Shown: piece by piece, positions 1-44,586 of the stretch
Layout: every line of letters begins with the position of its first letter
How positions within the stretch are numbered: the first letter of the stretch is position 1
Assembly (NCBI GenBank): GCA_050180745.1
Contig: JBFXDW010000001.1
Coordinates: 1 to 44,586 of the forward strand
DNA length: 44,586 bases
Source: Bdellovibrionales bacterium
GTDB taxonomy: Bacteria > Pseudomonadota > Alphaproteobacteria > UBA9219
Direction of reading: 5' to 3'
Program-made: the position numbers and the translations under genes
Notes under the pieces: model-generated
The model's input: only the letters and a program-made list of their open reading frames with translations
What the model was told of the DNA's origin: nothing
The model's database searches: none

Positions 1-1558
1 CGTTCCGATCCAGCGGGTATTTGATCTGCGCGCTATTGGTCATCACGATCATGCTATGGGTGTATTTTTCATAAGTGCCAGAAAAATGCGTGGCGTAATC
101 TGGCATATAGGCTGACAGATCAAGCTCCCGCTCAATACGCATGGTCGCCAGATTGACAAGTGTCATACTTGTCCCATCGCACGTCCAAAGCTGGCCATTT
201 TGCGGCAATGACCGATTGCCTTGGATATTGTATCCGGCGGACATCTCTACATCATCAACATGCGCGACATAGCCCGAATTAATATCCCATTTGACGATAC
301 GGCCAAGACCATTAAACTTGAAGTAAAGGCATCCCGTGGTGTCATCCCAAAAAACAGCATCTGGATTATCGCCGCCTGTATAAGCTGAACAATCCGTTTC
401 TTCCACTTTATCTACGCCCAAAAGATTGAAAGAAACCTTCTTGGCGTAAGAGGCCGAGATTTGCCAGATATTGCCGATCCCATCTTCGCAAAGCGGGGCC
501 TCGCTATAATGATATGGCAGGACTTCGGATAGATCGTGTAAAAGCTCAAAATCCGTGTTGTAGATTTTGCGGGAACGGGGGACAAGGATTTTCTTCCCCT
601 GAATAGTTCCGGTTACGCTGAATCCTATCCGGCTTTTGGTTTTCTTCATGACGGCTAAAGTTTCAGGATGCCTTTTTACAAGGTGCATCCCCACGCCGTA
701 AGCGTCCGAGGCGTGATAGAAATAGCCTTCATCATCTAGCCCCCAAAGATTGCCATATAAACCGTAATCATCATCGAAGGAAACGTTTAGTAAAAGCGCG
801 TTGTTAATAAGATCATATTTATAAATCGTGTGAGCACCCGTAAAGCCAAACAAAGTCCCTTCGGTTGGATTTATAATCCCGCCATCATGAAACATAGAAG
901 ACACTGCGGGCAGAATTACTGCATCACATGACATTGTGCCATTGCCGACAACCTCCGCGCTGATGCTAGGAATCCTGTTTGAGAAATCAGCAAGCTGCAA
1001 ATCGGTAAAGACAAGATAGCAAATGCCTCGGTGCGCGGGGACGTTTCCCGTACCGAGGTTGATTTCCATCGTGCTATCTGGCTCTTGGTCTTCTGTCCCA
1101 AGGTGCATACGAATTACGCCTGGATATTTTTCTGTGGCCGAGGTGTTAGACGAGCTTGCGTCATAAATGAGCTTCGTATCTGCCCAGATGCGCCGAATGT
1201 TTGAAACTGGCCCAGCACACAAGGCCACAGCAAAAGAGACTGAATAGGTATAGCTGACTTGCGTGGCCCCACCACCGCCTTTACCGCCTGCGCTGCTTTC
1301 ATGCCGTGTTTCCTTAAGATCAGTTGACCAGATAACATTTCCTGAAACGCGCATTGTGCCATAGACAAGCTGGATCGTTCCCCCGTAGGTGGATGACTGA
1401 ACTGAAAGATCGTCAAGCTTTGAGCCTTCAACGGTACTGCTATTCTGCCCAAGGAGAAGATTCCCCAGCATCACGCCGCCCATCCAACCGATAGTCGCGC
1501 CAATGCCCGCAGCGGACGTTAAGCCAGCACCGACCAAACCAATTGCAAGAACAGCCAT
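1..1558 (-). CDS. Tail baseplate/host-specificity protein, RcGTA g15-like; N-terminal 519 codons only, ORF runs off the left edge
   Basis: ATG at 1558-1556 shares 1 nt with the upstream stop (TAATG). The frame stays open to nt 2, so it is missing from the ORF track (no stop in window). My translation begins MAVLAIGLVGAGLTSAAGIGATIGWMGG...EGSKLDDLSVQSSTYGGTIQLVYGTMRVSGNVIWSTDL, which is the typical N-terminus of GTA-type host-specificity proteins. The gene order g12-g13-g14-g15 is conserved. Confidence 0.85.
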   Translation of the reverse strand, partial: MAVLAIGLVGAGLTSAAGIGATIGWMGGVMLGNLLLGQNSSTVEGSKLDDLSVQSSTYGGTIQLVYGTMRVSGNVIWSTDLKETRHESSAGGKGGGGATQVSYTYSVSFAVALCAGPVSNIRRIWADTKLIYDASSSNTSATEKYPGVIRMHLGTEDQEPDSTMEINLGTGNVPAHRGICYLVFTDLQLADFSNRIPSISAEVVGNGTMSCDAVILPAVSSMFHDGGIINPTEGTLFGFTGAHTIYKYDLINNALLLNVSFDDDYGLYGNLWGLDDEGYFYHASDAYGVGMHLVKRHPETLAVMKKTKSRIGFSVTGTIQGKKILVPRSRKIYNTDFELLHDLSEVLPYHYSEAPLCEDGIGNIWQISASYAKKVSFNLLGVDKVEETDCSAYTGGDNPDAVFWDDTTGCLYFKFNGLGRIVKWDINSGYVAHVDDVEMSAGYNIQGNRSLPQNGQLWTCDGTSMTLVNLATMRIERELDLSAYMPDYATHFSGTYEKYTHSMIVMTNSAQIKYPLDRN

Positions 1559-2001
1559 TATTCGGAACCTACAAAGACAGGATAACGATAAGCGGACACA
1601 ATACGGTTGCGCCAAGTATCATCAAGCCCATGTTCAACGACTTCCCCTGCGCGGGAATAGCTGTGAATGATCCCCCTGTCCGTGATAAGAGCGACATGTT
1701 GTGGCTCTCGCCCCCAAGTCATGTAGTAAATATCTGCCAGCGTTGCTTCTTGGACAGGGATTTGCACAAGCCACGTTGCAAGAGCTTGGCGCATGATGCG
1801 AGGGTTGGGCATCATGGAATAATTGTTGAACTTTCTGGCCGTGGCTGACTTGGGATCATAGTCCACAAGCTCCAAAGCCATGCCAACGCCCTTAATCAAC
1901 CCTATGCAGTCGCAACCAGCACCGCGCACAAAAGCCTGATGCTTGAAGGGCGTGTGAAGCCATTTACGGGCTTCAAGAATTGCGTCATTTCTATTTGCCA
2001 T
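1558..2001 (-). CDS. NlpC/P60 family cell-wall peptidase (RcGTA g14-like tail-associated peptidase)
   Basis: ORF 1558..2037, with the start moved to ATG 2001 (MANRNDAILEARKWLHTPFKHQAFVRGAGCDCIGLIKG). It carries the catalytic Cys context CDCIGL and lies after the DUF2163-type gene. Confidence 0.85.
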   Translation of the reverse strand: MANRNDAILEARKWLHTPFKHQAFVRGAGCDCIGLIKGVGMALELVDYDPKSATARKFNNYSMMPNPRIMRQALATWLVQIPVQEATLADIYYMTWGREPQHVALITDRGIIHSYSRAGEVVEHGLDDTWRNRIVSAYRYPVFVGSE

Positions 2002-2863
2002 CAGGATATGAAAGAACCTCATCTGTGCCAGGCACATAAGGTTCTCCTCTAAAGTTTACGCCATTGTCATAACGGGAACAGCACGTCTCGAAGCTCTTAT
2101 CGCAGCCAGGGGATGCCGTATATTCATCATCCACCGCGATTTCAGAAGGCATGGGTAGAAAAAGCTCAAACACGCCAGCCGCAAAAGAGCGGATTTCCAT
2201 TACGCGCCCAGCGTTCGCGCCGCTTGTCCATGTGATAAGGCCAGCGTTAAAATAATCGTCATCTTCTGTGCGTGTGCTATCTGTAAAGCCATAACGACTT
2301 GCCGCGCAGGAGCTTAGCGAAGGCGGGTCCGAAACCTCGGTTACTGATCCAGAAACGGTCAAAGCCTCAAGATCAACACAACACCGATCATCGCCCAGAT
2401 CAGCGCGGCAATCTGGCGTATAAAGCTCACCGATATTTTGAGAAAGAAGCTGGGTTAGGCCTCGAAGTTCAGCTCTATAAAGGGTGTCTTTAAGCTCTAC
2501 TTGCCCGATCATGCCGCGTTTGAGAATGATTTTCCCTTGGTCAAGATCATCCCAATTGACGATAAAAATCAAAACTTCGGCATTGTCCCAAAGGCCGTCC
2601 CGCAAATCCTGTGCGGTGATCGCTTCGCTATCAAACGCACTTTCAATATCCAAATTATCAACGGATAAATCAGAAATGGTTTGAATAGCAGTGCGTGTGT
2701 AGCCCGTCCTCGCTTCATAGGTCACGTCATCAATCACTAGATCCCGATCAAAGTCAGTAAAGCCGAAAACCGTGCTATCTTTTCGCGTAACCTTCCAACA
2801 GGTCGCAAGGCTAGTGGTCTCGCCCGCAATATGTGCGGCAAGTTGAGTGGAAGCTGATTTCAT
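1991..2863 (-). CDS. Tail hub protein, DUF2163 / phage BR0599 family (RcGTA g13-like)
   Basis: 290-aa ORF with N-terminus MKSASTQLAAHIAGETTSLATCWKVTRKDSTVFGFTDFDRDL and a C-terminal Cys cluster CDKSFETCCSRYDN. Its position between the DUF2460-type and NlpC/P60 genes fits. Confidence 0.8.
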   Translation of the reverse strand: MKSASTQLAAHIAGETTSLATCWKVTRKDSTVFGFTDFDRDLVIDDVTYEARTGYTRTAIQTISDLSVDNLDIESAFDSEAITAQDLRDGLWDNAEVLIFIVNWDDLDQGKIILKRGMIGQVELKDTLYRAELRGLTQLLSQNIGELYTPDCRADLGDDRCCVDLEALTVSGSVTEVSDPPSLSSCAASRYGFTDSTRTEDDDYFNAGLITWTSGANAGRVMEIRSFAAGVFELFLPMPSEIAVDDEYTASPGCDKSFETCCSRYDNGVNFRGEPYVPGTDEVLSYPDGK

Positions 2864-2866
2864 ATG

Positions 2867-3466
2867 TTAAATCCGTAGCTCTATAATAGGAATGTCCGAC
2901 CATTCATTGAGATTGAAGTTTTCAATCGTCACATCCATCGTGTCGGTATCGAAGCGCACAGGAACGTCAAACTCAAAGTCTGCTGTGATAATCGTGCCAC
3001 TTTCTGGAGCTTCTGAAAAAGTAACAATGCCTGTTGTCGTATCTACTGAAACGCCAGTTATGACTTCATTCCCATCGGCATAAATGACCACCGTTCCTGA
3101 AGCTGGCTTAGTGATGGCGCGCGTTTCGCTTCCTGCGCCGGATTTATATTCTTTAATCAGTTGAAATGTTTGTGTTTCATCATCGCCAAGCCCGATTTGT
3201 TGGGCTGTTGCCGTGTAATCTGTCCAGTCCTTAAAACGGAAACCGTGAGCCTTACCCTTACGGGCGCGGAAAAAGGCAATCAGAATTTCAAGCTGGCTGG
3301 CCTTTTTAAGACCAGATGACACATCCCATTGACCACGCGCAGAACTCCAGTTCTGGTTTCTTTGTTCGTAACCAGAAGCCGTCGAGATAACGGACGTGGA
3401 ATAAGCGGGACCACCCGACGCACCATAGGCAATGTCATCGGGAAAACGCACTTCGTGGAAGGTCAT
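2867..3466 (-). CDS. Distal tail protein, DUF2460/TIGR02217 family (RcGTA g12-like)
   Basis: 199-aa ORF. The N-terminus MTFHEVRFPDDIAYGASGGPAYSTSV is the family signature. Gene order agrees. Confidence 0.8.
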   Translation of the reverse strand: MTFHEVRFPDDIAYGASGGPAYSTSVISTASGYEQRNQNWSSARGQWDVSSGLKKASQLEILIAFFRARKGKAHGFRFKDWTDYTATAQQIGLGDDETQTFQLIKEYKSGAGSETRAITKPASGTVVIYADGNEVITGVSVDTTTGIVTFSEAPESGTIITADFEFDVPVRFDTDTMDVTIENFNLNEWSDIPIIELRI

Positions 3467-3471
3467 TGTGA

Positions 3472-4269
3472 TTAGACTTCTATAAATATTTTTCCAGCGG
3501 AAAAGGTTTGGGCTTGACCTGATAGAAGGACTCTCTCTCCTTGCAACTCACACTGCAAAGCGCCACCACGCTGTGATAACTGACGAGCAAAGAGCTTATC
3601 TTTATTAAGTCTCTTTGCCCAATAAGGAACTAGCATGCTATGTGCAGATCCCGTTACTGGATCCTCTTCTAAAGGCTCTCCTGGACAGAAGAAGCGACTT
3701 ACGAAATCACAGTCTAATCCAGGAGCTGTCACAGAAACCCAACGATCAAGTTTAGCAAGCATTTTAAAGTCAGGAACTATATTCCTAATATCTTCCTCGC
3801 TTTCATAAACAAGCATATACTCACGTTTTACATGGCACTCTTTCGGTGCCTTGCCACCACATCCAAGAACGGCCTCTTTCGGAGCTTCCTCTACAGGGCT
3901 AGGAACCCATGAAGGCAAATCTAAAGTTAAAAAAGAGGCCTCTTTTTTAACGTTCAAATCTCCAGAAAAGCGAGTATAAAACTTGATCTCATTTCCTTGA
4001 TAATTGAGATGATCAAATATGACGTGTGCTGCTGCCATGGTTGCATGACCACACAAGTCTATTTCTCCTATAGACGTTGTAAACCAGCGCAAATCAAATC
4101 CATCATCCTTTTGAACAATAAAAGCTGTTTCAGATTGATTATGCTCAGTCGTTATAGATTGCAGTAATTCATCAGGAACCCATTTGGGCAAAACACAAAC
4201 CGCCGCAGGACACCCAGAAAAAAGTTCAGAGGCAAATGCATCAACTAAAAAAACATCTATAAACGACAT
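3472..4269 (-). CDS. PhzF-family (phenazine biosynthesis-like) isomerase-fold protein; moron inside the tail operon
   Basis: 265-aa ORF. Motifs seen: FLVDAFASELFSGCPAAVCVL, NQSETAFIV, CGHATMAAAHV, FFCPGEPLEEDPVTGSAH. An AGGA RBS precedes ATG 4269. The stretch is visibly more AT-rich than the flanking tail genes. Confidence 0.8.
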   Translation of the reverse strand: MSFIDVFLVDAFASELFSGCPAAVCVLPKWVPDELLQSITTEHNQSETAFIVQKDDGFDLRWFTTSIGEIDLCGHATMAAAHVIFDHLNYQGNEIKFYTRFSGDLNVKKEASFLTLDLPSWVPSPVEEAPKEAVLGCGGKAPKECHVKREYMLVYESEEDIRNIVPDFKMLAKLDRWVSVTAPGLDCDFVSRFFCPGEPLEEDPVTGSAHSMLVPYWAKRLNKDKLFARQLSQRGGALQCELQGERVLLSGQAQTFSAGKIFIEV

Positions 4270-4298
4270 ATTCTTTTCCTTTCATATTTACAGAATGA

Positions 4299-6821
4299 CT
4301 ATACATTCCTTTTTACTCGTTTCAACCTTTTAGCAGCCTGCGACATAATCTGTCCCTGACTTGCACGGAAGCTGTCAGCGTTTGGCGTTGATACATTCAT
4401 GACCAAATTGACGCTTGAAGAACGGCGGCTTCGATCTTTCTTGGAAATGACTTCTTCGCCGCGTTGCAAAATGGCCGGAACTTCATCTGGTTTAAGGCCA
4501 GCGATCCCTCCGCTATGGTAGCGTGGTGCGCCCGCAAATACATGAGCTGGGACAGCACGTTTTGTTGTGGGATCACCAACCGTCCCCCCTTCATGGAAAA
4601 ACGAACTGATAATACTTCCTAAGAAACCACCGCTTGAATCACCGCTGCCTGTCAAACTGTTAAACAGAGGCGTTGTAATGCTCTGTTGAACAAGCATCCG
4701 CGTAATATCTTCAATGATTGAACTTGCAAAGTCATTAAGACTGCTCAAGCTAATCTCACCAGACGTAACCATACTGACAATCGCGTCCTCCGTTCCTTGC
4801 ATGGCTTCGGAAAAAACGCCTTCTATCGTTGTCGCTGTATCGGTTGCGCTGTCTTTATAGTTTTGAAAAGCACGAACAACTCCAGCGGCAGGATCCGTGC
4901 GCGAGGCAAGAAGATCGGCATCAGCTCCAGCCAAGGCGTTATTATAAGTGCCTTGGCTGATAGCCCCCGCATCTAGCAGTTGGTTAAGACGCGCTACTTT
5001 TTCCGCATAAAGTTCTGTTGCCGTCTTCGCTTCGTCTGTTAAATCTCGACCTTCTTCGCGGAGCCGATCAAGTTGTTCCTGAGCAGCCTTTTGATCATAG
5101 TAAGCTCCAGCAAGATCGCGCACTTGTGCTGCAAGTTGAGGCGAAGCCGTAGCGGGCAACGAGTTAACAGCTTCTTCTATAGCAAGCTGCCGAGCGGTCA
5201 TGCCCAGCTCTTCCATCTTATCGTTTAGGCCATCAATAACTTTCTGTGCTTCGGTGAAAGCTTTTTCATCAAAAATCTGACCAGCATAAAGTTTTGTCTG
5301 ATCGCGTTGCTCTTTTGTTGCCTTCCCAGACAAACGCGCAACAGCCTGATCAATAAAAGCCTGCCGCTCATCACTCATGCCAAGCAGCTTTTGCTTCAGA
5401 TCATCAACAATCTTCTGATTGGCATTGGCTTCTTTTTGTGCAGCTGCTGCAATGGGATCTTGAATAGCAGAGATTTTCATGCCCACTGCTTTTCGCACCG
5501 TTTCTATAGAAGAATCGATAATATCGCTATTTTTGTCTGTACGAGCCTTCTCCAATAAGGCCAGAGTTTGCTCCATACCTTCATTGATCTTTTGGATTTG
5601 GTAAGCAGGATTTTTTCCAAGAGACTTTTCAATAAGTTCTGCATAAGGTTGCGTGGTTTGGTTTATCAAAGATAAGACACGTTCTTCCTCTGCTGCTTTT
5701 AAGCCTTCTTCTGCCTGTTTCTTTTCCTCTTTTTCAGTCTCAATCTCTTTTTTTAATTTTTTAATTCGGTTGCGAAGCTCATCTGCACGTTCTGTATCAT
5801 CTGCAACTTTACCTCTTTTCAAGAACATCGCTGGGATATCGCGATTTTCTTCAAGTTCTTTTTCGACTTCAGCTAATTCTTTTACCGCATCACTCAGTTG
5901 TTTACTCAGCGACCCCGCAGAAACAACTTCCGTGGTAATTCTAAATGTTGAAGCAAGCTTGTTTAGGACGGCTTCGGCTGTTCCTCCAACGGTTTCTGTT
6001 TTACCAATGGTCTTGAGCATGTCGTCCCAAGCAACTGACAAACGATGCGCTGCACCCGTTAGGCCTTGTGCTTCTGCGCGGCCTGCACCGCCCACCTGCC
6101 CAGCCAGGGCATCAAGAATAAGCCCCTGTGCTTTGGCCAGATCGCCAGTTTTGACGAAGTTGGCGATAATCTTTTTCTGCTCATCGCTGAAACTAACGCC
6201 AACGCGCTTCAAGGCCGTGATGCCTGTAATAGGATCTTCAAGAGCTTTACCAAGCTGCGTGACGGAACCCCGCAGATCCTGTCCAAACACTGCCGACATA
6301 TCTTGGGCTAAATGAATGGATCTTTTAAACGTGTCACCCGTAACAGAACGAAACGTAGCCATAATACCGATAGCACCAGTCACTTCTTCTGAACTGGAAA
6401 GCGTGCTTTTCTCGATCCCATCGGCAAGCTCAAACATATTTTGTTTGGTTAGCCCTGCAGCATAGCCTGTTGCCTTCAAAACACCTTGGAGGCGGTTTTG
6501 AACTTGTTCCTCCTCCATCGTTGCCGCATAGGCAGCTTTAAGACCTAAAGTTACCGCCGCCAAGGCTGCCGCAGCAGCAAGTCCTGCGGGGCCGATCGCA
6601 GCAAGCCCCGATCCTAACGGCCCCATTTGAGAAGCCAGTCCTGTCGCTGCGCCCTTAACGTCATTGGCGGCAGCTCCGACAGCCCTTAGTGCTGTGGAGG
6701 CAGGTTTGCCAGCTTTGACAATCTCCTGCATAGATTTCTTGCCTGTCTTGCCAAACGAGACAAGCTGGGCTTGTCCCGTTTTTCCATCAACGACAAGCCG
6801 CACAGCGATGTTATGAGCCAT
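4299..6821 (-). CDS. Tail tape measure protein
   Basis: 840-aa ORF directly downstream of the G/G-T chaperone pair. It has long Ala/Glu/Lys-rich coiled-coil stretches and N-terminal hydrophobic Gly/Ala segments. Confidence 0.9.
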   Translation of the reverse strand: MAHNIAVRLVVDGKTGQAQLVSFGKTGKKSMQEIVKAGKPASTALRAVGAAANDVKGAATGLASQMGPLGSGLAAIGPAGLAAAAALAAVTLGLKAAYAATMEEEQVQNRLQGVLKATGYAAGLTKQNMFELADGIEKSTLSSSEEVTGAIGIMATFRSVTGDTFKRSIHLAQDMSAVFGQDLRGSVTQLGKALEDPITGITALKRVGVSFSDEQKKIIANFVKTGDLAKAQGLILDALAGQVGGAGRAEAQGLTGAAHRLSVAWDDMLKTIGKTETVGGTAEAVLNKLASTFRITTEVVSAGSLSKQLSDAVKELAEVEKELEENRDIPAMFLKRGKVADDTERADELRNRIKKLKKEIETEKEEKKQAEEGLKAAEEERVLSLINQTTQPYAELIEKSLGKNPAYQIQKINEGMEQTLALLEKARTDKNSDIIDSSIETVRKAVGMKISAIQDPIAAAAQKEANANQKIVDDLKQKLLGMSDERQAFIDQAVARLSGKATKEQRDQTKLYAGQIFDEKAFTEAQKVIDGLNDKMEELGMTARQLAIEEAVNSLPATASPQLAAQVRDLAGAYYDQKAAQEQLDRLREEGRDLTDEAKTATELYAEKVARLNQLLDAGAISQGTYNNALAGADADLLASRTDPAAGVVRAFQNYKDSATDTATTIEGVFSEAMQGTEDAIVSMVTSGEISLSSLNDFASSIIEDITRMLVQQSITTPLFNSLTGSGDSSGGFLGSIISSFFHEGGTVGDPTTKRAVPAHVFAGAPRYHSGGIAGLKPDEVPAILQRGEEVISKKDRSRRSSSVNLVMNVSTPNADSFRASQGQIMSQAAKRLKRVKRNV

Positions 6822-6823
6822 GC

Positions 6824-7509
6824 TTACCCCTTATTAACTTTTTGATTGATTGCGGTGACAAGGCCTGACTCGCAGGACGGCAAGAGTTCAGCCAGCGCAT
6901 GACTATCGTAGCCCAGAGCTTCGCCAACTTTCATGGCTGCATCCATGTCAATGCCCATAACGCCAAAACCAGCTGCACGAAGTTGTCCTGAACAGCGCAG
7001 AATCACATCCCACGCTTGCCATCCTTCCATTGATTGTGGCTCGTTTTCACAGTAGGGGCAGCGTTTGCCTTCGTGGTTTTCTTTTCCCTTACTGCATGGA
7101 AGATCGGCATCGGCGCACGCGCCGCAATAAGATGGCCCGCCGCCAAAATGCCAGCGGCAACGAGCCTCTAGACGTTTTTTTCAGCTTCAAGGAGAAGGGT
7201 CGGGCTTAAATAGAGACGCTCGAAAGCGTCCGCAACAGGCCACAGATCCATCAACGCTTCTACGCCTGTCTCCGTAACTTCGATTGGATTGTCGTTTTCA
7301 TCTCCAACGCCTTCCCATTCCATAATGGCAAGAACGCCGAGCTTCTTGATAAGGGCCGCGCTTCGACTGCCTGCATCGTCGCTTTCTTCTTTGAGGACAG
7401 AGACACGCGCAGCCATCACGATGGCCGTTGAGGCTGGGCGAACCTTCACACGAACCCCATAGCCCAAATCGAGCCAGTGATCCTCACGTTTTAAATCAAG
7501 CTTAATCAT
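6824..7509 (-). CDS. Tail assembly chaperone G-T type fusion, predicted to be made by a -1 programmed ribosomal frameshift
   Basis: The -1 frame entered at slippery A_AAA_AAC (7180-7174) is open (KKRLEARCRWHFGGGPSYCGACADADLPCSKGKENHEGKRCPYCENEPQS) and runs in frame into ORF 6824..7030 (MEGWQAWDV...). It stops 2 nt before the tape measure ATG. Confidence 0.7.
7168..7509 (-). CDS. Tail assembly chaperone (gpG / RcGTA g10-like)
   Basis: 113-aa acidic ORF between the tail tube and tape measure genes. It ends ...LLLEAEKNV, with the slippery heptamer 3 nt (one codon, GTC) upstream of its stop codon. Confidence 0.8.
   Translation of the reverse strand: MIKLDLKREDHWLDLGYGVRVKVRPASTAIVMAARVSVLKEESDDAGSRSAALIKKLGVLAIMEWEGVGDENDNPIEVTETGVEALMDLWPVADAFERLYLSPTLLLEAEKNV
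7174..7180 (-). promoter_or_regulatory. -1 frameshift slippery heptamer A_AAA_AAC
   Basis: The minus strand reads GCT GAA AAA AAC GTC TAG. This matches the X_XXY_YYZ pattern in the zero frame, in the position expected for tail chaperone G/GT recoding. Confidence 0.7.
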
Positions 7510-8453
7510 TAGGAATAATCCTCCACGTCATTTGTAAGAACCGCTGTCAACATCACGCCTGCGGTTGAGTTTTTGGCAGCTTGCCAGTTGAAAGAAGCCT
7601 GAATGCCGCCAGCACCATCAATCGGAAGCTTGGGTTTAGGCAGGTAAACTTCGTGCGCTGTAAAAATGAGGGAATGGCTGGCATCAATCGTGTATCCAAA
7701 CGACAAAGCCACCGCCGTGTTATCGGTTGCCGCGTCAAGAAGCGTCGTATCGGCAAAGCGCACATCAATAGTACCCGTCAGCGCGGCCACTGTTGGATCC
7801 ACACCTTCAATCTTGCCATCGTCACGGATGGTTTCGATTTTTTCGAGGTTATTGGTGTAGGTGAATTGCGCTCCCGTTACGTTGCCAAGCTGTGAACCAT
7901 CTTTTTTGACGCTTCCTTGAAACTGATTGAAGCGTGTAATGGCAAGTTCGGTTGGTGTTCCGCCCAAGCTGGCCGAGGCGCGATCTTCACCTTGTGCAAT
8001 ACAAGAAAGCGTTGCGCTTGCCCCACCAGATCTCTCAAAGGAAATCTGCATTGAATTGGCGCGAACACCAGAGTTCATAAAATAACTGGAAGCTTCCGGC
8101 GTCCCGACTTCCAGCGACAAGCTTGGCAAGGCCGTTGCGCCGGATTTGAAAGTATGAACATAAGGTGCTTCTGTGCCCGTTGTAATTGGTGCTCCCAGCA
8201 AGGCACGAAGCCAATAACCAATGTAACGCACGTCAACGGGGACAACCACATCACCCTCAACCGTGATAACGTCACGCATGGGTTGGGCAGGATCACGGCC
8301 TTGCCCCAACAGATCGGACTCGATAAGTCCCTGTTCAGAGCCGAGCTGCGAAGAAATAAAGGGGAACTTGATAAAGTCGCTTGACGGCGCAGTACCATAG
8401 GTGCTTTCAAACTCCCCCAATAGCTGCGCATTAGCTCCGTAAGCTCGTGACAT
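7509..8453 (-). CDS. Major tail (tube) protein
   Basis: 314-aa ORF between the tail-terminator-like gene and the chaperones. The function is assigned mainly from synteny. Confidence 0.7.
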   Translation of the reverse strand: MSRAYGANAQLLGEFESTYGTAPSSDFIKFPFISSQLGSEQGLIESDLLGQGRDPAQPMRDVITVEGDVVVPVDVRYIGYWLRALLGAPITTGTEAPYVHTFKSGATALPSLSLEVGTPEASSYFMNSGVRANSMQISFERSGGASATLSCIAQGEDRASASLGGTPTELAITRFNQFQGSVKKDGSQLGNVTGAQFTYTNNLEKIETIRDDGKIEGVDPTVAALTGTIDVRFADTTLLDAATDNTAVALSFGYTIDASHSLIFTAHEVYLPKPKLPIDGAGGIQASFNWQAAKNSTAGVMLTAVLTNDVEDYS

Positions 8454-8564
8454 GATGTTCTCCTTTTGTTAGCAAGTGTTGCGTTGTGAAGTCATCATGT
8501 TCGCGCCCCCCGCCTTCGCGGGGGCAGGCTCCTGCACGAGACATAACTAACCTCCAGTTTTAGG

Positions 8565-8606
8565 TGAAAGAAAAAAAGCCTTGCCGCGCCGAAGCGGAGC
8601 GAAGGC
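8565..8606 (-). terminator. Putative intrinsic terminator/attenuator downstream of the tail-terminator gene
   Basis: On the minus strand an imperfect GC-rich hairpin (8578-8606, GCCTT...AAGGC outer pairs) is followed by CTTTTTTTCTTTC. A second 7-bp hairpin with a GAAG loop lies at 8507-8524. Confidence 0.45.
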
Positions 8607-8609
8607 GGG

Positions 8610-9038
8610 CTAGCCGAGTTGGCTGGCGGTCGTGTAAACCAATTCGATGGGAACGATGGCGGTATGGACGCTTGGGGCGCCTTCAATCGCCAACGTATCT
8701 GTATCGGGAGCCAAAGGCGTAATCCGATCACATAAGCCCCCCAGCGTCGGGTCGCTTGCAAGGACGGTTGCAATTTTCTGAAACAATCCATCCATCACCT
8801 GATTTCGTGTGTCGCCATCAAGGGCTTGCACAAAGATTTCAAGCGAGGCCTGATGTTCCCAATAGTAAGAAAGTGGGGACAATAGCGTTTCTGGCTCACC
8901 TGGATCACCGTCACGCAAAATAAGAAAGCCCTCTGACGGTATTTTCTCCGGCAAAGGGTCATTGCGCATGATTTTAGGTCCAGAGATTGTTTGCAAAGCC
9001 GCAAACAACGCTTCTAGGACAGCTTCTCTTGTTGTCAT
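8610..9038 (-). CDS. Tail terminator / tail completion protein (DUF3168-like)
   Basis: 142-aa ORF with an ATGA overlap with the upstream gene. It lies immediately upstream of the tail tube gene. Confidence 0.65.
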   Translation of the reverse strand: MTTREAVLEALFAALQTISGPKIMRNDPLPEKIPSEGFLILRDGDPGEPETLLSPLSYYWEHQASLEIFVQALDGDTRNQVMDGLFQKIATVLASDPTLGGLCDRITPLAPDTDTLAIEGAPSVHTAIVPIELVYTTASQLG

Positions 9039-9676
9039 TTATCAGATGGCTCTATCCAATTTTGAGTAACTAAAGAGGAAATACTGTTTCCCCACTTCGT
9101 GGCTGCGCTTTTTACGTCCAGCCGTTTTTTAAGGGAAACTTGCGGGACAAGAACAAACATCGGCACAGTCATCTTTTTCTTTTTGGCTGTGCTACGGGCA
9201 AAATTACCGCGCTTGTTTATGCGCATGCTTTCCGCAACAAGAACGGGATTGTTTCCACCTTTGCGTTTGATAAATATCAGCTTTTGCTTGTATTTCTTTT
9301 CCCAGCTGCTCGGCGTAAGTTTTGTCCCTCGTGCTGCCTTCTTTCCCGCTGCAGGGAGAGGAACAGGTAAATACGCGCCCTTGTGAGAACGAATAACAGC
9401 CCCTGTGTTGAAGGCTGAAATAATGTGTGGTGCCTTGCTCCACACAAAACCAGCGGCATTGATGCTGTCTCTACTTTTCGGAAACACCTTACTTTGCCAT
9501 GTAAAAGCTAGTTTTTTTCCAAGGCCCGCACTGGAAACCTGATCCCTCAATTCAGATTTCAATCCGTTTGTTGACTCTTCAATACCAGTCTTAACAGCAC
9601 GACCAGCGGCTTTGATTTCGCGTTTCATGACCTTTTCCAGATCACCCCTCAAAGCAACAAGTAGGCGCGCGCTCAT
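9035..9676 (-). CDS. Phage neck/head-tail connector protein, family not recognised
   Basis: 213-aa basic ORF, overlap-coupled on both sides within the neck gene block. Confidence 0.6.
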   Translation of the reverse strand: MSARLLVALRGDLEKVMKREIKAAGRAVKTGIEESTNGLKSELRDQVSSAGLGKKLAFTWQSKVFPKSRDSINAAGFVWSKAPHIISAFNTGAVIRSHKGAYLPVPLPAAGKKAARGTKLTPSSWEKKYKQKLIFIKRKGGNNPVLVAESMRINKRGNFARSTAKKKKMTVPMFVLVPQVSLKKRLDVKSAATKWGNSISSLVTQNWIEPSDK

Positions 9677-9981
9677 ACCGGCACCGCATCAAGCGTCCAG
9701 ATCAAACGCTCCCTGTCAGCTTTGGGTTCAAGCTGCACCTGATAGGTCACGCCCCCCACAATCAATTGATCCCCTATTTGAGGCGATGCCACTTCCGCAG
9801 CCTGCACATCAAAAAGATGCGTTTCGCTGTGGATTTGCGCCTCGCCAAAGCTTGTAATCGTATCAGGCTGTTTGGTTATGACGCGCACGTCGAAACCAGT
9901 GCCGCCTTTAGGCTGATAAAAGGCAGCCTTAGACAGCACTGGATCGACGAAAAGCGGCTTGATGAGATCAGCAAGCGACAT
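9673..9981 (-). CDS. Head-tail joining / head completion protein
   Basis: 102-aa ORF and the first gene after the capsid gene. AAGGAG lies 12 nt upstream of ATG 9981. Confidence 0.65.
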   Translation of the reverse strand: MSLADLIKPLFVDPVLSKAAFYQPKGGTGFDVRVITKQPDTITSFGEAQIHSETHLFDVQAAEVASPQIGDQLIVGGVTYQVQLEPKADRERLIWTLDAVPV

Positions 9982-9984
9982 TGA

Positions 9985-10249
9985 GGGTCAAGGCTCCTTA
10001 AATTAACAAGTTCTGCGCGTAGCAAAAAAGCGCATCCAGCTATGAAAAGAACGCGGCTATGTATTGGGCATACAAGCAAGTTCTTTGAAGACGCTGGGGT
10101 GCTTTTTTGCCGCGCCCTTCGGGTTTCCATGGTCTTAAAAATGAGTGTGTCAACTTCGCTTGACGTATTCTTATACGCACGGCGCTCGTTTCCTGCTCAT
10201 TTTTAAGCCTATGGAAACAGAACGCCGTGAATTTAAAGAGCCTTGACCC
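9985..10249 (-). promoter_or_regulatory. Highly structured intergenic mRNA element (three nested helices) between the capsid and neck genes
   Basis: Three helices: outer arms 9985-10004 / 10230-10249, helix 10015-10040 / 10093-10115, and helix 10123-10145 / 10196-10218. See findings. Confidence 0.6.
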
Positions 10250-11265
10250 TACGTCCGCTTACCTTGCACTAATGCGCGTGGGCGTGTGCAAATCGGCAAA
10301 GGATTGCTCTGTGCATGCACTTCAACCCAACGGGCAAACTTCTCATCAATTGCTTGTTTGGCATAACGCGGCAAACCGACCGTATTAACCGTTTCTACAA
10401 AATCGGCAGGCGCATTGTATTGACGGAACAAGTTAGGCACACCGACAGGGAAGAAGTAAGCCTTGTCCGTATCTGTGAAATTAACGCTTCCAACTTTGCC
10501 GCGATATTCCTCAAACACAATGCCCGCATATTCAAAGCTGCCACGCGCCTGACCCTGACGCAGGAACAGCCCATCCATATAGCGATTATAAGCATCCTCG
10601 ACTTCCTGATGCGCGACGAGGTCGTCAAAGAAATTAGATCCGCAAATCGCATGGATATGATCATAGGGCTGTGCCCCAAGCTCATCTTCGATTGTACGCT
10701 TAACGGAATGGCACAACTTCTTGACTGCACCAGAGTCAGGATCTGCATTGTCAAGATCGAAATCGACCTCAGCCTGTTGTGCTACGCCAAACTCGTTAAA
10801 GAGGTTGTAGAGCACGGTCGAACCGTCAGCGTCGAGGATCTGCCCCTTGATCGCACCGATGCGCAAATGCTCCAATGTCGCATCCAATTTGCCTGCCATT
10901 TCCTGCAAGCGGAATTGAACGACCTGCTGAATGCTCTCCAAATCACTTTCGGAACCGAAGGCACGAACATTTTGAACTTCATCCGCAAGAATGGTGTCTT
11001 CCAAAGCGATATGAGGCACGACAAAAGATCGCGCTTTTCTTTTCTTCGTATGGTTCTGAACGGCGGGCGCGCCACGAGGGGTCGTTTCGACAAGGTTAAG
11101 ACTGCCTTCGCGTTCCTCGATCATAACCGATGTCGTGGTAACGCCGGACTCCATGAACAGACCAAGCTGCCCAATGCGTCCGGGAATAAAAGGCACCTTA
11201 TTGATGGCATCCGTCAGGGACACCACCGAGAAGGCGCTATTGCTAAAAACGTCCAAGGTAGGCAT
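10249..11265 (-). CDS. Major capsid protein, lambda gpE family
   Basis: ORF 10249..11307, with the start moved to ATG 11265 (MPTLDVFSNSAFSVVSLTDAINKVPFIPGRIGQLGLF...), preceded by an AGGA RBS. The longer ORF would read through a terminator-like hairpin. The gene follows decoration and protease genes as in lambda. Confidence 0.9.
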   Translation of the reverse strand: MPTLDVFSNSAFSVVSLTDAINKVPFIPGRIGQLGLFMESGVTTTSVMIEEREGSLNLVETTPRGAPAVQNHTKKRKARSFVVPHIALEDTILADEVQNVRAFGSESDLESIQQVVQFRLQEMAGKLDATLEHLRIGAIKGQILDADGSTVLYNLFNEFGVAQQAEVDFDLDNADPDSGAVKKLCHSVKRTIEDELGAQPYDHIHAICGSNFFDDLVAHQEVEDAYNRYMDGLFLRQGQARGSFEYAGIVFEEYRGKVGSVNFTDTDKAYFFPVGVPNLFRQYNAPADFVETVNTVGLPRYAKQAIDEKFARWVEVHAQSNPLPICTRPRALVQGKRT

Positions 11266-11289
11266 AAGATTTTTCCTTTCTGAAATGCA

Positions 11290-11320
11290 AAAGCCCCACC
11301 TCAACAAGAGGTAGGGCTTT
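11290..11320 (-). terminator. Terminator-like hairpin between the decoration and capsid genes
   Basis: Minus strand: AAAGCCCTACCTC-TTGTT-GAGGTGGGGCTTT followed by TGCATTTC. The stem is 13 bp with one mismatch. Confidence 0.45.
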
Positions 11321-11343
11321 TACAAAAGTGGTAGTTGTGTGCG

Positions 11344-11994
11344 TTAGATAGCTGAACGCACGATGATGGCTTCTTCTTTCAATTGAGCGATAGCCGTCGC
11401 TTTTTGATCATCCGTTGCGCCTGTAAACCAAACAAGTTCAGCTTCATTAGCTTCAGCATGACGAACAATAACTACGGCTTCTTTGTCCGCTTCACTCGCG
11501 TCGACATTATCAAGCGAAAGAGCGACAGCCTTTTCTGATCCATCGGTATTGGCGGGATTGTATTCTTTGTACTTACCCGATCCCGCCGTAACCGTTACGG
11601 CAAACTGATCGCCTGCCACAAAATCTGTGGAGCCAGCAGTCAAGGTGAAGTTAATTGCTCCTGCAAATGCCGAGCCGACTTCTGCAGACCCAATGGTTAC
11701 ACCATCTGGATCTTCGACAGAGAATGTCCCAGCTCCTGTGGCTGGCTCAATACAAGTGATTTTGTAATCACCTTCTTTTGCGCCCGTACCAACGGAAACG
11801 CTTGAGATTGTACCATCGCCTGTATTGCCAGAAGAAGCCGCACCAGAGGCATCGCCAACGGACACTTTGCCAAGGACATGCCCCGCTTCAAGTGTTTGTC
11901 CAGATAGGACGGTCACGGTTTCGCGTGAGATTGTCCCTTCGCCTTCGCTGACGATAAACTCGCCAGCATGTTGATTTTCTGTAACTTCAGTCAT
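11344..11994 (-). CDS. Head decoration protein (gpD-like) with an internal insertion
   Basis: 216-aa ORF. The N-terminus (GEFIVSEGEGTISRETVTVLSGQTLEAGHVLGKV) and C-terminus (AVALSLDNVDASEADKEAVVIVRHAEANEAELVW) fit decoration-protein families. It lies between the protease and capsid genes. Confidence 0.75.
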   Translation of the reverse strand: MTEVTENQHAGEFIVSEGEGTISRETVTVLSGQTLEAGHVLGKVSVGDASGAASSGNTGDGTISSVSVGTGAKEGDYKITCIEPATGAGTFSVEDPDGVTIGSAEVGSAFAGAINFTLTAGSTDFVAGDQFAVTVTAGSGKYKEYNPANTDGSEKAVALSLDNVDASEADKEAVVIVRHAEANEAELVWFTGATDDQKATAIAQLKEEAIIVRSAI

Positions 11995-11997
11995 TGA

Positions 11998-13209
11998 TTA
12001 GACTCCTTTTGTTTTGTTACGGGCTGCGTAGATCGCCGCCGTGTCGATCTTTGCTTCGGCGGATGGCATTGGCGTTGGAACATGTCCTGAGATTTCCGTG
12101 GCCTCTGCCTGCTTGACTTTTGTCTCCAAAAGAACCTGCCTGATGTCTGCGACAGGAACGGCTTTGGAAATGAAGGCGTTCGCTTTCTCAGTCATGCCTG
12201 CGATTGCGCACAAGTCATTTACCTCTTTGACGTAGGCCATAGCTTTCTCGTGTGCTTCGACCTTTGCTCGTTCGACAAGCGCTTCTGTCGACATTTGAGG
12301 TTCAAGAGGGGATTCCTCCGTCTGAACGGACGGAGTTTCTTTTGGTTTACTCATACTGTTCACCTTTCTGTTGATGATTGAGGGTTGAAGAGATAAAGAT
12401 GCCGCCAAATCGTTCATAGCGTCATCAAACGTGCCGAGCGTGTCGGCAAGACCAGCGGCAACGGCCTCTTCGCCAAAGAAGAGCGCAGCTTCGGTTTTGC
12501 GGATTGCAGCAGGAGTTACCCCACGTCTATCCGCAACGTCTTGAACAAAGATGTTGTAAATGCGATCAACTTCGACCTGTAAGGCGGTGCGCGCCGGATC
12601 TGATAAAGGCTCATGCTGGGAATAATCGTTCTTCCGTTTTCCAGCAAAAACAGCCGTGTATTTTAATCCTTCGTCTTCATCGGCCTGGCTTTGATCCAAA
12701 TGAACAGCGATCACACCGATAGAACCAACACCAGCCGTGCGAGAGACGTAAATTTTCTCTGCCGCAGAAGCCAATATATAAGCTGCCGAGAAACTTTCCT
12801 CATTAGCGACAGCCCAGACAGGTTTTGTTTGCCGCGCGGCATAGATTTGATCGGCTAAATCAAATACGCCGGAGGCTTCCCCTCCTGGGCTATCGATATC
12901 TAAAAGAATGGCCCGAACGGACATGTCTGACACAGCTTGTGCGATCTGCGCTGAAACTTCTGCATAACTTGTCAGACCGCTCAAAGCTTCAAGACCCATC
13001 GTGCGCCGCACGAGCGTGCCAAGAATTGGAATAATGGCAATACCATCGGGCGTGATCTGATAGGAGCGTGAATGTCCGCTTCCTTCTTTGGGAGGAAGAA
13101 CGTCTCCTTGTAACCGTGGAGCAATTACGCCAAGAATTACTTCCAGCTTGGCGTGGCTAATCATTAAAGGCGTAGAGAAAATACGCCCCGCAATATGTGG
13201 CAGGATCAT
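11998..13209 (-). CDS. S49-family (SppA/ClpP-like) head maturation protease / scaffold (gpC-like)
   Basis: 403-aa ORF with ILLDIDSPGGEASGVFDLADQIY and SAAYILASAAEKIYVS motifs. It has an ATGA overlap with the portal gene. Confidence 0.9.
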   Translation of the reverse strand: MILPHIAGRIFSTPLMISHAKLEVILGVIAPRLQGDVLPPKEGSGHSRSYQITPDGIAIIPILGTLVRRTMGLEALSGLTSYAEVSAQIAQAVSDMSVRAILLDIDSPGGEASGVFDLADQIYAARQTKPVWAVANEESFSAAYILASAAEKIYVSRTAGVGSIGVIAVHLDQSQADEDEGLKYTAVFAGKRKNDYSQHEPLSDPARTALQVEVDRIYNIFVQDVADRRGVTPAAIRKTEAALFFGEEAVAAGLADTLGTFDDAMNDLAASLSLQPSIINRKVNSMSKPKETPSVQTEESPLEPQMSTEALVERAKVEAHEKAMAYVKEVNDLCAIAGMTEKANAFISKAVPVADIRQVLLETKVKQAEATEISGHVPTPMPSAEAKIDTAAIYAARNKTKGV

Positions 13210-14744
13210 GCTTTGTCTTTCTTTTCTGAGGGAACGTCGTCCGTATTTTCGTCTTCTTCCTGTTCTTCCGGTTTTTCATCGTCTTCCGATGTTTGGGAAA
13301 CCGATGGTGAAGAAGTCGTGCTCGACTGTATGCCGAGTTCCTTTTTGTGCGCCTGATCGTTAGCAATACGCTGGAATGTCTCGTCTACGTTATTGCCTTC
13401 AGCTTCAATAATATCGGATGGAGCCTTCCACCCCATCTCCTGAGCGATTTGTTCGGCCTGACGATCTTTAAGAGGGTCAACCCACTCCCATTTCGGCTTA
13501 ATCCACTTAACGCGATTGTAAAGACGGGGGTTTTGAGCAAATCCAGGCAGATGAATCGCTCCAGAAAGCACAGCCGTTTGTATCCATCGTTTCCAGATGG
13601 GGCGGCAAAGTTGAAAAATAAGAGTCGCTTCTTGAAACTGATTGAGGCGGCGGCGGAACTCGACCGTTCCCGCTCTGATGCTCGAATAATTGGCGGCCTT
13701 AAGATCGCCCGTGGTATTGACGTAGGGAACGCCGAGCGCAGCGGAAGCGGCTAAAAGATTACGATATTGAAAAGGCTCGTAAGCACCACCGACATCGGCA
13801 GGCGTAGAAAACTTAATGTCTTCACCAGGGAGCAACACCTGCATCGTACCAGGAGAAAGTCCAGCAAGAGCAGCGCCCATCGCATCGGCTTCACTTTCAC
13901 CGACTAGATTGTCTTCTTGGCTTTCCTTGGTAATGAAGCCCGCGAACAAGGCTGCGATTTTTTTGCGATCTAATTCGGCATCGTCATATTGATCCAACAA
14001 GAACAACTTAACCAGCGCAGGGGCCACCCACGGCACGCCACGGATCTGCCCAGGCCTCTGCGGACGGTAGATGTGCAGCACTTCCGAAGCCTGAACGCGC
14101 ACGATCTCGCCCTTATTGCCTGTTTCCGTGCTGTCGCCAGGATGTTTGCAATAAAAGTGATAGGCAACGCGCTGACCTATCCTATTAAACTCGATCCCAC
14201 AGCGCACAACATTGCCCGAAGATCCCAACTCGGTCTTGGAGATCGGCAACATCTCGCTCTCCAAGAGCTGAAGCTGCAGAGGAACGACAAGCCCGTCCGA
14301 CAATCGCCGAGGACGAAAGCGCACAAAGCATTCACCCGCCTCAAAAAGTGCATGCGCGATCAATGCCTGCATGCCATAGAAATCCGTCAGCCCATCGGCA
14401 TCGGATTCCAAAATCCAGTCCTTCCAAAGTTGAAGGACATCATTTTTAACGGCCTGATCCTCAATGAGGCTGGATGGGCGTATGCCGTCACCTACGGCGT
14501 TAGACGCAAAACTGTTCGCTGCGTTTGAAGCATATGGATTTGAGCGCACGATTTGTCTTGCCCGCGCCCTAAGTAAATCGCCGCCGCTTGAGACGAGCGT
14601 ATTGATATTTGCTTCCGTTGCCCGCCATGCAATCAGCCTGCGCTTATTCATGGCTCCTTCAAAACCGCCTGCAAGAGCGGACATGGACAAACGTCCGGTG
14701 GCAGCGTATTTGACCGCTGTCCCGATACGGGAAAACAAATTCAT
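13206..14744 (-). CDS. Portal protein, lambda family
   Basis: 512-aa ORF with N-terminus ...NKRRLIAWRATEANINTLVSSGGDLLRARARQIVRSNPYASNAANSFASNAVGDGIRP and an acidic C-terminal tail. It lies between the gpW and protease genes. Confidence 0.9.
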   Translation of the reverse strand: MNLFSRIGTAVKYAATGRLSMSALAGGFEGAMNKRRLIAWRATEANINTLVSSGGDLLRARARQIVRSNPYASNAANSFASNAVGDGIRPSSLIEDQAVKNDVLQLWKDWILESDADGLTDFYGMQALIAHALFEAGECFVRFRPRRLSDGLVVPLQLQLLESEMLPISKTELGSSGNVVRCGIEFNRIGQRVAYHFYCKHPGDSTETGNKGEIVRVQASEVLHIYRPQRPGQIRGVPWVAPALVKLFLLDQYDDAELDRKKIAALFAGFITKESQEDNLVGESEADAMGAALAGLSPGTMQVLLPGEDIKFSTPADVGGAYEPFQYRNLLAASAALGVPYVNTTGDLKAANYSSIRAGTVEFRRRLNQFQEATLIFQLCRPIWKRWIQTAVLSGAIHLPGFAQNPRLYNRVKWIKPKWEWVDPLKDRQAEQIAQEMGWKAPSDIIEAEGNNVDETFQRIANDQAHKKELGIQSSTTSSPSVSQTSEDDEKPEEQEEDENTDDVPSEKKDKA

Positions 14745-14759
14745 ATGTAGGAATCCTTC

Positions 14760-14966
14760 TTAAAGGTCTTTTTCAGCGTAAATCTTGATCCGGCGCACCT
14801 GTGTTTTGCCGCTATCTTTAGCTAGCCCTTGTTCGACCTCGGCCAATGCCGCTTTCAGCTCATCCATTGACCGATATTGTACTGAATTGCCGTCATAAGA
14901 GAGGCTCAGCACGCCACTCGCGATGGCCGCTTTTAAAGCATCACGTTGTGCTATGGTGTAAGTCAT
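14760..14966 (-). CDS. Head-to-tail joining protein gpW family
   Basis: 68-aa ORF (MTYTIAQRDALKAAIASGVLSLSYDGNSVQYRSMDELKAALAEVE) in the lambda-type position upstream of the portal gene. Unlike lambda, the terminase gene is not adjacent: the plus-strand insert at 14989-15498 separates them. Confidence 0.8.
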   Translation of the reverse strand: MTYTIAQRDALKAAIASGVLSLSYDGNSVQYRSMDELKAALAEVEQGLAKDSGKTQVRRIKIYAEKDL

Positions 14967-14988
14967 TCATTTATCTCATGAGGTTAAA

Positions 14989-15498
14989 ATGGCATCAGAC
15001 ACAACGCTTCTCGGAGCCGCAGGCGAATATTACGTAATGTCAGAATTGCTCCGTCGTGGGTTTATCGCGGCACTTGCCCCGCAAGGCGCACCCAATACAG
15101 ATATTGTCGTTACCGATCTGGAAGGACATCGTCTTTGTTCCATACAGGTTAAAACGCGCAGGCAAATCGGTGCAGACGGTGGATGGCACATGCGGCCTAA
15201 ACATGAGGAAATAACTGGAGATCGACTTTTCTATTGTTTTGTCGATCTCGGAAAGGATTCCTCAGACATTCCTCAACTCTTTATTGTTCCAAGTAAAATC
15301 GTGGCTGATGTTCTGAGAACGACCCACAGATACTGGCTTAAAAAACCAGGAAAGAACGGAAGAGTTCATAAAGATTCCCAAGTACGCCGTCTGCTGCCAA
15401 GTTACTCCAATTTGTACGGAGACGAAAAAACACCGTACAAAGATGGTTGGCTGGAAAAATTTAGAAACAACTGGACCCTTCTAGGACTCGAAACATAA
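14989..15498 (+). CDS. PD-(D/E)XK-type endonuclease-like protein (Hjc/intron-associated nuclease-like core); opposite-strand moron
   Basis: 169-aa ORF with a GAGG RBS. It carries GAAGEYYVMSELLRRGFIAALAPQGAPNTDIVVTD...CSIQVKT, i.e. a D...(Q/E)xK nuclease-core pattern. It is the only plus-strand gene within the packaging/head block. Confidence 0.55.
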   Translation: MASDTTLLGAAGEYYVMSELLRRGFIAALAPQGAPNTDIVVTDLEGHRLCSIQVKTRRQIGADGGWHMRPKHEEITGDRLFYCFVDLGKDSSDIPQLFIVPSKIVADVLRTTHRYWLKKPGKNGRVHKDSQVRRLLPSYSNLYGDEKTPYKDGWLEKFRNNWTLLGLET

Positions 15499-15509
15499 GG
15501 ATAGAAAGC

Positions 15510-17444
15510 TTAAACATAGCCACTCCTAATGATACGTCTGGTTCGTGGTTGCAGGCTATTGATTACCCTTTCTTCATGAACCTGTGGCTTTTGAACGCTC
15601 TCTTCAAACTTTCTCCAGCGACCATCTGAAAAACGGTCGATACCGAGAGTCCAAGCAGCGGCGCGCGCGTAGACGCGGCAATCCAATGCCTCATTGCGTT
15701 CACGTAACTTTTGCCATTCCACTCGACTGAAGCCGCGTTTATTTTTTATTGTGACAAGCTGTTCGGCGGTCAGCTGTTTAATCCATTCCGTTTCGATGCC
15801 TTCCGGCAGATGAATTGTGCCAGACGGAAAGACTACGCCTTCCTGAAGCTCTTCCTTGGTCGGACGGGCAAGGCGCAAGAAACGATAAGTTTCTGTCTTG
15901 AAAGTTGATACGGCCACCGTCCAAAGTTTCGCACCGCGCCGAATTTTGCGTCCGCTTTCGTTCGCATCCACATAAGTGGGGCCAGAGACAGGGCTTGCTC
16001 GGTTAAATTTGTCTGAGCCTCTGACGGCGATGACTTGCATTGATCCCATGCGTCGTGTCCACGCGTAAACGGTCGGCCCTTCAAAACCAGCGTCTATGGC
16101 TAACTTTGCAATAGGCAACCGCGTGCCGTTTTCATGCGACCACGTCTTTGACAGAAGCTCTGTAAGCGTTTGCCATGCCGCTTGATCGTCTGGCCCGCCA
16201 GGAATGACGATATGTTCGACAAGCCAACTTTCAAGACCGCGTCCCCATGCCCAGATATCAATCTCGATACGATCCTTCTGAACATCGGCCCCTGCCGTCA
16301 GGAATAATCCGTCAGCAGGAATTGTTCCGATCCGATAAGGTTCACACCTATCTGAGAGTATCTGCCAATCAGGCGCTTCGCCGCTTTCGATCCATGTCTC
16401 ACCAAGGACGCTGTTCTTAAATCCTTTCAAGGCTTCATCCTTTCCTTGAGCCGCTTCCCAATCACGGGCGATGCGTTCCCAACTGAGCCAGCCATAAGGC
16501 GAATACAAACTTGATAAATGAAATCCGATGGTCAGCGGATCATTGCTTTGCCGTGAAGCACGCCATTCGCCGTGTGCCAGCATCACCGTTTTGTGATGTT
16601 CTTTGATCCGTCCTTCACAATGTTCGCAATGATAAGCGACCGTTTCCGGTCTTCCTTTTTCCCAGCGCAGGCGTTCGAAACGCAGAACCTGTTTGTGCCC
16701 GCAAAAGGGACAAGGCACATAATATTTGCGTTGATCGCTGGCCTCGTACTCGCTTTCAATACGAGAGAAGCCTTTTATTGTTGGCGTAGAACATAAGAAA
16801 AGCTTACGTCGCCATGCGAAGGTGCGTGTTCGCGCTTCGGCTAAAAGGACGGGATCACCTTCTTCACCAGCGCTTGCTGGGTAAGCGTCGATTTCATCCA
16901 GAAATAGATACCGTACAGGCATAGAACGAAGACCGACCGCGCTGTTTGCGCCAGTCATGACGAGAATCCCGCCTGGGAATTCCTTGCTGAGGACGGTATT
17001 GCCACTATCGCGTGCCCGTGCGGGGGCAACGCGTGCCCGCAATACGGGGCATTCCTCGATCATCGGATCAATACGCTGCTGACTGGAACGCCGAGCCATC
17101 TCAACGGTTGGATTCACCATCATAGTCGGCCCAGCCGCGTGATGGATGATGTAACCAATCCAGTTGTTTCCGAACTCAGTTCCTCCGAGTTGTGCTCCTT
17201 TCATCAGAACGATACGCTGATAAGGCGAAGACGGAGACAGCGCGTCCATAATCTCGCGCCCGTAAGGGGTTCGAGCGGTTCGCCACGGGCCTGCTTCGTT
17301 TGCTCCACGCGGTGACAAAATGCGGTACTCGTCTGACCACGTTGCAACCGTGTGATCTGGATCCGGTCTAATGCCGTCCGCCCAATTGCTCATGATCTCA
17401 TCGGCCCCATCAAATGAGGCAATGATTTCTTCAACTGTGATCAT
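15510..17444 (-). CDS. Terminase large subunit, lambda GpA family
   Basis: 644-aa ORF with the Walker-A-like MKGAQLGGTEFGNNWIGY, FLDEIDAY, and a CxxC...CxxC zinc motif (CPFCGHKQ...CEHCEG). Confidence 0.92.
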   Translation of the reverse strand: MITVEEIIASFDGADEIMSNWADGIRPDPDHTVATWSDEYRILSPRGANEAGPWRTARTPYGREIMDALSPSSPYQRIVLMKGAQLGGTEFGNNWIGYIIHHAAGPTMMVNPTVEMARRSSQQRIDPMIEECPVLRARVAPARARDSGNTVLSKEFPGGILVMTGANSAVGLRSMPVRYLFLDEIDAYPASAGEEGDPVLLAEARTRTFAWRRKLFLCSTPTIKGFSRIESEYEASDQRKYYVPCPFCGHKQVLRFERLRWEKGRPETVAYHCEHCEGRIKEHHKTVMLAHGEWRASRQSNDPLTIGFHLSSLYSPYGWLSWERIARDWEAAQGKDEALKGFKNSVLGETWIESGEAPDWQILSDRCEPYRIGTIPADGLFLTAGADVQKDRIEIDIWAWGRGLESWLVEHIVIPGGPDDQAAWQTLTELLSKTWSHENGTRLPIAKLAIDAGFEGPTVYAWTRRMGSMQVIAVRGSDKFNRASPVSGPTYVDANESGRKIRRGAKLWTVAVSTFKTETYRFLRLARPTKEELQEGVVFPSGTIHLPEGIETEWIKQLTAEQLVTIKNKRGFSRVEWQKLRERNEALDCRVYARAAAWTLGIDRFSDGRWRKFEESVQKPQVHEERVINSLQPRTRRIIRSGYV

Positions 17445-17980
17445 GAGCGTAAATTGATTTTAATCTCTGCAAGTTGTTCCAAATGTTCACGCACAAGCTT
17501 TTCGAGTGCTGTTTGAACGGTGTGCGTATCCGCACCGATCTCTGCCGCGAACGTCGCCGCGACACGCGTGGGCCACATTTGCCATGCATCCCGTTCCTGC
17601 CGCGCCAACTGATAAACAAGAGATGTCGCTTGTGTCCGGTCGACTAATTCGCCCTTGAGCTTTTGAACACGCAGCTTTCGCTCTTGCGCTTTCAGAACTT
17701 CATTCGCCGTACGGGCCTGAACGAAATTGGTGTTTCCCCCTGCGGAGACGTGACCGCTTTCTTGCAACGTTTCTTGCACTGATTGTAATGCTGCCTTTGG
17801 AACGGGCTTCTTTTCTCGCACTTGGGATGGATCGGTGTTGTCCTTTAAGGATGCAAGTGCTTTGTCGGAGTCAATACTTCCATCCGCTTCAAGCGTGATC
17901 CGCCCTGAAGCGATTGCTTTTTGCACTGCGCCTCGGCTTTTGCCCCACAAGGCGGCGAATTCTCGTTGACTGACTCCCAT
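17441..17980 (-). CDS. Terminase small subunit (N-terminal HTH)
   Basis: 179-aa ORF with an ATGA overlap with the large subunit. N-terminal HTH: SQREFAALWGKSRGAVQKAIASGRI. Confidence 0.75.
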   Translation of the reverse strand: MGVSQREFAALWGKSRGAVQKAIASGRITLEADGSIDSDKALASLKDNTDPSQVREKKPVPKAALQSVQETLQESGHVSAGGNTNFVQARTANEVLKAQERKLRVQKLKGELVDRTQATSLVYQLARQERDAWQMWPTRVAATFAAEIGADTHTVQTALEKLVREHLEQLAEIKINLRS

Positions 17981-18182
17981 AGATCATGTTCCTGCGCTCC
18001 AGCATCGTCTCCTGACGATCATTAAATGATCGAGATTGGCCTAGAAAAGCCATCTGATTGCTCCTTATCTACTTGATAAATGCTGCGAATGAAGCGTTCA
18101 TGTCATTCATTGCAGTCGCGGTTGCGCGTAGCGCAGAGCAGTCGCAATAAAATAGTGACAACAATTTTTAAGGAGATCGATT

Positions 18183-18605
18183 ATGTCGAAAAAACCAAGC
18201 AAAACGGGTGCAAAAACGCCCTCCAAAGTCGTAAAACGGCCTGCCAAAAACCTCGTCAAAACGAAAGCCCAAAGCAACGGCAAGCCAACCAATGACGCAG
18301 CCCTTTCTGTGCCCATGCAAGCGGGTCTTGCAGCCGTTGAAGCGATGCCGGGGACCAAGACCCCCAGAGAAGGGAGTAAACTCGCAAAGCTTGTCGAAAT
18401 GTTGGAGCGTCCCGAAGGAGCGACCATTGAACAAATTATTGAAGCCACCGAATGGAAGCCGCACACTGCGCGCGCTGCAATTTCGCACACGCTAGGCAAA
18501 AAACGTGGTTACCAAATCGTTTCCGAAAGACCCGTAAAAGGGCACTCTGTTGTGACAAACGCACCTGAATACGGTCAGCGCATTTACAAAATTATTAAAG
18601 ACTAA
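18183..18605 (+). CDS. DUF3489-like small protein
   Basis: 140-aa ORF with an AAGGAG RBS and a basic N-terminal tail. The segment GSKLAKLVEMLERPEGATIEQIIEATEWKPHTARAAIS resembles the DUF3489 signature from memory. Confidence 0.6.
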   Translation: MSKKPSKTGAKTPSKVVKRPAKNLVKTKAQSNGKPTNDAALSVPMQAGLAAVEAMPGTKTPREGSKLAKLVEMLERPEGATIEQIIEATEWKPHTARAAISHTLGKKRGYQIVSERPVKGHSVVTNAPEYGQRIYKIIKD

Positions 18606-18620
18606 CCCATCATTTTATCC

Positions 18621-18657
18621 AAGCAATGGTTGATTATTTAACAATCAATCATTGCTT
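18621..18657 (+). terminator. Hairpin downstream of the DUF3489-like gene
   Basis: aagcaatggttgatt - atttaac - aatcaatcattgctt forms a 15-bp stem with 1 mismatch. There is no clear T-run, so it may be a terminator or a protein-binding palindrome. Confidence 0.4.
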
Positions 18658-18758
18658 ATCTTCGCCATAAAATGAGGTCGAATTGACTTGATAATCAAGC
18701 CCAGAAGAGCGTTAATGTACATGTGATTAGGAACAAAACATTTTTAACGGAGGCTATT

Positions 18759-19295
18759 ATGAGAAATTACAAACCACTTCCAACAGCCAATAAAGCATGG
18801 GGTTTCTGGGGTACTTGCGAACATGCGGGTTACAATACACAAATGGCATGGGATGCCATGAGTGAACATATTGTTGAACGCTACGATCTAACCCCAGAAC
18901 ATACACGCGACTTGCTTGACTCGAAATTCGGTCGGCATCTTGTTGACGAACTATCCTTTATCGAAGGCGGCCCCGTCAGCAAGAAAGCGATTGTCGATCA
19001 CATAACAAAACTTTTAAAGGACAGAAAATGGTGTCTCTATTTTGGTGATGCAATTAACGCAACAGGCACATCGCCCGAATACAATGCAGCAAGAGAAGCT
19101 CAAGCGGATCGCTATTACACCGCCAAAGAAAAACTCACCAAACAACTAACAAGCATGGCTAACCGCGTGCACGCTCCTGTCAACGCTGGGCGCAAAATGC
19201 CAAAAGACTTAACCTCGCAAGATATAAAAACCATCAAGACGGCTTACGCTAAAATCATCGAAGCCAGCGATATCCTAGAAATCATCGATGTCTAA
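18759..19295 (+). CDS. Hypothetical protein
   Basis: ORF 18723..19295, with the start moved to ATG 18759, which has a GGAGG RBS 7 nt upstream. No motif recognised. Confidence 0.7.
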   Translation: MRNYKPLPTANKAWGFWGTCEHAGYNTQMAWDAMSEHIVERYDLTPEHTRDLLDSKFGRHLVDELSFIEGGPVSKKAIVDHITKLLKDRKWCLYFGDAINATGTSPEYNAAREAQADRYYTAKEKLTKQLTSMANRVHAPVNAGRKMPKDLTSQDIKTIKTAYAKIIEASDILEIIDV

Positions 19296-19319
19296 AATCC
19301 ATATATAGATCTGCTTATT

Positions 19320-19814
19320 TTACTTTTTCCATAGCCGTTTTTTTAATAAAACAAATGTCTTTTTTATGGGAACGGGAGTATAACTTTTTTCAATAGCTGT
19401 TTGAAGATGAAGCAACTTTTTATATATCAAATCAGCCTTTTCCGTATCAGAACATCGTTCACTTGAAAAGAAATCTTCTCTAGTAGCTATTTGCCTAATA
19501 TCTTTAACTCTCCAAAGAACATGCTCTTTTGTTCCACAAAAAAATATACTACTTCGAGATAAATCGTTCAACTTATGAGAAAGACTCCCAAGCAATCGGA
19601 TTATTCTATGACATTGAGACTGTAAATCTTCACTAGGAATGTCCGCTGCTGATTTGCACCAAAAATCACATGCTTGTTCTTTAATCTCATCTGACAACTT
19701 ACAAGCATCAGAGACACAACTTTTTGCTTTACCGTTATAATGCCCTATACAATAGGTTACAGCGGAAGGAATAAATGGCCAAGCCAGCTTCACTATGTCT
19801 TCAAGTTCCAACAA
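19320..19814 (-). CDS. Hypothetical Cys-rich protein, third gene of the STAS/GHKL cassette
   Basis: 164-aa ORF with a TTG start 2 nt after the upstream stop. It has no internal Met and eight Cys residues. It is AT-rich like the two upstream genes. Confidence 0.55.
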   Translation of the reverse strand: MLELEDIVKLAWPFIPSAVTYCIGHYNGKAKSCVSDACKLSDEIKEQACDFWCKSAADIPSEDLQSQCHRIIRLLGSLSHKLNDLSRSSIFFCGTKEHVLWRVKDIRQIATREDFFSSERCSDTEKADLIYKKLLHLQTAIEKSYTPVPIKKTFVLLKKRLWKK

Positions 19815-19816
19815 AG

Positions 19817-20128
19817 CTACTCCGGATTTGCTTGATGAATATATTCAAGAATTTCTTTCTTAAGCTCCTCATCATCACTAACCAAAACAATTTTAGACAA
19901 CAAGTCTTCCGCAGATAGGCCCTCTACTCTAATCAAGCCACCGAAGGCCTCTTCTAAAAATGAAGAGCCATAGCCTTCTGTCCCATCCAATTCTATTTCA
20001 ACAGAACTCCCCTTTTGAATTGCAGGCAATAACATCTCTGTTCTAAATGCTTGACCACTGCGAGGCCCTTCATTTGTGTATCTTCCTGCAGGAAAAGGAG
20101 AGAAATCCTTTGCTATGTTAATCTTCAT
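19817..20128 (-). CDS. STAS-like domain protein (DUF4325 type)
   Basis: The start is set at ATG 20128 (MKINIAKDFSPFPAGRYTNEGPRSGQAFRTEMLLPAIQKGSSVEIELDGTEGYGSSFLEEAFGGLIR), which overlaps the upstream stop (TGATG). Confidence 0.7.
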   Translation of the reverse strand: MKINIAKDFSPFPAGRYTNEGPRSGQAFRTEMLLPAIQKGSSVEIELDGTEGYGSSFLEEAFGGLIRVEGLSAEDLLSKIVLVSDDEELKKEILEYIHQANPE

Positions 20129-21243
20129 CACGCCACCGCCTTTTCTGGATCTTGTTTTATGGCTTCTACAGCAGACAACAAGAACCTCCATTCAATTATA
20201 GTCCCAGGCAGTACGCCCTTCAAACCTTGTATTTTCTCTTCAGTACTGTGTGCATACTCATACATTCCTCCTGAACTATATACCCTCATACACGAAGAAG
20301 GGTTAGCGTTAATAATTTCTTTCATTCCTGGCATTCCCTTGCCTCTATATCCTTTTTTAGTTTGGGTTCTCTTAATTTCCATGGCCGCTTTAATCATTTT
20401 AGCATCATCGTTAACTGGCATCCTTACCATAGAAAGTAATTCTCTGAGATATTCTAAACTATATTTCCTTGGCAAGGCCTTAGGAATACCAATCCCAAGA
20501 TCACAAAAAGAAATTGTTAGCTCTTTTGTTGTCCAATCATAAGCACCAAACATCCACCAACAACCAAACCCCAGCTTGTGCTTTTGTAACGGATAGGCAT
20601 GCTGGAAAGAATTTGTCATTGCTTCTGAAATAGCCTTATAAAGTTTTTTCATGTCAGAAATAGGACCAAATGTTTCAACAATTTTTTCTCTGAATGGACC
20701 ATATGGTGACGCATCAACATTATTCCCAGAGCAAAATCTTAAGAACTCTTTTGTAGGCTCCGCTTTCTCTGAATATGACGGTGGATTCTTAACATTCATA
20801 AGATCAAAAAGCCCCATATCATTTAACAGATGCCTCATCATAGGATCCCATTGTGTTTGATCATGAAGAGTTATTTGCTGGTGAGATTTCTTACTCCAAC
20901 AATATAAAACAGAAGCCAACATAAGTGCGGCTGCTGGACTAATAGATTTTAATTCACTAAAATCCAAACGAATTTTAGTTCCCTTATTCTGTAAATAGAA
21001 ATGAAGTCCATTGATAAAATCTATTGTTTCTGCTTGATTATGATCCAAACAAATAACACTTGGGACTGTTATTATTTTAATCGGAATATGTCTAGACTTC
21101 CGCCGTGAAAGACGTTTACTGTATTCTCCATCAATATCGTGTTTCCTGCGCACTTTTAGCGCACACCGATAGGCATGCTTCCTTTGACGACGCAACAACA
21201 ATTTGCGTAGCGCAGCTTTTTTCTTAGGTTTTATTCGTTTCAT
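20128..21243 (-). CDS. GHKL (Bergerat-fold) ATPase/kinase-like protein with a basic N-terminus and a STAS-like region
   Basis: 371-aa ORF. N-box ISEAMTNSFQHAY, G1 box FCDLGIGIP, G2-like GYRGKGMPGM. An upstream STAS-like segment reads KIRLDFSELKSISPAAALMLASVL, and the N-terminus is Lys/Arg-rich. Confidence 0.7.
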   Translation of the reverse strand: MKRIKPKKKAALRKLLLRRQRKHAYRCALKVRRKHDIDGEYSKRLSRRKSRHIPIKIITVPSVICLDHNQAETIDFINGLHFYLQNKGTKIRLDFSELKSISPAAALMLASVLYCWSKKSHQQITLHDQTQWDPMMRHLLNDMGLFDLMNVKNPPSYSEKAEPTKEFLRFCSGNNVDASPYGPFREKIVETFGPISDMKKLYKAISEAMTNSFQHAYPLQKHKLGFGCWWMFGAYDWTTKELTISFCDLGIGIPKALPRKYSLEYLRELLSMVRMPVNDDAKMIKAAMEIKRTQTKKGYRGKGMPGMKEIINANPSSCMRVYSSGGMYEYAHSTEEKIQGLKGVLPGTIIEWRFLLSAVEAIKQDPEKAVA

Positions 21244-21319
21244 AGCTAAAAAGAGAATCAGTAGTTACATCGGTAAGATTAACCGTCCTCTGCTAATCCA
21301 CAAAACAAAAACGTTACTT

Positions 21320-22537
21320 TTACACGTTCTTTATAGCTTTTTGACCTGTAAACTCTTCCCAACGTTGGACGATAACATCGCAATATTTTGGATCCAATTC
21401 GATAAGCCGCGCCTGACGACCTGATTTCTCACAAGCGATCATCGTGCTGCCAGATCCGCCAAAACAATCAAGAACGATGTCACGGCTCTTACTGCTATTA
21501 CGAATAGCGCGCTCAACCAATTCAACAGGTTTCATCGTCGGATGCAAATCATTCTTCGTTGGCTTGTTAACAAACCAAACATCCCCCTGATCGCGCGCGC
21601 CGCACCAGAAATGATCCGTCCCTTGTTTCCATCCATAGAGGATAGGCTCGTACTGACGCTGGTAATCTGAGCGACCAAGTGTGAAGGTATTCTTCGCCCA
21701 GATCACAAATGTTGACCATTTGCCGCCTGCTGCAACAAAAACTTTTTGCAAGGTGTGAAGTTCGCTAGATGACATGCAAACATAAATCGCGCCTTTGCAA
21801 ACGGTCAGCATGTTAACGCAAGCGTCGTAGAGAAAGGTTTCAAACCCATCCCCTAAATTGTCATTCATGATGCGGCGGTCATTACCGCGCATCTTGTCCT
21901 TGGCGGCGTTGCCATAATCTACATTGTATGGCGGATCCGTAAACACCATATCAGCCAACGCCCCGTCCAACACGCGTTCAACATTTTCAAGAACGGTACT
22001 GTCTCCGCATAGCAGACGATGCTTGCCAAGAAGATACATATCTCCAAGTTTTGTCTTTGGTTCTATTGGTGCTTCGGGCACGACATCATCATCCGTCTGG
22101 CCTTCACCGAACCCGACATCTTCAAGTGCTTTTGCCAACTCTTCTTCACTGAAACCTGTCTTTTCCAGATCATAATCAAGTGCCATAAGATCTCGAAACT
22201 CAAGTTCAAGATATTCGTCATCCCATTCTGCCCAAGCCGCAGAGCGGTTCGCTATCAGCCGAAAGGCTTTAACTTGAGCTTCTGTAAGATCGTCTGCAAG
22301 AGCCACTGGTACGGTTTCCATACCCAGTTTTTGAGCGGCTTTAAGTCGCAGATGCCCATCAACTATCGATCCATCTGAACGAGCAACAATGGGGATGCGA
22401 AACCCAAATTCATGTATTGCGGCAACCATCTTGTCAATTACATGATCGTTTTTGCGCGGGTTCCTTGCATAGGGAATGAGTTTGTCGATAGGCCAAAGCT
22501 CAATATGATCCGCAATATTAAGTTCCAAAGAGGTCAT
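21320..22537 (-). CDS. ParB-N domain fused to an N6-adenine/N4-cytosine DNA methyltransferase (beta class)
   Basis: The start is set at ATG 22537 (MTSLELNI...). ParB box IPIVARSDGSIVDGHLRLKAAQKLG, catalytic MVFTDPPYNV, AdoMet motif VLDCFGGSGST. Confidence 0.9.
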   Translation of the reverse strand: MTSLELNIADHIELWPIDKLIPYARNPRKNDHVIDKMVAAIHEFGFRIPIVARSDGSIVDGHLRLKAAQKLGMETVPVALADDLTEAQVKAFRLIANRSAAWAEWDDEYLELEFRDLMALDYDLEKTGFSEEELAKALEDVGFGEGQTDDDVVPEAPIEPKTKLGDMYLLGKHRLLCGDSTVLENVERVLDGALADMVFTDPPYNVDYGNAAKDKMRGNDRRIMNDNLGDGFETFLYDACVNMLTVCKGAIYVCMSSSELHTLQKVFVAAGGKWSTFVIWAKNTFTLGRSDYQRQYEPILYGWKQGTDHFWCGARDQGDVWFVNKPTKNDLHPTMKPVELVERAIRNSSKSRDIVLDCFGGSGSTMIACEKSGRQARLIELDPKYCDVIVQRWEEFTGQKAIKNV

Positions 22538-23781
22538 TCTGTTCCGTTTTCTGTAATTGCTTGAGTTGCCAAAGTGCAAAACGCATATGCTGCTGCCAAA
22601 GGCACCACGCCGTTTCCACAGGTGCGGAGCCTGTCCACCCGACAGGCCATCCCATCAGCCATTCGACAAATAGAGGGTTTAAGACTGGCTGGAGTTCTTT
22701 CCCATCTGGCGTAGTCGTTTGGTGTTGGAGGCCAGGTTGATACGTCAAGGGATGTGCCATCATTGAAAGATTGACTTGTTTCCCGTTGGCTATCCTTTTC
22801 TGAATGCATGGGTTGGATAGATTTCCCCGTTCCCTGTAGTCCGTTGATTGAGGGGTTGGCCACGCTTTGCTGATCTCGTTCAGGCATGCCCCGTGATCGG
22901 GACTCGTACTGCCTGGCTCCCGCGCTCTTGGCGTTGGCCATTGATTTCGTGCTGCCCTGTAATCTTTTCCGTTTCTCGCCTTTTCCAGATCCTGCTTCGT
23001 GTAAGGAAAACCTTCCGGCTGCATTATTGTTTCGGCAAGGCTCGGCGTGCGAAGGACATTGCGTCCGTCCTTGCGGATCATCTTTTCTGGTGGTCTTGCT
23101 CTTGCGACAAGAGAGTCTGTCGCTGTTGCGGTCGGCCACATCACAGCACTGACTTCCAGTCGCCCCTTGGGGTTCCCATCCAAGATTTCCTTCTGTGATG
23201 CCCCGTTTGCCGAAGACACCCTTGCGGTAGGCCAAGATGAACAATCGTTCGCGTTTGTGCGGCGCACCCACTTCTTCCGCTGTAAACAAGCCCGCCTTAA
23301 CGCGGTAACCCATTCGTTGAAGGTCATCGTGGACTTGTTCGAACCCCAGCCGTAGATGTCCGCCAACATTCTCGAAGAAGCAGATGGGCGGTTTGATCTC
23401 GCGGACGATCCGCGCGACATCCGGCCAGAGGTGGCGCGGGTCTTTGTCTCCCAGTTTTTTTCCCGCAACGCTGAATGGCTGGCATGGATAGCCTCCATGA
23501 AGGATATCCACGAGGCCACGCCACGCTTTGCCTTTGAAGGTTTTAATGTCGTCCCAGACAGGCGCTGGATCCAAGGCCGCATCTTCCATCCGTGCCACGA
23601 GCGTGGACGCTGCGAAGCTTTCCCGCTCAACGTAACAAACAGTTCGGTATCCTGGCAGGGCAAGGTGCAGCCCAAGGTCGAGTCCGCCTGCGCCCGCGCA
23701 GAGCGAGAGTCCGAACAGCGCGCGCCTTTGCTTTGGGCATGCGTCATCGTCTCTGGCGGCAAGTAAAGCCAGACCATCCAA
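22534..23781 (-). CDS. DNA (cytosine-5)-methyltransferase whose middle (TRD) region looks frame-scrambled; possibly a pseudogene or recoded
   Basis: Frame A (415 aa) carries motif I LCAGAGGLDLG, IV GGYPCQPFS, VI FFENVGG, VIII PHKRERLFILA and X CGNGVVP. Its TGA overlaps the next ATG (ATGA). The middle 200 aa are low-complexity, whereas the overlapping frame B (22518..23777) encodes WPTATATD, WPTPRA, WPTPQSTD and NPLFVEWLMGWPVGWT. Confidence 0.7.
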   Translation of the reverse strand: MDGLALLAARDDDACPKQRRALFGLSLCAGAGGLDLGLHLALPGYRTVCYVERESFAASTLVARMEDAALDPAPVWDDIKTFKGKAWRGLVDILHGGYPCQPFSVAGKKLGDKDPRHLWPDVARIVREIKPPICFFENVGGHLRLGFEQVHDDLQRMGYRVKAGLFTAEEVGAPHKRERLFILAYRKGVFGKRGITEGNLGWEPQGATGSQCCDVADRNSDRLSCRKSKTTRKDDPQGRTQCPSHAEPCRNNNAAGRFSLHEAGSGKGEKRKRLQGSTKSMANAKSAGARQYESRSRGMPERDQQSVANPSINGLQGTGKSIQPMHSEKDSQRETSQSFNDGTSLDVSTWPPTPNDYARWERTPASLKPSICRMADGMACRVDRLRTCGNGVVPLAAAYAFCTLATQAITENGTE

Positions 23782-23797
23782 TGGGTACCTCTAAAGA

Positions 23798-24142
23798 TTA
23801 TTCTTGTTCAGAAAGACGTTTGCGAATTTTGTTTTCAATCGCTTCAACATCAACAAGGATGCTGATTTCATCGCTCATGATGATGCGGGGACATTTGTCC
23901 TGTTTGTATTCGCAAACATCCATGCCAAGAGAAAAAGCATCATCAAGAGAGAAACCTATTGATCGAAGATGGCGACACACGGCGAGATAAACGATCTCAT
24001 CGAATACAAATCTCCGAGCCTTTCCTCGACTTGGGTTGTGGAGCGGTGTAAAAAAATCTCTGGCGACCCACTGGTGCAGTTCATCTCTTGATACGCCGAG
24101 GCAACGGGTCACTTTTTCAATGCCGTAAGTTTTTACGCCCAT
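23798..24142 (-). CDS. Small HTH (MerR/excisionase-like) protein
   Basis: 114-aa ORF with an AAGGA RBS. Probable HTH: IEKVTRCLGVSRDELHQWVARDFF. Confidence 0.55.
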   Translation of the reverse strand: MGVKTYGIEKVTRCLGVSRDELHQWVARDFFTPLHNPSRGKARRFVFDEIVYLAVCRHLRSIGFSLDDAFSLGMDVCEYKQDKCPRIIMSDEISILVDVEAIENKIRKRLSEQE

Positions 24143-24380
24143 ATTTTTCCTTGTCTAAGAAGCCGGATCCCTTTGCCAAGGAATCCACCAAAGGAATCCA
24201 GCTATGATCCATTCGTTAAGTTTTTGTTTCTCTTAAGGAAACGGAAAGCTAACCAACAAACCACAACATGTTGTGGCTTCCCGCTTTTTATCCCTACATG
24301 TAGTGAAATATCGGGCCTCGCCCGCCCGCATAGGTTTTCGGGCAGGAAGTACCTTTTATTTCAGTGTGTTAGCTGATTTT

Positions 24381-24400
24381 CTCACATTATCTCACATTAT
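24381..24400. repeat. Tandem 10-mer ctcacattat x2 in a 550-nt non-coding gap
   Basis: Direct reading of the sequence. The gap also holds perfect palindromes at 24251-24266 and 24284-24293, plus other repeats. Confidence 0.8.
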
Positions 24401-24692
24401 CTTGCATGTGATTTATCGACGTTTTAAGAAAGATAAACCGCCTTAGCTTTCTTAACCGTCCGCCATGAACAATCTTACGAAAGACAACGGCCCTAAATTG
24501 GCAGCTCTAATCGCGTTTATGTGTATCAAGATTGTTTGGATATTCTTCAGCAAGGAGCCGATCCACTCTGATCGTTCGTTTCCCAACTATACCAAGCACT
24601 ATGCCAAAAAATGCGCAAAACACGCAGAACTAAAATGCGCATGGGGTTCCTTTATCAAATGAATAACTTAAATGTCGTTTGCGCATTTTTAC

Positions 24693-25124
24693 CTATCCGT
24701 TACGGATGTAGCGCTTGTAAGGAAGCTGGATTTTTTCATTCGGATTGTTGAGCCGATGAACAATTTTCATCAAACCAATCTTCCAATCATACTGCAATTT
24801 ACGAACCGACCAGCCAAGCTCAAGCGAGAGACGCTTCCAACGCACGCCCTCGGCACGCATCCAGATGAGACGCACTTCTTCACGCTCCAACCACAACAGC
24901 CAGATCATAACTTCTTCCATCTCTGTGATGTGCTTGGCCGATGGTGGGCTGGGCCGCATGTGATTGTCCTCCCATCCGTAAGCTTCCATTGCCTCACGGA
25001 CGATGGTCGGCCAAGCGTTGAAGTAGCCTTGCACCTTGACCTTGGGGAGCTTCTTCATTGTGTTGGCGGCTTGTTCAATACGGTCGGCCACATCCTTAAC
25101 GTTATGCTTTTTCCCTTTGCTCAT
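24693..25124 (-). CDS. Phage protein, DUF6362-like
   Basis: 143-aa ORF with an ATGA overlap with the upstream gene. The Trp-rich pattern WPTIVREAMEAYGW...EEVMIWLLWLEREEVRLIWMRAEGVRWKRLS resembles that family from memory. Confidence 0.6.
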   Translation of the reverse strand: MSKGKKHNVKDVADRIEQAANTMKKLPKVKVQGYFNAWPTIVREAMEAYGWEDNHMRPSPPSAKHITEMEEVMIWLLWLEREEVRLIWMRAEGVRWKRLSLELGWSVRKLQYDWKIGLMKIVHRLNNPNEKIQLPYKRYIRNG

Positions 25125-25435
25125 GCAGCCCTCCCATACATTCTGGCCTCAAGCATTTCACGCGCCCACTGGCAGCTATCAATCTTGGCAAACTGCAGGA
25201 GTGCCATGCGCACCTCCTCGCGGGTAGTGAAGCCATAGCGAAAGAGCATCTCCCCAAACAAAGCCTCTGGGGCTGACGCTTTGCGATGCCGCCACCCTGC
25301 ATCACAGGCTCCGCTTGTAGTGAAGCGCTTCTCACAGTGAGAGAACCTATCTCTCACGCGAACGTCATAGACCTTGCCCTTGTGGGAATAGCGCCAGTAC
25401 ACATTGGCATCCCTTGCTTTGATGTTAGCTTTCAT
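25121..25435 (-). CDS. Hypothetical phage protein
   Basis: 104-aa ORF that overlaps the primase-like gene end by 11 nt. Confidence 0.55.
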   Translation of the reverse strand: MKANIKARDANVYWRYSHKGKVYDVRVRDRFSHCEKRFTTSGACDAGWRHRKASAPEALFGEMLFRYGFTTREEVRMALLQFAKIDSCQWAREMLEARMYGRAA

Positions 25436-28400
25436 CAGCCTCTCCTTTCTTTATTGTGGATGAGTTTGGTACGGATTGTTCCGCGATCCTCTTGGCCATG
25501 TTGGGAGACAGCTGGTCGCCCATTTCCTCCAACCAAGAAGGCAAAGAGCCTTTGTGAGTGTCGTTTTGACACTCACTCAAACACTCACTTCTAAAATCCT
25601 TTTGTTCTGAAGGCGTTAGTGAGTGTGGGGGAGTCAGTGAGTGTTTTACGGGGTTACTTTGTGTATGCGCGTGCGCGCGTGCGTAAGTATTGGAAAAACA
25701 CTCACCACACTCACTACACTCACCAGCATCTTGATCTGTAAGGGAAATTTCGAGTGAGTGTGGGGGTGAGTGTGGGTTTTCAACACTCACACACTCACCG
25801 TACTTTTTGTAGGGGAGTGAGTGTTGTGAGTGTTTTACACCGCTTAAATTTTCACTGACAGCGAGTTGCCACGTCAAAGCACGTTGCCGCATCCTACCTG
25901 AAACGAGCGTAACGGAACGTCCTTCTTCAATTTCAAAGACCCGATCACGCATCTTGGCAAGCTGTTTACCAAGGCGTATCCGCCGTGATTGCTCCGAGCC
26001 TTTACCCAAAGGCAGGGCAATATCCCGATCTTCAACCAGCTGATACAGCTCTCCTGTACTCACATCCCTGTCAGTAAAACGCTCCCACCATGCCGTGATA
26101 AAACTGCGCCAGAGAGAGCCTTCCTCATCCGAAGCATCATAAAGATCATTGAGGTTGGTAAGAAAGCCGGGGATGCCAGCAAACCCCAAAATACCGCCGA
26201 TCACACGTGACCATTCCTCAAAGCTGCCTAAGCTTTGTGGCTGCGCGGGCTGTCCAGCTGACACCCAGCCTTGTACCAAAGTAAGACATGCAGCAACGAG
26301 CTGTGGCCTGTTGTCTTGCACCCATTTGGCAAGGTTCTTATGGCGAAAGCCTGACCGCCGCCAAGGTTGATCAACCCGCGCATCAAGGCGGGTACGGATG
26401 GCACGCCGCGCCATTTCATTGGAGAGAGCTGGGTTGTTGCCTGTGACCACCCATGCGCAGCGCACAGGAAAATTGGCCAGTTCACTGCGCCCAAGGATAC
26501 GATCTTCCCATGAGGTAGCCGTGACGGCAGCAGCCAAGGCCGCGCTGTCGAGGCGATAACGCAGATTATCAATAAACAAAAGTGCAGGCATGGCACGCAA
26601 GGCTGAAGTTAAACGCTTGCGCCACTCCTCCTCTGACCGCCCTTCGGTCATCACCTTAGCTGACATGCCCGTTGCAATGATGGCGATAATCTCAACAAGA
26701 AGGCTCGCTCCTGTGCCGGGCGTTGGCTTTTCAAACAAATGAATGGGTGTTGGCCCTGCAATCATGGAGCGCACAAAGGGCAGAAGCAAAAGCGCAACCG
26801 CATGGGCAAGTTCGGCTTCACCCAAGAAAGGAAAATCACCAAACAGATCATTTACAATAAGATCCCGCGCCGCTTTGATCTCTTCTGCCGAAGGGTTTTG
26901 CGGTATGGCAGGCAACACAAAGTCTTTTTGCGGCACATAAAACAATTTGGCCGCTTTATAATAGCCGGGCACTTGAATGATTTTGCCATCCGGCCCAAAG
27001 ACAGGCGTAGAGACAATGCCGCCGAGCACAGGAAGATTTGTGTGCGGCGTTGCCAGAATGTCTTTAATCACAGCCGCTGGGGGATGCGCTGGGATCAAAC
27101 GATCCTTTAACTTCCTGCGCCAGTCAATTTGACGGGCAAGAATGAACTTCATCCGGTCTTCTGTAATGGTCTGCGGCTTGGGCCTTCCGTCATCATCCAG
27201 ATCAACCCAAGTGGGCAGAAGAGAGAAACGGAACAGCCACGGCGGCTTGTTGGTTTCATAAATCCGATACCAGCATTGCTCTGCTAGGCTGGCCAGATCC
27301 CCATCATCCGACTGCATCACAGGCTTAATGGAATGCGTATCATCAAAACCAAAGGGTCTGTGTGGAAGGTGCTTGATCTCCATCTTGGGCGTGGGATCAA
27401 CAAGAGGAAGATCTTCATTCTTGTATTCCGCTGACTGCTCAACAATATTTGCGACTAGTAAGCTCCCTTTCCTGAGTAGTAAATCGTTGAAGTCCTCGCC
27501 TGCTTGTGGAGGCATGGCAATCCATACGCGCCGTCCTTCTGAAACAAGGCGTTTGGCTGTTGCCTCAGCCGATCGGAGGCCTGCACCGCTCTTATCATTG
27601 TCGGCCAGCAAGATAACGCGGCGAATATTTGATGGCAGGCGAAGCTTTTCCATACCGCTTGTCGAAAGCGAAGCCCACACAGGCAGATGCGGCACGCTTT
27701 GCACCACGGCCAGCCCCGTTTCGATACCTTCACTCACACCAACCAGTTCATTTGCCTTTTGCCCCAAATGAACCGCACCGCCCGCCACGGGGCCGAGCAT
27801 CATCTTAGCCTTGGGCACATCAGCTTTGCTTTTGCCATCCAGAGCAAGCCAAATACGATGAATGCCAACAGCTTGATCTTGCGCGTCACGCGCCAAGGCA
27901 ACCATAGCCGGATAGCCCATATTGGTCTCCCAATGCGCAAGATCGGGATGAAATAGAAGATCTTGCGTGTCGGGCAATTTCAAGCCCCGCGCTTCAAGAT
28001 AGGTTTGCACATGCGTGCCCGCCGCTAGCTGACAGCCGGAAAGGATGTAGCGGATCTCGTTTTGGGAGTTTTGGGACTGCTGTTCAGGGCGTGGGGTCGG
28101 ATATTTTTTATCTCCAACCTTCCACCCTGAAAGCTCGGCAGCATATTCAATCAAAAAGCGGCCAGACAGACCCGTGGCATGACCAAGCGTACCGATGGGG
28201 CCGCCGCCCTGATTGCTATCGAACTCATACCAATCACCAGCATGGGATCCCTGCAGCTTGATCGCACAGGATCCTTGTTTGTAAGGCGCGTCCCCCTTGA
28301 TGTTGGCCACACGCCAGTCTTTGCCGCTTTGTTTGCCTGATGGGAAATGTGCTGGAACCCAATGGCTGGCTTGATCCCGTAGGATCGAGACAACCGCATC

Positions 28401-28457
28401 AAGATCAATATGCGCCGCAAAAGAGCCGAATGGTTTGGTTTCATTAAAATCAATCAA
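25425..28457 (-). CDS. Replication protein: Toprim-domain primase-like N-terminal half plus a P-loop-like central domain
   Basis: 1010-aa ORF. Toprim motifs VGVSEGIETGLAV and ILLADNDKSGAG; central FEKPTPGTGASLLVEIIA. The C-terminal 95 aa are repetitive (HSL/ECx) because of embedded DNA 8-mer repeats. Confidence 0.8.
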   Translation of the reverse strand: MIDFNETKPFGSFAAHIDLDAVVSILRDQASHWVPAHFPSGKQSGKDWRVANIKGDAPYKQGSCAIKLQGSHAGDWYEFDSNQGGGPIGTLGHATGLSGRFLIEYAAELSGWKVGDKKYPTPRPEQQSQNSQNEIRYILSGCQLAAGTHVQTYLEARGLKLPDTQDLLFHPDLAHWETNMGYPAMVALARDAQDQAVGIHRIWLALDGKSKADVPKAKMMLGPVAGGAVHLGQKANELVGVSEGIETGLAVVQSVPHLPVWASLSTSGMEKLRLPSNIRRVILLADNDKSGAGLRSAEATAKRLVSEGRRVWIAMPPQAGEDFNDLLLRKGSLLVANIVEQSAEYKNEDLPLVDPTPKMEIKHLPHRPFGFDDTHSIKPVMQSDDGDLASLAEQCWYRIYETNKPPWLFRFSLLPTWVDLDDDGRPKPQTITEDRMKFILARQIDWRRKLKDRLIPAHPPAAVIKDILATPHTNLPVLGGIVSTPVFGPDGKIIQVPGYYKAAKLFYVPQKDFVLPAIPQNPSAEEIKAARDLIVNDLFGDFPFLGEAELAHAVALLLLPFVRSMIAGPTPIHLFEKPTPGTGASLLVEIIAIIATGMSAKVMTEGRSEEEWRKRLTSALRAMPALLFIDNLRYRLDSAALAAAVTATSWEDRILGRSELANFPVRCAWVVTGNNPALSNEMARRAIRTRLDARVDQPWRRSGFRHKNLAKWVQDNRPQLVAACLTLVQGWVSAGQPAQPQSLGSFEEWSRVIGGILGFAGIPGFLTNLNDLYDASDEEGSLWRSFITAWWERFTDRDVSTGELYQLVEDRDIALPLGKGSEQSRRIRLGKQLAKMRDRVFEIEEGRSVTLVSGRMRQRALTWQLAVSENLSGVKHSQHSLPYKKYGECVSVENPHSPPHSLEISLTDQDAGECSECGECFSNTYARAHAHTQSNPVKHSLTPPHSLTPSEQKDFRSECLSECQNDTHKGSLPSWLEEMGDQLSPNMAKRIAEQSVPNSSTIKKGEADES
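25554..25833. repeat. Iteron-like array: 14 copies of GTGAGTGT/ACACTCAC (7 per orientation); putative phage replication origin
   Basis: GTGAGTGT starts at 25554, 25619, 25637, 25754, 25766, 25817 and 25826. ACACTCAC starts at 25569, 25581, 25698, 25707, 25716, 25783 and 25791. A 26-nt perfectly alternating pyrimidine-purine tract lies at 25660-25685. Confidence 0.75.
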
Positions 28458-29730
28458 GGATCACCAAGCCTTTCTCGGCTCGCGTGATGGCCGTGTAGAG
28501 CCAACGCCGTTGATCCTCCATCGTACGGCACAGATGATCGTCATAAATGATGACGTTTTCCCATTGGGAGCCTTGCGCCTTGTGACAGGTAATGGCATAG
28601 CCCCAAACGCTTTCCACAAGATGGCGCATTTGATGCCAATCGCGGCTTAACCGATCCTTATCAAATTGAATGTGATCATCGTAATGGCCTTTATAAAAGG
28701 AATGACGGCCTTCAAGAACATCTCCATCTTCCGTTATGACTTCTGCGCTAAAACTCAAATGATCTTCATCACGAAGATCGGACAACTCCAGAAACATGCC
28801 GTTGACAAGCCCTAAATCATGGCGGTTTTTAAGGCAGATTATTTTTTCACCGCATCCTTCAGGATAAATGGTTGGAAAGCCCGCCGCGTCCTTCATCGCC
28901 ACGTTGAGCCATAGGCGCGTGCGGTTGCGGCCACAAATAACCTGACCTCCTTTGAGCATCTGGGCAGGCGTTGTGTCGTTGACGCTCATCTTCCAAACAA
29001 AAGCGTCATGCTGGCCGTAAGGAATGTAGGATCCTTTCCTCGCCATGGTTGCAAGGCGAATGATCGCACTTTCTTCGGCCTGCCTATGGATGTCCGTGAG
29101 CATGACATCTGGTACAGCGTTTATAAAAGCTCCTTCACCTTTAATTGGTGGGAGCTGCCCAGGATCGCCAAGAACAAGAATGGGTTTGCCAAATGAAAGA
29201 AGGTCTTTTGCCAGTTCTTCGCCAACCATTGAGACTTCATCAAGAACGAGCAATTTTGCGTATCGCAGTTGCGACTCTTCATTGAGGACAAAGCTGGGCA
29301 AGTGAATATTGCGAAGTCGTGTTTCTAAGCGGCTTATCCGCGCTTTGGCGAATAGCTTTTCATCCCCAGATAAAGTTGAAAGCGAAGCCTTCAAAACGGC
29401 TATATCATCTTTGATCCGTTCCATTTCGGCAGGCGTATTGCTTGAAACGCGATAAATGAGACTATGGATGGTTGAGGCAGGCGTACCCTTACGGCTCATC
29501 ACAAGGGCTGCTTTTCCTGTGAACGCAGCATATAAAACACTGCCTTGCTGTTTATGTTCTGATTGCTTTAGCCCAAGCTCTTTAACCACATGCGTGACCA
29601 TTGTGGTTTTACCCGTTCCCGCATAGCCCATCACACGAAAGATTTGCTGCTCCTTCGTGCGGTTTTGAAACCAGTCCTTGATTTTGACCATGGCTTCTGC
29701 TTGCTGGGATGATGGCGTGAAATCGCTCAT
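28450..29730 (-). CDS. RecD/Dda-like SF1 DNA helicase
   Basis: 426-aa ORF with Walker A GYAGTGKTT and Walker B LLVLDEVSM, a C-terminal ITCHKAQGSQWENVII, and YTAITRA. Confidence 0.88.
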   Translation of the reverse strand: MSDFTPSSQQAEAMVKIKDWFQNRTKEQQIFRVMGYAGTGKTTMVTHVVKELGLKQSEHKQQGSVLYAAFTGKAALVMSRKGTPASTIHSLIYRVSSNTPAEMERIKDDIAVLKASLSTLSGDEKLFAKARISRLETRLRNIHLPSFVLNEESQLRYAKLLVLDEVSMVGEELAKDLLSFGKPILVLGDPGQLPPIKGEGAFINAVPDVMLTDIHRQAEESAIIRLATMARKGSYIPYGQHDAFVWKMSVNDTTPAQMLKGGQVICGRNRTRLWLNVAMKDAAGFPTIYPEGCGEKIICLKNRHDLGLVNGMFLELSDLRDEDHLSFSAEVITEDGDVLEGRHSFYKGHYDDHIQFDKDRLSRDWHQMRHLVESVWGYAITCHKAQGSQWENVIIYDDHLCRTMEDQRRWLYTAITRAEKGLVILD

Positions 29731-30491
29731 GCGTCCCTCCAGCAGCGGTCATGGTAAGGACAGAAACGGCAGAGATAAAAATCAGCATGAACTGCAAATC
29801 GTGGGGGCAGTTCATCCGCATCAATGGAACGGAGAACATCCACCGCCTTGTCCGATTGCCGCTGCGCCTCTGCAGGATCAAAGACCACAGCTTCGTGCCA
29901 CAGCTCTTCTGTATCTTTATTGAGAGCCGTAAAAAGGCACTGGTTCAGCTCCATATAAGCCATGTAGAGATGAACCTGCGCCCAATAAATCGGCTTGGAG
30001 ACTTGCAGACCTTTTTTGACAAGGTCAGTCCAGCCTTTGTTGCCCAAAGCTTTGTGTTCCCAAAGAGCGGGCCACGACAAGCCGATGTTCGGCCCCTCCA
30101 CGATCACGCCATCAATGTGCCCACGCACGCGGCCCTGCGCGGTTTCAAAGCCGTATTGCTCACCGCTTCTTTTGTGCGTGCGCAAATCAAACCCTGCTGC
30201 ACGCATCCAACGGATCGACAAGTCCTCGAAAACATGCCCCGCTTCAAAGATACGCAGCGTCTTGCCCGTGATTTCCTTATCAGGATCCTCCGGCGTGTGC
30301 GTGGCCTCATAGGTCAAACGCCGCAAGCATGGTTCGCCTATACGGCTTGCGCCGAGATATTGACGTTTCGGCTTTGAAAGGTGCTCAAGAAGCAACGCGG
30401 CATTGACGTGATCATTGATGCTTTCCGAAAACAATGCTGCAGGATTGGTCGGAAAATACGCGCATTTAGAGCCGTGATTAAGATCCAGCAT
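29727..30491 (-). CDS. PD-(D/E)XK exonuclease with a Cas4/AddB-type Fe-S cysteine cluster
   Basis: 254-aa ORF with GHIDGVIV...WEHKAL (D..ExK), an N-terminal Cys (GEPCLRR) and C-terminal CRFCPYHDRC (C-x2-C-x5-C). Confidence 0.8.
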   Translation of the reverse strand: MLDLNHGSKCAYFPTNPAALFSESINDHVNAALLLEHLSKPKRQYLGASRIGEPCLRRLTYEATHTPEDPDKEITGKTLRIFEAGHVFEDLSIRWMRAAGFDLRTHKRSGEQYGFETAQGRVRGHIDGVIVEGPNIGLSWPALWEHKALGNKGWTDLVKKGLQVSKPIYWAQVHLYMAYMELNQCLFTALNKDTEELWHEAVVFDPAEAQRQSDKAVDVLRSIDADELPPRFAVHADFYLCRFCPYHDRCWRDA

Positions 30492-30503
30492 ATCGGCTCT
30501 CCA

Positions 30504-30719
30504 CTAAAAAGGTATTTCATCATCAATAAAATCTGTTTGACTGGCTTGTCGTTGCATCGACTCTTGGAACCCTGTTACACAAGCCTCAATGACCTGATCA
30601 ATTTGGGCGGGCGTACAGTTATGAAAAGCACTCATTAGGCGCAGTTCGGTAAGGGCCTCAGCAAAATAACGCCGCGCTTCTTTGATCGCCTGTGTTTCCA
30701 TGGGCGTTTTGTCTCTCAT
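30504..30719 (-). CDS. Small protein ending in an SSB-C-terminal-tail-like motif (DFIDDEIPF); may be the C-terminal part of a larger zinc-ribbon protein
   Basis: ATG 30719 has AGGAGG 5 nt upstream and an ATGA overlap with the upstream stop. The same frame is open further upstream and there encodes CALCG...FCSMSC. Confidence 0.6.
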   Translation of the reverse strand: MRDKTPMETQAIKEARRYFAEALTELRLMSAFHNCTPAQIDQVIEACVTGFQESMQRQASQTDFIDDEIPF

Positions 30720-31114
30720 AATCCCTCCTGATTTTTTGAGGAGGTTGCCCCAGCCTTTGAGGCACGACATCGAGCAGAACTTCCATCTGTCTTTGCCTTT
30801 TTTCGAGACGGTTTGATCGAAGATGAAGCCTCTGGATTCGCGTCCACACAGGGCACAAGGCAGTCGCCGTACAAGAAACGGATCAAGGTGTCGTCCTGCG
30901 GATCGTGCCGCGCTGCCCGCTCTGAGGCTAGGACGATGAAACGCGAAATCGCATTGTCCGCCATGATTGTCAGTTCGGCCAGCGTGAGTCTTGCGATGGG
31001 ATGATGCAGGCGACCGCGTCCTTCCAGCCATTGACCTATTTCCTTTCCCGCCTCGCACACCACGAAGGCGCGCCATGCGTCATCCGGCGAGAGGGTTTTT
31101 AATCCTTGAGCCAT
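30716..31114 (-). CDS. Hypothetical phage protein (C-terminal third questionable)
   Basis: 132-aa ORF. The N-terminal ~85 aa look protein-like, but the C-terminal part is low-complexity while the overlapping frame encodes a zinc-ribbon motif. Confidence 0.5.
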   Translation of the reverse strand: MAQGLKTLSPDDAWRAFVVCEAGKEIGQWLEGRGRLHHPIARLTLAELTIMADNAISRFIVLASERAARHDPQDDTLIRFLYGDCLVPCVDANPEASSSIKPSRKKAKTDGSSARCRASKAGATSSKNQEGL

Positions 31115-31821
31115 GCTGGGCCTTCCGCTTTAGCTGGCGCGGGCGTTGACGCTTGCTGCGCAGAAGTCGGCGCGTTTTTTTGCCAAGCAGGAGGCTGTGC
31201 GGAAGACGTGTTTCCCTGCTGCCAAGCGGGCTGATTGCTCTGCGTTTGTTTTTGTGAAGCGGCAGCCCTATGGCGTGAGGGAGATGGCGGTACGTCCTGA
31301 CCGTCCATCACCATCTTCCATTCTTTTTCATCAGGAAGAATGGGACGATCCAGCACGTTGCGGTCGGAATATTTAGGGTCACGACTAGGCTCAACGGCAA
31401 TCTTTCCCACGAAACTTATCTTGTCGAGTTGAGATAAGCCTTCAATACGCCGTTTGCTTTTGGCTTCCTCGCTGGTGTCAGCTGGATCAAGGCCACATGC
31501 ACTGTCGATCATAGCGCGAAAAACGCGCTTGCTGATATTCCAAGCCATGGATTGCCCTTTGTCATCAGGCTTACCGCCCGCAACGACAAAGTTTTGGCGC
31601 AACTTGCGCCGTGCATGAGGGCCTTCTGTAACTGTAAACTCGCAATCCAACATCAACACATCGCTGCCAGGATTAGCCGAAGCTTTAAGCAACCCTTTAT
31701 CAGCAGGAACGGATCCATCCGTGCCGCCTGGGCGGACATGCATAATCAGTTTAACAAAAGTGCCGTCAGGAATAAGCTCCATCGCGCGTTGGGGTTCGAC
31801 TTCGTTCATATCAAATGACAT
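31099..31821 (-). CDS. DUF669-like protein (SSB-like partner of Sak4-type recombinases) with a Gln/Ala/Pro-rich tail
   Basis: 240-aa ORF. The N-terminus MSFDMNEVEPQRAMELIPDGTFVKLIMHV fits DUF669 from memory. It lies directly downstream of the AAA_24-type ATPase gene. The tail has three PAW repeats. Confidence 0.65.
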   Translation of the reverse strand: MSFDMNEVEPQRAMELIPDGTFVKLIMHVRPGGTDGSVPADKGLLKASANPGSDVLMLDCEFTVTEGPHARRKLRQNFVVAGGKPDDKGQSMAWNISKRVFRAMIDSACGLDPADTSEEAKSKRRIEGLSQLDKISFVGKIAVEPSRDPKYSDRNVLDRPILPDEKEWKMVMDGQDVPPSPSRHRAAASQKQTQSNQPAWQQGNTSSAQPPAWQKNAPTSAQQASTPAPAKAEGPAWLKD

Positions 31822-31836
31822 GTTCGTTCTTCCTTT

Positions 31837-32673
31837 CTATGAATTTGTGGAAATGGCGTTCATTTTATCGAGAACAAAACCGAGATCTGGTGGCTCGGTA
31901 AGATCAAGGTTGCCAGTGCGATCTTTGGCTGGAAGACCCCACGGGTTGACAGCGTGACAAACCAAACGGCGGATTTCGCCTTTGTCAGGGTTATGGATGT
32001 ATCCGTTTGGCGTTTCGCTAAAGAGGGAAAGCGTCATAACCTGATCAACAATACCAGGAAGTTCCCGACCGACTTTTCCGCCTTCCATTTGAGGAAGCCA
32101 AACAGTGCCTTTTGTGTCGTCCTGAATGGATTCAAGAATGCCGACAAAAATGACTGTTTTCCCTTGGGCATGCTGGAGATGTTTAAGCAGTCCAATAACC
32201 TCACGCGCCAATAAACCATAGGCTCCGCGAATATCGGGATTGCCTGTCTTTTCTGAGAAAGCTTCTGGCCTCGTCTTCGCCCAAGCCATCGCCTGACGTG
32301 TCATCTCCGTGATGGAATCGACAAAGATGATTTTCTTTTGCGCCAAAGTCGAAGCGAGGTCGCTATATTTCTCCGAGACATAACCGTAATGATCCTGTGA
32401 GAAGAAACCATCTGAGGCCGCATCTGATTTTACGCCACCAATCAGGCAAGCAATATCGAGCGCATCAGAAAAAGTATGAATGGATACACTGTCGCCGCCC
32501 CAGCCTTTCAAGGATTTTAAACCAGCCTCTAAATCGATGACGAGTGTCGGCTCTGGCGGCAATGTCCGCGCCAGAAATGTTTTACCAAAACCAGACGGGC
32601 CGAAAATGGCAATCGTGTTCTTCTCTTTGAGTGTTTCAAGACGCTCTTCGGCAGTGACGATAGAAAGAGCCAT
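31837..32673 (-). CDS. Sak4-like RecA-core ATPase (AAA_24 type), phage recombination
   Basis: 278-aa ORF with Walker A IFGPSGFGKT and Walker B-like KIIFVDSITE. Confidence 0.8.
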   Translation of the reverse strand: MALSIVTAEERLETLKEKNTIAIFGPSGFGKTFLARTLPPEPTLVIDLEAGLKSLKGWGGDSVSIHTFSDALDIACLIGGVKSDAASDGFFSQDHYGYVSEKYSDLASTLAQKKIIFVDSITEMTRQAMAWAKTRPEAFSEKTGNPDIRGAYGLLAREVIGLLKHLQHAQGKTVIFVGILESIQDDTKGTVWLPQMEGGKVGRELPGIVDQVMTLSLFSETPNGYIHNPDKGEIRRLVCHAVNPWGLPAKDRTGNLDLTEPPDLGFVLDKMNAISTNS

Positions 32674-33164
32674 TAAACGCGCTCCCCATCTTTTCTATCA
32701 AACTGATAGGACGGTTTTCCCGTTTCAACGCGACGCGCTCCTGCAAACAGATCCCGCACAGCTTTCGGCCAAGCGTTAAAGGCTGCTTCAGAAACCTTGT
32801 ATTCTGATTGCATGTATTCGGAAGGCTCTTCATGCCAATCGTGATAAATGGTGTTTGCTACCAGTGACAGTTGCTTCTGATCCCATTTGACACGTTTGGG
32901 AAGATTGGCGATGATCGTAAACGCTCCATCATCGAAACGGGCCGAGCCAGTATCTTTGCCTTCCTTTTGGCGCGTTTTATGAGCGATACCTGCATATTTC
33001 AGGTCGAGCGAGAGAGACAGCATCATTTCGATAGCTTTGAGATGCTTCTTCCTTTCTTCCAAATCTTCGACAAGAAGAGCCAGCTCCTCCACATCGCAGG
33101 CCGCAATTTCGCTGTGAGTTTTGTTAGGCAAATCGTCCAATTGTAATCTATTGCTTAGTGTCAT
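32673..33164 (-). CDS. Hypothetical phage protein
   Basis: 163-aa ORF, overlap-coupled to both neighbours. Confidence 0.6.
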   Translation of the reverse strand: MTLSNRLQLDDLPNKTHSEIAACDVEELALLVEDLEERKKHLKAIEMMLSLSLDLKYAGIAHKTRQKEGKDTGSARFDDGAFTIIANLPKRVKWDQKQLSLVANTIYHDWHEEPSEYMQSEYKVSEAAFNAWPKAVRDLFAGARRVETGKPSYQFDRKDGERV

Positions 33165-33649
33165 GCTTCTTCTCCGTAATGTTGTCCGAAAAATGCGATC
33201 ATGGCAGCCTCTGCAAGGCCGTCATCCTTATGCCGTGGCCAAAAATGAGCGAAGCGCGGCATCAGCTGACTGGCGCGATAACGAGCATCATCTTTGTTGG
33301 GGGAAACTTTGAGTTTGCTCTTCCATGTCCGTGGCGGAACGAGCGTCATGGGAAGGAAGTTGGCGGCAACAATACCTTTGATCGCGCCATAACTTTCACC
33401 AAAGGAAAAGGTGCTGCTCACGCCCTGTTTGGGCATCGCGGAAACTTGTTCGATATAAACTTGCACACGAGGCGCATTCTTCGTTTTGTCATCAACCAAA
33501 CGAGACAAAGCCGTCAGATCCAAAACACGGCGCGTCTTTTTGCCCTTCGTGATTTTGAAGATGGGCATGGGGAACACGTCCATTTCCTCACCTACGCGAA
33601 AAGCGATGCCACCTGTCAGTCCTGGGTCTATGCCGATGAAGAGGCTCAT
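33161..33649 (-). CDS. RuvC-like Holliday junction resolvase
   Basis: 162-aa ORF with IGIDPGLTGG, YIEQVSAMP and DDGLAEAAMIA (the acidic catalytic residue pattern). Confidence 0.8.
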   Translation of the reverse strand: MSLFIGIDPGLTGGIAFRVGEEMDVFPMPIFKITKGKKTRRVLDLTALSRLVDDKTKNAPRVQVYIEQVSAMPKQGVSSTFSFGESYGAIKGIVAANFLPMTLVPPRTWKSKLKVSPNKDDARYRASQLMPRFAHFWPRHKDDGLAEAAMIAFFGQHYGEEA

Positions 33650-33864
33650 TCACCATCCTCCTCGCCATAGATGTCTTTAAGGGTGACCCGACCGTTCGTT
33701 ACCTTGACGATTTTATTGGCTGTGGCTGGTCTGGGCCTGCGCGTACCATTGACATACCTGCAGACGTTCATCGTCGCACTGGTGCTTTTCATGCCCAAAA
33801 GCCGCGCAAAGGCGGCATAGGTCATGTTTTTCTCTTCAAGGTAATCGGAAAGCTTCATAGGCAA
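33646..33864 (-). CDS. Cro-like HTH regulator
   Basis: 72-aa ORF, divergent from the cI-like gene. HTH: MTYAAFARLLGMKSTSATMNVCRYVNG. Confidence 0.7.
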   Translation of the reverse strand: MPMKLSDYLEEKNMTYAAFARLLGMKSTSATMNVCRYVNGTRRPRPATANKIVKVTNGRVTLKDIYGEEDGE

Positions 33865-33868
33865 CCAA

Positions 33869-33958
33869 GTATCCTATTTGGCAACAACAATCAAGAGAAA
33901 AGTTGTCTTTGCGGCAACATTATCTTTTCTATTGCTTTCATATATCCAAATCGGATAC
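33869..33958. promoter_or_regulatory. Tripartite operator cluster in the cro/cI intergenic region (17-bp sites GTWKCC-N5-GGMWAC)
   Basis: 33869-33885 GTATCCtatttGGCAAC; 33902-33918 GTTGTCtttgcGGCAAC; 33942-33958 ATATCCaaatcGGATAC. Confidence 0.65.
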
Positions 33959-33967
33959 AATGTTGCC

Positions 33968-34354
33968 ATGAACAGATTACGAATCGTACGAGAGAAAAAG
34001 GATAAAACGCTTGAGCAAGTCGCCCAGGCGATGAAATCCACGCGTGGCACAATCCAACGCTTTGAAACGGGACAACGCAATGTGACCCTGAGCTGGTTGG
34101 AGCGTCTTGCCGACTTTTATGGAGTCAATATCGCTGAACTGGTCACGGACGAGTTCGAGTCCCAGATTGACACGGTGTTGCTCGAAGAAGTTATCGGTTA
34201 TGCCCTTGACCGCTGCCAGGCTGAAAAGGTTGACGGAAAAACCCTCGCAAAGGTTATCGCCATCACCTACGCCCGATGCCAACAAAAGAAAGATGAGGCA
34301 AAAACCGAGCAAATCCGTGAAAAAGTGGACGATATGCTGGCTTGCGTCGTTTGA
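33968..34354 (+). CDS. CI-like repressor (XRE-family HTH)
   Basis: The start is set at ATG 33968 (MNRLRIVREKKDKTLEQVAQAMKSTRGTIQRFETGQRNVTLSWLERLADFYGV). It is divergent from the cro-like gene. Confidence 0.8.
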   Translation: MNRLRIVREKKDKTLEQVAQAMKSTRGTIQRFETGQRNVTLSWLERLADFYGVNIAELVTDEFESQIDTVLLEEVIGYALDRCQAEKVDGKTLAKVIAITYARCQQKKDEAKTEQIREKVDDMLACVV

Positions 34355-34357
34355 TAT

Positions 34358-34654
34358 TTAATTCAGTCCATTGAAGTCGATAAGAAACCGTAACGCCTCT
34401 TCGAAACGCTTAAGCGGCAGCTCTGCCAATTCCTCGATTTGAAACCGACATTCCAGCGCGACCAGCACATGTGCCGTGTTACCATCCGTTTTAGTCGAAC
34501 GGTGAAAGATCATGGCTTCCAGTATTTTGACTTCCAATCGCCCGATGGGCTGTTCCCATTCCTGAAGAAGACAAGCTTCCTCAGCATGGCAGAGATCCTG
34601 TTCTTCGAGAACTTCATCAAGGGTGCGGCGAACCAACTTACTGAAATGACTCAT
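34358..34654 (-). CDS. Hypothetical protein
   Basis: ORF 34358..34678 (TTG start); the first ATG is at 34654. No strong RBS. Confidence 0.45.
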   Translation of the reverse strand: MSHFSKLVRRTLDEVLEEQDLCHAEEACLLQEWEQPIGRLEVKILEAMIFHRSTKTDGNTAHVLVALECRFQIEELAELPLKRFEEALRFLIDFNGLN

Positions 34655-34802
34655 AAAAATCTCATATTGGCTATACAAGGCTACCTAAAAACAGCAACTC
34701 TGAGTTGTAATGTAACCGAAACGAAAGTGTTTTTCAATCAAAAACTTGACATTTAATATAAATTAATCAGACTTTGCGTATATTTCATACGAAAGGAAGT
34801 TT

Positions 34803-35429
34803 ATGACGCTCTCACCTGAACAGCTTCGCGCCGCACGAGGCCTTCTCAATATCTCTCAAGATGAGCTGGCTAGACAGACAGGTATCGCCGTCACGTCCAT
34901 TCGTCAGTTTGAGTTGGGCGTAACGACGAATCTACAGCAAAAGACAAATAGATCTCTACTGTCCTTCTTCTCGGACAAAGTCGAGTTCATCGGAAAGCGT
35001 GGTGTCGCTTTGCGTGAAAGATCGAACCTTCTTCTGGAAGGACCAAAGACGAAAGAGCTTCTTTTGGAAGATATTGCGGCGCACAGGCAGGAAGGCGAAC
35101 TTCTCGTTTTGTGCGGCGAACCCTCATCGGAATCTTTCGAGATCGCCTCGTTCTGCGCGGCTCTCAAAGAGTGCGGCGTGCCTTCCCGCACTATCTGCCA
35201 CAAGAAGGATCTGCCTTTTCCATTGAAGACTATTCCAGTCCAGTTCAACACGATGGGTCTTCAGCTCGTCTATGGCTCGACGGTCGCGCAGATGATAGCC
35301 CCTCAACAGATGCTTTTGACCCGCTCAAGCCTGCTTGCCGAAGGGATTGGCCAGGTTTTTGAGTTGTTATGGAAGATGTTGCCGGAAGAAAACGGACAAA
35401 AACTCGATGAACTTGCATCTCCTGCTTAA
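34803..35429 (+). CDS. XRE-family HTH regulator with a C-terminal domain of unknown function
   Basis: 208-aa ORF with a GGAAG RBS. HTH: LRAARGLLNISQDELARQTGIAVTSIRQFELG. Confidence 0.75.
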   Translation: MTLSPEQLRAARGLLNISQDELARQTGIAVTSIRQFELGVTTNLQQKTNRSLLSFFSDKVEFIGKRGVALRERSNLLLEGPKTKELLLEDIAAHRQEGELLVLCGEPSSESFEIASFCAALKECGVPSRTICHKKDLPFPLKTIPVQFNTMGLQLVYGSTVAQMIAPQQMLLTRSSLLAEGIGQVFELLWKMLPEENGQKLDELASPA

Positions 35430-35431
35430 AA

Positions 35432-35489
35432 GTTGCCAATAAGACAACCTTGTATCCTTTTTATTGACAGATGTTGCCTATTTGGATAC
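35432..35489. promoter_or_regulatory. Second cluster of the same operator-type sites
   Basis: 35432-35448 GTTGCCaataaGACAAC; 35452-35468 GTATCCtttttATTGAC (weak); 35473-35489 GTTGCCtatttGGATAC. Confidence 0.55.
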
Positions 35490-35550
35490 AAGAGGAGGGA
35501 AGGGCTGGCAATCAGCCCCACGAAACCCCTCATTTTAAGGAGATCCGTTT

Positions 35551-35784
35551 ATGTCATCAGTGACCGCCCAGCTTTATCTCGATTTGTCCCACCGCTGCTT
35601 GCGTGAAACCCTCGCCCTCTTGCGAGAAGGCCGCCTCCTCGAAGTGTTCGAAGTCGCCTGCGTTGCAGCAGATCTTTATGAAAAAGCCATCCCGAATTCT
35701 GACGAGGACGATAATGCCCTGTTCATCAGCACGGCTCTGAGAACCCCGCATCCGTCAGAACGACAAGCGAAGAAAGGGGCGTAA
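35551..35784 (+). CDS. Hypothetical small protein
   Basis: 77-aa ORF with an AAGGAG RBS. Confidence 0.6.
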   Translation: MSSVTAQLYLDLSHRCLRETLALLREGRLLEVFEVACVAADLYEKAIPNSDEDDNALFISTALRTPHPSERQAKKGA

Positions 35785-35853
35785 GTGAGAAAGCCTCGCT
35801 TCTTCCGTCAACTTTGGCGCTGGTGGCAAACCATCTGGACGAGGGGTTAAGTT

Positions 35854-36045
35854 ATGACCCGCTCGCCCAGCATATCTCCAAAACGAAAAAGTGCTCTTTC
35901 TCAGATTGCCGAATTAATGGCATTGGCTATCTTGCGGAAAAGAGAGCGAAAAAAACACACATCTAGCGCTTTTCAACTGGACTTTGCCAAGAACGGAAGC
36001 ATGTGTGGTGGAGACACAAACCCTAACAGAGAGTATAGCGAATGA
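35854..36045 (+). CDS. Hypothetical small basic protein
   Basis: 63-aa ORF whose stop overlaps the next ATG (ATGA). Confidence 0.5.
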   Translation: MTRSPSISPKRKSALSQIAELMALAILRKRERKKHTSSAFQLDFAKNGSMCGGDTNPNREYSE

Positions 36046-36476
36046 CGCCGATAGCGCGGCAAATAAGAGAATTACAAGGCAAGAACAGATCCGAACTTAA
36101 AGAAATATGGCGCGATTATTTTAATACAGAAACGCCTCCCTATCGCAGCATTTTTATGCGGCGAGCCTTAGCCTACCGCATTCAGGAGCTAACATATGGA
36201 GGGTTATCTCCTAAAGCTGAGAAAAAACTCGATAGGCTTATTGCGGAAGAGCAAGGAAAGAAAACAAAGCGCCGCACAAAATCCGTAGCCATTCCTGTTG
36301 CAGGCACACGCCTCATCCGTGAATGGCGCGGCAAGCGTTATGAAGTCATCGTTCAGCCAGATGGCTTTGAATATGACGGACGAAAATGGAATTCTCTAAC
36401 GGCCATTGCACAAAACATAACAGGAAGCCACTGGAACGGGCTTGTATTTTTTGGATTACGCAAAAAGGATAAATAG
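36042..36476 (+). CDS. DUF2924 domain protein (serine-recombinase partner)
   Basis: 144-aa ORF with LKEIWRDYFNTETPPYRSIFMRRALAYRIQELTYGGLS and GTRLIREWRGKRYEVIV...SLTAIAQNITGSHWNG. Confidence 0.8.
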   Translation: MTPIARQIRELQGKNRSELKEIWRDYFNTETPPYRSIFMRRALAYRIQELTYGGLSPKAEKKLDRLIAEEQGKKTKRRTKSVAIPVAGTRLIREWRGKRYEVIVQPDGFEYDGRKWNSLTAIAQNITGSHWNGLVFFGLRKKDK

Positions 36477-36479
36477 ACA

Positions 36480-37868
36480 ATGGATAAAAAACAGATTCAA
36501 CCTCTTCGTTGTGCCATTTACACGCGTAAATCTTCTGAAGAAGGTCTTGATATGGAGTTCAACAGCCTTGATGCCCAGCGCGAGGACTGTGAGGCCTACA
36601 TCGCGAGTCAAAAATCGCAAGGCTGGGTTGCTCTTGAAACACATTATGATGATGGAGGCGTGTCTGGCGGCACGTTAGAGCGGCCTGCGCTTAAACGTCT
36701 AATGGAAGATATTGAGAACGGGAAAGTCGATAGTGTTATCGTTTATAAAATAGACAGGCTCTCCCGCTCTCTTATGGATTTTGTGAAAATGGTCGAAGTG
36801 TTTGACCGTCACAATGTTACATTCGTTAGTATCACCCAATCATTCAACACAACGAACTCTATGGGACGGTTGATGCTGAACATCCTTCTGTCCTTTGCCC
36901 AATTTGAACGCGAAGTTATCAGCGAACGTATTCGTGATAAGTTTGCTGCCAGCCGCAAAAAAGGCATGTGGATGGGCGGCACGCCGCCGATGGGTTATGA
37001 TGTCATAGATAGAAAACTCAAAATCAATCCAAAAGAAGCAAAAATAGTCCGTGAGATTTTTGAAGGGTTTGCTAGCACACAATCATGTAATGCGGTTCTG
37101 GCCTCTATGCGTATGGCAGGACATACAACTAAAGAATGGGTCACACAAAAAGGACGACTGCATGAGGGAAAACCCATGCACAAAAACTACATTTACCGCA
37201 TTTTGAACAACCGCGTTTACTTGGGAGAGGCCGTCCACAAAGGAGAATCCTTCCCGGGAGAACATGAGGCCATCATCGACCCGCTCCTTTGGGAAGAAGC
37301 ACACAGGATCCTCTCTCTTGCGCCTAAAAGCAGAGGCAACAAAACGCGCGGCCGCCAACCAGCCTTGCTCAAAGGACTTGTACGGTGCGCCTGTTGTGGC
37401 TCGGCCATGACACCATCTTCAACAGGCATTCGCACCAATGGCAAATCTTATCGGTACTATGTCTGCTTGAAGGCTTTAAGAGAAGGATATGAAATATGCC
37501 CAATACGCTCCATCGCCGCAGGGGAACTGGAACGCGCTGTGCTCTACCAAATCAAGTCAGCTTTTAAGGTTCCTGAGATCATAACCCTCATAGAAAACCA
37601 GCTCGTAAAGCGCTCATCAAACATAGCAAGTGAAATAGCCTCCCAGAGTGAGCGTGAAAACCTTGTCCGTACCGAGCTGGATAAATTTGATGAGCTTTGG
37701 GACATGCTGTTCATTCAGGAAAAACGAGTTCTGCTTTGTGAGTTTATCGAAAGCATAGATGTTTCAGAAAGTGGAATTGATATTCATTTTAAAAAGAACG
37801 GCATGACCGTCTGGATTGAAGGAGCACATCATGAAAGAAGAAACGATAGTTGTTCGGCTGCCGCTTAG
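36480..37868 (+). CDS. Large serine recombinase (phage integrase)
   Basis: 462-aa ORF with resolvase catalytic motifs AIYTRKSSEEG and YKIDRLSRS, a recombinase domain and a zinc ribbon (CACCGSAM...YRYYVC). Confidence 0.92.
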   Translation: MDKKQIQPLRCAIYTRKSSEEGLDMEFNSLDAQREDCEAYIASQKSQGWVALETHYDDGGVSGGTLERPALKRLMEDIENGKVDSVIVYKIDRLSRSLMDFVKMVEVFDRHNVTFVSITQSFNTTNSMGRLMLNILLSFAQFEREVISERIRDKFAASRKKGMWMGGTPPMGYDVIDRKLKINPKEAKIVREIFEGFASTQSCNAVLASMRMAGHTTKEWVTQKGRLHEGKPMHKNYIYRILNNRVYLGEAVHKGESFPGEHEAIIDPLLWEEAHRILSLAPKSRGNKTRGRQPALLKGLVRCACCGSAMTPSSTGIRTNGKSYRYYVCLKALREGYEICPIRSIAAGELERAVLYQIKSAFKVPEIITLIENQLVKRSSNIASEIASQSERENLVRTELDKFDELWDMLFIQEKRVLLCEFIESIDVSESGIDIHFKKNGMTVWIEGAHHERRNDSCSAAA

Positions 37869-38223
37869 ACCCAATCGACGTTCAGGACGAAAATATCTCA
37901 TCGCCCCAGACGGAGCCACCGTTCCTATGGTCGAAAAAACACCCCAGCAAAACACAATGCAGCGTGCGCTCGTGCGTGCCTTCATGTGGCGTAGGGAAAT
38001 CGAAGAAGGAAAATACAATGGTATAAGGGATTTTGCGCGCAACAAAGGCGTACACGAAGACTACGTTTCTCGCCAAATCGGCCTGACGCTTTTGGCGCCT
38101 TCGATCATCGAAGACATTCTGGAAAATCGCCAGCCGGGTTATCTGACCCTTCAACGGCTTTACAGACTGTTTCCGCTTATGTGGGACGAGCAAGAGAAGC
38201 GGTTAGTTTCGCAAAGCGGATAA
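37831..38223 (+). CDS. Recombinase-associated small protein
   Basis: ATG 37831 has an AGGAG RBS and overlaps the recombinase 3' end. The protein reads ...RLPLRPNRRSGRKYLIAPDG...LTLLAPSIIEDILENRQPGYLTLQRL. Confidence 0.65.
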   Translation: MKEETIVVRLPLRPNRRSGRKYLIAPDGATVPMVEKTPQQNTMQRALVRAFMWRREIEEGKYNGIRDFARNKGVHEDYVSRQIGLTLLAPSIIEDILENRQPGYLTLQRLYRLFPLMWDEQEKRLVSQSG

Positions 38224-38346
38224 AAATTATGGATGGCTCGATACAACAAATATATGTTGGATATAAGTCTAGGAAAAACGTGCTGGTACAACCTCAACCG
38301 CAGGTGTGGACGTGGATCACTTGAGTAGGAACAGCGTAGCGAATTG

Positions 38347-38705
38347 ATGGCCAAGATTCGCGGAAAGGATACGAAACCTGAAATGGCCGTGAGGAAGCTT
38401 GTATGGAACGCGGGCTTTCGATGCAAACTGCATGACAAATTGTTGCTGGGTACTCCCAACTTGGCTTTTAAGTCGAAGAAAAAAGTTATATTCGTTTACG
38501 GCTGTTTTTGGCACGGGCACAAATGTCGACGAAACGCGTTCCCAAAAAGCGGTTTTGGAAAGAAAAAATCGAAAGAAACCAAAGGCGTGACGTCAAAGTT
38601 CTACGAAAATTAAGGCGGGACGGTTGGCGCTGTCTCGTTGTTTGAGAGTGTGAGCTCAAAAAGCCTCACTTCTCGAAAAAAGTCTTACGCTTTCTAAACC
38701 AATAA
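38347..38705 (+). pseudogene. vsr: Very-short-patch repair endonuclease (vsr), disrupted by a frameshift and an in-frame TGA
   Basis: MAKIRGKDTKPEMAVRKLVWNAGFRCKLHDKLLLGTPNLAFKSKKKVIFVYGCFWHGHKCRRNAFPK continues in another frame as RFWKEKIERNQRRDVKVLRKLRRDGWRCLVV-TGA(38643)-ECELKKPHF...LNQ-TAA(38705). The frame change is near 38548-38556. An upstream in-frame TAG lies at 38326. Confidence 0.85.
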
Positions 38706-38711
38706 GGTTTT

Positions 38712-38731
38712 ATTGTTTACATGTAAACAAT
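38712..38731. promoter_or_regulatory. Perfect 20-bp palindrome upstream of the C5-MTase gene (candidate operator)
   Basis: attgtttacatgtaaacaat, 41 nt upstream of ATG 38773. Confidence 0.6.
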
Positions 38732-38772
38732 GCGCCCCTATTTTGTTCTCATCTCTTTAGAATCGGAAAATC

Positions 38773-40188
38773 ATGCCACAAGTCTTAAAAAAGAAAACGG
38801 AATCCGCTCTTCGTCGTACCGAATCCATTCGGACGGCGCAGGCCGCGCGCCGAAAAAGATTGAACCTTAAAACCATCACCTTAGAAGTCGATGAGGAAAC
38901 CCACAAGAAGATCAAATCGATAGCTGACCATAAACAAACAACGCTTCAAAATCTTCTGACGGGGACCTTGAGAAATATTTCTCAAAACGGCGATCTTTCC
39001 GAAGACAGACCTTGGAGCATATTCGGAAAGAAAGCTTATGCCGAGGACAAGTGCGAGTTCACACACGTTAGCCTCTTTTCCGGATGCGGGGGACTCGATC
39101 TCGGGTTTAGACAAGCAGGATTCAGAACCATCTTTGCGAACGATATAGATTCCGGCGCGTGCCTAACGTACAGAAAAAATCTAGGTGAGATTGTAGAGGG
39201 AGACGTTCGCGACATAGAGTTGCCGAAATTCAGAAAATGTCCTGACGTATTGACCGCAGGGTTCCCCTGTCAGCCTTTTTCCAACGCCGGATCGCGCAAA
39301 GGCGTCAAGGACGATCGAGGGACTTTATATCAAACGGCCATTGAGGCGGTGCGAAAAACAAAACCTAAGGTTGTCGTTTTCGAGAACGTTCGTGGTCTCT
39401 TATCCTTTAAGGACGGAAAGACCCTTTTAATTCAGGATATCTGCTCCCGCTTGGACGCGCTCGGGTACGATGTTGTTTTCAGCCTCGTGGACGCGTCCCA
39501 CCACAATGTTCCCCAGAAACGCCTCAGGGTTCTGATTATAGGAGTCAAGAGAACGAGAGGAATCGGGAGGTTTTCCTTTCCTCAACCCATCGAAAGGGAT
39601 GATTTGACCTTGAGGCATACGATACTTGATCTCGACGAGGCCGTTCCCAATCAAACGGAATTGATGCAACTCAATCCCCAAGCGGTAAAGTTGGGGGCGA
39701 TGGTTCCCGAGGGAGGATCTTGGAAAGATATCCCGTACGATAAATTGCCGGACAGGTTGAAAAGAATATCGGACAACATAGAGAAATACCGTTGGCCTAA
39801 ATTTTATCGTCGTTTTCACAGAGACGAGATCGCGGGAACAATCACGGCGGCATTTAAGCCGGAAAATGCGGGCGTTTGGCATCCCACCGAAAGACGCATC
39901 TTTTCGGTAAGGGAAATCGCGCGGATCCAAACGTTTCCGGATTGGTTTGTTTTCGATGGAAAGACGGTCAAAGCCAAATATCAACAGATTGGGAACGCCG
40001 TTCCGCCGCGTCTAGCGTACGAGATAGCCCTCCATATAGCGAAGGTATTGAGGGGAGAAAACCTGAGAGAAGAAAAAGAATATTTAACCTTCGAGCAATT
40101 CAGGTGCGCGGGGAAGCCTTTACGGGCCCGTGATCGGGATGTCATTTTCTCGTCTGAGAAATCGTCGTCGAAATCTAAAAAATCTTGA
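38773..40188 (+). CDS. DNA (cytosine-5)-methyltransferase with a ~95-aa N-terminal extension
   Basis: 471-aa ORF with motif I LFSGCGGLDLGF, IV GFPCQPFSNAG, VI FENVRGL, VIII QKRLRVLIIG and X QIGNAVPPRLA. Confidence 0.92.
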   Translation: MPQVLKKKTESALRRTESIRTAQAARRKRLNLKTITLEVDEETHKKIKSIADHKQTTLQNLLTGTLRNISQNGDLSEDRPWSIFGKKAYAEDKCEFTHVSLFSGCGGLDLGFRQAGFRTIFANDIDSGACLTYRKNLGEIVEGDVRDIELPKFRKCPDVLTAGFPCQPFSNAGSRKGVKDDRGTLYQTAIEAVRKTKPKVVVFENVRGLLSFKDGKTLLIQDICSRLDALGYDVVFSLVDASHHNVPQKRLRVLIIGVKRTRGIGRFSFPQPIERDDLTLRHTILDLDEAVPNQTELMQLNPQAVKLGAMVPEGGSWKDIPYDKLPDRLKRISDNIEKYRWPKFYRRFHRDEIAGTITAAFKPENAGVWHPTERRIFSVREIARIQTFPDWFVFDGKTVKAKYQQIGNAVPPRLAYEIALHIAKVLRGENLREEKEYLTFEQFRCAGKPLRARDRDVIFSSEKSSSKSKKS

Positions 40189-40200
40189 TAGAGGCATCTC

Positions 40201-41052
40201 ATGTACTTGAAGTCGTCTTTAGTCGAAATCTCTTTTCAGCGTCTTTCTCCGCGCAAAAACTCAGGAAAGTCCCCCTTAGAGAGAACTTCCGCGCTGATGT
40301 ATTTTTTGGCATTCGACGCCACGGTAAAAAAGAAGGAAGCCTCTCCTTTAGATTTCAATCCTAGAACCCTAGGCGGAAAAAACAATCGCGAAGCCATGGC
40401 TCTCGAGTTTGTCAGATTGGTTCAGCTGCATAATATGCAGAACGGACGCGTGCGACAAGTCCTCGTCCTCGGCAAGATAGAAACAGGAGGAACATCTCCG
40501 GAAAAAAGAATCTCTTCGAATTTCTTCACGGTCCCTCTGAAAAAGGCCTCACAGAGCTCGAAAACCTATTATTATCCGAACAGGCCTGCTCCTGTCATGA
40601 AAATGGGCAATGTTTCGACAGGAAGCCAATGGGGAATGGATTACTACGATGAGTGGAAGAAAAACCTACCGAAACTCCTTTCCGAAACGAAGAGCAACAC
40701 TCCTTTCACAGACTTGGCCGTGTTTATATTAAGGAACGATTCTTTTGACGAAAGCGATGCCTGCCTGAGGGAAGTATTGTCCAAGAAAATAGCTCTTCGT
40801 TTTTCTGAACCTTTGGCCGTTTTTTGGATCAGGCAAATGGAAGCCGAAAAGGTTTTTCTTAAACACGCAAACGCTCCGTTTCAGAACGAGGTTTCCATTC
40901 CTTTTTCCGACGATCGAACAGACCCAGCCATAAACGGAAGTTCCAAAGAACTTCTAAGTGCATTGGATAAGAATGTGCTCATAGACAGAATTCTATACTT
41001 GGAAAAACTCCTGGATGCACAAGAGATAGAATATCAATCCATATCGAACTAA
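40201..41052 (+). CDS. Hypothetical protein (second gene of the MTase operon)
   Basis: 283-aa ORF, 12 nt after the MTase stop, with a GAGG RBS. No motif recognised. Confidence 0.75.
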   Translation: MYLKSSLVEISFQRLSPRKNSGKSPLERTSALMYFLAFDATVKKKEASPLDFNPRTLGGKNNREAMALEFVRLVQLHNMQNGRVRQVLVLGKIETGGTSPEKRISSNFFTVPLKKASQSSKTYYYPNRPAPVMKMGNVSTGSQWGMDYYDEWKKNLPKLLSETKSNTPFTDLAVFILRNDSFDESDACLREVLSKKIALRFSEPLAVFWIRQMEAEKVFLKHANAPFQNEVSIPFSDDRTDPAINGSSKELLSALDKNVLIDRILYLEKLLDAQEIEYQSISN

Positions 41053-41067
41053 AGATCGGAGACCGCC

Positions 41068-42192
41068 GTGACCTCTCGTAAACCATCATTTTTATTGGAT
41101 AGACCCGAACCCCAGATCAGACAGAGACTATACAATGGGCGAAAACTCGTTGTTTGGGAAGGAAAGGTCAATGTCTCCGAGATTCAAGGATGGATCGAAA
41201 ATCCTCGTATCGAACTTGCAAAAAAGACGTTGCAAGGACAAATCGGAGACAGAGACCTGACTCAGGAGGAAATCTTCGATCTTATGAAGAAAGACCCCGA
41301 AGTTCGATTGAAGGAACTGAGGGACGACATTATAAAGAATGGATTGCGCGAGCCGCTTACTCTTTCTTTTCAGGGCAAACTTCTTGACGGAAACCGCCGT
41401 TTTTTCGCGGTCAAATATGCCCTTGAGGGGATGTCTCCAACAGATCCGAACAAGCAAGACTTGGAAGCCGTTCCGACCTTTGTGTTGAACGAAGACGCTA
41501 CGCAACAAGACGAAGAAAACGTTCTTGTCGAAGAAAACTTCTCGGCTTCCCTCAAGATAGAATGGCCAGATTACGTCAAGGCCATGAGAGTGGTAGAGGC
41601 TAATGAAGACGGTCTGTCGATCGAGCAGATCGCAAGAAAATTCAATTGGCAAAGATCAAAGATTAAAGAAACCTTGCGTATATATGAAATCATCAACGAT
41701 TTTATCGCATTCGCGACCTCTCCGCATGATCTCGACGACGAAGGCGGCGGCGGTCTCGGTCTCACGGAACAGGAGGCCGAGGTCGTTGCGGCCAAAAATT
41801 ACCAATATTTCAACGAAGCCCAGAAGTCTTTTCTCGATCCTCTACGTACGGACATAGATTTCAAGGTTCAATTCTTCAAATGGATCCACGAAGGAAAGTT
41901 TTCGAGCTTTCCCGAAGTAAGGGTCGCCTATAAGGCGTGGACGCATCCCGAGGCGCGTGCGGCTATCATGCAGTCGGAACCGGCTTCCGCCAAGGCGGCC
42001 AAGGCTATCATCGACTACAACAACCGCGTGACGAGAAGCACCGAAGAGGCTGCAGGGAGAATCGAGACTTTTGTCAGATTTTTGAGAGAACTGACGGCGG
42101 AGGAGATAAAATCCATTCCGGATCAGGCCAAGGAAAATCTGCAGGAGGCGTTGGCCTTGGTGTCGAGAATGACGGAAGCGGCATCACAATGA
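41068..42192 (+). CDS. ParB/sulfiredoxin-like N-terminal domain protein
   Basis: 374-aa ORF with a GTG start and a GGAGA RBS. ParB box: GLREPLTLSFQGKLLDGNRRFFAV. Confidence 0.75.
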   Translation: MTSRKPSFLLDRPEPQIRQRLYNGRKLVVWEGKVNVSEIQGWIENPRIELAKKTLQGQIGDRDLTQEEIFDLMKKDPEVRLKELRDDIIKNGLREPLTLSFQGKLLDGNRRFFAVKYALEGMSPTDPNKQDLEAVPTFVLNEDATQQDEENVLVEENFSASLKIEWPDYVKAMRVVEANEDGLSIEQIARKFNWQRSKIKETLRIYEIINDFIAFATSPHDLDDEGGGGLGLTEQEAEVVAAKNYQYFNEAQKSFLDPLRTDIDFKVQFFKWIHEGKFSSFPEVRVAYKAWTHPEARAAIMQSEPASAKAAKAIIDYNNRVTRSTEEAAGRIETFVRFLRELTAEEIKSIPDQAKENLQEALALVSRMTEAASQ

Positions 42193-43871
42193 TCGATGCC
42201 TCCATCGAGAACGGCGAAGTCAGGATAAAGGGCGCAGATTGGGAATATTCGAAACTGAAGACCTCTGTCCACGGTATTTTAGGATCCGCCGTACGAATCG
42301 AAGGGCGTTCGTTCGTCTTTCCGGAAGCCTGTTTACCTCTTTTGCGGGACGTTCTTCCTGACGGAATCGGGATAGACGCTCATATGGAGGAAACTGTTGG
42401 CAGGTTCGCCTCCCATGCTTCCGCCAGAAACGTGGCGATGGAGATATTGGAACGACAAGGCATCGTTGGTGTATCCGACGACTGGAGTCGAAGATTGGAT
42501 CCAGCCCAAGCCGTAGCGGTCTCCGCGATGATATTGCCTGAACTTTTAGGACTTTGTCTTTTCGACGAACAGGGAAGCGGAAAGACCGTTATGACGATCG
42601 CCGCATTCGACATTCTCAGGTCTCGGGGAGACGTTGACGCGATGATCGTGGTTTGCCCGAAGAGCATGCTAAGCGAGTGGCCCAAGGACTTGGAACGATT
42701 CCTTCCCGACAAATATGTTATCGAAACGGCGGAAGGTTCTGGCCAAGAGAAGTATAGGTCTGCCCTTAAGAATTTCGACGTTCTCGTCACGAACTACGAA
42801 GGCGTGGATCAGATGCGCACAGCACTTTCGGCCACGGCGTCCAAGAGATCGTATTTGCTGGTTGTCGATGAATCTTACTATTTGAAGAACGCGGAGTCGC
42901 TAAGATCGGACGCGGCGGGCAAACTAAGGATGCATTGTTCCAAATGCTTCGTATTGTGCGGAACTCCGGCTCCGAATTCGCCGCACGATTTGATAAACCA
43001 GTTCAATCTAGCGGATCGCGGGTACACCTTTGGATCTTTCAGGAAGTCGAAGGATCCGGAAGAGGATAGAGACGAAATCTCTGCACTCGTCGAAGCGCGC
43101 GGAACGTTTATCAGACGGCTAAAGACGGAGATACTGCAAGACGTTCCGGAGAAGAACTTCCACGTCATCAAGACACCTCTAAGCCCTCGGCAGGCACTTA
43201 TGTACGAAAAGGCAAGAACTGAGCTGGAGTTGGAGCTTCGTGGACTGGATAACTCGATGTTCAGGAAGAAACTTCTGACCTACTTCCAAAAAAGAGCAGC
43301 GCTCCTTCAAATATGCTCCTGTCCGTCTTCGATAGATCCCACGATGAGCGATGCATCGGCGAAACTCCCCCGTCTTGACGAACTTCTGTCAAACCTCGTC
43401 GGAAATGGAAGAAAGGTCGTGTTGTGGTCCTTCTATAAAAGGAGCCTCGACGAATTGGAGGAAAGATATTCGGAATACGGCCCCGTCAGGATCGATGGAA
43501 CGGTGGGCACGAAAGCCAGAAGGGAAGCCGTGCGGGCGTTTCAGGAGGATCCCGAACGTATGTTGTTCATCGGCAATCCTGCCGCTGCGGGTGCCGGCAT
43601 AACGCTACATGCGTCTTACGATGCGGTCTACGTTTCGTATTCCAATCAGGCCGCACACTATATGCAGTCGCTCGACAGGATCCACAGGCGGGGACAAAGA
43701 TCGAAAGAGGTCAATTATTACCTTCTGGTTTGCGAGAACACCATCGAAGAAACGGAGGTTCTGCGTTTAAGAGGAAAAGAAATCCAACAGCATTCGCTTT
43801 TAGGAGATAGCATCGTGTGGCCCGGATCCCTCGACGAAGCCCTAAAGGAACTGTCTCGGGTGGAAGTTTAA
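42189..43871 (+). CDS. SNF2-family helicase/ATPase
   Basis: The start is set at ATG 42189 (ATGA overlap with the ParB-like stop). Motifs LFDEQGSGKT, LVVDESYYLKN, LCGTPAPNSPHDL and QSLDRIHRRGQ. Confidence 0.88.
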   Translation: MIDASIENGEVRIKGADWEYSKLKTSVHGILGSAVRIEGRSFVFPEACLPLLRDVLPDGIGIDAHMEETVGRFASHASARNVAMEILERQGIVGVSDDWSRRLDPAQAVAVSAMILPELLGLCLFDEQGSGKTVMTIAAFDILRSRGDVDAMIVVCPKSMLSEWPKDLERFLPDKYVIETAEGSGQEKYRSALKNFDVLVTNYEGVDQMRTALSATASKRSYLLVVDESYYLKNAESLRSDAAGKLRMHCSKCFVLCGTPAPNSPHDLINQFNLADRGYTFGSFRKSKDPEEDRDEISALVEARGTFIRRLKTEILQDVPEKNFHVIKTPLSPRQALMYEKARTELELELRGLDNSMFRKKLLTYFQKRAALLQICSCPSSIDPTMSDASAKLPRLDELLSNLVGNGRKVVLWSFYKRSLDELEERYSEYGPVRIDGTVGTKARREAVRAFQEDPERMLFIGNPAAAGAGITLHASYDAVYVSYSNQAAHYMQSLDRIHRRGQRSKEVNYYLLVCENTIEETEVLRLRGKEIQQHSLLGDSIVWPGSLDEALKELSRVEV

Positions 43872-43875
43872 AGAC

Positions 43876-44586
43876 ATGAGAAACTTCGTTTGGATATTGG
43901 ACGCGCAACTTTTCCCTTTCATCAAAGGAAACGGCGGAGTATCTGCCTCCTATGTGCTCCCCAAGGCCCAGGCTCCCGCAAATATAGAAGCGCTTGCCGG
44001 CGCGACTTTGTGGGTCGTCATGAGAGATGGAGACGGAGATTTCCTTTTTGCCCGCCTTTACGTTAAAATGATCGAACAATTTGAAGACGGTTACAACAAG
44101 GACGATTTCTTATTGACCGTAAACCAAGCCAAATCTTGTCGGATCGTTCCCGACACTGATTGGTCGGAAGAGCTTCCCGTGACGGAAACAAGGACCAGCG
44201 GAAAAGGCATCTTCGAACCGCAGCAGGAAATTGCAGACGCTTTAGGCGTGAGGCTACGGACAGGAATCTCCATAAACTTTAGAAAACCATCAGAAGCTTT
44301 GTTGGGCAGGATCGTTTCCCCGTCTACGGAACACGACGAAATTGATGTCGCGGAACGGTGGATATCTGCTGTTTCCTCGCAATTTTCCCTTAAAGAAATA
44401 TGGGGGACAAAAACTCCGTCCTTGGCTCCGTTCGCTCACTTCGCCTATCTCGGAATAGAAAAATTTTATGGACATGAAAAGGCCCTTTCCTTCGTTCGGG
44501 CATTGAACTCACTCGACCCGACCTCAGTAGAGCCGAACCCTCGAGAAAAGCGTCCTTCGGACAGAGCCTCTCCCGTCAAAGGGTTA
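43876..44586 (+). CDS. Hypothetical protein, 5' part (237 codons), runs off the right edge
   Basis: ATG 43876 lies 4 nt after the SNF2 stop. I translated the frame by eye with no stop up to 44586 (MRNFVWILDAQLFPFIKGNGGVSASYVLPKAQ...). It is absent from the ORF track because there is no stop in the window. Confidence 0.7.
   Translation, partial: MRNFVWILDAQLFPFIKGNGGVSASYVLPKAQAPANIEALAGATLWVVMRDGDGDFLFARLYVKMIEQFEDGYNKDDFLLTVNQAKSCRIVPDTDWSEELPVTETRTSGKGIFEPQQEIADALGVRLRTGISINFRKPSEALLGRIVSPSTEHDEIDVAERWISAVSSQFSLKEIWGTKTPSLAPFAHFAYLGIEKFYGHEKALSFVRALNSLDPTSVEPNPREKRPSDRASPVKGL

What the first reader, a model, noticed from the sequence alone, without database searches (positions are those of the whole stretch)
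9985..10249. 265-nt nested-helix RNA element that joins the capsid stop codon to the sequestered Shine-Dalgarno of the next gene
Seen: the gap between the capsid stop (TAG 10251-10249) and the next ATG (9981) is almost entirely self-complementary. The outer 20-nt arms are 9985-10004 and 10230-10249. The first inner helix pairs 10015-10040 with 10093-10115 (gcgcg..gcaaaaaagc..ccagc against gctgg..gcttttttgc..cgcgc). The second inner helix pairs 10123-10145 with 10196-10218 (21 of 23). The single imperfect position of the outer helix is a G-U wobble on the minus (mRNA) strand but a C-A mismatch on the plus strand, which supports function as RNA in the coding orientation. The 5' arm begins at the last base of the stop codon (10249). 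The 3' arm contains the AAGGAG SD of the head-tail joining gene. Established: phages often place hairpins after the major capsid gene to set capsid-to-minor-protein ratios, and SD sequestration is a standard translational control. Inference: a terminating ribosome on the capsid ORF would melt the outer helix and release the SD, which gives long-range translational coupling or attenuation. A MITE-like insertion is the alternative explanation.
Basis: partly seen in the sequence, partly recalled or inferred. Interest (0 to 1): 0.6.

Follow-up and report, generated by a model that had tools for sequence, protein, structure and literature searches.

The report
Mobile palindromic repeat in phage operon
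The 265-base self-pairing stretch after the phage capsid gene is one copy of a small gene-less mobile DNA repeat found across Alphaproteobacteria. It landed exactly between the capsid stop codon and the next gene's start, and it is not a control RNA that the phage evolved for itself.

Summary
Window 9983-10251 (minus strand) folds into a 24-bp outer clamp holding two long hairpins and a small one (-136.7 kcal/mol, z = -9.95).

The element is not phage-specific:
- Seven related phage or prophage loci (capsid 70-80% identical) were found. In the six compared, the capsid stop lies 1-13 nt from the FII-like start.
- A covariance model built from 23 copies finds three more full copies in the same assembly.
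- It also finds 1 to about 10 copies per genome in 23 of 71 genomes of the order, and in 19 of about 300 sampled genomes elsewhere in the class, including Sinorhizobium.
- Copies end TAGGG...CCCTA inside a Y-TA-R target.
- A filled versus empty nuoF-nuoG junction shows insertion into the TA of the stop codon, with TA duplicated.

The stems co-vary strongly, but G-U is no commoner than A-C, so the pairing is DNA palindromy, not an RNA signature. No cognate transposase was found.

One habit recurs across the family. Eleven copies bridge an upstream stop and a downstream start in sense orientation, against one in antisense.

The buried SD is real, but translational coupling through the clamp remains an untested inference.

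The parts
9983..10251 (-). Whole element: one 269-nt copy of the dispersed nested-palindrome repeat family, including the terminal TA (left) and TC (right, a degenerate TA)
   Evidence: Covariance model R1 matches it end to end, 245.6 bits, E = 1e-68. The fold has z = -9.95. There is no Rfam match.
10249..10251 (-). Capsid stop codon TAG. TA is the target-site copy and G is the first base of the element.
   Evidence: ORF 10249-11307 is Phage_cap_E, E = 3e-110. The family consensus starts TAGGG.
10227..10250 (-). 5' arm of the outer clamp (terminal inverted repeat). CUCUUU at 10240-10235 pairs with the SD.
   Evidence: the repeat finder pair I1, 24 nt, 92%. In helix 1 of the family, 27 of 31 pairs show changes on both sides.
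10218..10223 (-). Conserved GUUCUG that pairs with CAGAAC (10010-10015) and extends the clamp
   Evidence: Alignment A1 columns 29-34 with 269-274.
10124..10217 (-). Module A: a long hairpin with the conserved internal motifs AGGAAACGAGCG and AGCGAAGUUGAC and a variable apical hairpin
   Evidence: Pair I2, 10123-10145 / 10196-10218. In helix 2, 19 of 21 pairs show compensatory changes.
10115..10123 (-). Small hairpin CCC-GAA-GGG between the two modules
   Evidence: Invariant CCC / GGG columns with variable loops (GAA, UUCG, UAAA) in A1.
10016..10114 (-). Module B: the second long hairpin (GCGCGGCAAAAAAGC ... GCUUUUUUGCUACGCGC). Its core resembles the reverse complement of module A.
   Evidence: MFE fold, helices 6-11. 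Module A against rc(B) scores 48, versus 17 +/- 7 for shuffles.
9984..10007 (-). 3' arm of the outer clamp (terminal inverted repeat)
   Evidence: the repeat finder pair I1.
9994..9999 (-). AAGGAG Shine-Dalgarno-like motif inside the 3' arm, 12 nt before the ATG. The family consensus at this place is AUGAGU.
   Evidence: Sequence. Opening SD plus AUG costs 19 kcal/mol, and the full ribosome-binding site 38.8 kcal/mol. An SD core is present in 10 of 18 start-adjacent copies against 6 of 38 others.
9979..9981 (-). ATG of the FII-like head-tail attachment gene (9673-9981), 2 nt after the clamp
   Evidence: Phage_attach, E = 2.5e-22. tblastn alignments to relatives begin at residue 1.

Best explanation
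The 269-nt stretch is a copy of a non-coding, non-autonomous mobile DNA repeat of the MITE type. It consists of terminal inverted repeats that form a clamp around two mutually inverted hairpin modules. It transposed into the TA of the capsid gene's stop codon in a lambda-like prophage. There, capsid and FII-like genes were originally 1-13 nt apart and probably translationally coupled. The insertion duplicated TA. The element's first G rebuilt the stop codon as TAG, so the capsid C-terminus is unchanged. The FII start now lies 2 nt beyond the 3' arm, and that arm happens to supply an AAGGAG.

Shown: family membership, dispersal, the TA target, filled and empty sites, absence from related phages, and burial of the ribosome-binding site in the clamp.

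Inferred: on the late mRNA the element folds so that stop and start lie side by side. FII can then be translated only when the clamp is disturbed. That would happen most likely through ribosomes arriving at the capsid stop (the RNA-unfolding type of translational coupling, about 0.45). It is less likely to happen through RNase III cutting the roughly 31-bp clamp (about 0.25), or only at a low basal level. The phage tolerates this because an FII-type connector protein is needed in far fewer copies than the capsid protein. The enzyme that moves the element is unknown. The confidence given (0.85) is for the identity as a mobile repeat insertion; the translational consequences are much less certain.
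For: Fold and arms.

Lambda-type head module around the element (S49 protease, gpD, gpE, FII-like).

Absence from relatives: all six relatives compared, with 70-80% identical capsids, have 1-13 nt between capsid stop and FII start. None of them, nor a seventh 80% relative (L145), contains the element in the stretches fetched.

Dispersal:
- BLAST finds parts of the element in 20 of 61 related genomes.
- Model R1 finds 3 further full copies in the same assembly (C30, C55, C132; 187-193 bits).
- R1 finds copies in 23 of 71 genomes of the order.
- R1 finds full-length copies in 19 of about 300 sampled genomes of the class outside the order.
- Copies occur on Sinorhizobium pSymB-type replicons.

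Termini: TA is the first dinucleotide in 42 of 53 copies and the last in 39 of 53. A pyrimidine precedes the element in 48 of 53 and a purine follows in 48 of 52.

Filled versus empty nuoF-nuoG site in one genus: gcaTAActcATG against gctTA[GGATG...CATCC]TTactcATG.

Structure: 94.7% of cells are paired against 73.9% in shuffles, and 73 of 96 pairs have double changes. Yet G-U 117 against A-C 94 points to DNA palindromy.

Context: exact stop-to-start bridging in sense orientation occurs in 11 copies against 1 antisense. These lie in unrelated operons (nuoF-nuoG, murB-ddl, queE-queD, fliI-fliJ, fliG-fliH and others).

Ribosome-binding-site opening cost: 38.8 kcal/mol, falling to 26.5-17.8 with a ribosome at the stop codon.
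Against: - No autonomous partner or cognate transposase was found. IS200/RAYT-type (PF01797) and IS630-type (PF13358) genes do not track the element. The local copies of those genes have unrelated ends.
- The window copy's right-hand TA reads TC, so its own target duplication is imperfect.
- The interior loop motifs are more conserved than the arms, which is unusual for a plain TIR-MITE. That pattern could mean a structure-reading enzyme acting on single-stranded DNA.
- The sense-orientation bias is not explained by palindromic termini.
Every statement about translation is therefore inference.
- A ribosome at the stop codon is calculated to open only the first few pairs and does not reach the anti-SD.
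Confidence: 0.85

Rival explanations
1. A dedicated phage cis-regulatory RNA. On this view the nested helices evolved in the phage to attenuate or couple translation of the head-tail joining gene to capsid translation.
For: The stop codon and the SD plus start sit at the two feet of one 24-bp helix. The ribosome-binding site is strongly occluded. The arm carries AAGGAG where the family consensus has AUGAGU, and the partner base also changed, to give U.G.
Against: The element is absent from the six related phage loci compared. No copy was found in viral contigs by three conserved-motif probes followed by the model, nor in GenBank phages by BLAST. The same element sits in nuo, mur, que, fli and other bacterial operons. 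There is no G-U over A-C excess and no terminator-like hairpin.
Confidence: 0.04
2. A REPIN-like or other single-strand-DNA hairpin element. On this view it is moved by an enzyme that reads folded DNA (a RAYT/HUH-type or still unknown enzyme), not by a TIR-binding DDE transposase. The orientation bias would then reflect the replication strand.
For: Module A resembles the reverse complement of module B, as in a REP doublet. Interior loop motifs are conserved across the class while stems co-vary. Orientation is biased. Neither a DDE_3 nor any other partner was found.
Against: Y1_Tnp genes are present in only 8 of 23 element-bearing genomes, and they are absent from the genomes with most copies. 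The one in this assembly has unrelated flanks. The element has TA duplications in a Y-TA-R target and about 31-bp terminal inverted repeats. IS200/IS605-type and RAYT-moved elements are not known to have these. A 147-bp element with the same termini but a different interior exists in the host, which points to the termini as the mobility determinant. A GC-skew test of strand bias was inconclusive (7 of 11).
Confidence: 0.15
3. The same MITE insertion, but its effect on the phage works through RNase III. On this view the roughly 31-bp clamp is cut. That separates a hairpin-stabilised capsid mRNA from a short-leader FII mRNA, as in RNase III processing of Correia elements and of T7 intercistronic hairpins.
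For: The duplex is near-perfect: 24 + 6 bp in the window copy. In the family 95% of clamp cells are paired. RNase III cleavage at the paired ends of Correia elements in mRNAs is reported in the MITE review PMC10969869.
Against: No data on RNA ends are available. Cutting about 11-14 bp from the foot of the helix could remove the SD (9994-9999) from the downstream product. Alphaproteobacterial RNase III specificity was not examined.
Confidence: 0.2
4. A neutral passenger in a decaying prophage. On this view the insertion simply silences the FII-like gene, and the prophage no longer makes infectious particles.
For: The calculated cost of opening the ribosome-binding site is very high (38.8 kcal/mol). 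The element is an insertion.
Against: All neighbouring head and tail genes are intact open frames with full-length family matches. The same kind of exact stop-to-start insertion sits in operons that must stay functional (nuoF-nuoG, murB-ddl). Such insertions therefore do not abolish downstream expression.
Confidence: 0.1

Closest known systems
Correia / NEMIS elements of Neisseria (TA-inserting MITEs)
   Same: Both are gene-less and have terminal inverted repeats that pair into a long hairpin when transcribed. Both are flanked by a TA duplication, occur as dispersed copies next to and between genes, and have no cognate transposase identified. Their paired ends are RNase III substrates in mRNAs (review PMC10969869).
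   Different: There is no sequence similarity. Correia elements are about 100-200 bp with a simple interior and carry promoters and an IHF site. This element is 268 nt with two nested, mutually inverted hairpin modules and conserved loop motifs. No promoter-like site was found. It occurs class-wide in Alphaproteobacteria.
ERIC / IRU and YPAL elements of enterobacteria
   Same: Both are imperfect palindromes found inside transcription units, often just after stop codons. ERIC elements have orientation-dependent effects on the mRNA (an RNase E site unmasked in the 3' TIR; PMC10969869).
   Different: ERIC is 127 bp and forms a single hairpin. Exact stop-to-start bridging with an SD in the arm has not, to my knowledge, been described for ERIC. 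There is no sequence relation.
Chunjie MITE of Geobacter uraniireducens
   Same: It is a MITE of similar size (235 bp). Its title reports insertion into an operon without disturbing operon structure (cited in PMC3184786 and PMC10969869).
   Different: It belongs to a different phylum and has a different sequence. I could not read the original paper, so target and orientation rules were not compared.
REPINs (REP doublets) mobilised by RAYT transposases
   Same: In both, two related hairpin units lie in inverted orientation and form a larger palindrome, and the stems co-vary.
   Different: RAYT (Y1_Tnp) genes do not co-occur with the element. This element has about 31-bp terminal inverted repeats and a TA duplication, and its units are about 95 nt long, not 20-40.
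Annotated intergenic repeats of rhizobia (RIMEs, Sm-repeats, 'AB, C' palindromes) and Caulobacter CIR repeats
   Same: These are alphaproteobacterial intergenic repeats with conserved sequence and secondary structure (PMC2573895; CIR in PMC10969869). Diverged full-length copies of the present family lie on Sinorhizobium pSymB-type replicons (73-81 bits).
   Different: Whether any of those named repeats is this family could not be tested. The defining papers were not held, and the plasmid records carry no repeat annotation.
Translational coupling by RNA unfolding (phage f1 genes VII-IX, E. coli rpmI-rplT, MS2 coat-lysis)
   Same: In these cases the downstream ribosome-binding site is locked in a helix whose other strand is crossed or approached by ribosomes on the upstream gene (review PMC12548453).
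   Different: The known cases span at most tens of nucleotides (for example +52, +62). Here the partner strands are 220 nt apart and were brought in by a transposon. Function here is only inferred.

Membership tests
MITE (non-autonomous terminal-inverted-repeat transposon) | Terminal inverted repeats | tested here: met
   The window copy has 24-nt arms, 92% complementary. In the family clamp helix 95.1% of cells are paired and 27 of 31 pairs co-vary.
MITE (non-autonomous terminal-inverted-repeat transposon) | Short target-site duplication | tested here: met
   TA is at the 5' end in 42 of 53 copies and at the 3' end in 39 of 53, within a Y-TA-R context. Filled and empty nuoF-nuoG sites show TA duplicated. 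The window copy has TA on the left and TC on the right.
MITE (non-autonomous terminal-inverted-repeat transposon) | Multiple dispersed copies, with near-identical copies within a genome | tested here: met
   The window's assembly holds four full copies. Three of them are 96-98% identical to each other. There are 1 to about 10 copies in 23 of 71 genomes of the order.
MITE (non-autonomous terminal-inverted-repeat transposon) | Presence/absence at orthologous sites | tested here: met
   The capsid-FII junction is empty in all 6 related phage loci compared. The nuoF-nuoG junction is filled in G047 and empty in 5 congeners or relatives. The murB-ddl junction is filled in G039 and empty in 4.
MITE (non-autonomous terminal-inverted-repeat transposon) | Too small to encode a transposase | tested here: met
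   The element is 268 nt. Only incidental ORFs of 84 aa or less overlap it.
MITE (non-autonomous terminal-inverted-repeat transposon) | An autonomous partner with the same termini | tested here: inconclusive
   None was found. PF13358 and PF01797 genes do not co-occur with the element. A TIR pair 1.85 kb apart encloses housekeeping genes. The local IS630-like and IS200-like genes have other ends. Other transposase families were not tested.
REPIN / REP-RAYT system | RAYT (Y1_Tnp) gene present and flanked by the repeats | tested here: not met
   Y1_Tnp occurs in 8 of 23 element-bearing genomes and 9 of 48 others, and is absent from G051, G044, G015 and G019. The flanks of the gene in this assembly are unrelated.
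REPIN / REP-RAYT system | Two inverted copies of one hairpin unit | tested here: met
   Module A against the reverse complement of module B scores 48, versus 17.1 +/- 7.2 for shuffles (maximum 40). The similarity is concentrated in the central core.
Cis-regulatory structured RNA of a phage late operon | Conserved at the same locus in related phages | tested here: not met
   0 of 6 relatives carry it. The model finds no match in L119-L122 or L145.
Cis-regulatory structured RNA of a phage late operon | Covariation with an RNA signature (G-U tolerated, A-C avoided) on the transcribed strand | tested here: not met
   Counts are WC 3529, G-U 117, A-C 94, other 162 (p = 0.13). The bias has opposite signs in modules A and B.
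Cis-regulatory structured RNA of a phage late operon | Match to a curated RNA family | tested here: not met
   Rfam 15 gives no match at E <= 1.
Intrinsic terminator / post-capsid attenuator hairpin | G+C-rich stem followed directly by a U run | tested here: not met
   The scan found 0 terminator-like sites on either strand of 9800-10450. The T runs lie inside the module B stem, paired with A runs.

The most novel reading that the evidence does not exclude
The family may be a MITE specialised for operon junctions. It would insert into the TA of a stop codon and rebuild the stop with its own first G. Its clamp helix would place the downstream start codon beside the upstream stop, with an SD-like motif in the 3' arm. 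Translation of the downstream cistron would then stay coupled to the upstream one despite 268 inserted bases. Such a selfish element would be translationally transparent, which would explain three things: how it survives inside nuo, mur, fli and phage late operons; why exact bridges are 11:1 in sense orientation; and why start-adjacent copies more often carry GAGG/AGGA in the arm. In addition, the phage-borne copy is 70% identical to copies in other genera but only 52% identical to the host's own subfamily. That suggests that temperate phages ferry such elements between lineages.
Probability: 0.25. Interest if true: 0.65.

Novelty: new member of a known kind. Interest (0 to 1): 0.38.

Why it matters
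For annotation, this stretch should be labelled a mobile repeat, not a phage riboregulator. The covariance model built here recognises the family across Alphaproteobacteria, where Rfam has nothing for it.

Biologically, the family shows how a transposon can sit inside essential, tightly coupled operons and inside a phage structural operon. It uses the stop codon's TA as its target and restores the stop. If the clamp really preserves translational coupling over 220 nt, the family would be a natural test bed for the RNA-unfolding model of coupling. It would also be a ready-made insulating or coupling part.

The phage copy is also a rare documented case of a bacterial MITE carried on a phage genome.

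Tried and rejected
- BLAST of the element and its sub-parts against the window's own assembly found only the query. This would have wrongly cleared the MITE test. The three host copies are too diverged (52%) and appeared only with the covariance model.
- Rfam gave no match.
- GenBank phages and PLSDB plasmids gave nothing with the window copy or L112. Only a GC-rich copy (L116) hit Sinorhizobium.
- RAYT/IS200 (PF01797) and IS630 (PF13358) were tested as mobilisers. Neither co-occurs with the element, and their local ends are unrelated.
- A candidate 1.85-kb autonomous element in G064:C28 turned out to be two solo arms around an rlmJ-like gene and a peptidoglycan-binding gene.
- Three conserved 16-17-mers were scanned against IMG/VR. 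They gave 59 loci, and none contains the element.
- A metagenome scan and an exact-protein look-up for closer phage relatives found nothing closer than 80%.
- The test of orientation against replication strand, using GC skew of 20-kb windows in two near-complete genomes, was inconclusive: 7 of 11 concordant, with skews within +/-0.06.
- Promoter and terminator scans found none.
- The murB-ddl filled/empty comparison confirms an insertion between an ATGA overlap. It does not allow a clean reconstruction of the duplication.
- Papers defining RIMEs/Sm-repeats and Caulobacter CIR repeats were not held.

Full report
**The observation.** The minus strand of 9960-10270 folds to -136.7 kcal/mol, against -84.2 +/- 5.3 for dinucleotide shuffles (z = -9.95). 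The outer arms are 9984-10007 and 10227-10250 (24 nt, 92%). The inner pair is 10123-10145 with 10196-10218 (21 of 23). The element lies in a lambda-type head module on the minus strand:
- S49 protease, 11998-13209
- gpD-like decoration protein, 11344-11994
- gpE-type major capsid protein, 10249-11307
- a Phage_attach (FII-like) gene, 9673-9981
- a DUF6441 protein, a tail terminator and a tail tube protein

The capsid stop TAG (10251-10249) overlaps the first base of the 5' arm. AAGGAG (9999-9994) lies inside the 3' arm, and the FII ATG (9981-9979) follows the arm by 2 nt. Rfam 15 has no match. A consensus scan finds neither a promoter nor an intrinsic terminator on either strand.

**It is an insertion.** Seven phage or prophage relatives with capsids 70-80% identical were found in species genomes, IMG/VR and metagenomes. 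In the six compared, the FII-like gene starts 1-13 nt after the capsid stop. Examples are gcgTAAtcggggaaaagccATG in L002 and cctTGAtcATG in L003. The capsid C-terminus and the FII N-terminus align to the ends in all of them. The 265 nt are therefore extra DNA placed exactly between stop and start. None of these loci (L119-L122), nor a seventh 80% relative from the metagenome scan (L145), contains the element.

**It is a dispersed repeat.**
- BLAST of the element against its own assembly (1.79 Mb, 145 contigs; the window is the whole of contig C1) found nothing else.
- BLAST against 60 related genomes found parts of it in 20, several times per genome.
- Extending those matches showed that the whole 268-nt architecture is conserved, not just parts. 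It comprises the termini TAGGG...CCCTA and a clamp of about 25 + 6 bp. Inside are module A, a small CCC-loop-GGG hairpin and module B.
- The loop motifs are strongly conserved: GUUCUGUU, AGGAAACGAGCG, GAGCGAAGUUGAC, GGGCGCGGC, CUUCAAAGAGCUUG, UUUUCAUAGCCGGA and GCGCAGAAC.
- A covariance model (R1, 96 pairs) then found three more full copies in the window's own assembly: C30:4962-5229, C55:3730-3997 and C132:3320-3587 (187-193 bits). These three are 96-98% identical to each other but only 52% identical to the window copy.
- The window copy's nearest relatives (about 70%) are in other genera.
- R1 finds the family in 23 of 71 genomes of the order, across all three families, with 1 to about 10 copies each.
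- It finds full-length copies in 19 of about 300 genomes sampled from the rest of the class, at 70-150 bits.
- Diverged copies lie on pSymB-type replicons of Sinorhizobium chiapasense and S. medicae.
- The host assembly also holds decayed forms: two identical 33-nt solo-arm remnants, a truncated copy, and a 147-bp element with the same termini but a different interior.

**How it inserts.** Among 53 full copies the first two bases are TA in 42 and the last two are TA in 39. The base before is a pyrimidine in 48 of 53, and the base after is a purine in 48 of 52. This fits a 2-bp TA duplication in a Y-TA-R target. It does not fit a 4-bp duplication, because the outer bases usually differ.

A direct comparison within one genus shows the event. 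The nuoF-nuoG junction reads gcaTAActcATG (G041) or gcgTAGcatcATG (G037, G039, G045) when empty. When filled (G047) it reads gctTA[GGATG...CATCC]TTactcATG. The element entered the TA of the stop codon, and its first G makes the new stop TAG.

The window copy fits the same scheme: acgTA[GGGTC...GACCC]TCaATG. This is consistent with an ancestral TAAATG and one later change in the right-hand TA. That last step is inference.

**DNA palindrome or RNA structure?** The pairing is strongly maintained. 94.7% of cells are paired, against 73.9% in shuffles and 33-43% when partners are slid. 73 of 96 pairs have changes on both sides. The kind of imperfection does not favour RNA, however. In 41 non-redundant copies there are 3529 Watson-Crick cells, 117 G-U, 94 A-C and 162 others (p = 0.13). 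G-U exceeds A-C in module A, and the reverse holds in module B. Module B's core resembles the reverse complement of module A, so this is the pattern expected of mirrored DNA units.

**The mobiliser is unknown.** Y1_Tnp (IS200/RAYT) and DDE_3 (IS630) genes occur in 17 and 23 of the 71 genomes. They do not track the element. Several genomes with many copies (G051, G044, G015, G019) have neither. The copies of those genes in this assembly have unrelated ends. A promising pair of termini 1.85 kb apart encloses ordinary genes.

I applied a symmetric test to both ends of 58 copies.

| Feature | Sense | Antisense |
|---|---|---|
| ORF of at least 80 codons starting within -3 to +15 nt of the element's end | 20 of 56 (3' end) | 5 of 55 (5' end) |
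| Stop codon of an incoming ORF on the terminal TAG | 17 of 55 (5' end) | 12 of 56 (3' end) |
| Both together (exact stop-to-start bridge) | 11 | 1 |

The bridged pairs are unrelated operons: nuoF-nuoG, murB-ddl, queE-queD, fliI-fliJ, fliG-fliH, rfbC-epimerase, an ATP-synthase b subunit gene, and the capsid-FII pair here. The gene names come from my reading of the translated sequences. They were not scanned against a family library.

Because some of these downstream genes cannot be dispensable, the element must allow read-through and downstream translation. Start-adjacent copies carry an SD core (GGAG, GAGG, AGGA or AAGG) in the last 20 nt more often than other copies do: 10 of 18 against 6 of 38 (p = 0.004). 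This is partly confounded by subfamily. The palindromic termini cannot explain the orientation bias. A replication-strand explanation could not be tested properly.

**Consequences in this phage (inference).** In the folded mRNA, opening the FII ribosome-binding site (-18 to +12) costs 38.8 kcal/mol. Opening SD plus AUG alone costs 19.0 kcal/mol. Independent initiation should therefore be negligible at equilibrium. A ribosome with the capsid stop in its A site keeps the mRNA single-stranded through about +11 to +15. It then removes 12-21 kcal/mol of that cost but leaves 18-27. The anti-SD (10240-10235) lies 9-14 nt beyond the stop, at or past the edge of what the ribosome unwinds.

It belongs to the recognised RNA-unfolding class of translational coupling (review PMC12548453). 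RNase III cleavage of the near-perfect clamp, as known for Correia elements (PMC10969869), is the main alternative. A strongly reduced FII yield would probably be tolerated, because connector proteins of this type are needed in a few copies per virion against hundreds of capsid subunits (established for lambda; from my own knowledge).

**Comparison with known elements, and novelty.** In kind this is a TA-inserting MITE like Correia, ERIC or RUP, with a REPIN-like doublet interior. The Chunjie element is a precedent for a MITE inside an operon. Unusual features are its size and three-part nested architecture, the class-wide conservation of its loop motifs, the exact stop-to-start bridging with an orientation bias, and its presence on a phage. 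Three conserved-motif probes of IMG/VR followed by the model found no other viral copy. It may correspond to one of the named but poorly described rhizobial or Caulobacter intergenic repeats. I could not check this. Earlier notes of this scan describe similar TA-inserting and REPIN-like nested repeats in other alphaproteobacteria. I treated them as leads only.

**Verdict.** The structure is real. The coupling idea survives as an untested hypothesis about how this whole repeat family is tolerated at operon junctions.

Noticed in passing
G000 contigs C30:4962-5229, C55:3730-3997, C132:3320-3587 (same assembly, outside the window): Three full copies of a second subfamily of the element (termini TAGGGCGTGCCGTCAAATAAAAGG...). 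They are 96-98% identical to each other, which implies recent transposition in the host. They are only 52% identical to the prophage copy.
   Followed up: yes
G000 contigs C15:19643-19675 and C19:2285-2317: Two identical 33-nt remnants (TAGGGCG joined directly to the right arm, TTCCTTTTATTTGACGACACGCCCTA). They are either deletion scars left by loss of the palindrome or a mobile mini-form. The one on C15 appears to sit on a stop codon.
   Followed up: partly
G000 contig C25:217-363: A 147-bp element with the same terminal inverted repeats but an unrelated interior. This suggests that the termini, not the nested hairpins, are what the unknown enzyme needs.
   Followed up: no
G000 contig C99 end (6637-6662) and C132:3320-3587: Contig C99 ends 26 nt into a copy whose flank is the reverse complement of the 3' flank of the C132 copy. 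The assembly therefore broke inside the palindrome, and the two contigs are probably adjacent.
   Followed up: partly
L092 (G064:C28:120863-122717): Two solo arms of the element 1.85 kb apart bracket an rlmJ-like methyltransferase gene and a peptidoglycan-binding protein gene. One arm supplies the TAG stop of the upstream 108-codon gene.
   Followed up: partly
L117 1395-1647 and L118 1376-1648 (Sinorhizobium chiapasense pSchITTGS70d; S. medicae pSymB): Diverged full-length members of the family (73-81 bits) lie in cultured rhizobia. These would be convenient organisms for experiments and for linking the family to the old Sm-repeat / RIME annotation.
   Followed up: partly
window 9982-10248: In phage lambda the gene Fi lies between E and FII. 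This phage and its relatives have no gene there, so the insertion occupies the position where lambda carries Fi. No protein-coding signal was seen in the 265 nt.
   Followed up: no
window, whole contig (1-44586): The contig has no terminal overlap. Its tetranucleotide usage matches the rest of the bin as well as other contigs do (r = 0.90 against 0.80-0.88). The binning of this phage contig with this host therefore looks sound, although the MITE subfamily it carries is foreign to the host.
   Followed up: partly

Follow-up and report, generated by a model that had tools for sequence, protein, structure and literature searches.

Immunity gated by phosphorylation between a GHKL kinase and a STAS protein was described only in 2026, with two wirings, one to the repressor CapS and the other to the PIN toxin VapC (Chambers et al., EMBO J 2026, PMC13373217). 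In VapKSC, the STAS-GHKL kinase VapK is combined with the DUF4325 STAS antitoxin VapS and the PIN toxin VapC; VapS inhibits the toxin by binding to it, and a phosphomimetic form frees it; the acceptor serine of VapS, S48, was defined by experiment, and the protection that the operon confers against phage Bas42 amounts to about 2 logs (PMC13373217). CapK and CapS are an HTH-STAS-GHKL kinase and a STAS-wHTH repressor placed over CBASS, Bub and other operons, and DNA damage is a signal to which kinases of the CapK type respond (PMC13373217). In both cases the regulated partner is bound by the STAS protein: VapS binds the VapC toxin, and CapS binds DNA (PMC13373217). The VapK, VapS, CapK and CapS sequences used for our comparisons came from the supplementary files of Chambers et al. 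(PMC13373217). A search for a vapKSC locus in a large protein collection, made with a 58-aa VapS fragment, gave no candidate.

The cassette that we compared with these systems comprises three coupled minus-strand genes, A, B and C, at positions 19320-21243 of the window, that is, of the entire 44.6-kb MAG contig, which represents a lambda-like temperate phage with a serine recombinase (Table 1). Like VapKSC, it is a three-gene operon with the order kinase, small STAS protein and (putative) effector. The coordinates and junctions of the three genes were as a sequence-only reading of this DNA had given them: the ATG of B and the TGA of A overlap by one base (gcgTGATGaag), and the TTG of C follows 2 nt after the TAG of B and is itself preceded, at a distance of 5 nt, by a GGAG. 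B could also be read from 20191 as a 124-aa protein, but all homologues begin at the 103-aa position; NCBI lists gene C as the 163-aa protein AB7S81_00115. The AT-richness claimed in that reading was borne out, with a cassette GC of 0.375 relative to 0.493 for the rest of the window (0.35-0.41 across 19200-21600 and about 0.50 around it). Its placement of the cassette between packaging and methylase genes holds with the qualification that two opposite-strand ORFs, 18183-18605 (DUF3489) and 18723-19295, separate the cassette from the packaging genes, which include the lambda-type terminase gpA (15510-17444) and the portal; on the other flank are a ParB-N6/N4 methylase (21320-22579) and a C5 methylase (22534-23781). 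On the downstream side of C, the next ORF is in convergent orientation. A scan for consensus promoters and terminators found sites no more numerous than in shuffled sequence; therefore, our statements about the transcription unit stop at the overlapping and abutting coding regions, and it is possible that the spacer preceding A serves as a putative promoter of the cassette's own. With neither a terminal overlap nor a tRNA in the 44.6-kb contig, we dropped the idea of a circular or complete phage genome and do not call the phage integrated or free.

Table 1. Positions of the cassette genes and of the features discussed in the text
Feature	Position in window	Strand	Description
Gene A ('K')	20128..21243	-	ATG start, 371 aa; NCBI AB7S81_00125; 100% identical to P0001
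A residues 1-54, polybasic N-terminal tail	21082..21243	-	21 K/R in the 50 aa before STAS
A residues 55-148, STAS-like domain, contains KIRLDFSELKSISPAAALMLASVL	20800..21081	-	beta-alpha-beta-alpha-beta-alpha (AF2)
A residues ~165-357, GHKL (Bergerat) ATP-binding domain	20173..20751	-	four boxes (N, G1, G2, G3; see text)
Gene B ('S')	19817..20128	-	ATG start, 103 aa; single-domain DUF4325, STAS-like
B Ser55-Ser56 codons (tct tca), in GYGSSFLEEAFGG	19961..19966	-	predicted phospho-acceptor site
Gene C	19320..19814	-	TTG start, 164 aa; all-helical
C residues 7-25 (IVKLAWPFIPSAVTYCIGH), N-terminal hydrophobic segment	19740..19796	-	Kyte-Doolittle 19-residue maximum 1.06
Spacer, upstream methylase stop to A start	21244..21319	-	76 nt; possible own promoter

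Judged from its sequence, A is a STAS-GHKL serine-kinase-like ATPase and a remote homologue of CapK and VapK. The GHKL boxes consist of E207, N211 and H215 (N), D248-x-G250-x-G252 (G1), G301-x-G303 (G2) and G347-T348 (G3); all four boxes were invariant in 85 homologues, with E207, N211, H215, D248, G250, G301 and G303 identical in 85/85 unique sequences. The match to Pfam HATPase_c was under the cut-off (E 0.004), and the STAS region gave weak Foldseek matches to 5ezb (prob 0.84) and 4xs5 (prob 0.63). CapK, at 368 aa relative to 371 for A, shares the STAS-GHKL core (hhalign prob 89%, E 2e-6), and in VapK the STAS and GHKL domains are colinear with those of A (prob 78%, E 1.8e-5, 221 columns), although identity to VapK is only about 17% and the overall relationship of A to VapK and CapK, at 17-20%, is remote. 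Thus the core of GHKL ATPase and STAS partner recognized in the sequence-only reading was recovered by Pfam, Foldseek and hhalign to VapK and CapK, and the motifs that it had quoted for A and B were all present. The family of A contains at least 1086 clusters at 50% identity (E<=1e-30), nearly all of them full length, which our sequence searches placed in Proteobacteria, Nitrospirota, Desulfobacterota and others; A itself belongs to phrog_3364, annotated as of unknown function.

A differs from both described kinases at its N-terminus. In place of the HTH of CapK, A carries a polybasic helix that lies outside the CapK alignment, and a Pfam search found no HTH family match in A; the STAS domain of VapK starts about 15 residues from the N-terminus, whereas that of A is preceded by the polybasic tail of about 50 aa. 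In the AF2 model the tail forms helices at residues 6-34 and 41-48. Its net charge is +18 here, relative to a family median of +14, and M1 and K2 are invariant in homologue set A1. A second difference concerns the residue with which VapK contacts ssDNA, F54 (W68 in CapK), which aligns with K99 of A in a column occupied by E, K, R, Q or N among 85 homologues. We therefore use the label of ssDNA sensor for A by analogy only; the replacement of the ssDNA-contacting aromatic of VapK and CapK by a variable, non-aromatic residue means that the trigger of A may differ. We dropped the idea that the STAS domain of A is itself the phospho-acceptor, as the equivalent position varies among S, V, N and A in homologue set A1.

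The sequence-only reading had likened the genes to the RsbW/RsbV type of partner switch, and the catalytic domain of A does resemble those anti-sigma kinases. The best Foldseek matches of its AF2 model were SpoIIAB structures (1th8, 1tid and 1l0o, prob 0.99-1.0 with borderline E values of 5e-3 to 1e-2), followed in the ranking by STAS domains, and SpoIIAB and RsbW are the closest solved structures to this domain. By sequence, the N box comes nearest to that of RsbW, which was the only match in a PDB sequence search with A. SpoIIAB/SpoIIAA and RsbW/RsbV also share with the cassette, as we read it, a GHKL serine kinase and a STAS substrate that bears a serine where helix 2 begins. A conventional stress-sigma regulon of this type, carried on the phage by chance, would account for the similar look of the kinase and STAS gene pair and for the weak, sub-threshold NCBIfam matches of A to SpoIIAB and RsbW. 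We consider it highly improbable, since the scores against the equivalog models were about 10% of the cut-offs (TIGR01925, 15.7 bits for a cut-off of 135; NF003144, 13.4 for 145), the neighbours of the cassette are not conserved, and no sigma-factor or PP2C family was found in the eight window ORFs scanned (13206-19295 and 21320-28457) or among the 25 most recurrent families listed for 136 immediate neighbours at 70 loci. In contrast to the SpoIIAB and RsbW pairs, the cassette occurs in a mobile, phage-borne context and includes neither a sigma factor nor a PP2C phosphatase. Sigma control of the RsbW/RsbV type did not stand as a model, and CapKS and VapKSC are the right reference.

The same resemblance has a further reading, in which the cassette is an immune module wired the other way round. 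In SpoIIAB/RsbW systems it is the kinase to which the regulated protein binds. By this reading A, not B, would sequester C, as SpoIIAB does sigma F, and unphosphorylated B would displace C; the trigger would be a fall in ATP/ADP or a loss of kinase activity in the infected cell, so that energy rather than nucleic acid would be sensed, and the outcome would still be release of a membrane effector and abortive infection. The structural proximity of the catalytic domain to SpoIIAB, the N box nearest to RsbW and the non-conservation of the ssDNA-contacting aromatic are all consistent with such an orientation. We nevertheless regard it as unlikely, as A possesses, beyond what SpoIIAB contains, a STAS domain and a basic tail, which look ligand-sensing, and as in VapKSC and CapKS the regulated partner is bound by the STAS protein (PMC13373217).

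Gene B followed A in 80/80 genome loci. Its assignment to DUF4325, made in the sequence-only reading, was confirmed by Pfam (PF14213, E 5.7e-15, 55.2 bits relative to a gathering cut-off of 23). The protein consists of this domain and about 15 acidic C-terminal residues that form a short helix, and the family is acidic, with a median net charge of -5.5. VapS belongs to the same Pfam family (its fragment matched with E 3.7e-17) and shares with B a short C-terminal extension and an acceptor serine at the aligned position; the top PDB match of the B profile was VapS, 9z7o. S55, S56 and F57 were identical in 87/87 unique homologues of B. S55 aligns with VapS S48, and S56 aligns, in a weak alignment, with CapS S54, CapS and B having in common an 'SSF' acceptor motif, which is a match at the level of the motif only. 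From these alignments we predict that Ser55-Ser56 is the phospho-acceptor site of B. CapS carries in addition a C-terminal wHTH, whereas B, as a single DUF4325 domain of 103 aa, has none.

The product of gene C is the component that sets the cassette apart from VapKSC, in which the third gene encodes a PIN nuclease; C has neither a PIN nor any other Pfam match and falls in a family of its own, found at 95 loci, and for the third genes of further loci the precomputed Pfam field was '-' throughout. C matched the profile of the other third-gene products with E 1e-6 and the iterated profile with E 1.8e-10, the next-best ORF of the window reaching 0.5. These profile comparisons assign C, itself divergent, to a highly divergent family of helical proteins of about 150 aa with an N-terminal hydrophobic segment of the transmembrane type. 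Searches of Pfam, PHROG and PADLOC gave no family match for C, and no toxin domain was recognisable in it. The AF2 model is all helix and of low confidence (pTM 0.27), with residues 1-20 at pLDDT 92-94; Foldseek found no structural neighbour (one match, E 5), and we assign no fold. The N-terminal hydrophobic helix was present in 67/67 third-gene relatives, always within the first 45 residues. Its Kyte-Doolittle maximum was at least 1.6 in 42/67 and at least 1.2 in 62/67, and the value for C is the second lowest of the 67; with so weak a hydrophobic segment, membrane insertion of the window copy is uncertain, and we refer to C as a putative membrane effector. The sequence-only reading had described the third protein as Cys-rich and without internal Met. 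That count was right (8 Cys, no internal Met), but the property is not a defining one, as the family median is 1 Cys; cysteine richness as a clue to a metal or redox function was dropped for the same reason and because the cysteines of the relatives do not align. The trait of C that is conserved, the hydrophobic helix, had been overlooked.

The three genes travel together. The order A-B-C was kept in 79/79 unique GTDB loci and in 26/26 IMG/VR contigs reaching past gene A, and a member of the third-gene family was present in 95/96 loci, so that the third ORF, whose conservation had been left to be checked, proved to be a regular part of the cassette. Cassette GC was below that of the flanks in 71/79 loci (median -9.5 points), and no family of adjacent ORFs occurred in more than 3 of 136 (70 loci). 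The slot differs even between lambda-like phages, lying between terminase and methylase here and between terminase and portal in L023, which is how a moron behaves, and not a gene central to lysis or lysogeny. Since it is AT-richer than its flanks, has no constant neighbour and occupies differing slots in related phages, the evidence supports a horizontally mobile unit, as the proposal of horizontal acquisition had held. The cassette differs from CapK/CapS, which sits upstream of the immune operon that it regulates; the downstream neighbours of the cassette were unrelated across 70 loci.

The carriers of the trio include P2-like, lambda-like and other temperate phages. Its usual place in temperate phages is directly after the repressor gene, on the downstream side and in the same orientation: it follows the CI repressor in Marinobacter phage AS1 and Francisella phage KIRK, occupies a P2-like prophage hotspot downstream of the repressor and beside HicAB, and has an S24 repressor within 6 kb (<=6 kb) in 15/29 viral contigs. 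This arrangement would suit a module of benefit to the phage itself, in which DNA damage or the state of the host is sensed by the kinase and STAS pair, and the pair governs a small membrane protein, in the manner of a holin/antiholin or Sie protein, with a role in lysis timing, prophage induction or superinfection exclusion. The small size and single hydrophobic helix of C fit such a role, as does the response of CapK-type kinases to DNA damage (PMC13373217). However, phage genes were absent within 10 kb at most of the 79 genome loci, as judged with a limited panel of probes, housekeeping or R-M genes flank many loci, and the change of slot between the window and L023 is moron-like, and we therefore think a phage-benefit role improbable.

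Other loci lie close to defence genes. Genes of IetAS, CBASS, SoFic, AriA-like, HEC-01 and type IIG R-M systems flank 15 genome loci (a raw count), in Zhongshania the trio adjoins a type I R-M system and VapC, and housekeeping genes flank many genome loci. The cassette thus resembles CapK/CapS in being often beside R-M systems and VapKSC in being often near defence genes, and its contexts, prophage accessory slots and the vicinity of R-M and other defence genes, are mobile and defence-related ones rather than sigma regulons, as had been suspected. A compact, AT-rich and mobile three-gene unit could also be a pure addiction (toxin-antitoxin) module that stabilises its carrier elements and plays no anti-phage part, and copies disrupted by insertion or frameshift (L009/L010, L031, L042 and L073) are typical of selfish modules. 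We give this reading little weight: simple addiction needs no kinase-gated release, the sister system VapKSC protects against phage (PMC13373217), and co-location with R-M and other defence genes suits defence at least equally well.

From the comparisons above, we read the cassette as a widespread, uncharacterised sibling of the VapKSC and CapKS kinase-controlled immune modules that most likely acts by kinase-triggered abortive infection. In the mechanism that we envisage by analogy with VapKSC, A would be a serine kinase composed of a STAS-like sensor and a GHKL catalytic domain, with a polybasic tail for which nucleic-acid binding is conceivable, and B would be both the substrate of A and an antitoxin that holds C inactive by binding. 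C would sit in the inner membrane via its N-terminal hydrophobic helix, with its C-terminal part in the cytoplasm, an orientation that fits the mild excess of positive charge just after the helix. A phage-derived cue, by analogy ssDNA or another nucleic acid, would activate A, which would then phosphorylate B at Ser55 or Ser56; phospho-B would free C to harm membrane integrity or otherwise arrest the cell, and the infecting phage cycle would fail, so that clonal relatives of the resident prophage would be protected. The cassette encodes no phosphatase to reset the switch. For the classification as a self-contained, mobile module of abortive-infection or toxin-antitoxin type, of the CapK/VapK class, we see the case as evenly balanced. 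We are a little more hesitant about the further suggestion that the trio may be the founding example of a widespread, unnamed anti-phage system consisting of a nucleic-acid-sensing kinase, a DUF4325 antitoxin and a single-pass membrane toxin.

If confirmed, the cassette would constitute a third wiring of the kinase and STAS pair, to a small membrane protein, and the CapK/VapK pair, if this is true, would be a general and exchangeable trigger, wired to transcription, to an RNase and to a membrane effector, with the polybasic tail possibly defining a new trigger specificity. Confirmation would likewise provide a clean test of the modularity of the kinase-STAS trigger and of the signal read by the polybasic tail, would give a function to phrog_3364, to part of DUF4325 and to the third-gene family, and would add to the catalogues a new defence system missed by PADLOC 2.0.

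The view that the genes are not a named defence system agreed with our searches, as no PADLOC-DB 2.0.0 model was matched at E<=1 by the three window proteins or by those of the trios L007, L001 and L025. In near-identity DNA searches, the cassette had no match in E. coli genomes or among GenBank phages, nor had the P2-type version any in E. coli, so that there was no annotation of a close relative to borrow. The literature searched (DUF4325, PF14213, GHKL with STAS and phage, VapKSC) held no description of the trio; on its components it yielded Chambers et al., a descriptive paper on a phage genome and a survey of PIN domains that notes VapC genes coupled to DUF4325. Among streptococcal prophages (for example phiGBSVK-D and Javan132) there is a variant in which genes for an ATPase-like protein and a DUF4325 protein lie next to paratox. 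Although it is a distant relation (21% identity), with a shorter kinase (298 aa) and no third gene of the C family, the variant resembles the cassette in that the gene of a GHKL ATPase (HATPase_c_2, E 2e-5) precedes that of a DUF4325 protein (E 9.6e-11), the pair occupying a moron slot of the prophage.

The trio of genes A (a STAS-GHKL serine-kinase-like ATPase), B (a DUF4325 STAS-like protein) and C (a small helical protein) is a widespread, uncatalogued system. In the window, the three ORFs have exactly the coordinates, sizes and overlaps assigned to them by the sequence-only reading, and every motif it quoted was found in the proteins. The TGA of A overlaps the ATG of B (TGATG), and 2 nt separate the TAG of B from the TTG of C, which is preceded by GGAG. 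The cassette is AT-rich relative to its surroundings, as claimed, with a GC content of 0.375 versus 0.493 over the remaining window. Gene content was phage-like throughout the 44.6 kb: baseplate hub, tape measure, capsid E, lambda-type portal and terminase gpA lead, through two small opposite-strand ORFs, to the cassette; beyond it are a ParB-N6/N4 methylase, a C5 methylase, a MerR-like protein, a primase, a helicase, an AAA_24 protein and then a large serine recombinase. The window is the whole of one contig of a 'Bdellovibrionales bacterium' MAG; neither a terminal overlap nor a tRNA was found in it, so integration of the phage is only a possibility.

Coordinates of the cassette and other features in the window
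Feature	Coordinates	Strand	Description
Gene A	20128-21243	-	371-aa ORF
Gene B	19817-20128	-	103-aa ORF
Gene C	19320-19814	-	164-aa ORF, TTG start
DUF3489 protein	18183-18605	+	
phrog_8020 match	18723-19295	+	190 aa, function unknown
ParB_N-N6/N4 methylase	21320-22579		
C5 methylase	22534-23781		
Alternative-frame ORF	22518-23777		419 aa, overlaps C5 methylase
Large serine recombinase	36480-37868		
Second C5 cytosine methylase	38773-40188		
ORF	40201-41052		without Pfam match; left out of scan
ORF	41068-42192		without Pfam match; scanned
SNF2/ResIII helicase	41937-43871		

In every relative's contig recovered by word-indexed search, the ORF next to A was a DUF4325 gene, and behind it lay a 143-157-aa ORF without a Pfam family. 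A GTDB scan with one genome per species gave 80 loci, with A then B in 80/80; L003 and L062 are one contig, which leaves 79 unique loci. They belong to Alpha-, Beta- and Gammaproteobacteria, Nitrospirota, Binatia, Desulfobacterota, Verrucomicrobiota and other groups. A was also present in 29 IMG/VR viral contigs, and B and C in 26/26 of those extending past A. The ORF after B in the GTDB loci always had an N-terminal hydrophobic helix, and third-gene products have the common pattern '...YW ... LR.A.TGG.F...'. The third profile iteration detected a C-family gene in 95 of the 96 loci examined at that stage, the sole exception being a streptococcal two-gene variant. Window C matched the iterated profile at E 1.8e-10, the next best window ORF giving 0.5, and is therefore a genuine, divergent family member; searches of Pfam, PADLOC and PHROG with it gave no family. 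Cys richness, by which it was first described, does not define the third protein: window C has eight Cys and no internal Met, but the Cys are not conserved (family median 1), and it is the N-terminal hydrophobic, transmembrane-type helix that defines the family. Of the 67 hydrophobic segments compared, only one is weaker than that of window C (KD 1.06).

The HATPase_c Pfam match of A was marginal (E 0.004); an alignment of ten homologues displayed textbook Bergerat boxes, and E207, N211, H215, D248, G250, G301 and G303 were 100% conserved among 85 unique homologues. An AlphaFold2 model (pLDDT 64.6, pTM 0.66) has a long N-terminal helix, a beta-alpha-beta-alpha-beta-alpha domain (residues 55-148) and an alpha/beta sandwich; its best PDB matches by Foldseek were SpoIIAB (probability 0.99-1.0, E 5e-3 to 1e-2, none below 0.001), followed by STAS domains and SiaB, and the only sequence-level PDB match of A was the RsbW N box. 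Ahead of the STAS-like domain lies a strongly basic tail of roughly 50 residues (net charge +18 in the window copy, family median +14); it is a plausible nucleic-acid-binding or membrane-binding element, which for the mechanism is only suggestive. PHROGs places A in phrog_3364, function unknown. Word-indexed searching gave only 12 relatives of A. An exhaustive profile search showed the family to be large: 3831 representatives scored E<=1e-3, of which 1086 reached E<=1e-30, and almost all were full-length (340-370 aa). Two longer ones, P0066 (731 aa, match at 355-725) and P0037 (446 aa), imply N-terminal fusions.

B is a clear DUF4325 member (Pfam, E 5.7e-15), and its S55 and S56 were both invariant in 87 B sequences. 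PHROGs places it in part of phrog_5816, function unknown, of which it covers only the last 100 of 441 profile positions; this match suggests phage proteins in which a DUF4325 domain is fused to a larger N-terminal part.

With PADLOC 2.0 no model matched any component of four trios, in agreement with the view that this is not a named defence system. Of the literature searched, a single study bears directly on the trio (Chambers et al., EMBO J 2026; PMC13373217). There, ssDNA-activated CapK (HTH-STAS-GHKL) phosphorylates a conserved serine of CapS (STAS-wHTH), and adjacent immune operons are de-repressed; the related three-gene operon vapKSC encodes VapK (STAS-GHKL), the STAS antitoxin VapS, with a short C-terminal tail, and the PIN toxin VapC, which is bound and inhibited by VapS and freed by the phosphomimetic S48E, and cells with the operon are protected from phage Bas42 by about 2 logs (PMC13373217). 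Using the VapK, VapS and CapK/CapS sequences from its supplementary files, we aligned the A profile with VapK over 221 colinear columns spanning STAS and GHKL (probability 78%, E 1.8e-5) and with CapK (probability 89%, E 2e-6). VapS, too, belongs to DUF4325 (E 3.7e-17) and was the top PDB match of the B profile, at an E of 0.39 that alone is not significant; B S55 aligns with VapS S48, and CapS S54 ('DSSF') lies opposite B S56 ('GSSF') in a weak alignment. We rejected identity with either system: unlike that of VapKSC, the third gene does not encode a PIN nuclease, A lacks the HTH of CapK and B the wHTH of CapS, there is no regulated downstream operon whereas CapKS regulates adjacent immune operons, and where VapK F54 and CapK W68 make an aromatic ssDNA contact A has a variable, non-aromatic column. 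These points define the two systems, and the trio, which differs in them, is a third way in which the kinase-STAS trigger has been wired. The kinase-STAS sensor with an effector originally envisaged was right in outline, with CapKS/VapKSC and not RsbW/RsbV as the reference system.

The streptococcal relative (L016 2902-4091, Streptococcus phage phiGBSVK-D; also Javan/LYGO9 prophages) differs in having a 298-aa GHKL ATPase and a 99-aa DUF4325 protein without a third gene. It occupies a moron slot adjoining paratox, and its ATPase weakly matches part of the PADLOC DrmA model (E 4.7e-6).

By analogy with VapKSC, the nearest known system, we propose that B would bind C and keep it inactive, and that A, presumably triggered by phage-derived nucleic acid, would phosphorylate B on S55 or S56; C, a putative toxin, would then be released, act at the membrane and abort infection. 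The acidity of B (family median net charge -5.5) and the mild positive charge of the 20 residues past the hydrophobic helix of C (median +2, range -3 to +5) support this mechanism but are only suggestive. In the rival SpoIIAB orientation, A would hold C, and B would displace it when ATP falls; a plain addiction module is a further alternative.

In P2-like prophages, such as that of Neisseria sp. HMSC06F02 (L081), the trio lies just downstream of the repressor, in the same orientation, with the tail genes on its other side and, in some cases, HicAB next to it. It likewise follows the CI repressor in Marinobacter phage AS1 (AS1_41/40/39) and Francisella phage KIRK (Fhv_0046/47/48, annotated 'HP', 'HP, DUF4325' and 'HP, TM'; PMC7924643), and an S24-type repressor lay within 6 kb of it in 15 of the 29 viral contigs. 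A rival to abortive defence is a role that benefits the phage, in the timing of lysis or lysogeny. The flanks (ORFs within 6 kb at 15 genome loci) held transposases, tyrosine integrases and P2 and lambda structural genes mixed with housekeeping genes, as well as IetAS, a CBASS cyclase with TRIP13, SoFic, AriA-like ATPases, HEC-01 and a type IIG R-M enzyme; a type I R-M system and a VapC abut the trio in Zhongshania, and ordinary chromosomal genes surround it in Methyloprofundus. The prophage and defence context first suggested is right in outline. The 136 immediate-neighbour ORFs of 70 loci gave 148 Pfam families, none recurring more than three times, and there is therefore no conserved partner operon. 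The 25 most recurrent families at these 70 loci included no sigma factor and no PP2C phosphatase, and a sigma-factor regulon is effectively excluded; homologues were not mainly in stress-sigma regulons.

Slots also differ between related phages: in a lambda-like prophage (L023) the trio lies between terminase and portal, in the window between terminase and methylases. Cassette GC was below that of the flanks in 71 of 79 loci (median difference -9.5 points, largest -27), which, with the absence of a conserved neighbour and the differing slots, upholds the mobility claim. From context, neighbours, GC, slots and broken copies, the trio is an autonomous, horizontally moving accessory module.

Decayed copies carry insertions or frameshifts: gene A is in two ORFs (253 aa + 106 aa) in L009/L010, in two pieces in L073 and interrupted by about 2 kb in L042, and in L031 an inserted transposase-like ORF shifts gene C by about 3 kb. 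L023 (5671-16260), from an uncultured alphaproteobacterium, shares with the window its ParB-methylase, terminase gpA, portal and capsid E genes. Three tandem 133-aa Phage_CI_repr genes stand directly upstream of the trio in the P2-like prophage L004 (8678-9887), and one in its sister contig L005. In the window, the two plus-strand ORFs between a terminase-small-like ORF and the cassette are opposite to all their neighbours, the second ending 24 nt from the gene C stop; upstream of the cassette the two methylase ORFs overlap by about 45 nt. The region 38773-43871, past the serine recombinase, may represent another restriction-like or defence module, or else host DNA flanking the prophage.

Follow-up and report, generated by a model that had tools for sequence, protein, structure and literature searches.

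The window, the whole stretch of 44,586 nucleotides analysed here, carries a prophage C5-methyltransferase gene of about 1.25 kb. According to the listing of open reading frames, two frames of the minus strand, which we call frame A and frame B, are both open across the whole gene. The features of the locus are as follows.

23787..23792, minus strand: Shine–Dalgarno-like AGAGGT, common to both frames.
22534..23781, minus strand: frame A open reading frame, 415 aa, TTG start, with motifs I–VIII, a linker, a WPPxP...W module and motif X.
22518..23777, minus strand: frame B open reading frame, 419 aa, ATG start, +1 relative to frame A and co-extensive with it.
23224..23781, minus strand: region selected in frame A, with the large-domain motifs I, IV, VI and VIII.
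22632..23231, minus strand: region selected in frame B, with four WPT[AP] modules of the target-recognition domain (TRD) and the motif-IX-like LNPLFVEWLMGWPVGWT.
22600..22632, minus strand: motif X, RLRTCGNGVVP, in frame A, directly after the B-to-A selection switch.
22527..22541, minus strand: QNDLF at the C-terminus of frame B, spanning the frame A stop; a beta-clamp-binding-like motif.
22535..22537, minus strand: ATG of the downstream ParB-domain methyltransferase gene.

The AGAGGT element lies 6 nt upstream of the frame A TTG and 10 nt upstream of the frame B ATG. Where frame A is the selected frame (23224..23781), frame B reads MVWLYLPPE... and remains open. Where frame B is selected (22632..23231), frame A forms a stop-free linker rich in Arg, Gly, Ser and Gln. 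An earlier note, made from the letters alone, had described conserved motifs that alternate A-B-A between two frames open over the whole gene, and the open reading frames and the motif placement bear this out. The overlap that it saw between the frame A TGA (22536-22534) and the start of the ParB-domain methyltransferase gene is also there, as ATGA at 22534-22537.

The catalytic motifs of C5-methyltransferases are visible in frame A as LCAGAGG, YPCQPFS, ENV and RERLF; we scored the large-domain motifs as I (FxGxG), IV (PCQ), VI (ENV) and VIII (RxR). The Pfam domain DNA_methylase (PF00145) matches frame A at residues 25-189 only (E = 1.3e-35) and TIGR00675 matches it with 103 bits at a cut-off of 100.65. 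The profile phrog_363 extends over residues 16-404. Frame A ends with RLRTCGNGVVPLAAAYAF. Frame B carries WPTARVSSANG, WPTATATD, WPTPRAREPG, WPTPQSTDYRERG and LNPLFVEWLMGWPVGWT, the last with the motif-IX-like consensus LNPxFVEWLMGWPxGW. It is matched by phrog_1008 ("DNA methyltransferase") with E = 1.5e-27, and the same profile matches the frame B protein of Paenibacillus through positions 35-282 of its 329 (E = 1.3e-49). The TRD and motifs IX and X do not all share a frame with motifs I–VIII here; motif X lies in frame A, the TRD and motif IX in A+1. A profile search of the PDB sequences with frame B gave no meaningful match. AlphaFold2 models were uninformative, with a mean pLDDT of 44.6 for frame B (alignment of 37 sequences) and 35.7 for frame A (18 sequences), and missed even the known catalytic fold.

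Frame B has 260 relatives in the word-indexed database, and a profile search retrieved 25,580 cluster representatives at E<=1e-10. The earlier note took it as established that such motifs usually share a single frame; for this family the rule fails, as almost none of the 260 relatives has a catalytic domain in the same frame as the B-type TRD. Mycobacteriophage Jarcob, Streptomyces phage Samy and protein P0214 each have a B-type TRD and motif IX that join on to motif X (and VIII) in a single frame. This contiguity argues that frame B encodes a genuine small domain of a methyltransferase.

The A/B layout is found in more than 100 independent loci, which comprise alphaproteobacterial MAGs, complete Paenibacillus chromosomes, isolate phages and 67 IMG/VR contigs. 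It is also seen in phages of Klebsiella, Rhodobacter, Burkholderia and Edwardsiella, and the genome from which the window comes has a second gene copy with this layout. Motifs IV, VI and X are in frame A and WPT/EWLMG in A+1 in every one of the 45 genome loci with locatable motifs; among viral contigs from IMG/VR, picked solely by the frame B motif IX, 68 of 69 show the layout. For phages of P. larvae, both overlapping coding sequences are already listed in the GenBank annotation. Of 401 genomes of the phylum that were searched with the TRD, 3 carry it. The gene is patchy and mobile, which made this sample unsuitable for an unbiased test of openness, and we used the motif-IX-seeded IMG/VR scan instead. 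A search of the phage collection at the DNA level with the window gene gave weak partial matches only, and tblastn with the window TRD found one record; the B protein of Paenibacillus proved more effective as a query.

The window comes from a MAG of 145 contigs and has a G4/C4 run in the middle of the gene, and the earlier note had offered two compensating indels, which would leave a scrambled TRD and a dead or altered-specificity enzyme, and assembly errors at homopolymers as two of three causes. The frame relations are identical, however, in over 100 assemblies of independent origin, some of them complete chromosomes or genomes of isolate phages, and in the second copy of the same genome; the switch points do not match the homopolymer run, and both frames are under purifying selection. 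Assembly error and decay are therefore refuted by the comparative data, and we assign virtually no probability to an ordinary or dead gene that merely looks split. Recoding, the third cause, is taken up below; none of the three is the best explanation.

Divergence by codon position reveals which frame is selected along the gene. In both terminal parts the peak lies at position 3 of frame A; in the middle, where amino-acid identity is 0.56 for B and 0.36 for A, it lies at position 3 of frame B. Purifying selection thus switches from A to B and back to A along the gene. The A-to-B switch was placed by the earlier note at the G4/C4 run (23161-23176), but selection switches at about 23224-23235, at the end of motif VIII, where RERLFILAY of frame A overlaps SSWPTARV of frame B. 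For the B-to-A switch its position of about 22630-22640 agrees with the synonymous variation, which in every locus tracks frame A once RLR is reached.

The note had also judged it improbable that both frames stay open by chance, and the stop expectation computed here bears this out. When the synonymous codons of frame B were permuted over the middle 194 codons of the window, frame A acquired 6.4 stops on average, and 0 of 1000 permutations were open. The same procedure on the synonymous frame A codons of the first 181 codons gave a mean of 1.4 frame B stops and a probability of 0.16 for an open frame. Observed are zero stops in both cases, that is, in the middle of A and in the N-terminal part of B. 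Across loci 3-8 frame A stops are expected in the middle, and none are found in 40 of 43 genome loci. In the viral set this region is stop-free in 65 of 67 loci, with a median per-locus probability of 0.023 for being open. Overall the non-selected frame is free of stops in about 95% of loci, although many of these are phylogenetically related so that the per-locus statistics are not independent. Synonymous sites are constrained as well, along the entire gene. Divergence at 4-fold sites is 0.37-0.50 in the gene (0.37-0.45 in the A-selected N-terminal region), while the ParB-methyltransferase gene next to it has 0.57 in these loci. In Paenibacillus the divergence falls from 0.59 to 0.24 at the start of the B open reading frame. 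Both frames are open and under selection.

Could one frame alone be the working component? Frame A might be a methyltransferase with a short TRD or a regulator-like remnant, and frame B an unrelated protein or an unexpressed shadow of codon bias. Almost all databases annotate frame A alone (our homologue searches met about 120 entries called in this frame), phrog_363 aligns to both ends of A with the middle looking like an insertion, and long shadow frames can arise in high-GC genes. Yet frame A has neither motif IX nor a conserved TRD and its middle varies in a way that is synonymous in B, whereas frame B has a motif IX that relatives fuse in frame to motifs VIII and X. Openness is moreover kept at 47-56% GC in Paenibacillus and in the window, and the suppression of synonymous change together with the conservation of both B termini at the protein level argues for expression. 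We consider a single working frame very improbable. Full-length homologues of frame A (54-69% identity) do align colinearly with it, including the middle, a result that the earlier note had named as one that would refute its observation. The colinearity is real, but the gene is still not ordinary, because the homologues carry the same dual coding.

Judged from its conserved ends, frame B appears to start and end independently of frame A. In the clade-1 homologues its ATG is conserved 4 nt from the frame A TTG behind one GAGGT, in a TTG[A/G]ATGG arrangement. In Paenibacillus and its phages the order is a GAGAGG/GGGAGG element, a B-frame stop and the ATG. The N-terminus of distant B-type proteins follows M-x-W-[LIV]-[YF]-[LIV]-P, and in 33 of 36 viral loci an ATG occupies the second codon ahead of this W. 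At the other end, a Q-x-[DSC]-L-[FI] motif is conserved beyond the frame A stop. The window's frame B ends in QNDLFGT, and relatives have QLDLF, QLCLI, QMSLF or QLSLI at or near the C-terminus. The pattern Q.[DSCE]L[FI] is kept with six different Leu codons, even where the DNA past the A stop is intergenic; 38 of the 113 B-type proteins have it within their last 10 residues, and none of 3934 internal windows contains it. Other B clades lack a C-terminal motif of the QLxLF type. QLxLF is the consensus pentapeptide for binding of the beta sliding clamp (PMC4549789).

We suggest, with a probability of roughly 70%, that the locus is a pair of fully overlapping same-strand genes which together encode one C5-methyltransferase as two polypeptides. 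A single ribosome-binding site would feed two starts separated by 4 nt, the TTG of frame A and the ATG of frame B. The frame A product, alpha, would comprise the whole large catalytic domain with motifs I–VIII N-terminal and motif X C-terminal, the two blocks being joined by a low-complexity linker of about 155 residues whose sequence is set by frame B and which must stay stop-free. The frame B product, beta, would be the small domain with the WPT[AP] target-recognition modules and motif IX; its N-terminal region would overlap the catalytic motifs of alpha and its tail would end in the clamp-binding-like QxDLF. Alpha and beta may then associate non-covalently, as do M.EcoHK31I, M.AquI and experimentally split C5-methyltransferases. 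The comparison shows the two open and selected frames, the A-B-A switch of selection and the conserved start and C-terminus of B; that both proteins are made and assemble and that the beta tail binds the sliding clamp is our inference. This proposal rests on the family-wide layout, the frame-switching selection, the openness, the synonymous constraint and the independent start and end of B. The division of labour between A and B also fits the architecture of C5-methyltransferases, and support further comes from the precedent of heterodimers and fragment complementation (PMC2836561, PMC3404938) and from the dual coding sequences annotated in P. larvae phages.

Two observations sit less easily with two genes. 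Two starts in different frames 4 nt apart behind one Shine–Dalgarno element are unusual and count against this reading. And in five loci (L023, L024, L027, L095 and L096) the frame A linker has 4-14 stops, while motif X stays in A and looks conserved; a single alpha chain is therefore not universal. These loci need a third polypeptide or a frameshift, or are decaying. A difference in genetic code was rejected as the reason for the interruptions, as the interrupted locus L023 and a copy with an open frame, L037, are found together in MAG REEB112.

The interrupted loci would be accommodated by programmed frameshifting, in which a +1 shift after motif VIII and a -1 shift after GWT yield one A-B-A polypeptide, with or without the unshifted products. 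Solely this path regains the canonical motif order, and single proteins which correspond to its parts exist in the databases: P0221 has A motifs I–VIII in frame with the B TRD, and P0144 has B in frame with motif X. Neither junction, however, has an X_XXY_YYZ heptamer or a stop or rare-codon +1 site. Of the hallmarks of prfB, dnaX and the phage tail G/GT genes, the junctions show no slippery heptamer, and the zero frame does not close there, both frames being open throughout. The conserved bases at the junctions are accounted for by the two protein motifs. Frameshifting would leave unexplained why the A linker is stop-free in about 95% of loci, and equally why B is open from the A start, has its own ATG and N-terminal motif and keeps a C-terminal motif past the A stop. 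No gene is known to combine an efficient +1 with an efficient -1 shift. Recoding as proposed by the earlier note is unlikely in our view, although it is the main rival and less improbable than a single working frame.

The two-gene reading can be put more broadly. There may be a very large, cross-phylum family of C5-methyltransferases of phages and prophages encoded by two co-extensive same-strand genes of about 0.8-1.4 kb, with both frames functional nearly throughout (including the beta N-terminus over alpha motifs IV–VIII) and one ribosome-binding site serving starts 2-5 nt apart. In one clade the QLxLF of beta would tether the enzyme to the replisome clamp, a counterpart in bacterial viruses of the coupling of DNMT1 to PCNA. 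We offer this wider version tentatively and regard it as somewhat doubtful in its entirety.

Long non-trivial overlaps are held to be rare in prokaryotes, and annotation pipelines disallow them. Few same-strand overlaps between genes of bacteria or phages are probably as long or as common as the present one, which is conserved in a family that is very large and mostly mis-annotated. Database entries for frame A carry a stretch of 100-250 residues which is a mere shadow of the real TRD; the latter lies in unannotated reading frames or "hypothetical proteins" and has no Pfam or NCBIfam model. Any prediction of specificity based on the annotated frame A protein would overlook it. The gain and loss of WPT[AP] units in multiples of three suggests that modular units allow quick retargeting of methylation specificity while the catalytic subunit is left untouched. 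A same-strand overlap of about 1.25 kb would be a natural system of two proteins co-evolving on one DNA. Initiation in two frames from one Shine–Dalgarno element, if true, would be a new way to fix the alpha:beta ratio, and a clamp-binding tail, if true, would couple anti-restriction methylation to replication.

In the literature on overlapping genes, methyltransferases and phages we found no description of the A/B overlap architecture; among the closest systems is M.EcoHK31I. This YGGCCR-specific C5-methyltransferase of E. coli HK31 is described as consisting of two polypeptides which are both required for activity (Lee, Kam & Shaw 1995; PMC2836561, PMC3404938). By these accounts it is likewise a split enzyme with motifs I–VIII and X in alpha and motif IX in beta, a division which the frame placement reproduces here, with the B frame as an alternative frame within A in more than 100 loci. 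As described there, however, the beta of M.EcoHK31I is a short nested reading frame with motif IX alone, and the predicted TRD is in alpha. The window's beta has about 419 residues, is co-extensive with alpha, starts 4 nt from the alpha start and holds the whole TRD and motif IX. The region between the motif blocks of the window's alpha is a low-complexity linker in the less conserved frame, a difference which we draw from the published descriptions.

M.AquI (CYCGRG) is described as a natural heterodimer of alpha and beta subunits split in the variable region (Karreman & de Waard 1990; PMC3404938). A similar layout, an N-terminal catalytic reading frame followed by a +1-frame one with TRD, IX and X, exists in relatives of the window gene, namely gp69/gp70 of mycobacteriophage Jarcob and gp49/gp50 of Streptomyces phage Samy; P0214 also has TRD, IX and X in one frame. 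In M.AquI, by the same account, motif X goes with the small subunit, whereas the window has it in the alpha frame and the two frames overlap completely; the passages on M.AquI in PMC3404938 are silent on a co-extensive overlap. Fragments of M.HhaI, M.BspRI, M.BsuRI and M.SssI show that a large and a small domain can assemble non-covalently into an active enzyme (PMC3404938), but these are engineered cuts of single-frame genes and not natural overlaps.

Out-of-frame coding within phage methylase genes is known from the ShiLan-type HNH endonucleases nested in actinophage methylase genes (PMC11855218). There, too, the host frame is stop-free across the nested reading frame. The nested frame is, however, an inserted mobile homing endonuclease, while the second frame in the window runs the length of the gene and encodes a putative indispensable component of the methyltransferase itself. 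Other long non-trivial coding overlaps of bacteria with evidence of purifying selection include the antisense reading frames of 957 nt and 1536 nt in P. aeruginosa (PMC8850804) and the 603-nt overlapping gene pop of EHEC (PMC7103648). Those overlaps are antisense, lineage-restricted and young, whereas the overlap in the window is same-strand, about 1.25 kb long and cross-phylum, and its two products would belong to one enzyme.

The methyltransferase gene has two long open frames on the minus strand, and its conserved motifs are divided between them. This much of the earlier note is confirmed by the listing of open reading frames and by reading the motifs.

22534..23781, minus strand: frame A (putative alpha subunit), 415 aa, TTG start
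22518..23777, minus strand: frame B (putative beta subunit), 419 aa, ATG start, +1 relative to A
23722-23781, minus strand: first 20 residues of A (MDGLALLAARDD...), resembling a degenerate copy of motif I (LSLCAGAGGLD)
22527-22541, minus strand: C-terminal pentapeptide of B, QNDLF, just past the stop of A
21320-22537, minus strand: ParB-domain N6/N4-type methyltransferase gene, downstream of A
L091:852-1968, contig C8 of the window's own MAG (G000): second copy, A 852-1949, B 871-1968

The Pfam DNA_methylase match in frame A is confined to residues 25-189 (E 1.3e-35). Frame A also matches TIGR00675 and carries motif X (RLRTCGNGVVP) at its C-terminus. Its residues ~190-345 are rich in Arg, Gly, Ser and Gln, and in frame B the same DNA gives WPTARVSSANG, WPTATATD, WPTPRAREPG, WPTPQSTDYRERG and LNPLFVEWLMGWPVGWT. 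The G+C content of the gene is 55.4% versus 48.7% for the window. Permuting the synonymous codons of B over the middle yields on average 6.4 stops in frame A and not one open frame in 1000 permutations; the dual openness is thus not due to chance, as the earlier note had suspected. The reverse permutation over the first 181 codons of A gives 1.4 stops in frame B.

The same layout is found in many other loci. Frame A has many full-length database homologues (54-69% identity, the odd middle included), and its variable tetrads in the middle (MANA, MADA, LADT, VADR) are synonymous spellings of the frame-B WPTP. Scanning genomes with the catalytic motifs as seed retrieved 39 MAG loci from Alphaproteobacteria and 10 loci from Paenibacillus; wherever the motifs could be located, PCQ, ENV and GN[GA]VVP lie in one frame and WPT[PA]/EWLMG in +1. 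In an IMG/VR scan that used motif IX of B as its sole seed, motif IV could be placed as well in 69 loci, and B is A+1 in 68 of these. The P. larvae phages share the layout, GenBank listing two overlapping CDSs, both as DNA-cytosine methyltransferase (LEYRA_61/62), and the same two frames exist in Klebsiella phage SAKp02, Rhodobacter phage RcMrWorf, Burkholderia phage BcepC6B and Edwardsiella phage eiAU, where only frame A is annotated. Another contig of the window's own 1.79-Mb MAG carries the second copy, which presumably sits on a second prophage and is likewise followed by a ParB-domain methyltransferase gene. Of the causes offered earlier for the split motifs, an assembly error is excluded since the same frames recur across MAG, Paenibacillus and phage loci, and the comparative data also rule out a dead gene; the earlier note's interpretation of the two-frame gene stands in part only.

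In the window the TGA of frame A overlaps the ATG of the ParB-domain gene. The two genes are linked in many loci, either by an ATGA overlap or with a start ~30 nt past the stop of A, and where they overlap three reading frames are in use within ~20 nt.

Which frame is selected changes along the gene. In frame-A numbering the pairwise divergence by codon position among 33 loci is 0.22/0.14/0.37 from motif I to IV, 0.17/0.07/0.38 from IV to VIII and 0.19/0.11/0.38 at motif X; for the middle, numbered by frame B, the values are 0.31/0.29/0.51. In the same loci the amino-acid identity is 0.56 for B versus 0.36 for A in the middle, and 0.72-0.85 for A versus 0.57-0.59 for B in the N-terminal part. 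The switch from A to B falls where motif VIII ends, with RERLFILAY of A overlapping SSWPTARV of B, and the return to A immediately after GWT[D/E] of B, overlapping RVDR of A.

The frame not selected is nevertheless kept open. Over the middle, where B is selected, 40 of the 43 genome loci have no frame-A stop, against 3-8 expected from B-synonymous permutation. Of 67 distinct viral loci, picked without regard to frame A, 65 are likewise stop-free there, with 3.5 stops expected on average and a median P(open) per locus of 0.023. Conversely, frame B is stop-free over the catalytic region of A in the alphaproteobacterial loci, the expectation being 1-2 stops for clade 1 and 2.4-5.4 for clade 2. 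The divergence at fourfold-degenerate sites of the dual-frame gene (0.37, 0.45, 0.47, 0.50) is everywhere lower than in the adjacent single-coding ParB-methyltransferase gene (0.57; same 20 loci, similar protein identity). In the Paenibacillus group, where the B frame begins only ~38 nt before motif IV, the frame-A fourfold-site divergence is 0.59 upstream and 0.24 downstream of B's ATG, a drop that classically marks a second functional frame.

B has its own conserved start and end. Clade 1 loci read GAGGT-N5-6-TTG[A/G]ATGG, so that a single Shine-Dalgarno precedes both A's TTG and, 4 nt from it, B's ATG. Some of them have A starting instead at an ATG 5 nt after that of B, and the invariant start is B's ATG; for the window, no A start other than TTG 23781 can include motif I. 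In clade 2 the starts are GTGTGG, with the GTG of B followed 2 nt later by that of A. In Paenibacillus and in phage Leyra the order is GAGAGG or GGGAGG, a B-frame stop and an ATG, and this arrangement is kept although the frame-A residues encoded there differ. Distant B-type proteins from a library of 1.84 billion proteins all start M-(x)-W-[LIV]-[YF]-[LIV]-P, and 33 of the 36 viral loci that carry this motif have an ATG two codons ahead of the W. The DNA encoding the conserved N-terminus of B, MVWLYLPPE, also encodes the motif-I-like start of A, which reads GLALSAAGGD in relatives; in distant relatives W-L-Y-V-P-G overlaps the real motif I directly.

At the other end, B extends 10-28 nt beyond the stop of A in most of clade 1 and terminates in [EDK]-Q-x-[DSCE]-L-[FI] plus 0-5 residues. 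Six different codons are used for the Leu, and the motif persists where intergenic DNA follows A's stop. Of 113 B-type database proteins, 38 have it within their final 10 residues; of 3934 internal windows, none contains it. The pentapeptide Q-x-[DSC]-L-[FI] also ends B at loci L010, L011, L013-L019, L021-L024 and L027, reading QNDLF in the window and QLDLF, QLCLI, QMSLF or QLSLI at other loci; it is clade-specific, and other B clades end otherwise, for example in ...MECISQKIN. The motif fits the C-terminal beta-clamp-binding consensus QLxLF (PMC4549789), and judged from this likeness the tail of B is a putative sliding-clamp tether.

Pfam and NCBIfam searches returned no model for B, which does match phrog_1008 ("DNA methyltransferase"); a search with its profile yields 42,420 cluster representatives at E<=1e-3, or 25,580 when the cut-off is E<=1e-10. 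In mycobacteriophage Jarcob, Streptomyces phage Samy and the database protein P0214, a B-type TRD, motif IX and motif X share one reading frame, which in Jarcob takes in the preceding motif VIII as well, and B is therefore a genuine C5-methyltransferase small domain. The N-terminal catalytic motifs of these relatives are in a separate -1-frame ORF, a split of catalytic ORF from TRD-IX-X ORF as in M.AquI. In Jarcob gp69/gp70 (locus L082) and Samy gp49/gp50 (L087) the catalytic ORF stops and the +1-frame ORF has (VIII) TRD, IX and X in a single frame; this second ORF is already open ~70-100 codons ahead of the annotated start.

In the 260 relatives of the window's TRD, PF00145 is almost never in frame with it; the exceptions are single variants, fused or truncated. 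P0221 has A(I-VIII) in frame with the B TRD and no motif X, P0144 has the TRD in frame with motif X and no motif IX, and P0186 switches frame before motif VIII. These rare records and locus L127 reflect either natural indels or errors of sequencing. Homologues differ in how many WPT[AP] modules they have (alignment A1 columns 230-300; proteins P0121-P0240), by indels in multiples of three, which preserve both frames, and the module WPTxRxSSANGASxKExxxGNPKxRLEV stands at different positions in different proteins. This suggests that the modules are shuffled target-recognition units.

The most economical reading, to which we give a probability of roughly 0.7, is that of two co-extensive overlapping genes. 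Both frames would be translated and their products would assemble, alpha supplying exactly the large-domain elements (motifs I-VIII together with X) and beta exactly those of the small domain (TRD and IX). The middle of alpha would be a tolerated linker that has to stay open to keep motif X attached. What the comparisons establish is that both frames are open and selected and where they start and end; translation of both, the assembly and the clamp tether are inferred from this.

Recoding, the remaining cause named in the earlier note, would here be a programmed +1 and then -1 frameshift making one A-B-A product. It would restore the canonical motif order and would suit a minority subclade, five loci (L023, L024 and L027 from genomes, L095 and L096 from IMG/VR) with 4-14 frame-A linker stops and motif X still in frame A. 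However, slippery sites are absent at the junctions, and frameshifting explains neither the upkeep of the non-selected frame nor B's own start and end; we regard it as improbable. L095 has 8 such stops and L096 14, and L023, L024 and L027 have conserved stops in common at shared positions. In the interrupted loci a putative separate motif-X piece may start at an ATG inside frame A, where B's WATP is spelled MGNT/MGDA. Motif X varies synonymously in frame A there, and REEB112 has one interrupted copy (L023) and one open copy (L037).

Our literature searches found no description of the dual-frame architecture. They returned M.EcoHK31I, M.AquI, work on split enzymes and papers on long bacterial overlapping genes. 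An out-of-frame HNH is known from actinophage methylases (PMC11855218), and two cytosine methyltransferase genes are listed, with no remark on them, in a paper on 48 P. larvae phages. Two C5-methyltransferases are known to be natural heterodimers, several monomeric ones function when split, and the beta chain of M.EcoHK31I is encoded in another frame inside alpha (PMC2836561; PMC3404938). Read as two overlapping genes, the window gene would belong with M.EcoHK31I, a heterodimer with a nested subunit gene, as a variant not described before. It stands out by its total overlap, by having the whole TRD moved to the second frame, by a ribosome-binding site that both frames share and by how large the family is.
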